Below are positions 1-32,000 of a DNA stretch of 32,000 nucleotides, one piece after another. The translations under genes and the position numbers were made by a program. Origin of the DNA: Planctomycetales bacterium (GTDB taxonomy: Bacteria; 4484-113; JAFGCY01); the NCBI GenBank assembly GCA_022646745.1, contig CP060262.1, forward strand, positions 3,000,001 through 3,032,000, written 5' to 3'. Below the pieces are notes generated by a model. That model was not told where the DNA came from. It saw nothing but the letters and a program-made list of their open reading frames with translations, and made no database searches. Positions within the stretch are counted from its first letter, which is position 1. The number at the start of each line of letters is the position of its first letter.

Positions 1-2
1 CG

Positions 3-398
3 CTCAGGCGCCCGGGCCGGCTTGGCAACCTGTTGTTCATCCCGCCGCCGGACCTCACGAGCCGTGAGGAGATCTTCCGGCTCTACCTCAGCAAGAAGCC
101 CTTTGTCAGTGACGACATCGACGTGCCGGAACTGGCACGGCTTACCGAGAAGTACAGCGCTGACAGCATCCGCCAGCTGGTGGAGAACGCGGCGGCGATC
201 CCCTGGCGCGAGGCCATCAACGGTGCCGAACCGCGTCCGCTGTCAATGGTGGACCTGCAGGAAAGCCTGAAGACGATCGGGCCGGACCTCGCCGAATGGG
301 AGAAGCTCGTCGTCAGGTACGAGGAGTTCGCCAAGCAGAGCATGCAGAAGAGCGGCATCGGCTTCCGCTCCGCCCAGAAGCGCGGCCAGGAGAAGTAG
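3..398 (+). CDS. AAA+ ATPase, C-terminal fragment (5' end lies upstream of the window)
   Basis: Frame 3 is open from the window edge. The translation LRRPGRLGNLLFIPPPDLTSREEIFRLYL... matches the conserved RPGR..........P.PD...R..I segment and helical lid of CDC48/FtsH-type AAA proteins. Stop TAG at 396-398. Confidence 0.8.
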   Translation, partial: LRRPGRLGNLLFIPPPDLTSREEIFRLYLSKKPFVSDDIDVPELARLTEKYSADSIRQLVENAAAIPWREAINGAEPRPLSMVDLQESLKTIGPDLAEWEKLVVRYEEFAKQSMQKSGIGFRSAQKRGQEK

Positions 399-430
399 CG
401 GAGGCCAGGCCGTTGGCTTGGCAATTGGAG

Positions 431-451
431 GTGCGCAACTCGTTTGCGCAC
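431..451 (+). terminator. perfect 8-bp hairpin after the AAA+ gene; possible intrinsic terminator without a U-tract
   Basis: GTGCGCAA-ctcgt-TTGCGCAC lies 33 nt downstream of the stop at 398. No T-run follows, so its function is uncertain. Confidence 0.3.
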
Positions 452-579
452 AATGACACCCTGCATTTGCCTACATGAAACATGGCAGCGTCTCAATTCG
501 CATTGCTTAACCGTACCTCGATGCGGTATCCTTCCTGTTCAAGACTGGGCATTGTGTGCAGGCAAGCTGCACACCTCCT

Positions 580-608
580 AAAAAAAAGGGAGCGCCACTG
601 GCACTCCC
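580..608 (-). terminator. rho-independent terminator for the S55 peptidase gene (possibly bidirectional)
   Basis: On the minus strand, a GGGAGTGCC-agtg-GCGCTCCC hairpin (one internal mismatch) is followed by T8, the complement of A8 at 580-587. It sits 26 nt after the stop at 634. On the plus strand a weaker TTTCTGTT tract follows the same hairpin. Confidence 0.75.
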
Positions 609-633
609 TTTCTGTTAACTCGATGCTTGAGTC

Positions 634-2853
634 CTACTCCTCGAAGGCGTTCTTCTCGAGGTTCCTGCGCTTGCGCTCGATCATGTCGTCAGAGGATCCA
701 GCGCCTTCGTCACCGGCAGCTTCATCGCCATCCTCGGCGGGCGCCTGCTGCTGTTCCATCTGCGCCTGCTCCTCCTCGCTGGCGATGATCACCGGAAGCT
801 GGAAGCCGTTGTAGATCACCCATTCCATCTGGTACTTCTCATCGAACTTCTCGTCCGGCATGTCCTCACCGCTGAGGCTGGCAGCAACCGCATTCGGGTC
901 GTAGGGGCGCACCAGCGTCACGAGCAGCTCGTTGTTGGTCGGCCACTCCATGATCTGGTCGAGGATGTCGTCAAAGTCCTGCTTGGTGATGTCGATGATC
1001 GGGCCCATGCCGAACAGGCTGCGGCCCTTTCCGCCGAGCGGTGCCATGCTGACGAGGTCACCGCCGCCATGCACGATCAGGGTGGTGTTGCCACTCGGGA
1101 AGTCCTCCGGCACGGTCAGGCTGAACTCGCGCCACACCGGGTCGGTGCGGTAGGGCTGCAGCTTGACCTTCACGCGGATGGTCTCGCCCGGGGCGAACTT
1201 CGGCACCTGGTCCATCGGATGGCCGCTCTCGAACATGATGCCGCCGGGCATGCCTTCCTCACCCTGCGGGTTCTCCTCCTCGCCGGGCTGCTGGCTGGGC
1301 TCAAAGTTGCCATTGAGCGCCTCCAGCGTATCCTCGACGCTGCTGTCGGACGCCGCCGCGGCTTCCTCGCCGGCCTCAGCCTCCGCCTCGCCGTCCTCCG
1401 AGATGATTTCGGCGTTGTCAATCGAGGCGTTGATGCGGTTGCGGGTGATCTCCATCATCACGTTCAGGCGGGTGATGTCGATGTCGCGGTAGATGTTGTT
1501 CTGCAGCAGGTTGGCAAGCGGCATGATGTCGAAGGCGCCGTCGCCGATCACGTCCATGTCATTGCTGTAGTAGTTCACGCGGCGCAGCGGCTCACGCAGG
1601 CCGGTGCCCTCCACGTGGTAGCTGAGCTTCATCGTGCCCTTGGGCTGGCGGTCCAGCACCTCGGCGGCCGCCTGGTTGACGGACATCGCAAGCAGGATCG
1701 GCGTCCAGTCCGGGTGCTTCATCACCTCGAACTCGAAGCTCTGGTCCTTGCCGGTGTCGATGTCCTTGATCTTGACCTTGACCGGGATCATGTCCGGCAT
1801 CACCTTGAAGGTGCCGCCGCAGGCAGCACCGTGGTCCTTGGTCATCGTGCCAAGCGTCGGCTCGAGGCGCACACCGTCCTTGAAGGCGCGCTCGATGCTG
1901 CCGTAGGTCCAGGTGATGTAGGCCTTGCTGATCGGCATGTTGGTCGGGCCGGCCTGGAAGAAGGGGTGGCCGAACATCAGGAAGCGGCCCTTGTCGTCAC
2001 TGTAGGTCACTGTGCCGATCGCCTGCATCTCGATGTCGCCGGTGACCAGCGATGCGGCAACCGCGTCGCCACCGACCAGTGGCGGTCCCGGGCGGTCCTC
2101 ATCCAGCAGCAGGCCGTTGCCATCGCTGTCCTGGCGCAGGAACAGGCCATCGCCGGCGCCGCTGCCGCCGGGCTTCTCGATCAGCTCGAGGTTGCTGCCC
2201 AGCATGGTGCGCATCTGGTCCTCATAGAGGCTGAACACCTTGTGGTTGATGCCGCTGACATAGACCGGGGTGGTTGCCAGCACGGCCTCGTACTCGTGGC
2301 GTCCGTCGCGTCTGGCAGCTTCATTGAAGGCGATCGCGTCCTGCAGGCTGTCCACGTAGCTGATCACGTTGCCATCCTCGTCGATCGGGATGCCGCTGTT
2401 CTCGGTTTCGGGCAACACGGTGTTGTCCAGGTAGTCCGGCTCATCGATGTCCGGCAGCGCTGCCATCATGGAGCTGATCGGGGTCACGCCTCCGACATGG
2501 GTGTCGGTGAAGGGGATCGCCGCGCTGACAGCACCGAGCAGCTTGCCGTCGATGTAGACCGGGCTGCCGGAATAACCGCCGGCGATGCCGTTTGAGTGGT
2601 CAACCACCGGTCCGGTGAAGTGGGCGAGGATCAGTGGTCCGCCGTCGAATCCACCGTCGGGGATCAGCTCGATCACCTCAACGTCGAATTCCTCGATCGT
2701 GGTCCCGCGGATCACGGTCCGGGCGGTGCCCTTCAGTCCCGGCTTGAGGTCCTTCAGGTCAAACACGGGTACGTCGAGCGTATTGTCTCCTGCAATTGCA
2801 CGGCCCATCAGTGCGAACACGCTGAGGGCCACCAGTAGGAGTACTTTCTTCAC
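634..2853 (-). CDS. secreted serine peptidase with SpoIVB-like (S55-type) domain and acidic C-terminal tail
   Basis: GTG start with a GAGAGG Shine-Dalgarno sequence upstream. Signal peptide MKKVLLLVALSVFALMGRAIA. The block TIEEFDVEVIELIP...PLILAHFTGPVVDHSNGIAGGYSGSPVYIDGKLLGAVSAAIPF...GGVTPISSMM matches the conserved core of S55 peptidase domain proteins, including the G.SGSP serine motif. The C-terminus is Glu/Asp/Gln-rich. Confidence 0.8.
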   Translation of the reverse strand: MKKVLLLVALSVFALMGRAIAGDNTLDVPVFDLKDLKPGLKGTARTVIRGTTIEEFDVEVIELIPDGGFDGGPLILAHFTGPVVDHSNGIAGGYSGSPVYIDGKLLGAVSAAIPFTDTHVGGVTPISSMMAALPDIDEPDYLDNTVLPETENSGIPIDEDGNVISYVDSLQDAIAFNEAARRDGRHEYEAVLATTPVYVSGINHKVFSLYEDQMRTMLGSNLELIEKPGGSGAGDGLFLRQDSDGNGLLLDEDRPGPPLVGGDAVAASLVTGDIEMQAIGTVTYSDDKGRFLMFGHPFFQAGPTNMPISKAYITWTYGSIERAFKDGVRLEPTLGTMTKDHGAACGGTFKVMPDMIPVKVKIKDIDTGKDQSFEFEVMKHPDWTPILLAMSVNQAAAEVLDRQPKGTMKLSYHVEGTGLREPLRRVNYYSNDMDVIGDGAFDIMPLANLLQNNIYRDIDITRLNVMMEITRNRINASIDNAEIISEDGEAEAEAGEEAAAASDSSVEDTLEALNGNFEPSQQPGEEENPQGEEGMPGGIMFESGHPMDQVPKFAPGETIRVKVKLQPYRTDPVWREFSLTVPEDFPSGNTTLIVHGGGDLVSMAPLGGKGRSLFGMGPIIDITKQDFDDILDQIMEWPTNNELLVTLVRPYDPNAVAASLSGEDMPDEKFDEKYQMEWVIYNGFQLPVIIASEEEQAQMEQQQAPAEDGDEAAGDEGAGSSDDMIERKRRNLEKNAFEE

Positions 2854-2964
2854 TATTACACCTCTCGCTCGGTCATTACCGACATGCAGCCGCGCGGGCT
2901 GCCATACAGCTATACATTATGACTGCTTACCGGATCTACAGTTCAATCTGATTATTCCCTTCAA

Positions 2965-4314
<1,350 letters not shown>

Positions 4315-4391
4315 CTAAGCCCACCGCTGCTGCCATGCCTGCTGCAAGCCCGGTTTTGCTGCGATATTGCCATTAGTTAACCGCCTTCACC

Positions 4392-4418
4392 TGAAACAGG
4401 CGGGCACGCAACTGCGTA
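4392..4418 (+). promoter_or_regulatory. candidate ECF-type autoregulatory promoter TGAAAC-N17-CGTA
   Basis: TGAAAC at 4392-4397 and CGTA at 4415-4418 are separated by 17 nt, directly upstream of the ECF sigma ORF. This resembles the Bacillus sigmaW-type consensus TGAAAC-N16-CGTA. Confidence 0.4.
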
Positions 4419-4421
4419 CAT

Positions 4422-5114
4422 ATGATCATGTCCCTGGACCCGACGCAAGGAAGCAGCGCTGCCGTTATACTTGCGCCTGAACCAGTGGAAACCGCGATGA
4501 ACGAATTCGCCACACAGTCTGCGCAGGCCGAGGCCCAGGAGGATCGCTACTCCGATGACGCGATCATCCGCCGCTGCCAGGCCGGCGACTGGTCGGATTA
4601 CGACCGGCTGGTGGAGCGCCACCGGCGCATCGTCTGGGCGGCGATTGATGTGGTGATCGACAACAAGAGCCTGATTCCCGACCTGGTGCAGGAGTCCTTC
4701 ATCCGGGCCTACCGCAAGATGGACACCTACCAGTTCAAGAGCAGCTTCTCCTCTTGGATCTTCCGCCTGGCGCGCAACCATGCGATCAGCTACCTGCGCA
4801 GCAAGGCCGCCAAGCTCAAGAGCACGAGCATCGATGATGACAGCGATGACAGCACGCCGATCAGCCAGCGCATCGCCGGCGGCTCTGAGCCAGCCGAGGA
4901 GTACGAGCGGATGGACATGCGCCGCAGCCTGGACCAGATCCTCTCCCAGCTGCCGGAGCACTACCGCGCCGTGCTCAACCTTTACTACATCCAGGAACAT
5001 TCATATGAGGAGATCGCCCAGATCCAGGACATCCCTCTGAACACAGTACGCACACACCTGAGACGAGCCCGCCAGAAGCTCATGGAGCTGACTGGCCAAG
5101 GAGGATGGCAATGA
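4422..5114 (+). CDS. ECF-family RNA polymerase sigma-70 factor
   Basis: Region 2 block LVQESFIRAYRKMDTYQFKSSFSSWIFRLARNHAISYLR and region 4 HTH LPEHYRAVLNLYYIQEHSYEEIAQIQDIPLNTVRTHLRRARQKL. The start is uncertain: in-frame ATGs at 4422, 4428 and 4497 are all possible. Confidence 0.9.
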   Translation: MIMSLDPTQGSSAAVILAPEPVETAMNEFATQSAQAEAQEDRYSDDAIIRRCQAGDWSDYDRLVERHRRIVWAAIDVVIDNKSLIPDLVQESFIRAYRKMDTYQFKSSFSSWIFRLARNHAISYLRSKAAKLKSTSIDDDSDDSTPISQRIAGGSEPAEEYERMDMRRSLDQILSQLPEHYRAVLNLYYIQEHSYEEIAQIQDIPLNTVRTHLRRARQKLMELTGQGGWQ

Positions 5115-5614
5115 CACCATTCACGGAAGACGATTTCATGGACAACAGCCCGCGCACGCGGGACAGCGAACTGCGCAACCGCCTCGAGGGCCTGCGAGAC
5201 GAGCGCGAGCACATCGCGCCCGGCAGCAGCCACCAGTTCGAGGAGGTGCTGGAGCGCTACCTCGCCGGTGAGCTGAGTTACGACGAGGCCGGCATGATCG
5301 TGATCGACCTCGACCTCGATGAGGGGCAGGAGCGTGTCTGGCAGTCGCTGCGCAACCTCGAGGAGAGCCTCATCGTGCGCGCCGATGTGGCGAGCCAGCT
5401 GGACTGGCTCAGCCAGCGCGTGCGAGATGCGGTGGAGAACAATGAGCAGGTGCGGATGTGGCTGCGGGACATCAGCCGCGGCGTGCTGACCTTCCAGGTC
5501 TGGCAGGGGCACGATGAGTACCAGTCCCTGATCAAGTCCACCCGGCTGGCCTACATCGGCAAGTACATGGGGGTCTGCGGCGGGCTGGCGATCCTGCGCA
5601 ACGAGATCAGCTGA
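5105..5614 (+). CDS. hypothetical protein, putative cognate anti-sigma factor
   Basis: Overlaps the sigma gene stop (ATGGCAATGA; ATG at 5105 or 5111, TGA at 5112-5114), so translational coupling is likely. Codon usage looks coding. No zinc-binding H...C..C motif and no full-length transmembrane helix were seen, so the assignment is positional only. Confidence 0.5.
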   Translation: MAMTPFTEDDFMDNSPRTRDSELRNRLEGLRDEREHIAPGSSHQFEEVLERYLAGELSYDEAGMIVIDLDLDEGQERVWQSLRNLEESLIVRADVASQLDWLSQRVRDAVENNEQVRMWLRDISRGVLTFQVWQGHDEYQSLIKSTRLAYIGKYMGVCGGLAILRNEIS

Positions 5615-5652
5615 GGGCGGCAGGCCCGTTTAGCTGCTAACATAATCCGCGC

Positions 5653-6591
5653 ATGAGCCCCTCACTCACGACGACACTACCGCGCGGCACCATCCTGAAG
5701 GACCCGATCCTGCTGGCCAGCGGCTGCTGCGGCTACGGCGAGGAATACCTCCCGATCGTGCATCCCTCGACCTACGGCGGCGTGATCACGAAGGCCGTCA
5801 GCGTCACGCCCCGGCTTGGCAACGAGGCCCCGCGCCTGCGGGAGACGCCGGCCGGCCTGCTCAACTGCATTGGCCTGCAGAATCCTGGGGTGGATGTGCT
5901 GCTCGATGAGGTGCTGCCGCGCATCAACCAGCTGGACTACAGCTACATCGTCAACGTGGTCGGGCATACCGTGGAGGAGTTCGCGGAGCTCGTGAGCCGC
6001 GTGCAGCGGCATTGCGACGAGCAGGGGCAGGGCGGGATGATCGGCTTCGAGCTGGACCTGAGCTGCCCGAACGTTGACAGCGGCACCACCTTCGCCACCG
6101 ACCTCGACGTGCTGCGCGCCGTGACAGCCGCCTGCCGGGCCGAGACGGAGCAGCTGATCATCAGCAAGATGACGCCGAACGTGACGGACATGCTGCCCTA
6201 TGCCGAAGCCTCACGGGAGAGTGGAGCTGACAGCATCACGATCAGCAATACGCTCAACGGCATCAGCATCGACATCCGCACGCGGAAAAGCAACCTCGGC
6301 CGGCCGAGCGCAGGCTTGTCAGGGGCGGCGATCCTGCCGGCGGTGCTGTACCACATCTGGCGCGTGCACAAGGCGATGAAGGACTACCCGATCGTCGGCT
6401 GCGGCGGGATCTGGGATGCGGACAGCGCGATCCAGCACATCCTCGCCGGGGCGACCGCAATCCAGCTCGGTACCGGCCTGTTCATGAACCCGAAGCTGCC
6501 AATCGAGGTGCAGCAGGGACTGGAGCGCTACCTCACTGAACAGGACGAGCCGGACCTCGACTCCATCCGCGGTACCTACGAGTACTGCTGA
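5653..6591 (+). CDS. pyrD: dihydroorotate dehydrogenase, class 1 catalytic subunit
   Basis: Motifs ILLASGCCGYGEEY, TKAVSVTPRLGNEAPRLRETPAGLLNCIGLQNPGVD, LDLSCPNV (active-site Cys), KMTPNVTD, ISNT and GLSGAAI. Confidence 0.9.
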   Translation: MSPSLTTTLPRGTILKDPILLASGCCGYGEEYLPIVHPSTYGGVITKAVSVTPRLGNEAPRLRETPAGLLNCIGLQNPGVDVLLDEVLPRINQLDYSYIVNVVGHTVEEFAELVSRVQRHCDEQGQGGMIGFELDLSCPNVDSGTTFATDLDVLRAVTAACRAETEQLIISKMTPNVTDMLPYAEASRESGADSITISNTLNGISIDIRTRKSNLGRPSAGLSGAAILPAVLYHIWRVHKAMKDYPIVGCGGIWDADSAIQHILAGATAIQLGTGLFMNPKLPIEVQQGLERYLTEQDEPDLDSIRGTYEYC

Positions 6592-6620
6592 AGCCGGGCC
6601 CGGCCCGTTGTCAGTGATTC

Positions 6621-9600
6621 CTAGTTAGTGGCTGTGCCGATGTCGGTCAGAGTTGGCGCGGGCAGCCGTACCGTCACCCTGTAGGCGTCGCTCGGGATGC
6701 CGCGGCTGACGACGACGATGTCGCCATTGCCGGCACCGACCGGCACCGTGGCCTGAATCTCCGTGTCGCTCCAGCTGACGATGCCAGCAGGTACGCCGCC
6801 GACGAGTACGGTTGGGAACTCAACGGCGTCATCCGGGCCGAATACGGAACCGCTGACGGTGAACGGGTCGCCCTCGTACAGCACGACAGGTGTCACCGAA
6901 CTGATCTGCGGCGCCAGCCGGGCCACGATGTCATCTACGTAGTAGCCTGAGCGGTTCTGGTTGCCATCACTGTAGAAGAACCAGTTGAGCTTGATCTTCT
7001 CACCGAGCCAGCTGTCCAGCCGCACACCATCCGCGCGCCAGTCATCCTGGCCGTCACCGGTGAAGGCTGCCAGCTCACTCCAGGTATCGAGGTCAGTGGT
7101 GGCATAGACGATGCAGTAATCGTAGCCGGTCTCGATGTCGTAGTGGTGGACCATGCCGAGGCCGGGCTGCGAGACGTTGTCAACCAGGATCGTCGGGCTG
7201 ATCAGGCTGTCACTCTGGTTGTTGCCGTAGTTGTTCGTATTGCGGCCGAAGAACATCACCGTGTCACCGGAGAAGCCGAGCCCCCCGCGGGTATGCCAGT
7301 TGCCGGCACCGTTGTTGTTCGTGATCTGCCAGTAGGGCGCCACAGCCCCCTGCCAGTCCTCGCCCCAGGGCAGGGGCAGGCCGGGGTTGGAGGTCGTCCA
7401 GTTGATGTTGACAGTCGTTTCCATGCCGTCGACATCAGTCACCACTGCACTGAACGGGATGCCCTGGTCGAACACGATGTCACTATTCCATGTGGTGGTG
7501 TAGGGAGCGGCCTTGTCCAGCAGGATGCTGCTGCCATTGAGGATGAAGTTGACGCTGAACACGCCGTCATCATCCGTGGCGTCAACCGTAATCGTCTCAA
7601 CGCCGGTCAGTACGGAGCCGTCACCGGGGGTGATGCTTACAACCTGCGGCGGGCCACCCGGCTCCTTCAGTGCCACGTTGTCAACCCAGAAACCGCCGGT
7701 GCCGTTACCGATCCGGTTCAGCGATGAACTGTCCAGCCGGAAGCCGAGCCGGATGGTGTCCCCGACGTAGTCACTGAGGTCTTCATTGACAACATGCCAG
7801 CTGGTGTTGGTGCCTGTGTAGCTGGCGATCGTGTCCCAGTTGGCGCCGTCATCCGTTGACACCAGCAGCTTGCAGGTGTTCTCTCCGGTACTGACGCGGT
7901 AGCGCTGGAACCAGCGCACGATCGGTGCCACGCTGCCCGTCATGTCAATCGCCGGGCTGACCAGCAGGTCATGCTCATTGCGATCGTAACCGCTGCCCTC
8001 GGTGCCAACTCCGGCACTGGAGCTGCCGCTGGCGGCGGTGTTCTTCGATTCCCAGCGGTTGCTGCCGCCCATGTTGTAGGAGGCCCACCAGTCGATGCCG
8101 GTCTCGAAGTCGTCACCCCAGGGGAAGCTCTGCACGCTGTTGCTGAGGTTGACAGTCACGCTGTCTGTGTCGATCTCACCCGCGCTGTCAACAGCCACCA
8201 CCTTGAGGGCACGGCTGCCGTCGTAGACTCCCTGTGTGTGGAAGGTCTTCTGGTACGGGGCGGTGTCATCCGAGCCGAAGTAGGCGTCGTTCAGGTAGAA
8301 CTCGACGCGGTCGATCGTACGCCCGCCGTCCGGTGTGGCATCAGCCGTCACCGTGATCTCGCCGGTGATGTTGTCATTGTCGGCATGGCTGGTGATCGTC
8401 ACGCCGGGGGCGTTGACACTCTCCACGTAGATGTCGAGCGTCATCGTTGCGCCGGGGGCGGAGATGTCATCCAGCCGCACGAAGGTCTGGTTGCCGGGGT
8501 TCGGGTAATTGCTGCTGCGCGGGTTGGAGATGTTGCTGAACTGCCCGGTGTAGTTGCCGTCACTGTTGCCGTCGAACCACAGGTCGTTCGCATGCCCGCT
8601 GCTGCCATCGTCAATCGGGTCGCGCTGCTCGGCGGCATTCGTGTCATTCACACCGCGCGCGCTTTCCACGTCGACCCACTTGCGGTACTCATCGCGGTTG
8701 TTGCTCTGTGAGTCATCACAGTGCAGCACCAGCAGTCCCTCACCGGGCCGGGTGGCATCCGTCAGGATCTTCCGCATGTTGCAGACGAGGAAGTACTGGT
8801 CGCCCTGCTGCCCGTTGGTCCAGACCTTCAGCACTTCCGGGTTTGTCTGGTAGGCGTTTATCGGGTAGTCCTGCACATTGTCAGTGATCACCGTCGGCGT
8901 GACCCAGCCGAGCTGCACCTTGCACCAGGGGTCCGGGCTCGGTACCAGCTGGTTGTTGTCATAGTTGTCAGCCATCAGGCTCCAGCGCGCCACCCCGTTC
9001 GAGGAATAGTCCGTGTCATACAGGTCCGGCAGGCCGAGGATATGGCCGTATTCATGGCAGGTGATCGTCATCGACCAGCTGTCATTGTCGTGGTAGCCGG
9101 TCAGGAAGTAGCTGTCCACGATCACGCCATCCACATGCGCGTTGACACCACTCCAGCGGTGCGGGTGCAGGCCGCCGCCGAACCAGACCGGGCCGGCGTA
9201 GAACACGATCAGGGTGTCCACGTAGCCGTCCTTGTCCGTGTCGAACTGGCTGTAGTCGACGTCGTCGTCGCTGGCCATCACCATTTCATAGATCAGGTTG
9301 CGGGCATTGTTGGAGCTGGCGTTGTAGAAGTCCTTGGTGCCGGCAGCGCGGTACCAGCCGTCGCCACCCTCACCGCCGGTCGCCACAGCACCGTCAATCT
9401 CCAGCTTGCCGTAGGACACCTGCTGGTAGTAGTCATTGGCACTCGGGGGAGTGACGCCGGTGTTGAAGAACTTGTCGTCAAAGTAGTCCACGTCGTAGGT
9501 GTCGTAGTCGGCTGCCTGGTCACTGAAGTCGGCGCGTAGCACGCACCACTGGGCTGTGCCCTCGGAGGGGGCGATGCTCGTGGTCTTGGTGACGCGCGGC

Positions 9601-9923
9601 ACCTCATATCCGAGCTCGAGCAGGTCGAAGTGGTCGATCATGCCATCGAGGTTCAGGTCAAGGCTGCGGCCTTCCTCGCCCAGCGGGTCAGTGCCGCTGA
9701 CCTGGCGGCCGAGCTTCTGGCGGATATCGTTGCTTGTCGTGACACCGGGGCCGGGCAGGGGATCGGTCTCACCGAATTCCATCTCATTGAGCTGTGGCCA
9801 GATCTCCTGCCACTTCTCGAGGTTGCCGGGCTGGTCAAACCATTCCTTCGGTGGTTTGACGGTGGCAAATGCCTGGCTGGTGCAGGCGATCAAGATCAGG
9901 ATGGCGAGCAGGAACCTATTCAT
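6621..9923 (-). CDS. secreted multidomain M6-family (immune inhibitor A-like) zinc metalloprotease, copy A
   Basis: Start set at ATG 9923 (MNRFLLAILILIACTSQAFA signal peptide) rather than the ORF-track start at 10037. HEYGHILGLPDLYD zinc site at 9042-9056 and onward. Ca-loop DLNLDGMIDHFDLLELG at 9609-9659. Two Ig-like modules, two beta-sandwich modules with LVSPAID / LISPT motifs (MAM or choice-of-anchor-J-like), and a C-terminal IPT/TIG-like module. Confidence 0.85.
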   Translation of the reverse strand: MNRFLLAILILIACTSQAFATVKPPKEWFDQPGNLEKWQEIWPQLNEMEFGETDPLPGPGVTTSNDIRQKLGRQVSGTDPLGEEGRSLDLNLDGMIDHFDLLELGYEVPRVTKTTSIAPSEGTAQWCVLRADFSDQAADYDTYDVDYFDDKFFNTGVTPPSANDYYQQVSYGKLEIDGAVATGGEGGDGWYRAAGTKDFYNASSNNARNLIYEMVMASDDDVDYSQFDTDKDGYVDTLIVFYAGPVWFGGGLHPHRWSGVNAHVDGVIVDSYFLTGYHDNDSWSMTITCHEYGHILGLPDLYDTDYSSNGVARWSLMADNYDNNQLVPSPDPWCKVQLGWVTPTVITDNVQDYPINAYQTNPEVLKVWTNGQQGDQYFLVCNMRKILTDATRPGEGLLVLHCDDSQSNNRDEYRKWVDVESARGVNDTNAAEQRDPIDDGSSGHANDLWFDGNSDGNYTGQFSNISNPRSSNYPNPGNQTFVRLDDISAPGATMTLDIYVESVNAPGVTITSHADNDNITGEITVTADATPDGGRTIDRVEFYLNDAYFGSDDTAPYQKTFHTQGVYDGSRALKVVAVDSAGEIDTDSVTVNLSNSVQSFPWGDDFETGIDWWASYNMGGSNRWESKNTAASGSSSAGVGTEGSGYDRNEHDLLVSPAIDMTGSVAPIVRWFQRYRVSTGENTCKLLVSTDDGANWDTIASYTGTNTSWHVVNEDLSDYVGDTIRLGFRLDSSSLNRIGNGTGGFWVDNVALKEPGGPPQVVSITPGDGSVLTGVETITVDATDDDGVFSVNFILNGSSILLDKAAPYTTTWNSDIVFDQGIPFSAVVTDVDGMETTVNINWTTSNPGLPLPWGEDWQGAVAPYWQITNNNGAGNWHTRGGLGFSGDTVMFFGRNTNNYGNNQSDSLISPTILVDNVSQPGLGMVHHYDIETGYDYCIVYATTDLDTWSELAAFTGDGQDDWRADGVRLDSWLGEKIKLNWFFYSDGNQNRSGYYVDDIVARLAPQISSVTPVVLYEGDPFTVSGSVFGPDDAVEFPTVLVGGVPAGIVSWSDTEIQATVPVGAGNGDIVVVSRGIPSDAYRVTVRLPAPTLTDIGTATN

Positions 9924-10464
9924 TACCGGCCTCCCTGCCATCCACGAGGAAGTCGATTTCCTGCTTGTCGGAATCACGCAGCATGAAGCGGTCCGTCTGC
10001 GGCTCAAGGCGGAAGTCCTTGAGGTCAAATGCTCCAAGCGGGCGGACCTTCACCGCCATCAGCAGCGGGTCGCCGTTAACCCCGTCGCCATGCCAGCGGC
10101 GGGTATAGGCGAAGTCCAGCTTGCCGGGTTCGGCGATGTTGTCGATGAAGTAGCTGTTGTCCGGCTGGCCCAGCCCGCCACCGGCTTCCACCACGATCAC
10201 TTCGTACAGGGCGGAGTCATAGCGCAGGCTGCCGGCGATCTGGTACAGGTCACGCGCATGCTTGCCATGCAGCAGCACGCGGTAGCTGCCGTCGTCGTAG
10301 GATTCACTGCTCAGCTGCAGGTCAAGCGTCTGGCGCAGGGCATCGTCAGACCCCTGGACCTGCTGCGCCGGTGAGTGCTGGCCCTGCTGGCCACCACCAC
10401 CACCGCACGCGAAAAGGAATAACACTGCGGCAAACACCACAGCAACAGCCTTCAATGCACGCAT
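9916..10464 (-). CDS. small lipoprotein, cohesin-like pattern, copy A
   Basis: Start set at ATG 10464 (MRALKAVAVVFAAVLFLFAC, lipobox LFAC followed by GGGGG). The stop TAG at 9916-9918 overlaps the protease ATG at 9921-9923 within an 8-nt overlap. Paralogous to 13888-14433. Confidence 0.75.
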   Translation of the reverse strand: MRALKAVAVVFAAVLFLFACGGGGGQQGQHSPAQQVQGSDDALRQTLDLQLSSESYDDGSYRVLLHGKHARDLYQIAGSLRYDSALYEVIVVEAGGGLGQPDNSYFIDNIAEPGKLDFAYTRRWHGDGVNGDPLLMAVKVRPLGAFDLKDFRLEPQTDRFMLRDSDKQEIDFLVDGREAGNE

Positions 10465-10546
10465 TGCACCCACCTGTGAGAAAGATTCTCCTGGCCCGTA
10501 AGGGGCGGGACAGCGTCCCGGCAAATCCCCGAAACTGACCCGCAGC

Positions 10547-13500
10547 CTACTTCTGGTCTAGTCCTGTGAGGTTCGGCGGCGGTAGTTTAATTGTAATTGA
10601 ATACCCGTCGGATGCAATGCCTCTTCGCAGAATCACCACACTTCCACTGGGTGAGGCAGCGGGCACCGTGCACACGATTTCCGTGTCATTCCAGCTCGTG
10701 ATGCTGGCCTGGATGCCGGAAACGGTCACCTTGCCGAAGTCCTCCGGCGGATTGCTGCCGAAGCCGGAGCCGCTGATGGTGATGCTGTCGCCGTTCACCA
10801 CGCTGGCAGGCGTGACGTTCGTGATCTGCGGAGCCGAGATCAGCTCCATCTCATCCACGTACCAGCCCTTCTCATCCACGCCGCCATCGGCCTCGAAGAA
10901 CCAGGCAAGCTTGACCTTCTGCCCGAGGTAGCTGTCCAGCCGTGCCCCGGCTTCGCGCCAGGCATTCTGGTTCAGCCCGGTGAACACATGCAGCTGGTTC
11001 CAGGTGTTGAGGTCGGTGGTCACGTAGCAGCGGCCGTAGTCATAGTTCAGCTCGATGTCATAGTGGTGCAGGTAGCCCAGGCCGGGGTCCACAATGCCCT
11101 GGAAGTCGAAGGTCGGCGAGATGAACCAGTCGTACTGGTTGTCGCCGTGGTCACCCACGTCCTTGCCGTAGAACATGCCGGGGCCGCTGTTGTAGCCGCC
11201 GCTGGCCAGGCGGTGCCAGTAGCCCTCACCGTTGACGTCAATCACGCGCCAGGCCGGTTCCGGGTCGCTGGCAAAGCCCTCACTCCATGGAATCGGCAGG
11301 CCGGGGTTGCTGGTGGTCCAGTTGACCGTCTGGCTGGTGGCCTGCAGGTCGCCGTCATACACAACTGCCGTGAAGGTGGCAGCCCCGTCGAACAGCCAGT
11401 CACTGTTCCAGTCCGTCGTGAACGGTGCGCTGAAGTCCTGGAAGATCAGGTCGGTGCCGTTGATGTAGAAGTCCACCTGCAGCACGGCCTCGTCATCCGT
11501 CGCTTCCACGGTGATGGTTTCGAGGCCGGTCAGGATCGCTCCATCCGGCGGAGTGATGCTGATGATGTTCGGCGCCGCGCTCAGTTCCTTCAGCTCCAGC
11601 TCGTCCACCCACCAGCCGGCGGTGCCGCCCTGCTTGTTCAGGCCACTGCCGTCGAACTTCAGGACCAGCCGGATCTCCTCACCGACATAGGCCAGCAGGT
11701 CAACGGCACCGGGATGCCAGCTCAGGGAGCTGCCGGTGTAGCTCACCAGCGGGGTGAGGGTCACGCCCTCATCCTTCGTAACGAACACCTTGCAGGTGTT
11801 CTCGCCGGCGCTGACATTGTGGCGGTGCTGGTAGCGCGCCATCGGGTGCGTGGTGCCGGTCAGGTCGATCTTCGGGCTGACCAGCGCATCATGCTCGTTG
11901 TAGTCATAGCCGCTGCTTTCGCTGCCGATGCCGGCGCTCTTGCTGCCTGAGGATCCCGTGTTCTTGCTTTCCCAGTAGCGGTCGCCATTGGTGTTGTAGC
12001 TGGCCCAGGAGCCGATGCCGGATTCAAAGCCTTCCGACAACGGGAATGTCTCAGCGGTGTTGGAGACATCCAGTGACTTGCCATCCGTGTCTATCTCGCC
12101 TTGGTCATCGGTTGCCACTGCAGTCAGCAACCTTGCATTGCTGCCGGCGGCATTGCCGTCATATACGCCGCGCGTGTCAATTGCCATTTCATAGGGGTCA
12201 GTGCTGTCAGCGCCGTACCAGGCTCCGTTGAGGTAGAAGTCCACGTGGTCGATCGTGCGTCCAGCTGTTGCTGTGGCCGTTGCTGTGACGTTGATGGTGC
12301 CGCTCACGGCATCGCCGTCATTGTGGCTGGTGATGGCAACGGTTGGGGCAGTGGCGGTCTCCACCACGATGTCCAGCGTCATGGTGTCACCGGGCGCTGA
12401 GATGTTGCTCAGGCTGATGAAGGTGTTTGCACCCGGGTTCGGATAGTTCCGGCTGAACGGGTTGGAAGTGTCATCGAAGATGCCGGTGTAGTCCCCGTCT
12501 GTGTTGCCGTCAAAGAACAGGTCGTTGCCATGCCCGAGGTTACCATTGTCCAGCGGGTCCTTCGGGTTTGTGAGGTTCGGGTCCTCGTAGCCGCGCGCAC
12601 TCTCGACATCAACATGCTTGCGGTCCTCATTGGCATTGTCACCGTTGCCGCCGGCCCGTGTCTCATCGATGTGCAGCACCAGCAGGCCTTCGCCAGGCCG
12701 GTTGGCATCGGTGCCGAGCTTGCGGTAGTTCGCCATCAGGAAGTACTGGTCCTCGATCTGGCCATTGGTCCAGACCCGCAGCACTTCCGGGCTGTTCTGG
12801 TAATAGGGCAGGTTATATCCCACCTGGTTCTCGGTGATGTTCTTGGCCGTAACCCATCCGAGCTGGCACTTGCACCAGGGGTCTAGCGAAGGAGGCTTCT
12901 GGCCGTTGTCATAGTTGTAGGCCATCAGCGACCAGTAGCCCATTCCGGCGCTGCCGCCGTTCACGTCATAGAGGTCGGGCAGGCCGAGGATGTGGCCGTA
13001 CTCATGGGCCGCGATCACCATCGTGTGGCTGTCGTTGCCGGTGTTGTAGCCCGAGATGAAGTAGCTGTCGACGATCACGCCGTCCACATGGATATTCAGC
13101 CCGCTCGAGCGGTGCGGCCACAGGCCGCCCTGGAACACCGTGTTCGGGTAGTAGCAGAGCACGGTGTCAACGTAGCCGTCACCGTCCACGTCGAAGTCGC
13201 TGAAGTCCACGAAGGGGTCGGCGTTCAGCACCGCCTCCTTCACCAGCCAGCGGCCACCGTTGTCAATGTACCACTGCTTGGTGTGCTCGCCCTTGTACCA
13301 GCCGTCGCCGCCGGTGCCGGAGGTATCCACCGTGCCGTTGATCGCCAGCTTGCCGTAGCTGGTTTCCTGGTAGTAGTCGTTGATGCTCGGCTTGGGTGCC
13401 GTGCCCAGCGAGAAGAAGCGCTCGTTGAAGTAGTCGACGTCGTAGGTGCCGTAGTTGGCATTCTGGTCCTGGAAGTCCGCGCGCAGCACGTACCACTGGT

Positions 13501-13891
13501 TCGTGCCCTCCGGCGGGGCAATGCTCGCGCCCTTGTTGTCAGGGGCGACCTCATAGCCCAGTTCCAGCAGGTCGAAGTGGTCGATCACGCCGTCCAGGTT
13601 CAGGTCGAAGCGCTGGCTGGCGGCGCTGCCGCTTTCCAGTCCCTCTTCATCGGCAAAGCGATCACGTGTGTAGCCGAGGTACTTGCGGATGCCGTCGTAC
13701 TGCTCAAGTGCACTGCCCGACATCGGCGGCTGGGGGTTGAATTCCCAGTCGTTCAGGATCGGGTACATCTCCTCCCAGAGCTTGTCCTTCTCCGGGCCGT
13801 CGAACCACTCCTGCGGAGGACGCACGGTCGCATTGGCAACTGCCCACAGCAGGATCACGAACAGGCTGGTCAGGAAGGCGATGCGGATCAT
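10547..13891 (-). CDS. secreted multidomain M6-family (immune inhibitor A-like) zinc metalloprotease, copy B
   Basis: Signal peptide MIRIAFLTSLFVILLWAVANA. HEYGHILGLPDLYD at 12992-13006 and onward. Ca-loop DLNLDGVIDHFDLLELG at 13556-13606. Same domain order as copy A and colinear along the full length. Confidence 0.88.
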   Translation of the reverse strand: MIRIAFLTSLFVILLWAVANATVRPPQEWFDGPEKDKLWEEMYPILNDWEFNPQPPMSGSALEQYDGIRKYLGYTRDRFADEEGLESGSAASQRFDLNLDGVIDHFDLLELGYEVAPDNKGASIAPPEGTNQWYVLRADFQDQNANYGTYDVDYFNERFFSLGTAPKPSINDYYQETSYGKLAINGTVDTSGTGGDGWYKGEHTKQWYIDNGGRWLVKEAVLNADPFVDFSDFDVDGDGYVDTVLCYYPNTVFQGGLWPHRSSGLNIHVDGVIVDSYFISGYNTGNDSHTMVIAAHEYGHILGLPDLYDVNGGSAGMGYWSLMAYNYDNGQKPPSLDPWCKCQLGWVTAKNITENQVGYNLPYYQNSPEVLRVWTNGQIEDQYFLMANYRKLGTDANRPGEGLLVLHIDETRAGGNGDNANEDRKHVDVESARGYEDPNLTNPKDPLDNGNLGHGNDLFFDGNTDGDYTGIFDDTSNPFSRNYPNPGANTFISLSNISAPGDTMTLDIVVETATAPTVAITSHNDGDAVSGTINVTATATATAGRTIDHVDFYLNGAWYGADSTDPYEMAIDTRGVYDGNAAGSNARLLTAVATDDQGEIDTDGKSLDVSNTAETFPLSEGFESGIGSWASYNTNGDRYWESKNTGSSGSKSAGIGSESSGYDYNEHDALVSPKIDLTGTTHPMARYQHRHNVSAGENTCKVFVTKDEGVTLTPLVSYTGSSLSWHPGAVDLLAYVGEEIRLVLKFDGSGLNKQGGTAGWWVDELELKELSAAPNIISITPPDGAILTGLETITVEATDDEAVLQVDFYINGTDLIFQDFSAPFTTDWNSDWLFDGAATFTAVVYDGDLQATSQTVNWTTSNPGLPIPWSEGFASDPEPAWRVIDVNGEGYWHRLASGGYNSGPGMFYGKDVGDHGDNQYDWFISPTFDFQGIVDPGLGYLHHYDIELNYDYGRCYVTTDLNTWNQLHVFTGLNQNAWREAGARLDSYLGQKVKLAWFFEADGGVDEKGWYVDEMELISAPQITNVTPASVVNGDSITISGSGFGSNPPEDFGKVTVSGIQASITSWNDTEIVCTVPAASPSGSVVILRRGIASDGYSITIKLPPPNLTGLDQK

Positions 13892-14433
13892 GATCCGGCC
13901 CTCCTGAGGCTGGGCTCGAGTTCGTGCTTCTGTGAATCGCGCACGCGCAGGCTGTCCGGCTCCAGCGGCAGGCTGAAGTCGCCGACGGAGAAGTCACCGA
14001 GTGCACGCACCCGCAGTCGCAGCAGGTTCAGGTCACCGGAGTTGATGCGGCCAAACCAGCGGCTGGTGTAGCCAAAGTCCAGCTTGCCCTCGGCGGCGCT
14101 GGAGTTGACGAAGTATGCTTCCTCAGGGCCGCCCAGTCCGCCACCGGCCTCCACCGAGGTGATCTCATACATCGTGGGATCGAACAGCACGCTGCCAGCC
14201 AGCTGGTAGATGTCCGTGGCATCCTCGGCACTGAGCATCAGTGACCATTCGTCACCCTGGATCGGGGTCGCTTCCAGCAGCAGGCTGACATTGCGATCAT
14301 CCAGCGAATCGGGGGAGGGCGCATTGTTGCCAGGTGAGAGATCGGCGTTGCCGCTGCGATCAGCACCGCCTCCGCCGCAGCCGAGCAGTGTCAGCAGCGT
14401 CAGGCAGGTAAGCAAGGATTTCAGTTGCCGCAT
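13888..14433 (-). CDS. small lipoprotein, cohesin-like pattern, copy B
   Basis: MRQLKSLLTCLTLLTLLGC lipobox followed by GGGG. The stop TGA overlaps the protease ATG (ATGA at 13888-13891). Shares the core IYQLAGS..(Y/F)D...YE(V/I)..VEAGGGLG.P...YF......GKLDF.YT.RW with copy A. Confidence 0.8.
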   Translation of the reverse strand: MRQLKSLLTCLTLLTLLGCGGGGADRSGNADLSPGNNAPSPDSLDDRNVSLLLEATPIQGDEWSLMLSAEDATDIYQLAGSVLFDPTMYEITSVEAGGGLGGPEEAYFVNSSAAEGKLDFGYTSRWFGRINSGDLNLLRLRVRALGDFSVGDFSLPLEPDSLRVRDSQKHELEPSLRRAGS

Positions 14434-14461
14434 AGGAGCACCAGTGAAGAACAGATGCTCA

Positions 14462-14491
14462 ATTATAGGGTTTTTCCGGGTTCGCTGCTAA
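14462..14491 (-). promoter_or_regulatory. candidate sigma70-type promoter for cassette B (TTAGCA-N18-TATAAT)
   Basis: On the minus strand, TATAAT lies at 14462-14467 and TTAGCA at 14486-14491, the latter overlapping the stop of the SRPBCC gene. The -10 lies about 30 nt upstream of the lipoprotein ATG. Confidence 0.35.
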
Positions 14492-14955
14492 CCCGCGCTG
14501 CCCGCCTGCGCTGCGGCAATCGCGTTCAGGCCCTGCAGCAGCTCATCGCAGTTCTGGTCCATCACCTGGTTTGCGATGTTATTGACCATCGGGCCTAGCA
14601 TCGGGATGCCGAGCTCGAAGTCCACATTGAGGTGCACCAGTGTGCCGCCGTCCTGCGCCTCGAACTTCCAGTCGCCGTTGTAGATCTTCATGTCGCCCTT
14701 CACTAGCTCGAAGCGGCAGCTCAGGTCAGCTTCGTTCCAGCTGTCGCGCTCGGTCCAGGTGACCTTCTTGCTCATCGGGCCGACCTTGAGCGTAGCCGTC
14801 CATTCCGTGATCAGGCGGCCATTGCCCTCGTCGGACACCACGCGTGCACTGTCCAGGTTGGGCAGCACCTCGGGGAACTTCTCGACCTGGCGGGCAGCGT
14901 TGAACACTGCCTGCGGCGGCAGCGGAATGTGCATCGTCTTGCGGATTTCAAACAT
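14488..14955 (-). CDS. SRPBCC (START/polyketide cyclase/RatA-COQ10-like) ligand-binding domain protein
   Basis: About 155 aa. N-terminal pattern I.lP.....VF.....VE.FPE.LP......V and later W.....F.L..G.m..Y.G.W.F, typical of the RatA/COQ10-like family. Confidence 0.7.
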   Translation of the reverse strand: MFEIRKTMHIPLPPQAVFNAARQVEKFPEVLPNLDSARVVSDEGNGRLITEWTATLKVGPMSKKVTWTERDSWNEADLSCRFELVKGDMKIYNGDWKFEAQDGGTLVHLNVDFELGIPMLGPMVNNIANQVMDQNCDELLQGLNAIAAAQAGSAG

Positions 14956-14961
14956 GGCGGG

Positions 14962-16233
14962 TCATCCCTGGCTCTGGCTGAACTGTTCGAGGATCATACG
15001 GGTGCTTTCACAGGCCTTGTGCAGCCTTGTGATCACGACATCTATCACTTCGGGGGGCATGTGCAGCGGCGGTTCGATGCGCAGCACCTCCGGGTTGTTG
15101 AGGGCGAAGGCGATGAACACCTTCTCCTCGATCACGCTGGCGATCATCAGCTCGCAGATGTCCTTGCTGACGCAGTCGATGCCGATCATCATGCCCTGGC
15201 CGCGCACTTCCGCCAGTACATCGGGGAAGTCCGCCTGCAGCTTCTTCAATGCTTCGAGAAAGTAAGCGCCGTTCTTCTCCGCCTGCTCGGCGTAGCCACC
15301 CTGCTCCAGCAGGTCGAGTGCGGCACAGGCCGCGGCGCAGGCCAGCTCATTGCCACCGAAGGTGCTGGTGTGCACGAGCGGGTTCTCCTGGAACAGCTCC
15401 CAGACGTACTCGGTGCCGATGGTGGCGCCGATCGGCATCACGCCGCCGCCGAGCGACTTGGCCAGCACCAGGATGTCCGGCACGACGCCTTCTCGCTCGC
15501 AGGCGAAGTTGCGCCCGGTGCGCCCCATGCCGGTCTGCACCTCATCAAGGATCAACAGCACTCCATGCTTCTTCGTGATCTCACGTACGCCCGTCAGGTA
15601 GCCCGCGGGAGGCACACGGATGCCGCCTTCACCCTGCACGGGCTCAAGCATCACTGCCGCCGTCGTCTCGGAGATCGCGGCATCAAGGGCCTCGAGGTCG
15701 CCGAAGGGCACCACGCCGAAGTTGGCAATCAGCGGGCGAAACGGTGACTGGAAGTGTTCGCGGTGGGTGCTGGACAGGCTGCCCAGTGTCTTGCCGTGGT
15801 AGGCATTCTTGGCACTGATTATGTCCGGCTTGCCGGTGCGCAGGCGCGCCAGCTTGATGGCGGCCTCGACGGCTTCCGTGCCGCTGTTGCTGATGAAGCT
15901 GTACTTCAGCTCCCCCGGCGTGATCTCCGCCAGGCGGTGAGCCAGGCGGGCCTGTACCGGGTTCAGCAGCAGCTTGCTGGACATCGGCATGCGGTCCAGC
16001 TGCTGCTTGACGGCGCTGACCACGGCCGGGTTGCGGTGGCCGAAGTTGTAGCTGCCGTAGGCGGCAACGCAGTCGATGAATTCGCGGCCGTCACCGGTGC
16101 GCACATGCCAGCCTTCGGCCTCCAGCTCGGCGCTGTCCAGGCCCATGAAGCCCAGCAGGCTGAGCAGGCCGGAGTTGACATGCTCCATGTACCACTGCTT
16201 GGTGGTGGCGTCGTCGGGTAGGGGGTGTGTCAT
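14962..16233 (-). CDS. class-III PLP-dependent aminotransferase (putrescine/acetylornithine aminotransferase-like)
   Basis: Motifs GSYNFGHRNPAV, SNSGTEAVEAAIKLAR, LILDEVQTGMGRTG, PDILVLAKSLGGG (PLP lysine) and TSTFGGNELACAAA. Confidence 0.9.
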   Translation of the reverse strand: MTHPLPDDATTKQWYMEHVNSGLLSLLGFMGLDSAELEAEGWHVRTGDGREFIDCVAAYGSYNFGHRNPAVVSAVKQQLDRMPMSSKLLLNPVQARLAHRLAEITPGELKYSFISNSGTEAVEAAIKLARLRTGKPDIISAKNAYHGKTLGSLSSTHREHFQSPFRPLIANFGVVPFGDLEALDAAISETTAAVMLEPVQGEGGIRVPPAGYLTGVREITKKHGVLLILDEVQTGMGRTGRNFACEREGVVPDILVLAKSLGGGVMPIGATIGTEYVWELFQENPLVHTSTFGGNELACAAACAALDLLEQGGYAEQAEKNGAYFLEALKKLQADFPDVLAEVRGQGMMIGIDCVSKDICELMIASVIEEKVFIAFALNNPEVLRIEPPLHMPPEVIDVVITRLHKACESTRMILEQFSQSQG

Positions 16234-16241
16234 CGGCTTGA

Positions 16242-16892
16242 TTATAGCGAGGGCAGGATGTCCGCGAGCTTCGTATCGGAGTCGCGCATGCTGAAGTCAG
16301 CGGGGATGCTGAACTGCTCGGCGCCCGGCTTGGCGGCTGTGTCGACATTGCTGAGGCGGATTGTGACTGTCACCTTGGGGGACTTGATCACGAGCTGGTG
16401 TGGCTGGCCCTTGTCGGCGATCTCGAAGCTGACGCTGCGGCTGCTCTGGCCACTGTAGACATAACGGCTGCCACCACCGTCGAGCTTCTCCGTTGCCAGT
16501 TTCCAGCCCTTGACCTCGCCGAGCTTCTCACGTTTTGCAAAGCTTGTGAACAGCGAAAGGTAACTGGTGCGGAAGTCGTCACCGAGCGGCATCCGTTCGC
16601 CATTCAGGTTGTCAGGGTAGAGCAGGGCGGCTGTGCCCTTGTCGATGTCCAGGATTGCGACGGTCGGTTCCTGGGTGATGCTGTTGACAACTTCCACCCG
16701 CAGCTGCTTGCCGGCCACGAGGATGCTGCCGTCGAAGTTGATCACCGGGATCTTCTTCGGTGTGTTGGCCTCCTCGCTGTTGAATTCAACTGAAGCGCTG
16801 AATTCCGCGCTGAGGTTCGACTCCGCGGCGATGGCACGCAGCGGGACGAGCGAAAGCAGCACGAGGGCTGCAAGGGGGATGAATGTTCTCAC
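16242..16892 (-). CDS. hypothetical secreted protein
   Basis: GTG start, signal peptide MRTFIPLAALVLLSLVPLRAIAA, coding-like composition. No family recognised. Confidence 0.6.
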   Translation of the reverse strand: MRTFIPLAALVLLSLVPLRAIAAESNLSAEFSASVEFNSEEANTPKKIPVINFDGSILVAGKQLRVEVVNSITQEPTVAILDIDKGTAALLYPDNLNGERMPLGDDFRTSYLSLFTSFAKREKLGEVKGWKLATEKLDGGGSRYVYSGQSSRSVSFEIADKGQPHQLVIKSPKVTVTIRLSNVDTAAKPGAEQFSIPADFSMRDSDTKLADILPSL

Positions 16893-16928
16893 TTGATTAT
16901 TGACGCCTTGCCTGCGGATTTGTTTCAG

Positions 16929-17594
16929 TTATTCAGCTGCTGCGGGGGCGGCCTTCTTGACGAAGGGGTCCAGCAATAGCGGTGCGAATTGATTGGGCTT
17001 GCCGACACGCTTTGAGATGAAGGTCACGCGCCGCAATCCCTTCACATCGATGTCCTTGAAGACGGGCAGGTCATTGGGGGTCAGTGAGACCGGCCCGAAC
17101 AGTTCAGTGCCGTCACCCTGCACGCTGAACTCGATCGCGAAGCGGCCAGTCGGGTCTGAAGCCTCGTCATCGGCAAAGCCGAAGCCAAAGGTCAGCACGT
17201 CCCATTCACCGCCGATGTTGTACTCCAGCACCTGGCTTTCAGCCGGGGTCGAAGTGAATTGGAAAGCGAAGTCATACAGCTTGCTGTTCACCCGGGCTGA
17301 CTGCACCTGTTCCACGCCGGTTTCGGACAGGTCCTCCAGCGGCTGCATCGCGGCCATGTAGGCCCAGTTGGCGGTCTGCAGCCCGGCGCGCTCAGCTTCG
17401 GCACGCGGGATGCCGCCCTGGTCGGCGAGGATGTGGTAGTCCTGCGGGCCACGGGCCGGCGGGCTGGTGTCCTGGCCGACCTCAAGCGTGTTGCGCATGT
17501 CCTCAGGCAGGGCTTCGGGATGCTGCTGGGCATACCAGAAACCCACAGCCACAAGCAGCAGTGCAATCACGACCGTTATCAAGAAGGCCTTCAT
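16929..17594 (-). CDS. hypothetical membrane-anchored protein, C-terminal NPCBM-like beta-sandwich (tentative)
   Basis: ATG 17594 is preceded by a GGGAG Shine-Dalgarno sequence. N-terminal transmembrane anchor KAFLITVVIALLLVAVGFWY. The C-terminal pattern YNIGGEWDVLTFGFGFADDEASDPTGRFAIEFSVQGDGTELFGPVSLTPNDLPVFKDIDVKGLRRVTF resembles NPCBM-type modules; this is inference only. Confidence 0.6.
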   Translation of the reverse strand: MKAFLITVVIALLLVAVGFWYAQQHPEALPEDMRNTLEVGQDTSPPARGPQDYHILADQGGIPRAEAERAGLQTANWAYMAAMQPLEDLSETGVEQVQSARVNSKLYDFAFQFTSTPAESQVLEYNIGGEWDVLTFGFGFADDEASDPTGRFAIEFSVQGDGTELFGPVSLTPNDLPVFKDIDVKGLRRVTFISKRVGKPNQFAPLLLDPFVKKAAPAAAE

Positions 17595-17633
17595 TACCAC
17601 TCCCTCGTGCCAGCTGGCATTACAAAAAGCTTA

Positions 17634-18203
17634 TCAGTCGCCGGGGCTGAGCGGGCTGTCATCCATATCCAGCGGCGGGCCGAGGTCCCCGATGTCGTAG
17701 TCATCGATGTCGTTGGAACCGCCACCACCGCCGTAGCTGCCGCCACCACCACCGCCGCCGTAGCTTCCGCCACCGCCGCCACCGTAGCTGCCGCCGCCTC
17801 CGCCGCCGCCGTAGCTTCCGCCACCGCCACCGCCGCCGTAGCCACCACCGCCACCGCCACCCTCATCGTCACGGCGGCCAAGCAGCTGGAATGTACGGCA
17901 GATGATTTCGGTCTTGTAGTGCTTCACGCCCTGGGGGTCCACCCAGTCGCGGGTCTGCAGCCGGCCCTCAACGTAAAGCTGGCGACCCTTCTTGACGTAC
18001 TGGCCGGCGATCTCGGCCTGGCGGCCCCAGCAGACGATGTTGTGCCACTCGGTCTGCTCCTTGCGCTCTCCGCCGTCACGGCCGCCGAACACCTCGGAGG
18101 TCGCGATGCTGAAGTTGGCAACGGCAGTCCCGTTCTGCGTGTAGCGGACCTCCGGGTCGCGCCCGACATTGCCCAGCAGGATCACTTTGTTGACACCAGT
18201 CAT
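17634..18203 (-). CDS. ssb: single-stranded DNA-binding protein with Gly/Tyr/Ser-rich linker
   Basis: OB-fold N-terminus VNKVILLGNVGRDPEVRYTQNGTAVANFSIATSE...TEWHNIVCWGRQAEIAGQYVKKGRQLYVEGRLQTRDW, followed by a glycine-rich linker and an acidic tail. Confidence 0.92.
   Translation of the reverse strand: MTGVNKVILLGNVGRDPEVRYTQNGTAVANFSIATSEVFGGRDGGERKEQTEWHNIVCWGRQAEIAGQYVKKGRQLYVEGRLQTRDWVDPQGVKHYKTEIICRTFQLLGRRDDEGGGGGGGYGGGGGGGSYGGGGGGGSYGGGGGGSYGGGGGGGSYGGGGGSNDIDDYDIGDLGPPLDMDDSPLSPGD
17718..17861 (-). repeat. in-frame imperfect tandem repeat (24-27 nt units) encoding (G6-7 S Y)n in ssb
   Basis: The unit GCCGTAGCT plus GCC/ACC runs recurs four times on the plus strand. The translation is GGGGGGGYGGGGGGGSYGGGGGGGSYGGGGGGSYGGGGGGGSYGGGGG. 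Confidence 0.85.
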
Positions 18204-18289
18204 GCTTTGGCCTTCCTCTGCGTTTATACAAACAGGAGTGTAGCATAAATCCCGGCCACGGAAATGGCGACGTATCCTACAATCTCGGC

Positions 18290-19282
18290 GTGAGTACGCT
18301 CATCACGGGAATCGAAGGCCAGGACGGCGGGTACCTCGCTGAGCTGCTGCTGGAGCAGGGTGAACGGGTGATCGGCACCGTCAGGCCAGGCCTGGCACTG
18401 CCTGCTGAGACCCTGGCGCTTGAGTCCAACCGCAACTGTGAATTGACGAGCATCGACATGCTCAACCTGGCGGGACTGCGCACGATGCTGCGCAACACCC
18501 AACCCGACCGCATCGTGCACCTCGCCGCGGCATCACGACCGGCAATGTGCGAGGCTGACCCGATCGAGAGCCGCACGATAAACGTATCCAGTGCTGAAGT
18601 GATCCTCGACTGGGTGCATCGCGAGAAGCCGCAGTGCCGCGTGCTGCTGCTGAGCAGTTCCGCCATCTTCGGCGATCCGCTGACTGAGCCGCAGGATGAG
18701 GCAACCGAGCGCCGGCCGATCAATGAATACGGCAGGCAGAAGCTGGAGGTCTCAAAGCTGGCGAAGTCTGCGCGCGAACAGGGGATGTTCGTGTCCTGCG
18801 CCATCCCGTTCAACCATGAAAGCCCGCGCCGCAGCGAGGATTTCGTGTTCGCCAAGATCGTGAACAGTGCCGCCCGCATCAGCCTCGGACAGCAGGACAG
18901 GCTCGAGCTGGGCGCGCTCAATGCGCGCCGTGACTGGGGCTACGCACCGGAATTCGTGAAGGCCTTCGCCTGGATGCTGGAGGTCGAAAAACCGCTGGAG
19001 CTGGTGCTGGCCACCGGTGAGCTGCACAGCGTGCAGGAGCTGGTGGACAGCGTGTTCGACGAGCTGAAGCTGGACCGCACAAAGCACCTGCGCCACAGCG
19101 AGGACCTGCTGCGCCAGGGGGATCCGCGCGAACAGGTCGGCAATCCGGCCCGGGCCTGGACTGAACTGGGCTGGGAGCCCACGGTGAAGTTCAATGAGCT
19201 GTGGCGCCTGATGCTGGCGGATGCGCTTCAGCGCTGCAAAGACAATCCGGATGGACCGGAAGCCGAGTCTACTTCCACTTGA
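18290..19282 (+). CDS. gmd: GDP-mannose 4,6-dehydratase-like NAD(P)-dependent sugar dehydratase
   Basis: LITGIEGQDGGYLAELLLEQG Rossmann motif, YGRQK (Y...K) catalytic pair, and FNHESPRRSEDFVFAKI...LGALNARRDWGYAPEFV, which parallels the Gmd signature FNHESPRRGETFVTRKI...LGNLDAKRDWGHA. GTG start. Confidence 0.78.
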   Translation: MSTLITGIEGQDGGYLAELLLEQGERVIGTVRPGLALPAETLALESNRNCELTSIDMLNLAGLRTMLRNTQPDRIVHLAAASRPAMCEADPIESRTINVSSAEVILDWVHREKPQCRVLLLSSSAIFGDPLTEPQDEATERRPINEYGRQKLEVSKLAKSAREQGMFVSCAIPFNHESPRRSEDFVFAKIVNSAARISLGQQDRLELGALNARRDWGYAPEFVKAFAWMLEVEKPLELVLATGELHSVQELVDSVFDELKLDRTKHLRHSEDLLRQGDPREQVGNPARAWTELGWEPTVKFNELWRLMLADALQRCKDNPDGPEAESTST

Positions 19283-19799
19283 TGCTGCAGCCCATCGGCC
19301 CGGTGATGTCCGGGTCCGGGTGCCTGCCGGCCAGCACGGCCTCGATTGCATTCCTGAGGTCCGGGCTGTTCACCTTCGATGGGTCCTGCGGACTGTCGTC
19401 GATCCGTCCGATGTAGGCCAGCTTGCCTGCACCGTCGAACAGGAAGACGTGCGGCGTGCGCTCAGCACCGAATTCCCGGGCCACTGACTGGTCCTGATCG
19501 TGCAGATAGGGAAAGTTGTAGCCCATTTCAGTGGCTCGATGTTGCATATTCTCGAAGCTGTCCGCCGGGTGGCTTTCTGAATTGTTTGAGCAGATAGCGG
19601 CAAAACGGACACCCTTGCTCCCATATTCCCGCTGCATGTCGATCACGCGCTGCTGGTTGGGGATCACATAGGGGCAGTGGTTGCACCAGAACATCACCAC
19701 CGTGGCCTGCTCACCCCTGATCTGTTCAGTGCTGAGAGACTCGCCGGTGGTGGCCGGGAGACTGAATTGCGGTACATTCCCGCCAATCTGCAAAGACAT
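19269..19799 (-). CDS. thioredoxin-fold thiol-disulfide oxidoreductase (AhpC/TSA-redoxin-like, CxxC)
   Basis: ATG 19799 has a GGAGGT Shine-Dalgarno sequence 8 nt upstream and is preferred over the ORF-track start at 19868. VVMFWCNHCPYV is the CxxC motif. The C-terminal GCSIKWK is typical of this subfamily. No signal peptide. The 3' end overlaps the gmd-like gene by 14 nt (convergent). Confidence 0.85.
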   Translation of the reverse strand: MSLQIGGNVPQFSLPATTGESLSTEQIRGEQATVVMFWCNHCPYVIPNQQRVIDMQREYGSKGVRFAAICSNNSESHPADSFENMQHRATEMGYNFPYLHDQDQSVAREFGAERTPHVFLFDGAGKLAYIGRIDDSPQDPSKVNSPDLRNAIEAVLAGRHPDPDITGPMGCSIKWK

Positions 19800-19859
19800 G
19801 CTGTTTACCTCCGGTTCCATCATTAATGCTATATCTATCCACGACTTATCCCAAGAAAC

Positions 19860-19878
19860 TTGACACATCTGATATAAT
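19860..19878 (+). promoter_or_regulatory. candidate extended -10 promoter (TGaTATAAT) for the Cys-rich protein gene
   Basis: TG-a-TATAAT at 19870-19878. A perfect TTGACA at 19860-19865 is only 7 nt upstream, too close for a canonical -35 element. The site lies about 44 nt upstream of ATG 19922. Confidence 0.4.
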
Positions 19879-19921
19879 CTGCCGAGTCAAAACCTGTATG
19901 GTCCAAGTTAGAGGTAATGAG

Positions 19922-20410
19922 ATGCGTAAAGCGTTGATCATCCTGGTAATTGCCGCACTGCCGTTCCTGATGGCAGCCGATATGGAGATGGGTCGCACCC
20001 TTGAGCTCTGTGGCCTGGATATCCCCTGTGCCTGCGAGCTCACCTGTGTGTCCATCGACATCGACTGCTACTGCGTCTGTGAGTCCGGTGGTGGCAGCCA
20101 CGATCCGCTGATGATTTCCTTCATCGGCCATGACGGCAACGTGCTCGGCACCGCCGAGATCGCCGGCCCGTGGTGCGACCCCTGCGGCGGCTGCAACCAG
20201 TTCACCGGCCAGCTGGACAACCCGGTCATGCCCTGCGACATCGCTCGCGTGCGCATCACCAAGCCCGGCGACGATGACCTGTACATCTCCTGGATGCGCC
20301 TCAGCGCCGGCCAGTGGAACAACTGCTGCGGCGGCAAGTGGTACAAGCTGTGGAAGGACTGCCTGTATGCAGACCTGAACGGCGACTACGACGCCATCGA
20401 GCTTTACTAG
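19922..20410 (+). CDS. secreted cysteine-rich protein (14 Cys) with PLAT/LH2-like segment (tentative)
   Basis: ATG 19922 with a GAGG Shine-Dalgarno sequence upstream, preferred over the ORF-track start at 19826. Signal peptide MRKALIILVIAALPFLMAA. Cys cluster CGLDIPCACELTCVSIDIDCYCVC. The segments DPLMISFIGHDGNVLGT and ARVRITKPGDDDLYISWMRL follow a PLAT-like pattern. Confidence 0.75.
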   Translation: MRKALIILVIAALPFLMAADMEMGRTLELCGLDIPCACELTCVSIDIDCYCVCESGGGSHDPLMISFIGHDGNVLGTAEIAGPWCDPCGGCNQFTGQLDNPVMPCDIARVRITKPGDDDLYISWMRLSAGQWNNCCGGKWYKLWKDCLYADLNGDYDAIELY

Positions 20411-20455
20411 TCGGATGCCCGCGGATCGCTGATCCGCACAAATTCGAACTGATCG

Positions 20456-20487
20456 GCCGGTCCCTGAGGGGGCCGGCTTTTTTGTTT
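20456..20487 (+). terminator. rho-independent terminator after the Cys-rich protein gene
   Basis: A GC-rich interrupted hairpin (GCCGG-t-CCC tga GGG-gg-CCGGC) is followed by TTTTTTGTTT. A second perfect hairpin, GCGGATC-gct-GATCCGC, lies just upstream at 20421-20437. Confidence 0.65.
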
Positions 20488-20492
20488 CTCTC

Positions 20493-20894
20493 CTACACCT
20501 GCTGGACCACGCCAGGCGCCAGTTCGAGAGACTTACCATCCGCGAGCTTGGCCAGCTCCTCCTGCTCCCACTCGGGGAAGATCCAGTTGGGCAGGCCCTT
20601 CAGGCAGCGCAGCAGGGTCGAAAGCTCGCTGGACTTCTTCGCGGATTCGATGTGCTCGCTGAGGCGGTTGCGCAGCAGGGCTGCCAGGTCGGCCACGGTC
20701 AGGCGCATGGCCATGGCATGGCGGCGCTTTAGTTCACGCAGCTTGCGGGACTCATCCTTCAGGATTGCATGCGCTTCGACATCAGAGAAGCCGCAAGCCT
20801 TAAGCGTCGCCTGGTCCAGCTCCCCTGAACCGATAAGGCACCATAGCAGGGTGCGGATGCTGGGATCCTCATGCAGTTTTTCGCAAAGATACAT
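20493..20894 (-). CDS. hypothetical protein (predicted all-alpha, 133 aa)
   Basis: ATG 20894 is preceded by a GGGGAGAGGA Shine-Dalgarno-like sequence. GC content is host-like. No family recognised. Confidence 0.55.
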   Translation of the reverse strand: MYLCEKLHEDPSIRTLLWCLIGSGELDQATLKACGFSDVEAHAILKDESRKLRELKRRHAMAMRLTVADLAALLRNRLSEHIESAKKSSELSTLLRCLKGLPNWIFPEWEQEELAKLADGKSLELAPGVVQQV

Positions 20895-21017
20895 ATTGTC
20901 CTCTCCCCGGTGGGGCGCATAACGATACAGGTCTGCCCCACGGTTTACTACACAAAAATTACCATAATTCTGAATTCTATCAAGTCATATCATTGTTAAA
21001 GTATAAACAAGGCAAAA

Positions 21018-21043
21018 GGCAGGAGGCAGAAGCAGAAGCAGGA
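21018..21043. repeat. short purine-rich hexamer repeat (GCAGRA x4) in an AT-rich spacer
   Basis: GGCAGGAG GCAGAA GCAGAA GCAGGA, within the 270-bp divergent spacer between 20894 and 21165. Confidence 0.5.
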
Positions 21044-21164
21044 TTGATTGGAAGTGCGTACCCAGATTGGGTCAATGTGGTGATGGACAGACAGCCAACT
21101 AACAAACAAACCTCTGTAGGCTGTGAGGTGTCTAGCTAGCAACCCGGGTTAGAAGTAAAGCATA

Positions 21165-22457
21165 ATGAATCAAGTGGGACAGAGCCAGATGGGCACTTTG
21201 ATCAGGAAAACAATTGTGTCAATCCTGTTGGTATTGAGGGTGATTTTGCACACGGCTTTAGCTGAGGAATCCATTTTGCGTCAGCCCAAAGATACACCGG
21301 CTGGAATTGCCGAGAAGACCGTTGCCACTGAGGACGGCTTTGTTATCAGTTGTCAGCAAGGAAACAACTCCGGCTTCTGGTGGTTTAGCATCAGCGAGGA
21401 TGGGAGCGTAGTACTCCAGCAGGAAGAGGTTCTGCAGATCTGCTCAGCTGAGGGAATAACAGATTTGCCGGCTCCCGGTGAACGACGGATCATTCCCAGA
21501 CTGATAGGACGCTATCTGGTTTACTCCAGCAGTGAACTGTTGCTTGTGCATGACATGCAGGAGGACAGGCGAGCGCTGGCCTCGGCCTGTTTGCAGGATA
21601 TCAAAGGGCTCCTCAGCGTTGAACAGGACGGTATGTTGTGTGTTTTCACTGAATCTGGATTCATTAGCTTTGAAGTCAAGGACGGCAAACCCTGGCTGTC
21701 CTATTTCAGATATGAGGGGGACCACTCTAGTAAATTTTTACTTCTGCCGGAGACGCACCAGTTCTGCTTCCTCAATAATGACAATGAGCTGATTGTTGCG
21801 GACACGCGTGAGAAATTGGGGACCCTGCCCATGGAGGCGGGATATGGAGAGTATTCCCTGCCTGCATTTGAGCCTGCATCTCGCGTGCTTCCGGCAATCA
21901 GCTGGGATGGCAAGCCACATCCATACTGGTCATATCAACTGCTGGCACTGGATGGCAGGTTGTTAATGGTTGACAGCGAAGGACAATACGCAATTTGCAA
22001 TATGGACTTCAGCAAGGATGGGTTCAGACAGCTTGGTGCAGGCAGTCTTGAATGTGACAGCTACTTTGGCTATTTAGACAGCCATGAGGTATCACGTTCC
22101 ATTTCCGGCACACTGCTCCTGCATGATCTTTTGCTGAGCATTCGACATGGCACTGGTACTGATGGGGAGCAGCTTGATTGCAGCTTGATTGAGCTGCCTT
22201 TTGATTCAATCAGGCATGTCTGGAGCTGGGATGAACGCTTTGTAATATTGTCAAACAAGGGATCTGTCCTTGTTATGGATGCACCGGACTTTCTGCCGCG
22301 GCAACTGAATATGGACAGGCTGGACTACGTGCGAATTTCAGATTCACATGATCCCGTGGATTTCAATAATGGCTATCTCGCGTTTGTCCATGAGAATGAG
22401 TTGCGTGTTGTGGATCTACGTTGCTACATACCTAGTCAACAAGACACTTCCAGATGA
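21165..22457 (+). CDS. hypothetical exported/anchored protein encoded by a low-GC gene (possible beta-propeller)
   Basis: This is the only long ORF in a compositionally deviant segment. Hydrophobic N-terminus TLIRKTIVSILLVLRVILHTALA; an alternative start is ATG 21189. Strand-like hydrophobic blocks recur every 40-60 aa: LLLVHDM, MLCVFTESGFISFEV, ELIVADT, RLLMVDSEGQYAICN, FVILSNKGSVLVMD, ELRVVDL. No family recognised. Confidence 0.6.
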   Translation: MNQVGQSQMGTLIRKTIVSILLVLRVILHTALAEESILRQPKDTPAGIAEKTVATEDGFVISCQQGNNSGFWWFSISEDGSVVLQQEEVLQICSAEGITDLPAPGERRIIPRLIGRYLVYSSSELLLVHDMQEDRRALASACLQDIKGLLSVEQDGMLCVFTESGFISFEVKDGKPWLSYFRYEGDHSSKFLLLPETHQFCFLNNDNELIVADTREKLGTLPMEAGYGEYSLPAFEPASRVLPAISWDGKPHPYWSYQLLALDGRLLMVDSEGQYAICNMDFSKDGFRQLGAGSLECDSYFGYLDSHEVSRSISGTLLLHDLLLSIRHGTGTDGEQLDCSLIELPFDSIRHVWSWDERFVILSNKGSVLVMDAPDFLPRQLNMDRLDYVRISDSHDPVDFNNGYLAFVHENELRVVDLRCYIPSQQDTSR

Positions 22458-22553
22458 GCTCCTGTAACTGACAAATTGCGCACCAGCAATGGCCTGTCCT
22501 AGATCTGTCCTACATTTGCCTGACTTACATCAGGCCTCCGTGACTGGCCGGAA

Positions 22554-25424
22554 TCAGCTGACCCAGGTCATCTCCTCGCTGATCGGGTAGTATTCGCCAT
22601 CGATTTCCGCAAGTGTAATCATGTGGCCGCTGAGGGGCATGTTGATGTGCATTGTCAGTCTGGCCGATGCCGGCAGCTCCTCCGCCCAGGGGTTGACCGC
22701 CGGATCATGGCTGACCGGATCGGGGTTGATGCTTACTTCAATGGAGCTGTAGCTGCCTGCGCCGTCCAGTAAGTCCCTGTAGCGCTGGACCTGCTCCTCG
22801 CTGGACAGGCTGATGCTCTGGCTGTTGGCAGTGGAATAGGCCAGCGGCCCCAGGCCTTCAGTGCTTTCGATGAACATCACATGCCAGGGACTGGCCGGTT
22901 CCAGGTCGCGCCACCAGCCGTCATTGCCATCCACCGTATAGAAGAATGCCATCCCGCGCAGCACGGCGCGCTCCATTACACCGCTGGCTGACGGGTCCGC
23001 GAGTGGATGAGCATCTTCTGCATCGCCTGCGCCATCGCCGTCACTGTCAGGATTAGCTGGGTCAGTCTGCATCAGTTGCTCAGCTACATCCGTCAGGCCG
23101 TCGCCATCTGAGTCCATCCGCAGGGCAGCCAGGTCAAGCGTATCCTCCTGCCACTCGGCGGCTTCCATCACCATGTAGTGGCCCTTGTCTCCACCTTCTT
23201 CAGTGTTGTCATAGTCAACGCGCTTGTTGACGGCCTTGTAGTGCCCGATTGTCAGCTGGCCCGGGGACCCGGAAAGCTCCAATGTCAGGGCACGTGGCGG
23301 GCTGGGAGCATCACGGTCATATCCGGGATCCCTGCGCAAGGGTCCGCCGGGGTGCATCAGGCGGAAGTAGTTGTGCAGCAGCCCGGTTGCCAGTACTTCC
23401 TCGAAAGCGCCGTCCGCATCCTCATCAATGCCGAGCAGGATCTCCCGGCTGCACAGTGGCCCGTCGCCAACGAAGGCGGTGTAGCTGGTTCCACCTGGAC
23501 CTGCGGCTGTGGCCTGCCAGACCGGCTCCGCCTGGCCTTCAGCATCCCAGTAGCTGTCAATTCGCCGGTCTTCGGTTCCGAAGGAGTAGGGAGGCTGCTT
23601 GGCCTGATATGCGGGTGTGAGCAGGACCCCGTAGTACGAGTCCAGCCAGGCCTTTGCTTGTGAGCCACCGCAGGATGCCAGCAGTCCCGGGATCGATTCC
23701 TGCATGCGTGCGGTTGGTGGCGCAGCATACCAGCGCAGCAATGTGTCCACGTAATGCTCATCCGGTTGCTTCATCAGCTGGTCTACCAGTGCATCAATCG
23801 CCTGGTAGTCCCGCGGTCCCCATTCAGAGTTGTCTTCCGGACTGATGCGGATGGCCAGCAGGGCCAGGCTGTCCAGCTGCGCTGGCTGCATCTCCGGCAT
23901 CAGCGGCAGCAGCAGCTTGAAGGCGTTGATGTCCCCGTCCACGAACTGTCCCATCAGGCCTGATTCGCTGCTGGGATCCGCAGCTTCCATGAAGCTCGCA
24001 ACCTGCTGCGAGTAGTCCGGCAGTTCGCCGTTGACGACAAGCTTGCCGGGCAGCGGCAGGCCATCCGGCCCTAGGTCCAGTTTTAGCAGGTGCGAGTTGG
24101 CATCGTAGAAATCGTGGCCGCTGGGAACGGTTTCGAACAGCACGAACATCTCGTTGCCATCCACCGTGATGTTCTGCACATCCAGCCCGGACAGGGCATC
24201 CAGTACCGTGACGGTGCCAGTTGCGGCATCAAGCAGTTCCACGCGTCCCTGCTGGTTCTCCTCGCCATCCCAGTAGACATGTTCCCCGGCGAGGCTGATC
24301 CACTGGCCTCCGCCGGTGTAGTCCCTTGCCTGGTATGGATGCAGCTGCCGGCCGGTGCGGATGTCGAACAGGTTCATGCCCGGATCGCGGTTGATGGCAA
24401 GCAGCTGCTGGTTCACCTTCATCTGCTCGCCGTAAGAATTGTATAGGCCAGGCATTTCCTGTTGCCAGAGTTCATCGCCACTGGACAGGTCAAACACGCG
24501 CAGCAGCGGTTCACCCTCGCGACGGTAACCACCGGTGTCAGTGGCAGTCGGATCCTCGAACAGGGATTCGAAACTGAGCTGGGCCAGGTACGGCCCGTCC
24601 ATCTGCATTTCATGCGCGCAGTTGAGCCGCGAATCCGCAATGCGGCGTGGCGCGGCACCAGGCTTATATGAATAGAGCGAGTCATTGGTGAGCAGTGCAA
24701 TGTAGTCGTTGCCAAAGCTCGGTTGCCCGCAACCTCCGAACACCCCGGGCAGCGCATGCTGTTCCAGTACCTCCCCGCTGGCAGGATTCACCAGCTGGAC
24801 CAGGTCAAAGCTGGTGGGTTCCCAGGCTTCCGTCTGCACTGCTTCGGCCAGCCAGACCGCTCCTTCGGGACCGATTGAGATAAGCCTGCGCTTGCGGATA
24901 TCCTGCAGGTCGGATCCGTCAGTCGCATCCACGATGTTGCTGAAGTCTGCATCCCTGAAGCAGCCAATGTAGTGCTCACCGATGACGTATGCGCCATCGA
25001 ACCAGTCTGCACCGTTGCCATCGTAGGTCCACAGGTAGTCGCCGGTCCGGCGGTTGAATGCTCGCAGGCTGTCCGTTTCAGTGATCAGTATGATCTGCTC
25101 TCCGGTGAACACCCTGCTGGCATGGCCCTCTGTACCGAGGTGGGTGTACCAGCCTGATATCTCCGGCAGCTCGGGGATTTCCACGATGTGCTTCTGCCTG
25201 CTGCTGTTGAGCAGCGAATCAAGGCTGTCGAATTCCTGGATAGCCGGCATGACATTCCAGTCAGCCGGATTGCCGCGGGCCAGCAGCTCCGCGGCGGGCC
25301 CATCCGCCGCAGGATTGCCAGCCTGGATGTTGGCAGCGGGCTGGCTAACTCCCGTACCGCAGTGCAGTCCACTGAAGCCAATGAGTAACGCTGCCAGGCT
25401 AGCGCGCAGTAATCCAGTTCCCAT
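22554..25424 (-). CDS. large exported protein: PQQ/BamB-like beta-propeller repeats plus thrombospondin type-3-like Ca-binding repeats
   Basis: ATG 25424 with a GGGAGGA Shine-Dalgarno sequence. Signal peptide MGTGLLRASLAALLIGFSGLHC. Propeller-type motifs GDYLWTY and GDELWQQ. DSDGDGLTDVAEQ...DPANPDSDGDGAGDAEDAHPLADP is encoded at about 22987-23115. Confidence 0.75.
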   Translation of the reverse strand: MGTGLLRASLAALLIGFSGLHCGTGVSQPAANIQAGNPAADGPAAELLARGNPADWNVMPAIQEFDSLDSLLNSSRQKHIVEIPELPEISGWYTHLGTEGHASRVFTGEQIILITETDSLRAFNRRTGDYLWTYDGNGADWFDGAYVIGEHYIGCFRDADFSNIVDATDGSDLQDIRKRRLISIGPEGAVWLAEAVQTEAWEPTSFDLVQLVNPASGEVLEQHALPGVFGGCGQPSFGNDYIALLTNDSLYSYKPGAAPRRIADSRLNCAHEMQMDGPYLAQLSFESLFEDPTATDTGGYRREGEPLLRVFDLSSGDELWQQEMPGLYNSYGEQMKVNQQLLAINRDPGMNLFDIRTGRQLHPYQARDYTGGGQWISLAGEHVYWDGEENQQGRVELLDAATGTVTVLDALSGLDVQNITVDGNEMFVLFETVPSGHDFYDANSHLLKLDLGPDGLPLPGKLVVNGELPDYSQQVASFMEAADPSSESGLMGQFVDGDINAFKLLLPLMPEMQPAQLDSLALLAIRISPEDNSEWGPRDYQAIDALVDQLMKQPDEHYVDTLLRWYAAPPTARMQESIPGLLASCGGSQAKAWLDSYYGVLLTPAYQAKQPPYSFGTEDRRIDSYWDAEGQAEPVWQATAAGPGGTSYTAFVGDGPLCSREILLGIDEDADGAFEEVLATGLLHNYFRLMHPGGPLRRDPGYDRDAPSPPRALTLELSGSPGQLTIGHYKAVNKRVDYDNTEEGGDKGHYMVMEAAEWQEDTLDLAALRMDSDGDGLTDVAEQLMQTDPANPDSDGDGAGDAEDAHPLADPSASGVMERAVLRGMAFFYTVDGNDGWWRDLEPASPWHVMFIESTEGLGPLAYSTANSQSISLSSEEQVQRYRDLLDGAGSYSSIEVSINPDPVSHDPAVNPWAEELPASARLTMHINMPLSGHMITLAEIDGEYYPISEEMTWVS

Positions 25425-25486
25425 GGTGTCCTCCCGACAGCAATATGCTGACTTCTGACTGGACAGTTGTCGAGGGTCGCGGGTTC

Positions 25487-25513
25487 AAAAAAAGGGGAGG
25501 CCGGAGCCTCCCC
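25487..25513 (-). terminator. rho-independent terminator of pckA
   Basis: On the minus strand, the perfect 8-bp hairpin GGGGAGGC-tccg-GCCTCCCC is followed by T7, the complement of A7 at 25487-25493. It sits about 70 nt after the pckA stop. Confidence 0.8.
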
Positions 25514-25585
25514 TTGTAAGGGCTGCGAAGCGGACTTCACAGCTTTCAGAATCAGTTACTGGATGGTGCAGCTTTGCCGCAGCTC

Positions 25586-27187
25586 CTACAGGCCGGGTGC
25601 TGCGTTGCGCACGCCCTCGGAAACGCTGTCAGCGTACTTCTTGAAGGCCTCACCGAACATGCCAGCCAGCTTCTTCGCCGTGGCATCGTAGGCGTCCTTG
25701 TCCGCCCAGGTGTCACGCGGCTTCAGCAGCTCATTGGGCACGCCGGGGCAGCTCTCGGGAACGCTGAGGTGGAAGTTGGAGTCGTTCCAGGTTTCCACAT
25801 TGTCCAGCTTGCCGTCCAGCGCGGCATGCAGCATGGCACGGCTGTAGGTGATGCTGATGCGTCGGCCAACGCCGTAACCGCCACCGCTCCAGCCAGTGTT
25901 GAGCAGCCAGACGCGGCAGTTGTGCTTCTCGATGCGCTCTGAAAGCATATTGCCGTAGACGCTGGGGCGCAGAGGCATGAAGGCCGCGCCGAAACAGGTA
26001 CTGAAAGTCGGGGAGGGTTCGGTCACTCCAACTTCAGTGCCGGCCACCTTGGCGGTGTAACCCAGCAGGAACCAGACCTGTGCCTGTTCAGCGGTCAGCT
26101 TGCTGAGCGGGGGCAGCACGCCGTAGGCGTCGCAGGTCAGGAACACGATGTCGCTGGGGGTCGGCCCGGAGAGGGTCTTGGAGCTGTTGGAGATGATGCG
26201 CAAGTCATAGCCGCAGCGCGTGTTCTCGGTCTTGCTCTTGTCGTCGAAGTCGATGATGCGGGTCGCCGGGTCGAAGCCGACGTTCTCGATCACGGTGCCG
26301 AAGCGGTGGCAGGCATCCCAGATCTCGGGTTCGCCGGCCTTGCTCAGGTTGATGGTCTTGGCATAACAGCCGCCCTCGTAGTTGAAGACGCCGCCGTCGT
26401 GCCAGCCGTGCTCGTCATCGCCGATCAGGGTGCGGTGCGGGTCGGCACTGAGGCTGGTCTTGCCGGTGCCGGACAGGCCAAAGAACACGGCGCTGCGTCC
26501 GTTGGAACCGGTGTTGGCGCTGCAGTGCATGCTCATCACGCCGCGCATCGGGTTGAGGTAGTTGAGCACCGTGAAGATGCCCTTCTTGATTTCACCCGCG
26601 TAGTCGGAGCCGAGCACGAGGATCATCTGCTTCTCGAAGTTGAGCAGCACATGCACGCCGGTGTCGCGGTCCTCCGCCTTGCAGAACGGCACGCAGACAA
26701 CGACCCAGTCAGCCTTGTGCTCCTGCGGGTCCTTGGCCTGGTCGAGGCTGATGAACTGGTTCTGGGTGAACAGCGCCTGGAAGGGCTTCTCGCTGATCAC
26801 ACGCACGCCGAGGCGATACTGCTTCTCGGCGCCGGCGAAGACATCCTGTACGAAGACATCCTTGCCGTCGAGGTAATCCTGGACCTGCTTGTAGCGCTTT
26901 TCCCAGGTGGCCTCATCCGTGGCCTGGTTGATGGCGTTCCAGTCGATGTTGTCGTGGATCGCCGGCTGGTCAACGATGAAGCGGTCCTTGGGCATACGCC
27001 CCGTCGTCTTGCCGGTGTCGCACATGAGTGCGCCGTGGCTGGAGAGGAAACCCTCGCCGCGGTTGAGCGTATGCTCGTAGAGTGCGGCCCTGCTGAGGTT
27101 GTAATAAACCTCACCGAGATTCCTGAATCCGTGAACACTGAGATCAGGTGCTGCCTTAGCCATGGCAGACTGTGGTGTAGCGGACAT
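25586..27187 (-). CDS. pckA: phosphoenolpyruvate carboxykinase (ATP)
   Basis: Kinase-1a P-loop FFGLSGTGKTSLSADP, plus LIGDDEHGW, GGCYAK and NTGWSGGGYGVG blocks. AAGGAG Shine-Dalgarno sequence upstream of ATG 27187. Confidence 0.95.
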   Translation of the reverse strand: MSATPQSAMAKAAPDLSVHGFRNLGEVYYNLSRAALYEHTLNRGEGFLSSHGALMCDTGKTTGRMPKDRFIVDQPAIHDNIDWNAINQATDEATWEKRYKQVQDYLDGKDVFVQDVFAGAEKQYRLGVRVISEKPFQALFTQNQFISLDQAKDPQEHKADWVVVCVPFCKAEDRDTGVHVLLNFEKQMILVLGSDYAGEIKKGIFTVLNYLNPMRGVMSMHCSANTGSNGRSAVFFGLSGTGKTSLSADPHRTLIGDDEHGWHDGGVFNYEGGCYAKTINLSKAGEPEIWDACHRFGTVIENVGFDPATRIIDFDDKSKTENTRCGYDLRIISNSSKTLSGPTPSDIVFLTCDAYGVLPPLSKLTAEQAQVWFLLGYTAKVAGTEVGVTEPSPTFSTCFGAAFMPLRPSVYGNMLSERIEKHNCRVWLLNTGWSGGGYGVGRRISITYSRAMLHAALDGKLDNVETWNDSNFHLSVPESCPGVPNELLKPRDTWADKDAYDATAKKLAGMFGEAFKKYADSVSEGVRNAAPGL

Positions 27188-27244
27188 TACTACTCCTTGG
27201 CTTGTAACAGAACATTGATCCGGGAACCCGCCCGGAGACCGTTA

Positions 27245-27253
27245 ATTATAGCA
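27245..27253 (-). promoter_or_regulatory. candidate extended -10 promoter (TGcTATAAT) for pckA
   Basis: The minus strand reads TGC-TATAAT about 58 nt upstream of the pckA ATG. No good -35 element is present. Confidence 0.35.
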
Positions 27254-27348
27254 AGCCCCATTGAGCTGGGCTCCCATTTGGCAGCCTGCCGCTGCACTCC
27301 CTGGTGCAGGATAACCCCGAATTGAGACTGCATGCCGCCTGCCTTCCA

Positions 27349-27378
27349 TTGTATTAATCAAAGTTTTATCGTTATAAT
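27349..27378 (+). promoter_or_regulatory. candidate sigma70 promoter TTGTAT-N18-TATAAT for the FG-GAP lipoprotein gene
   Basis: TTGTAT at 27349-27354 and TATAAT at 27373-27378, in the AT-richer part of the 328-bp divergent spacer. The -10 lies about 140 nt upstream of ATG 27516. Confidence 0.4.
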
Positions 27379-27515
27379 CACCTTGGCGCGGGAAGGGGTT
27401 TCCCGGGCATGCCGGACCTGGCTGATTGCACACAGCGAGGGATGGCCAGAGGTCTTTACCGGTTGGATTCTGATTGGTTGAAGGAAGGGCTACCTTGAAG
27501 CAAAGGACTACTGCC

Positions 27516-30500
27516 ATGACACGCAATGTCGTCGCGCATATCCCGAACCACCGCGCGCTCGCATATTCCCGACTCCTTATCATCTGCGCCAGCATGGCAG
27601 TCATGCTGCTTCTTGCCGCCTGCGGCGGTGGTACGCAGAAGTCGACCACCGGCAGCGGCAGTCCGCGCAAGAGCAGCCACACGGCAGCCACGGCGGTGGA
27701 GAGCACCCCGCTGGCCAGCGCGGGATCCGGCGGCAGCTTCGTCAAGCTGGAGGCTGCTGAAACTGGCATCGACTTCGTCAATGACGTGACCCAGCGTGAG
27801 CTGATCGTCTCGCAGGTCGCCACCCACAGCGGTGTGGCCAGTGGAGACATCGACGGCGATGGTGACCTGGACCTGTTCTTTGCAGGCGTGAACAGCAAGA
27901 ACAGGCTGTACCGCAATGACGGGGCAATGAAGTTCACTGACATCACGGCGGATGCCGGCGCTGACATCAGCGGCGGGGACAGGCTCGGCGCCTGTGCCGC
28001 CTTCGCCGACCTGAACGGCGATGGCAAGCTCGACCTGTACGTCGGCAACTCCGATGCCGGGAACGAGCTGTTCTTCGGTGACGGCACGGGCAAGTTCACT
28101 GAAGCCCCCGCCGGCCACGGAGCGGATGACGCGCGTGCCGCTACCTCAACCGCCCTGTTCGATGCAGACGAGGACGGCGACCTCGACATCTTCATCTGCA
28201 ACTACGCAATGAATACGACGGCGCCGAGTGTGCTGCAGTCACTGATCCCGGAGGATGGCCAGAAGGCCGTGATCCCCTCGCACCTGCAGGAGGAACTGTA
28301 TGTCGATGAGAAGGGCTGGCCGCGCCATCGCCCTGACCGCGACACCTTCCTGCTCAATGACGGCAGCGGCAGGTTCACTGATGTGACCGAGCAGCGCGGG
28401 CTGGACTTCGTCAGCTTCAGCTTCCAGGCCCAGGCAGTTGACTTTGACAACGACGGTGACGATGACCTGTATGTCACCAGTGACTTCGAGACCCCGGACC
28501 GGGCCTTCCTGAATGATGGCAAGGGCAACTTCTCCCTGGTCACGGCGGAGATGTTCCGCAAGACCGCGCTGTACGGCATGGGTGCCGACAGCGGCGACGT
28601 CAACAATGACGGCCTGCCGGACCTGTTCGTGGCCGACATGAGCGCCCGCGGCAAGCAGCGCTCGAAGCGCCAGAGCGGCGACATGTATGAGTGGCGCTGG
28701 GAGTTCATGAATCAGGACCCGCAGCCGCAGATGCGCAACATGCTGTTCGTCAACACCGGCGGCGGCTGGATGAGCGAACTGGCCAGCCTGGCCGGGGTGA
28801 AGAGCTCGGACTGGACCTGGGCCGCGCGCTTCGCCGACATGGACTGCGACGGCTTTGAGGACCTCTACACCGCTACCGGCTTCACCCGTGACGCGATGGA
28901 CGTGGACACCACGAACCAGATCCAGTCCTTCGTTGCCAGCGGTGAGGATGCCGGTGCGATCCAGGACTTCATCGCAGGCCAGCCGGTCTACCGCGTGGAG
29001 GACTACACCTTCCGCAACAACGGCCAGCTCGGCTTCAAGACCCCGGATGACAACTGGGGCCTCAACATTGAAACCTACAGTGCGGGAGCCAGCCTGTCAG
29101 ATTATGACGGCGATGGCGACCCGGACCTGATCATCAACTACACCTTTGATCCGGCCGGCGTGTTCCGCAATGACATCTCGACAAGCAAGCGCCTGACGAT
29201 CGACCTGGTGCAGGAAGGCAGCAACCCGCGCGCCGTCGGTGCCCGCGTCTGGGCGCATGTCGGCGACCAGCTGATGAGCCGTGACGTGATCATCGGCCGC
29301 GGCTTCGCCTCCGGTGAATCGACCCGCCTGCACTTCGGGCTGGGTTCGGCAACTAAGATCGACAAGCTGGAGATCCGCTGGCCTGACAACAAGCTGCAGG
29401 TGGTGGATGGGCTGGATGCCGGCAACCACTACACGATCCACCGTAGTTCCGACCTGACGGACTGGAAGCCGGCGGAGGTTGATGCCCTGTTCGAGACGAG
29501 TGAGATTGCCTGGGAGCAGCAGGAAATCAATACTGCGGCACTTGAATATGACAAGGAGCCGCTGCTGCCCTGGCAGATGAGCACGCTTGGCACCGGCATG
29601 GCGCTGGCTGACACGGATGGCGACGGCCTCGAGGAACTGATCCTGGGCGGTGCGGCCGGCCAGGACGGTGTCTGGCTGGAGCGCGACGCCAGCGGCAAGT
29701 GGACCGATGTGCAGAACAACCTGAAGGACCTGGTCGGCACGGAGGCTGAGGTGACCGGCATCCGTGTGCTTGACCTTGACGGCGATGGCCGCCGCGACAT
29801 CCTGCTGGCAACCGGCGGGATCGAGGGCAATGAGCTGGATGGCAGCTTCCGCAACTACCTGTTGATGAACCTCGAGACCGGCCTGCGCCCGAAGCGCCTG
29901 CCGACTGACAACACGAGCGTCGGCCAGGTTGCCGCCGCGGACTTTGACCGGGATGGCGACGTGGACCTGCTGCTTTGCGGCCACGTGCGCCCCTACCAGT
30001 TCGGCCGCACTGACCGCAACTACCTGCTTGTCAACGACGGTACCGGCAACTTCACGGATTCCCCCGAGAAGGCCCCGGCGCTGAGTAACCGCAGCAACAT
30101 CACTGATGCAGTGTTCGAGGACATGGACGGTGACGGCTGGCAGGACCTCGTGATCGCCCGCTTCTGGGGCCCGGTGGAGCTCTGGCTCAACGTCGATGGT
30201 GAGCTGGTGTATGCCGAGGACCTGACGGAGCGCGGATGGTGGCGCGGGCTGGCAACCGGTGACTTCAACAGTGACGGTGTGCCTGACGTGATCGCCTGCA
30301 ACTTCGGCGAGAACACGAAGTACCACCCGAGCGCTGAGAAGCCGCAGGTCACCTACTGCTTCGACTTCGATGGCAACGGCAGCCGCGACGTGGTGGAGGC
30401 GACCTACAACTCCGACGGCACCCAGCTGCCGGGCCGTGGCCGCTCCTGCAGCGGATACGCGATCCGCAGCATCCCGCGCCGCTTCCCGACCTGGACGCAG

Positions 30501-31226
30501 TTCTCCGAGGCCTCGCTGCGAGATGTCTACGGCGATGACCTTGACCAGTCCGAGGCCTTCTACTGCGACACGGTTGACAGCGTGGTCCTGCTCAGTGGCA
30601 ACGGCGACTGGACACCCACGCCGCTGCCCGGCATGGCGCAGTGGACCGTGGCCTTCAGCGCGGCTGTGGCCGACTACAACAATGACGGCAAGCTCGACGC
30701 CTTCATCGCCGGCAACCTGGAGCAGGCCCAGCCTGAGGCCGGGCAGTGGGACAGCGGTTACGGGGCGATGCTGCTTGGCAACGGCGATGGCACATTCGAA
30801 AGCATCGGCGTGCCCGAATGCGGTGTGCGGGTCTACAACGACCAGCGCGGCAGCGCATCCGCCGACCTCGACCGGGATGGCAATGCAGACCTGCTGATTG
30901 CGATCAGCAACGGCCACCCGCGGGTGGCGATGAACCGCGGTACATACAGCAAGGGCAGCGGCCTGAACGTGCAGCTGATGGGTAGCATCGGCAATCCCGA
31001 TGCGCTTGGCGCACGCGTGCTGCTCACACTTGACGATGGAACAGTCCTTTCGCGCACTGTCGGTGACAGTGCCAGCTACCTGGCAAGCAGCACGGCGCCG
31101 GTGCACTTCGGCATCCCCGAGGGACGCACGGCCGCCAACCTGACAGTCAACTGGGCGGACGGCTCCAGCCAGGACGTGGCCGTACCCGCAGGTGAAACCA
31201 AGCTGGAGGTGATGCAGGGCATCTGA
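27516..31226 (+). CDS. FG-GAP/VCBS-repeat lipoprotein, CRTAC1 / ASPIC-UnbV family, double module
   Basis: Start set at ATG 27516 (…RLLIICASMAVMLLLAAC lipobox followed by GGG). Many D.DGDGD.D(L/I)(F/Y) FG-GAP calcium loops. Two UnbV/ASPIC-type segments: RAVGARVWAHVGDQLMSRDVIIGRGFASGESTRLHFGLG...LEIRWPD, and at the C-terminus DALGARVLLTLDDGTVLSRTVGDSASYLASSTAPVHFGIP...LTVNWADG. Confidence 0.85.
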   Translation: MTRNVVAHIPNHRALAYSRLLIICASMAVMLLLAACGGGTQKSTTGSGSPRKSSHTAATAVESTPLASAGSGGSFVKLEAAETGIDFVNDVTQRELIVSQVATHSGVASGDIDGDGDLDLFFAGVNSKNRLYRNDGAMKFTDITADAGADISGGDRLGACAAFADLNGDGKLDLYVGNSDAGNELFFGDGTGKFTEAPAGHGADDARAATSTALFDADEDGDLDIFICNYAMNTTAPSVLQSLIPEDGQKAVIPSHLQEELYVDEKGWPRHRPDRDTFLLNDGSGRFTDVTEQRGLDFVSFSFQAQAVDFDNDGDDDLYVTSDFETPDRAFLNDGKGNFSLVTAEMFRKTALYGMGADSGDVNNDGLPDLFVADMSARGKQRSKRQSGDMYEWRWEFMNQDPQPQMRNMLFVNTGGGWMSELASLAGVKSSDWTWAARFADMDCDGFEDLYTATGFTRDAMDVDTTNQIQSFVASGEDAGAIQDFIAGQPVYRVEDYTFRNNGQLGFKTPDDNWGLNIETYSAGASLSDYDGDGDPDLIINYTFDPAGVFRNDISTSKRLTIDLVQEGSNPRAVGARVWAHVGDQLMSRDVIIGRGFASGESTRLHFGLGSATKIDKLEIRWPDNKLQVVDGLDAGNHYTIHRSSDLTDWKPAEVDALFETSEIAWEQQEINTAALEYDKEPLLPWQMSTLGTGMALADTDGDGLEELILGGAAGQDGVWLERDASGKWTDVQNNLKDLVGTEAEVTGIRVLDLDGDGRRDILLATGGIEGNELDGSFRNYLLMNLETGLRPKRLPTDNTSVGQVAAADFDRDGDVDLLLCGHVRPYQFGRTDRNYLLVNDGTGNFTDSPEKAPALSNRSNITDAVFEDMDGDGWQDLVIARFWGPVELWLNVDGELVYAEDLTERGWWRGLATGDFNSDGVPDVIACNFGENTKYHPSAEKPQVTYCFDFDGNGSRDVVEATYNSDGTQLPGRGRSCSGYAIRSIPRRFPTWTQFSEASLRDVYGDDLDQSEAFYCDTVDSVVLLSGNGDWTPTPLPGMAQWTVAFSAAVADYNNDGKLDAFIAGNLEQAQPEAGQWDSGYGAMLLGNGDGTFESIGVPECGVRVYNDQRGSASADLDRDGNADLLIAISNGHPRVAMNRGTYSKGSGLNVQLMGSIGNPDALGARVLLTLDDGTVLSRTVGDSASYLASSTAPVHFGIPEGRTAANLTVNWADGSSQDVAVPAGETKLEVMQGI

Positions 31227-31324
31227 TTGACTGGAATTGTTGGCTGATCGCCTTAAGCCCTTGGACCCGGCTGGAGGCGGAGACGGGCCGTCAGAAGTAC
31301 GGCAATTCTGGACCAGGAGTAAAA

Positions 31325-32000
31325 ATTGGACACGCGCTTTTTGGCCACTGTGCTGGCATGCACGGTGGTAACGGGCTGTATGCGCGACAGTGTGCAGCAG
31401 AACAACAACGGCAGGACCGCTCAGGTTCCGCCGGCCGGTTTGATTGAACCGGTTGAAAGTACACCTCTTGCTTCCGCAACAGGCAGTGCAGCGGGATTCA
31501 CCCTGCTTGATCCACAGCAGAGTGGCATCGACTTCAGCAACGTGATCACCGACCGGCTGGTCATCCTCAGTACATTTTCCACCGTCAGTGGCGTGGCCAG
31601 TGCAGACTTTGACGATGACGGGGACATAGATGTGTTCCTGGTCGGGGTCGAGGAAGCAAGCAGGCTGTTTCGCAACGATGGCTTGATGATATTTACCGAT
31701 GTAACTGCTGAGATGCCCTGCGACATCAGCAACAACGGCGGGCTCGGTGCCAGTGCATTGTTCTTCGATGTGGAACCAGATGGTGACCTGGACCTCTACG
31801 TCGGCTACAAGAACCGCGCCAATTCCCTGTTCATCAATGAGGGCGGGCAGTTCGTGCGGGATGAGGCACAGGAACGCGGGGTGGCGAACGAGTTCGCCAC
31901 CGCAAGTGCAGCGGTGTTTGATGCTGACAACGACGGCGACCTGGACATGTACATCGCCAGCCACCTGGATTTCCCGCACGACAGGGGAATCCTGCGCGGG
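31325..32000 (+). CDS. FG-GAP/VCBS-repeat lipoprotein, CRTAC1-family paralog (3' end beyond the window)
   Basis: This ORF is not in the supplied track because it has no stop inside the window. TTG 31325 lies 5 nt after an AGGAG sequence. Lipobox ...LACTVVTGC. The translation ESTPLASATGSAAGF...GIDFSNV...VASADFDDDGDIDVFL...RLFRNDG is colinear with the N-terminus of the upstream gene. The start codon is uncertain. Confidence 0.72.

What the first reader, a model, noticed from the sequence alone, without database searches (positions are those of the whole stretch)
6621..14433. Tandemly duplicated two-gene cassette: small lipoprotein translationally coupled to a ~1100-aa M6 metalloprotease
Two consecutive units of about 3.9 kb (9916-10464 + 6621-9923, and 13888-14433 + 10547-13891) share the same architecture. 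A ~180-aa lipoprotein gene has a stop codon that overlaps the start codon of a giant secreted InhA-like (HEYGHILGLPDLYD) protease: ATGAATAG in unit A and ATGA in unit B. The proteases are colinear through signal peptide, conserved N-terminal PP.EWFD.P...W.E..P.LN..EF block, Ca loop, M6 catalytic domain, Ig-like, beta-sandwich, Ig-like, beta-sandwich and IPT/TIG modules. The lipoproteins share a conserved core. I know of no described obligatory lipoprotein partner for M6 proteases. Conservation of the stop/start overlap across diverged duplicates argues for stoichiometric co-production, with the lipoprotein acting as anchor, inhibitor/immunity protein or chaperone.
Basis: partly seen in the sequence, partly recalled or inferred. 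Interest (0 to 1): 0.75.

Follow-up and report, generated by a model that had tools for sequence, protein, structure and literature searches.

The report
Cohesin-fold lipoprotein paired with M6 protease
Two tandem gene pairs each couple a small lipid-anchored protein, shown here to have the cohesin docking fold of cellulosomes, to a giant secreted M6 metalloprotease with a dockerin-like calcium loop at its N-terminus, so the lipoprotein is most likely a dedicated membrane tether for the protease.

Summary
On the minus strand lie lipoB (13888-14433), protB (10547-13891), lipoA (9916-10464) and protA (6621-9923). The stop/start overlaps are ATGA and ATGAATAG. The proteases are 53% identical and the lipoproteins 39%.

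The new result is the lipoprotein's identity. Its AF2 model (core pLDDT above 90) matches only cohesin modules among the top 50 PDB hits (best E 3e-8). Its profile also reaches proteins that Pfam calls Cohesin.

The protease carries a subfamily-specific N-terminal four-helix module. This module holds one dockerin-type calcium loop, DLNxDGxIDxFDxLELGY. Its only Pfam match is Dockerin_1, below threshold. hhalign gives 93% over 23 columns. It is not a canonical two-segment dockerin, and its fold search was inconclusive.

Every pair whose junction could be read (about 18 distinct pairs in the fetched loci) keeps the lipoprotein directly upstream with a 1-, 4- or 8-nt overlap. This holds down to 26-33% lipoprotein identity and in unrelated flanking contexts. 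Named genomes are UBP7-type MAGs.

Best explanation: a minimal, operon-encoded cohesin/dockerin-like tether for a protease (confidence about 0.45). Inhibitor or chaperone roles are not excluded. Binding was not tested. I rate it a new variant of a known kind, of moderate interest.

The parts
13888..14433 (-). lipoB: 181-aa lipoprotein (unit B). It has a signal peptide with lipobox LLGC (Cys19), a disordered Gly/Pro-rich linker (residues ~20-47) and a cohesin-fold core (residues 48-180).
   Evidence: ORF and sequence. Cys19 is invariant in 45 homologues. AF2 model: mean pLDDT 82, nine strands. Top 50 Foldseek PDB hits are all cohesins.
13894..14292 (-). Cohesin-fold core of lipoB (residues 48-180).
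   Evidence: The family profile reaches Pfam Cohesin proteins. Conservation is highest on strands 3, 6 and 8.
13888..13891 (-). ATGA stop/start overlap between lipoB and protB (4 nt), with AGGAGG 8 nt upstream.
   Evidence: The same 4-nt overlap is seen in B-type and single-copy relatives.
10547..13891 (-). protB: 1114-aa secreted M6 metalloprotease. Domain order: signal peptide, N-terminal module, M6 catalytic domain, Big_7, choice-of-anchor-J/MAM, Big_7, MAM, TIG.
13517..13828 (-). N-terminal module of protB (residues 22-125). It is a four-helix domain specific to this protease subfamily.
   Evidence: Conserved in 39 protein clusters. AF2 pLDDT 85, helices at 12-30, 40-49, 55-62 and 84-91 of the module. 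The only Pfam family hit is Dockerin_1, below cut-off.
13553..13606 (-). Dockerin-type calcium loop plus helix, DLNLDGVIDHFDLLELGY (protB residues 96-113).
   Evidence: hhalign to seven true dockerins gives 92.9% probability over 23 columns. The best PDB sequence hit is dockerin 5lxv_B, E 0.004.
12671..13480 (-). M6 catalytic domain of protB (residues 138-407). HEYGH lies at residues 296-300 (nt 12992-13006).
   Evidence: TIGR03296 at 148.9 bits against a cut-off of 110.8. The motif is read.
10465..10546 (-). 82-nt spacer between the protB stop and the lipoA start. No terminator-like site was found in it.
9916..10464 (-). lipoA: 182-aa lipoprotein (unit A). Lipobox LFAC, Gly-rich linker, cohesin-fold core (about nt 9931-10329).
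9916..9923 (-). ATGAATAG stop/start overlap between lipoA and protA (8 nt), with AGGGAGG upstream.
   Evidence: All A-type relatives keep ATGAATAG or ATGAATAA.
6621..9923 (-). protA: 1100-aa secreted M6 metalloprotease with the same architecture. N-terminal module at residues 21-118 (nt 9570-9863). M6 domain at residues 131-401 (nt 8721-9533). HEYGH at nt 9042-9056.
14462..14491 (-). Promoter-like site TTAGCA-18-TATAAT just upstream of lipoB. This is weak evidence only.
   Evidence: 1 site found against 2.2 expected by chance in the region.

Best explanation
Each unit encodes a two-part tethering system.

The upstream gene makes a lipoprotein. After lipidation at the invariant Cys, a flexible Gly/Pro-rich linker of about 30 residues holds out a single cohesin-fold domain. 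The downstream, translationally coupled gene makes a Sec-exported M6 (InhA-like) zinc protease. Its mature N-terminus is a small helical module containing one dockerin-type calcium loop followed by an invariant LELGY helix.

I propose that the cohesin domain binds this N-terminal module. The binding is probably Ca-dependent and on the conserved 8-3-6-5 sheet. It would hold the roughly 120-kDa protease on the membrane at about 1:1 stoichiometry instead of releasing it.

Related M6 proteases carry built-in sorting or anchoring domains: T9SS tails, SLH, or canonical C-terminal dockerins. This subfamily has none of these and uses a separate anchor protein instead. The tandem duplication gave two such pairs, and the A-unit protease has diverged faster.

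Shown: gene structure, coupling, cohesin fold, conserved adjacency, and the Ca-loop similarity. Inferred: physical binding, which surfaces bind, and the anchoring role.
For: (1) Cohesin fold. The AF2 model of lipoB has core pLDDT above 90 and nine strands. All top 50 Foldseek PDB hits are cohesins, with best E 3.4e-8 and TM up to 0.71. They include single-enzyme surface anchors OlpA/OlpC (3ul4, 4dh2) and non-cellulosomal cohesins (2jh2, 2xdh). The family profile hits multi-cohesin and dockerin proteins at E 1e-9 to 1e-4. The only Pfam hit is Cohesin.

(2) Lipid anchor plus linker. The Cys is invariant in 45 homologues. Residues 20-40 have pLDDT below 50.

(3) Protease N-terminal module. It is conserved in all 39 full-length clusters and found nowhere else among 221 session proteins, apart from true dockerin segments. 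Dockerin_1 is the top Pfam family in 25 of 31 members. hhalign gives 92.9%. The best PDB sequence hit is a dockerin.

(4) Strict co-occurrence. Every lipoprotein homologue is followed by this protease type and every N-terminal module is preceded by the lipoprotein, wherever the junction could be read. The junction overlaps by 1, 4 or 8 nt. This holds in 6 GTDB species genomes and in about 10 metagenome loci with unrelated flanks.

(5) Conservation on the binding face. Conservation in the cohesin is highest on strands 3, 6 and 8. These strands belong to the dockerin-binding 8-3-6-5 sheet of solved complexes (PMC5429695).

(6) Anchors in other M6 relatives. They carry Por_Secre_tail, FlgD_ig, SLH or true Dockerin_1 domains. 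These proteins have none.
Against: The N-terminal module has only one Ca loop. It stays below the Pfam Dockerin_1 cut-off (at most about 16 bits for the window proteins against 22.9). It gave no significant Foldseek match; dockerins appear only at E 3-6. EF-hand proteins score nearly as well as dockerins by sequence, so the loop may be a purely structural Ca site.

The Ca-loop/helix segment is identical in units A and B, so it cannot by itself give pair specificity. Distance correlations between the lipoprotein and each protease region are all similar (r 0.79-0.91). They do not single out the N-terminal module.

The cell-envelope type of the host is unknown, as is the side of the membrane the lipoprotein faces. 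An M6 protease with a canonical dockerin has no adjacent cohesin gene, so operonic pairing is not general for M6 proteases.
Confidence: 0.45

Rival explanations
1. The lipoprotein is a dedicated inhibitor or latency factor. It would work like the periplasmic Inh/AprI inhibitors of serralysins or the staphostatins. It is made just before the protease, binds it 1:1 and keeps it inactive until export or release.
For: Upstream position and tight translational coupling at about 1:1. Strict co-inheritance. Beta-sandwich folds are common among protease inhibitors (general knowledge).
Against: The fold matches cohesins, not any inhibitor family. No Pfam or NCBIfam inhibitor family hit the lipoproteins. 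The lipid anchor with a long flexible linker, and the extra subfamily-specific N-terminal module with a dockerin-type loop, are not needed for an inhibitor.
Confidence: 0.2
2. The lipoprotein is a membrane-bound folding or export helper for the giant protease. It would act as a steric chaperone or pilot, like the Lif foldase for lipases. The contact would be transient and would not retain the protease.
For: Operonic coupling with a very large multidomain secreted protein. The membrane anchor places it where the protease emerges from Sec (inference).
Against: Cohesin modules are known as stable docking modules, not chaperones (PMC5429695). The protease has no recognisable outer-membrane export tag that a pilot would serve.
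Confidence: 0.15
3. The two proteins do not bind each other. The cohesin lipoprotein binds something else, such as substrate, prey or another dockerin protein. It is merely co-expressed with the protease as part of one surface function.
For: No interaction data exist. The single Ca loop could be a structural site. Cohesin-like domains also occur in proteins with no known dockerin partner (general knowledge).
Against: The adjacency is retained with an overlapping junction down to 26-33% lipoprotein identity, in unrelated neighbourhoods and through a duplication. This is hard to explain without a direct functional dependence.
Confidence: 0.12

Closest known systems
Single-cohesin cell-surface anchors of Clostridium thermocellum (OlpA, OlpC, SdbA) that tether individual dockerin-bearing proteins
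   Same: One cohesin module on a cell-envelope anchor recruits a secreted enzyme. Their structures (3ul4, 4dh2, 2bm3) are among the Foldseek hits to the lipoprotein model. Non-cellulosomal dockerins that recruit single enzymes use a single binding mode (PMC5429695).
   Different: Those anchors use SLH domains in a Gram-positive wall, and their partners carry canonical two-segment C-terminal dockerins encoded elsewhere. Here the anchor is a lipid-modified Cys. The partner module is N-terminal with one Ca loop. The two genes are translationally coupled.
Non-cellulosomal cohesin-dockerin pairs (Clostridium perfringens toxin/glycosidase complexes; Archaeoglobus fulgidus cohesin 2xdh)
   Same: The cohesin fold is used outside cellulose degradation to join two proteins. 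2jh2, 2o4e, 2vo8 and 2xdh are among the structural hits.
   Different: Those modules sit inside large multidomain proteins and pair with recognisable dockerins. None is a small stand-alone lipoprotein dedicated to one protease.
Immune inhibitor A (InhA) / PrtV family, MEROPS M6
   Same: The catalytic domain passes TIGR03296 and PF05547 and carries the HExxH zinc motif. It is a large secreted multidomain protein with Ig-like and MAM-like domains.
   Different: Only about 34% of the protein (the catalytic domain) aligns with other M6 proteins. The N-terminal module and the partner lipoprotein are confined to this subfamily. No partner lipoprotein is described for InhA or PrtV, to my knowledge and in the searches made.
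M6 proteases with a canonical C-terminal Dockerin_1 domain (P0146, P0161, P0172)
   Same: They are M6 proteases that evidently use dockerin-based attachment.
   Different: Their dockerin is C-terminal, two-segment and above the Pfam cut-off. No cohesin gene is adjacent in the one context examined (L017).
Operonic protease/partner pairs: serralysin-Inh (AprA-AprI), staphopain-staphostatin, lipase-Lif
   Same: A small dedicated partner is encoded next to a secreted hydrolase and made in step with it.
   Different: The partners have different folds and are not cohesins. This is an analogy of gene organisation only, recalled from general knowledge and not tested here.

Membership tests
Peptidase family M6 (InhA-like) | Catalytic-domain model above the curated cut-off | tested here: met
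   TIGR03296 scores 153.8 and 148.9 bits against a cut-off of 110.8. PF05547 scores 35.7 and 30.9 bits against 22.
Peptidase family M6 (InhA-like) | Intact HExxH zinc-binding motif | tested here: met
   HEYGHILGLPDLYD is present in both copies.
Cohesin (PF00963) | Pfam model at or above the gathering score | tested here: not met
   15.1 and 16.8 bits against 24.1. It is still the only family hit.
Cohesin (PF00963) | Nine-stranded beta jelly-roll superimposable on solved cohesins | tested here: met
   The AF2 model has nine strands and core pLDDT above 90. All top 50 Foldseek PDB hits are cohesins, with E down to 3.4e-8, probability 1.00 and TM (target-normalised) up to 0.71.
Cohesin (PF00963) | Profile-level sequence link to accepted cohesins | tested here: met
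   The family profile hits P0047, P0048, P0051, P0055, P0077, P0092, P0096 and others at E 1e-9 to 1e-4. Pfam scores these as Cohesin at E 1e-46 to 1e-8.
Cohesin (PF00963) | Binds a dockerin partner | not testable with these tools
   No complex prediction or experiment was possible.
Dockerin type I (PF00404) | Pfam model at or above the gathering score | tested here: not met
   About 13-16 bits for the two window proteins against a cut-off of 22.9. 25 of 31 members hit at E below 1, best E 8.6e-4.
Dockerin type I (PF00404) | Two duplicated ~22-residue Ca-binding segments | tested here: not met
   Only one DxNxDGxxDxxD loop is present. The region that would hold the first segment is a conserved helix without Ca ligands. 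hhalign aligns only 23 columns, the second loop.
Dockerin type I (PF00404) | Ca loop with ligands at positions 1, 3, 5, 9 and 12, followed by a helix | tested here: met
   D96-L-N-L-D-G-V-I-D-H-F-D107 is followed by LLELGY. It is nearly invariant in 41 sequences, and a helix is predicted directly after the loop.
Dockerin type I (PF00404) | Fold similar to solved dockerins | tested here: inconclusive
   Foldseek gave no hit at E below 1. Dockerins appear at ranks 10, 20, 32, 39 and 48 with E 2.7-5.8.
Bacterial lipoprotein (signal peptidase II substrate) | Hydrophobic signal peptide ending in a lipobox with an invariant Cys | tested here: met
   LLGC and LFAC boxes are present, and the Cys is invariant in a 45-sequence alignment. 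This was read from the sequence. No dedicated predictor was available.
Serralysin-inhibitor-type operonic protease inhibitor | Inhibitor fold or family match | tested here: not met
   No inhibitor family appears in Pfam or NCBIfam for the lipoproteins. The structural hits are cohesins only.

The most novel reading that the evidence does not exclude
A natural, minimal two-gene cohesin/'half-dockerin' system. A lipid-anchored single cohesin captures a protease through an N-terminal module with a single Ca loop. This would be a previously unrecognised class of cohesin partner. The system would serve to display or retain a giant M6 protease on the envelope (or on vesicles) of UBP7-type bacteria. 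Its tandem duplication would have produced two parallel tether/protease pairs.
Probability: 0.4. Interest if true: 0.6.

Novelty: new variant of a known kind. Interest (0 to 1): 0.5.

Why it matters
The finding gives a function-bearing fold to a family of 'hypothetical' lipoproteins. It also explains why a subfamily of giant M6 proteases lacks the anchoring domains that its relatives carry.

If binding is confirmed, cohesin-based docking would extend to three new settings: lipid-anchored stand-alone cohesins, an operon-encoded 1:1 enzyme tether, and an N-terminal partner module with one Ca loop that current dockerin models do not detect. Such modules may be overlooked elsewhere.

Synthetic biologists have built lipoprotein-cohesin display systems on outer membranes and vesicles (papers listed). 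This would be a natural counterpart.

It would also say something about how uncultured UBP7 bacteria deploy extracellular proteolysis: bound to the cell rather than released.

Tried and rejected
- **Homologue search with the protease N-terminal 121 aa:** it returned nothing, probably a limit of the word index. The full-length search worked.
- **The search for related loci with broad lipoprotein alignments (A3, A4, A6):** I replaced it with a hand-made degenerate DNA pattern. As a result the more distant small cohesin-lipoproteins (P0049-P0066 groups) could not be placed in genomic context.
- **Foldseek of the N-terminal module:** no significant match, so a dockerin fold is not established.
- **Mirror-tree test:** I correlated lipoprotein distances with distances of each protease region. 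All regions correlate alike (r 0.79-0.91), so the test is uninformative.
- **Search for a lipoprotein-protease fusion:** none found. P0098 has an N-terminal lipoprotein-type cohesin followed by a canonical dockerin, but it is not an M6 protease.
- **PDB sequence search with the whole protease:** only marginal Ig/TIG hits and no M6 structure.
- **Promoter/terminator scan:** one promoter-like site upstream of lipoB, not above chance.
- **tRNA and Rfam scans of the window:** empty.
- **Complex prediction:** could not be run.


Full report
**1.

Four ORFs lie head to tail on the minus strand:
- lipoB, 13888-14433
- protB, 10547-13891
- lipoA, 9916-10464
- protA, 6621-9923, taking the ATG at 9923 that precedes a signal peptide (the mechanical ORF runs on to a TTG at 10037)

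Unit A has ATGAATAG, an 8-nt overlap. Unit B has ATGA, a 4-nt overlap. Each has an AGGAGG-like run 7-13 nt before the protease start.

The proteases are colinear and 53% identical. The lipoproteins are 39% identical, E 4e-35.

Both proteases pass the curated threshold of the M6 domain model TIGR03296 (154 and 149 bits against 110.8). Both keep HEYGHILGLPDLYD. Both carry two Big_7 Ig domains, choice-of-anchor-J/InhA-like MAM sandwiches and a C-terminal TIG domain.

Both small proteins have a hydrophobic leader ending in a lipobox (LLGC, LFAC), followed by a Gly-rich stretch. The Cys is invariant in an alignment of 45 homologues.

**2. What the lipoprotein is**

No curated family claims it. The only Pfam hit for either copy is Cohesin, below threshold (E 0.008 and 0.028). 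The only notable PDB sequence hit is a scaffoldin cohesin, 4ums, at E 0.18-0.45.

I built an alignment of 14 homologues and predicted the structure. The model has mean pLDDT 82. The core, residues 48-180, is mostly above 90 and has nine beta strands. Residues 20-40 are disordered.

Foldseek against the PDB returned cohesin modules for all of the top 50 matches, with probability 1.00 throughout. The best is the CaCohA2 cohesin, 6kgd_A, at E 3.4e-8. The hits cover:
- type I and type II cohesins
- the single-enzyme surface anchors OlpA and OlpC
- the Clostridium perfringens cohesins
- the Archaeoglobus non-cellulosomal cohesin

Independently, a profile of the family was searched against 1.84 billion representative proteins. 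It found about 60 small proteins of the same length range; all 38 of those whose sequences I fetched are lipoproteins of the same build. At E 1e-9 to 1e-4 it also found multidomain proteins matched at several stretches. Pfam calls nearly all of these Cohesin (E down to 8e-46), and many also carry Dockerin_1.

The lipoprotein is therefore a divergent, stand-alone cohesin domain on a lipid anchor with a flexible linker.

**3. What the protease adds**

A full-length homologue search gave 39 clusters of colinear proteins, 1055-1141 aa apart from one 980-aa member, at 38-88% identity. After these the hits drop sharply to proteins that share only the catalytic domain (34% coverage, E 1e-46).

All 39 clusters share the N-terminal roughly 105 residues that follow the signal peptide. 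The pattern is [TV]V[RQ]PPxEW[FL]D...W..M.P.L..WEF, then a variable stretch, then D-L-N-x-D-G-x-[IV]-D-x-F-D-x-L-E-L-G-Y. The last part is nearly invariant.

This loop has Ca ligands at positions 1, 3, 5, 9 and 12 and is followed by a helix, as in a dockerin segment. The evidence for a dockerin link is as follows:
- The only Pfam family hitting the isolated N-terminal region is Dockerin_1 (E 0.023 and 0.14).
- 25 of 31 members hit Dockerin_1, always below the cut-off.
- A profile search of PDB sequences ranks a Ruminococcus dockerin first (5lxv_B, E 0.004). EF-hand proteins follow closely.

The AF2 model of the module is confident (pLDDT 85) and has four helices. Foldseek found nothing significant for it. 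Dockerins appear only at E 3-6.

So the module contains one dockerin-type Ca loop with its helix. It is not a canonical two-segment dockerin, and its overall fold is unassigned.

**4. The pairing is conserved**

- Three lipoprotein homologues were looked up in their contigs. Each lies just upstream of a full-length protease, in one or two units.
- A degenerate DNA pattern for the lipoprotein core was scanned across one genome per GTDB species. It hit eight stretches in six MAGs. Their titles name 'UBP7' isolates or unclassified or 'Planctomycetales' bacteria. Each hit whose junction lies within the fetched tile is followed by the protease.
- Two members of the most distant protease group (38-42% identity) were looked up. 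Both have a 182-195-aa cohesin-type lipoprotein directly upstream. Their flanking genes are entirely different from those in the window.
- A metagenome scan seeded with the protease N-terminal module returned six loci. All six have the lipoprotein upstream.
- In every junction I could read, the genes overlap by 4 nt ([AG]TGA), by 8 nt (all A-type units, ATGAATAG or ATGAATAA), or in one case by 1 nt. A GGAGG-like run lies upstream.

The N-terminal module was never seen without the lipoprotein, and the lipoprotein never without the protease.

**5. The duplication**

Both units are present in several species (L003, L010, L012/L013, L007/L014). More distant lineages have a single unit (L004, L008, L009, L015, L016). 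In the single-unit lineages closest to the window (L004, L008, L009), the protease catalytic domain is closer to protB (0.73-0.76 identity) than to protA (0.58-0.61). The lipoprotein is equidistant from lipoA and lipoB. The A-unit protease is therefore the faster-diverging copy.

**6. Mechanism**

The best-supported reading is a dedicated tether. The lipid-anchored cohesin binds the N-terminal module of the protease made from the same transcript and retains it on the membrane. The supporting inferences are:
- The fold is that of a docking module.
- The lipid anchor and long linker suit display.
- Conservation across the family is highest on strands 3, 6 and 8, and on strand 5 in the closer set. 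It is lowest on strands 1, 2 and 9. The 8-3-6-5 sheet is the dockerin-binding face in solved complexes (PMC5429695). This assumes that the strand order of the model equals that of canonical cohesins.
- M6 relatives carry their own anchoring or sorting domains: T9SS tails, FlgD_ig, SLH or true C-terminal dockerins. This subfamily carries none.

The weaknesses are:
- Binding is untested.
- The single Ca loop may be only structural.
- The loop/helix segment is identical in units A and B, so it cannot explain pair specificity.
- Correlations between lipoprotein distances and each protease region do not single out the N-terminal module.
- The envelope type and the topology of the lipoprotein are unknown.

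The rivals are a latency inhibitor, a folding or export helper, and co-expression without binding. They remain possible and are scored in the report sections.

**7. Comparison with known systems**

The closest functional analogues are the single-cohesin surface anchors of Clostridium thermocellum and the non-cellulosomal cohesin-dockerin pairs. The differences are the lipid anchor, the operonic 1:1 coupling, and the N-terminal partner module with one loop.

Membership splits as follows:
- M6: met.
- Cohesin: supported by fold and by profile links, though not by the Pfam threshold.
- Dockerin: not established. Two defining features were tested and not met. One was met. One was inconclusive.

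Full-text searches found engineered lipoprotein-cohesin display systems. They found no natural lipoprotein-cohesin/M6 pair.

**8. Verdict**

The added value is that the partner is a cohesin-fold lipoprotein and that the protease's conserved N-terminal block carries a dockerin-type loop. This turns an open 'anchor, inhibitor or chaperone' question into a specific, testable tether model.

I rate it a new variant of a known kind. Interest is about 0.5. Confidence in the tether mechanism is about 0.45.

Noticed in passing
window 4422-5614 (+): An ECF-type sigma factor gene (4422-5114) overlaps by about 10 nt a 169-aa ORF (5105-5614) that could be its anti-sigma factor. The pair sits next to a dihydroorotate dehydrogenase gene (5653-6591). 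It is convergent with the protease units. The same neighbours occur in L003 (DHO_dh, a 178-aa ORF, ECF sigma).
   Followed up: partly
window 21001-23000: GC content drops to 0.50-0.54, against about 0.62 elsewhere. The region holds a 430-aa ORF (21165-22457, +) with no Pfam match. It may be foreign DNA. No tRNA or Rfam element is nearby.
   Followed up: partly
window 22554-25424 (-) and 27474-31226 (+): Two more very large probable surface or secreted proteins lie here. One is a 956-aa protein with PQQ_2-like propeller and bacterial TSP3 Ca-binding repeat hits. The other is a 1250-aa FG-GAP/ASPIC-UnbV protein.
   Followed up: partly
window 634-2853 (-): A 739-aa ORF with a partial SpoIVB-type peptidase S55 match (E 3e-8).
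   Followed up: no
protein P0098 (from the representative search, not in the window): A 1065-aa protein from elsewhere combines, in one chain, a lipobox with a GGGG linker, a cohesin-like domain matching this lipoprotein family (E 8e-4), a canonical two-segment Dockerin_1 domain, and about eight repeats of roughly 100 aa. It shows that lipoprotein-type cohesins can co-occur with true dockerins.
   Followed up: partly
window 6621-9923 vs 10547-13891; loci L004, L008, L009: Divergence after the duplication was asymmetric. In the closest single-copy lineages the protease resembles protB much more than protA, while the lipoprotein is equidistant from lipoA and lipoB. All A-type units have the 8-nt overlap, and all B-type and single units have the 4-nt overlap.
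   Followed up: partly
window 14488-16233 (-): An SRPBCC (polyketide cyclase-like) gene and a class-III aminotransferase gene lie directly upstream of unit B. They are syntenic in L003 and L004-L006 but absent from the distant loci L015 and L016. They are therefore neighbours rather than part of the conserved unit.
   Followed up: yes
proteins P0049-P0066 (from the representative search): Further groups of 165-200-aa lipoproteins with the same cohesin-like core exist but have different motifs, such as VPFAFT...LQLRD. Their genomic partners could not be retrieved. They may tether other cargo.
   Followed up: no

Follow-up and report, generated by a model that had tools for sequence, protein, structure and literature searches.

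A cohesin-fold lipoprotein encoded with an M6 metalloprotease: a putative two-part tether for the cell envelope

Why is the gene for a large metalloprotease preceded, and overlapped, by the gene for a small lipoprotein? The arrangement occurs twice in the stretch of DNA analyzed here, 32,000 nucleotides from a Planctomycetales bacterium (contig CP060262.1, positions 3,000,001 to 3,032,000; the window). An earlier note on this sequence had proposed that each lipoprotein is a single cohesin-type module on a lipid anchor, tethering a protease that carries a dockerin-like loop. The two lipoprotein ORFs are present on the minus strand: LP1 (9916-10464, 182 aa), a member of the LP family alignment, and its paralogue LP2 (13888-14433, 181 aa), each with one cohesin module. 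They share 39% identity over 141 aa (E 4e-35), and the motifs quoted in the note, LYQIAGSLRYDSALYEVIVVEAGGGLG and GKLDFAYTRRWHGDGVNGDPLLMAVKVRPLG for LP1 and IYQLAGSVLFDPTMYEITSVEAGGGLG and GKLDFGYTSRWFGRINSGDLNLLRLRVRALG for LP2, agree letter for letter. Each ORF has a lipobox cysteine followed by a Gly run. The signal peptide and lipobox are encoded at 10405..10464 (minus strand) in LP1, with FLFA-C20 and then GGGGG, and at 14377..14433 (minus strand) in LP2, with TLLG-C19 and then GGGG and a linker. In both proteins the lipobox (LFA-C20 and LLG-C19) lies behind a hydrophobic h-region; the Phe at position -2 of LP1 is atypical. The lipobox cysteine is kept in the full-length members of the LP family, and we infer that LP1 and LP2 are lipidated. 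The sequence AGGTGGG precedes the LP1 ATG. In the AF2 model of LP2 the linker is disordered to approximately residue 45, with pLDDT below 50 at residues 20-40.

Beyond the linker, LP2 is predicted to adopt the fold of a cohesin, which we defined (PF00963) as a nine-stranded beta-sandwich, or jelly-roll, of about 140-150 residues. The AF2 model (pLDDT 82.1) contains nine strands across residues 48-180, and the cohesin domain, delimited by AF2, Foldseek and HHalign, comprises residues ~46-181 (13891..14298, minus strand). When this model was compared with the PDB using Foldseek, each of the top 50 matches was a cohesin (best E 4.7e-8, target-normalised TM up to 0.71), and type I, type II and the non-cellulosomal cohesins 2xdh and 2jh2 were all represented. 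A lipocalin or inhibitor fold, which the note had named as the outcome that would speak against its proposal, is absent from these 50. In Pfam, Cohesin is the sole family matched by LP1 (E 0.028) and LP2 (E 0.0079), at 15.1 and 16.8 bits, below the gathering score of 24.1 bits. Because the gathering score is an operational threshold and not a structural feature, we regard the LP family as a divergent branch of the cohesins. A profile of 14 LP family sequences has one match in the PDB, the cohesin 4UMS (E 0.089), and in a library of 1.8 billion proteins it finds multi-cohesin proteins with E down to 1.5e-9. The proteins matched score far over the Pfam cohesin cut-off; one of them, P0047, reaches 156 bits over 5 stretches. 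Comparison of the LP profile with Pfam-positive cohesins by HHalign gives a probability of 99.3% (E 9e-21). Profile homology and predicted fold together strongly support a single cohesin-type beta-sandwich on a lipid anchor, and at the level of model and profile LP1 and LP2 are confirmed as cohesin-fold lipoproteins.

The proteases encoded downstream belong to the M6/InhA-like family. Prot1 (6621..9923, minus strand, 1100 aa) and Prot2 (10547..13891, minus strand, 1114 aa) score 153.9 and 148.9 bits against TIGR03296, both exceeding its curated cut-off of 110.8 bits, and both contain the HExxHxxGxxD signature in the form HEYGHILGLPD (9024-9056 in Prot1 and 12974-13006 in Prot2, both minus strand). 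Prot2 also has Big_7, InhA-like MAM and TIG domains. Searching the PDB with the whole of Prot2 using phmmer returned TIG/Ig-like pieces only and no M6 structure. The coding regions are tightly joined: the Prot2 ATG overlaps the LP2 stop codon by 4 nt (ATGA), and the Prot1 ATG lies 8 nt within the end of LP1 (ATGAATAG). Judged from these overlaps, the LP and protease genes are translationally coupled. A promoter-like site, TTAGCA-18-TATAAT, lies just upstream of LP2 (14462..14491, minus strand) and may be the cassette promoter; it is a consensus match, and this consensus occurs once compared with 2.0 expected in shuffled sequence. A terminator-like hairpin at 10423-10444 was rejected as probably a chance occurrence: it lies inside the LP1 signal-peptide coding region, and 3 such sites occur compared with 5.4 expected in shuffles.

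The pairing extends beyond the window. In the whole 4.1-Mb genome a cohesin lipoprotein is found directly upstream of 4/4 M6 genes, two of these pairs lying in the window and two, LP3/Prot3 and LP4/Prot4, elsewhere. The overlapping pair recurs among metagenome relatives, and in genomes of the phylum an LP-family match adjoins all 16 of the strong matches to the protease N-terminal module. Such strict genetic pairing with proteases argues against the suggestion that the cohesin-fold domain binds a non-protein ligand (glycan or peptidoglycan) or is purely structural, with calcium serving only to stabilise the protease. Beta-sandwich modules are versatile, and a second EF-hand-like loop, FDVDGDGYVDTV, within the protease catalytic domain is in keeping with a structural use of Ca2+. 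The homology, however, is specific to cohesins and not to CBMs, and the better conserved strands are those assigned to the 8-3-6-5 sheet, the dockerin-binding one (2.58 versus 1.88 bits in the other sheet; Mann-Whitney p 0.0013, 55 sequences), with the strand numbering assumed to be canonical and taken from DSSP order. We consider a non-protein ligand or a purely structural role very improbable.

Co-occurrence and translational coupling would be just as likely between a protease and its inhibitor, potempins being an example (PMC9890683), an observation that counts against a tether. In the potempin operons of Tannerella forsythia, the ORF of a small lipoprotein runs into, or directly up to, the peptidase start in a bicistronic unit, with a separate inhibitor for every peptidase (PMC9890683). 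The main rival to a tether is an inhibitor or zymogen chaperone of this kind: the LP cohesin scaffold would bind the M6 catalytic domain or prosegment and keep the protease inactive at the membrane, sparing the cell's own envelope, and the Ca2+ loop would be part of the prodomain instead of a binding site. The gene layout is that of the potempin/KLIKK-peptidase operons (PMC9890683), with overlaps of 4 and 8 nt and a coupled 1:1 partner for every M6 paralogue. The fold is different. Potempins are proteins of 98-132 residues, OB-folds or eight-stranded up-and-down barrels, that plug the active site (PMC9890683); LP2 resembles neither in the Foldseek search, being a cohesin, and the protease beside it has a matching dockerin-like module. 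Cohesins are known dockerin binders, usually depending on Ca2+ for the contact. A contact loop for an inhibitor could be provided by the Gly-rich EAGGGLGxP, which is invariant within the main LP clade, but its VEAG element is an ordinary cohesin motif that aligns with 4UMS, and the pairing persists in LP3, LP4 and the L042-L044 partners, which do not keep the EAGGGLG loop. Taking these points together with those given below, we regard inhibition as unlikely. If LP does inhibit the protease, it would to our knowledge be the first protease inhibitor with a cohesin fold.

The candidate docking site lies at the mature N-terminus of the proteases. A helical module with a dockerin-like part is encoded at 9576..9863 (minus strand) in Prot1, identified by alignment and by an HMM of the genome's own dockerins (E 0.009), and at 13523..13828 (minus strand) in Prot2, where AF2 and HHalign place it at mature residues 22-123. 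Each module contains one putative calcium loop-helix, or F-hand: DLNLDGMIDHFDLLELGY in Prot1 (residues 89-106; 9606..9659, minus strand) and DLNLDGVIDHFDLLELGY in Prot2 (residues 96-113; 13553..13606, minus strand). The consensus in the proteases, DLNLDGxIDxFDLLELGY, closely resembles the second repeat, MDLNSDGVIDELDVLEIG, of a canonical dockerin from the same genome. Prot1 to Prot4 and all 31 close orthologues, at 44% identity or more, match the dockerin Ca2+-loop consensus that we tested, D-x-[DN]-x-[DN]-G-x-[IV]-[DN]-x-x-D followed by an amphipathic helix. A type I dockerin (PF00404) is defined by two tandem F-hand repeats of ~22 residues, each with a 12-residue Ca2+ loop. The protease module has a single intact loop, DLNLDGxIDxFD, and its first repeat is reduced to a helix remnant, DGIRKYLG. 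Pfam aligns residues 70-111 of Prot2 to positions 20-52 of Dockerin_1 at 11 bits (E 0.52), below the cut-off of 22.9. The dockerin-like loop postulated in the note is thus present as one intact Ca2+ loop-helix, but with one loop and a score below the Pfam threshold the module is not a canonical dockerin.

Searches against other profiles gave a similarly marginal result. At genome scale the dockerin E values of the modules are 0.045 and 0.28. With the HMM built from the genome's own dockerins, modules of the main clade score E 3e-4 to 0.2 and that of Prot3 3.4; 17/33 N-terminal modules fall at E <0.01 at genome scale, and the alignments printed extend from the last part of helix 1 through the linker and across the second repeat. 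HHalign of the Prot2 module with these dockerins gives P 5.9e-5 over the whole dockerin, yet a probability of 37.5%. The N-terminal profile matches EF-hand proteins and dockerins in the PDB, mixed at E 0.001-0.3, and so does not discriminate between them. The AF2 model of the Prot2 module (pLDDT 80.6) has helices at 12-30, 40-49, 55-62 and 84-92, and a beta-bridge pairs residue 54 with residue 81 of the Ca2+ loop. Because Foldseek found no significant match to this model in the PDB (best E 1.6), the fold can be called neither dockerin nor EF-hand. The protease N-terminal module therefore matches dockerin profiles at a marginal level, which is a point in favor of an inhibitor.

The distribution of the F-hand is sharper. 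By pattern scan, none of the 89 more distant M6 homologues listed has an N-terminal copy (0/89), and on that basis we rejected the F-hand as a generic feature of M6 proteases. Among sampled proteases, a lipoprotein of the LP family lies upstream in 3/3 with the F-hand and in 0/3 without it. The F-hand is restricted to the protease clade that has a cohesin lipoprotein partner, a confinement that inhibition would leave unexplained. The Ca2+ loop-helix is borne by a clade-specific N-terminal insertion of ~45 residues, reflected in the position of HExxH (median residue 296 versus 252 in the distant homologues). At their C-termini, 41/89 of the distant homologues listed have a T9SS sorting domain and 7/89 a canonical dockerin, suggesting that proteases of this family are repeatedly equipped with a device for envelope retention. 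The paired clade has neither a T9SS tail nor a C-terminal dockerin.

The genome as a whole is rich in both modules. Its 4.1 Mb contain ~97 dockerin ORFs, mostly in lipoproteins, with the dockerin N-terminal in 90/97; BamA and secretins are encoded, pointing to a diderm envelope. The ~97 canonical dockerins could be the real ligands of the LP cohesins, an observation that counts against a tether. According to this alternative, LP1 and LP2 are general anchors for other envelope proteins that carry canonical two-loop dockerins, and their linkage to the proteases reflects co-regulation or processing of clients. Dockerins do far outnumber cohesins (97 versus 35 ORFs), and the nearest LP-family relative outside the cassettes (E 2.6e-11), a protein of 1153 aa, has its cohesin beside a canonical dockerin. 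Were the anchor shared, however, a separate copy for every protease would be unnecessary, and each of the 4/4 M6 genes has its own overlapping cohesin gene, in an arrangement conserved across the phylum. Most canonical dockerins, moreover, are already in lipoproteins, 27 of them with a cohesin of their own. We consider general anchoring improbable.

These 27 proteins have the order lipobox-cohesin-(~35 aa)-dockerin-X in one chain. The cassette has this domain order divided over two genes, as if such a protein had been split, and the fused cohesin-dockerin proteins would have no explanation if the lipoprotein were an inhibitor. The cassette could represent the two-gene version of a system for organising the envelope that this candidate phylum uses very widely, with ~100 N-terminal-dockerin lipoproteins and ~30 with cohesins. 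In the M6 pairs, the half-dockerin in the prosegment region of the protease would then make a conditional tether, a zymogen dock. We offer this only as a tentative suggestion. In such a conditional variant, the zymogen would be held on the LP cohesin and be freed or repositioned by a drop in Ca2+ or by cleavage of the N-terminal module upon activation, the cohesin-dockerin pair acting as a regulated dock for the zymogen and not as a permanent scaffold.

Our preferred explanation is that the LP cohesin holds its cognate protease on the envelope as a two-part tether. The first gene would supply a Sec signal peptide, a lipobox cysteine, a flexible Gly/polar linker of ~25-35 residues and one cohesin; the overlapping second gene would supply a Sec-exported M6 (InhA-like) zinc metalloprotease. 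At its mature N-terminus the protease would have a helical module of ~95 residues ending in a degenerate dockerin, in which what is left of helix 1 (I-R-x-x-L-G) is joined by a linker to one intact Ca2+ loop-helix. The 8-3-6-5 sheet of the cohesin most likely binds this module in a Ca2+-dependent manner, which would keep the cognate protease on the membrane in 1:1 stoichiometry. The contact between cohesin and N-terminal module, its dependence on Ca2+, the identity of the anchor membrane and the permanence of the tether are parts of the proposal that we infer. Context supports it through the gene coupling, the 4/4 and 16/16 pairing, the loop confined to the partnered clade, the higher conservation of the strands assigned to the binding sheet and the fused proteins. 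The tether is plausible yet unproven, as the dockerin match is marginal and the module model has no significant fold match; with binding putative, we somewhat favor it on balance.

The locus offers a minimal and directly testable case, with one cohesin, one putative half-dockerin and overlapping genes. The candidate client is an enzyme with an easily assayed activity, and two paralogous pairs in the window and two elsewhere in the genome permit tests of specificity. If binding is true, lipoprotein cohesins would be established as a means by which diderms retain secreted proteases, joining the T9SS tails and the C-terminal dockerins of other M6 clades, and the protease modules would form a second natural class of single-loop dockerins, this one N-terminal. 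For an uncultured candidate phylum, the pairs would also open up a cohesin-dockerin network of unusual size, with ~97 dockerin ORFs encoded in 4.1 Mb.

Comparison with known systems places the cassette among several that share part of its design. As M6 proteases, Prot1 and Prot2 resemble InhA in reaching TIGR03296, in the HExxHxxGxxD motif and in their InhA-like MAM domains; the paired clade differs by the ~45-residue Ca2+-loop insertion and by an obligatory cohesin lipoprotein upstream. That cohesin and dockerin modules also occur beyond cellulosomes is long established. Modules of the Clostridium perfringens toxin complex and a cohesin of Archaeoglobus fulgidus likewise function outside cellulose degradation, and non-cellulosomal cohesin structures (2jh2, 2xdh) are among the structural matches of LP2; those pairs, unlike the LP cassettes, have canonical two-loop dockerins and no lipoprotein/protease operon. 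A single loop has a precedent in the group 2 dockerins of Ruminococcus flavefaciens, which are naturally truncated and functional with one of the two Ca2+ loops, evidence that cohesin binding is possible with one F-hand (PMC12270676). Those dockerins are short, lie at the C-termini of cellulosomal proteins and bind as two units per cohesin (PMC12270676), whereas the protease loop sits inside a 95-residue N-terminal helical module and its binding is putative. Parallels in design are OlpA, OlpC and SdbA of C. thermocellum and ScaE of R. flavefaciens, in which one envelope-anchored cohesin holds a dockerin-bearing enzyme, as proposed for LP; the Foldseek matches of LP2 include cohesin complexes of OlpC and OlpA (4dh2, 3ul4). 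In those proteins the anchor is an SLH domain or a sortase attachment, whereas in LP it is a putatively lipid-modified cysteine in a diderm. The candidate client here is a protease, encoded 1:1 in the same overlapping operon, and its docking module is N-terminal with one calcium loop.

The minus strand of the window carries two consecutive two-gene units, separated by 82 nt. In unit 2, the first gene encodes a small lipoprotein, LP2 (13888–14433, 181 aa), and the second an M6 metalloprotease, Prot2 (10547–13891, 1114 aa); the LP2 stop and the Prot2 ATG overlap by 4 nt (ATGA). Unit 1 has the same order: LP1 (9916–10464, 182 aa, with AGGTGGG before its ATG) is followed by Prot1 (6621–9923, 1100 aa), whose ATG falls within the last 8 nt of LP1 (ATGAATAG). 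Directly upstream of LP2 is a sigma-70-like site, TTAGCA-18-TATAAT (14462–14491, minus strand), a consensus match only. A terminator-like hairpin at 10423–10444 (minus strand), within the signal-peptide coding region of LP1, is probably a chance match, as the window contains 3 such sites versus 5.4 expected in shuffles. Also upstream of LP2 are an SRPBCC/polyketide-cyclase-like gene (14488–14955) and a class-III aminotransferase gene (14962–16233), both on the minus strand; distant relatives keep this gene order ahead of the cassette (loci L001 and L002). Tannerella forsythia has small lipoprotein genes overlapping protease genes, and their products are specific inhibitors (PMC9890683). The identical layout raises the main alternative, that each LP may be a potempin-like inhibitor or a chaperone of its protease, which we consider rather unlikely.

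Both lipoproteins begin with a signal peptide, a lipobox-like cysteine and a glycine run (FLFAC20-GGGGG in LP1 and TLLGC19-GGGG in LP2). For both, we infer lipidation, as well as the membrane that would bear the anchor. They share 39% identity (E 4e-35), and the cohesin-like motifs that an earlier note had quoted for them are found exactly as quoted. The sole Pfam match of each is Cohesin, at 15.1 and 16.8 bits, under the gathering score of 24.1. The family is small: a search of 5.8 billion proteins returned twelve matches, all unnamed or "hypothetical", from which the alignment A1 was built. Against PDB sequences, the A1 profile gave one match, the cohesin 4UMS (E 0.089). Scanning 1.8 billion representatives exhaustively with A1 yielded 91 proteins, many of them LP-sized (~160–215 aa) and others long and matched in up to eight stretches; Pfam Cohesin scores above cut-off in 9 of 10 long matches tested, some of which also contain Dockerin_1. 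When the LP domain was compared by HHalign with these Pfam-positive cohesins, as an alignment, the probability was 99.3% (E 9e-21). The AlphaFold2 model of LP2 (pLDDT 82.1) has nine strands over residues 48–180, with residues 20–40 disordered, and each of its best 50 PDB matches by Foldseek is a cohesin (top E 4.7e-8); they include type I, type II and non-cellulosomal modules of A. fulgidus and C. perfringens. Because no lipocalin or inhibitor fold appeared, the identification of the LPs as single cohesin-type modules, proposed in the earlier note, stands, and this half of the finding is solid. The fold differs from that of potempins, which speaks against an inhibitor.

The 8-3-6-5 sheet is the classical dockerin-binding face of cohesins. 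Across 55 aligned LP-family sequences, the strands assigned to this sheet are more conserved than those of the 9-1-2-7-4 sheet (2.58 versus 1.88 bits, p 0.0013), with strands numbered provisionally by DSSP order in the model. Q77, T123 and R165 are conserved in 91–100% of these sequences.

Both partner proteins belong to the M6 (immune inhibitor A-like) zinc metalloproteases (TIGR03296, 154 bits for Prot1 and 149 for Prot2; cut-off 110.8). Each contains HEYGHILGLPD and two Big_7 domains, together with MAM (InhA-like) or choice-of-anchor-J domains and, at the C-terminus, a TIG domain. Behind the Sec signal peptide (AxA↓TV) lies a conserved module of ~95 residues, which runs from TVRPPxEWF through a long helix (LWxxMWPxLNxxEF), a helix ending I-R-x-x-L-G and a variable linker to the calcium loop-helix DLNLDGxIDxFDLLELGY; ~20 flexible residues then lead to the catalytic domain. 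The AF2 model of the module (pLDDT 80.6) has helices at 12–30, 40–49, 55–62 and 84–92, and a beta-bridge between residue 54 and loop residue 81. The catalytic domain of Prot2 contains a second EF-hand-like loop, FDVDGDGYVDTV (residues 227–242, window ~13166–13213), with sub-threshold Pfam EF-hand matches; the equivalent Prot1 stretch scores much weaker. This loop is probably a structural calcium site.

The dockerin-like loop that the earlier note had ascribed to the protease holds in part: the calcium loop and the next helix fit a dockerin F-hand, close to repeat 2 of a canonical dockerin from the same genome (MDLNSDGVIDELDVLEIG), but the first dockerin calcium loop is absent and scores are marginal. 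In Pfam, Prot2 residues 70–111 align to Dockerin_1 positions 20–52 with E 0.52, and at genome scale the dockerin E-values of the protease modules are 0.045 and 0.28. An HMM made from 25 of this genome's dockerins gave E <0.01 for 17 of 33 N-terminal modules, the printed alignments extending from the end of helix 1 across the linker and second repeat. HHalign of the module against the genome's dockerins spanned their whole length and gave P 5.9e-5 with a probability of just 37.5%. Since one loop is missing, EF-hand proteins and dockerins score equally well in a PDB profile search with the module, and Foldseek of its AF2 model returned no significant match, the module fits only partly and is described as "dockerin-like with one calcium loop" rather than as a dockerin family member.

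The pairing of the two genes extends beyond the window. The source genome is a single contig of 4.11 Mb, whose closest relatives' records are labelled UBP7; it encodes a BamA homologue and three secretins, and the host is therefore probably diderm. It has exactly four M6 proteases, all four with a small cohesin lipoprotein directly upstream. The third cassette lies at genome positions 2620942–2621487 (lipoprotein) and 2621484–2624237 (protease), with a 4-nt overlap, and the fourth at 3921660–3922292, followed by a protease ending at 3925680, both on the plus strand. Their proteases, Prot3 and Prot4, carry divergent versions of the calcium loop (VNFDSNEVIDERDILGMGF; DLNHDGMVDERDLLVLGH) and their cohesins are divergent too; judged by sequence, these pairs would be natural specificity variants of those in the window. 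Among the 120 M6 homologues listed, the calcium loop occurs in every one of the 31 that are at least 44% identical, and a pattern scan found no N-terminal calcium loop in the 89 more distant ones. In distant homologues HExxH lies ~45 residues nearer the N-terminus, and thus the dockerin-like piece is a clade-specific insertion. An inhibitor function of the LP would leave this clade-specific F-hand unexplained. In the neighbourhoods sampled, a family lipoprotein was found upstream of three of three loop-bearing proteases (E 4e-14 to 5e-23) and of none of three loop-less ones. The gene after one more distant LP relative begins ...ATVRPPEEWF. For the phylum, 19 of 22 genomes examined contain the LP family, and all 16 strong matches to the protease module in these 22 genomes are immediately downstream of an LP match on the same strand.

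A genome-wide census, using HMMs built from the genome's own sequences, shows that its non-cellulosomal cohesin-dockerin repertoire is very large; examples outside the window are 842762–848148, 3155140–3157515 and 2709266–2712727 on the genome's contig (G000:C1). About 97 ORFs contain a dockerin, near the N-terminus (residues 95–285) in 90 and C-terminal in 7; 79 have a lipobox. Cohesin-like domains occur in 35 ORFs, a count from an iterated profile with sub-threshold Pfam support for the domains. In 27 of these, a lipobox-cohesin is followed by a gap mostly of ~35 residues (range 24–58), a dockerin and variable domains such as PKD, fn3 and TIG. The other eight are cohesin-only, the shortest being the four cassette LPs (181–210 aa). 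Given the 27 fused proteins, the M6 cassette follows the domain order that is standard in this genome (lipobox-cohesin, then dockerin-X), but distributed between two overlapping genes. Docking modules at the N-terminus are unusual elsewhere and the rule here. With so many canonical dockerins encoded, the LPs might instead serve as general anchors for them, an explanation we regard as improbable. Within the window, a 1250-aa ORF (27474–31226, plus strand) has an LP-like lipobox and glycine run, a weak A1 match over its leader (27588–27686) and a very weak dockerin-like match at 29853–29966 (E 0.59); many of the genome's lipoproteins share Cys-Gly-Gly-Gly after the lipobox.

On balance, we lean towards tethering: the cohesin would bind the half-dockerin, loaded with calcium, at the N-terminus of the protease, and its lipid anchor would hold the co-translated protease on the membrane. 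Tethering and inhibition are compatible, as a cohesin bound at the N-terminal prosegment region could hold the enzyme latent as well. The docking half of the finding is a specific hypothesis and cheaply testable.

Distant M6 clades carry other ends: a T9SS sorting domain in 41 of 89 homologues and a canonical C-terminal dockerin in 7 of 89, while one protease combines an internal cohesin with a T9SS tail. Examples are the metagenome proteins P0164, P0143, P0162, P0179 and P0208, with C-terminal dockerins above the Pfam threshold and one internal cohesin. Devices for envelope retention thus recur as M6 accessories, and in uncultured bacteria M6 proteases often seem to be clients of cohesin-dockerin systems.

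Cohesins and dockerins outside cellulosomes are already known, as are peptidases with dockerins. Our literature searches on cohesins and dockerins with lipoproteins, metalloproteases or proteases turned up no description of such a pair; what appears new is the conserved operon, in which a single-cohesin lipoprotein is joined to an M6 protease whose N-terminal dockerin-like module has a single loop. Potempin operons share the gene layout of the cassette but differ in fold (PMC9890683). The group-2 dockerins of R. flavefaciens, like the protease module, have one calcium loop, and they retain cohesin binding (PMC12270676).
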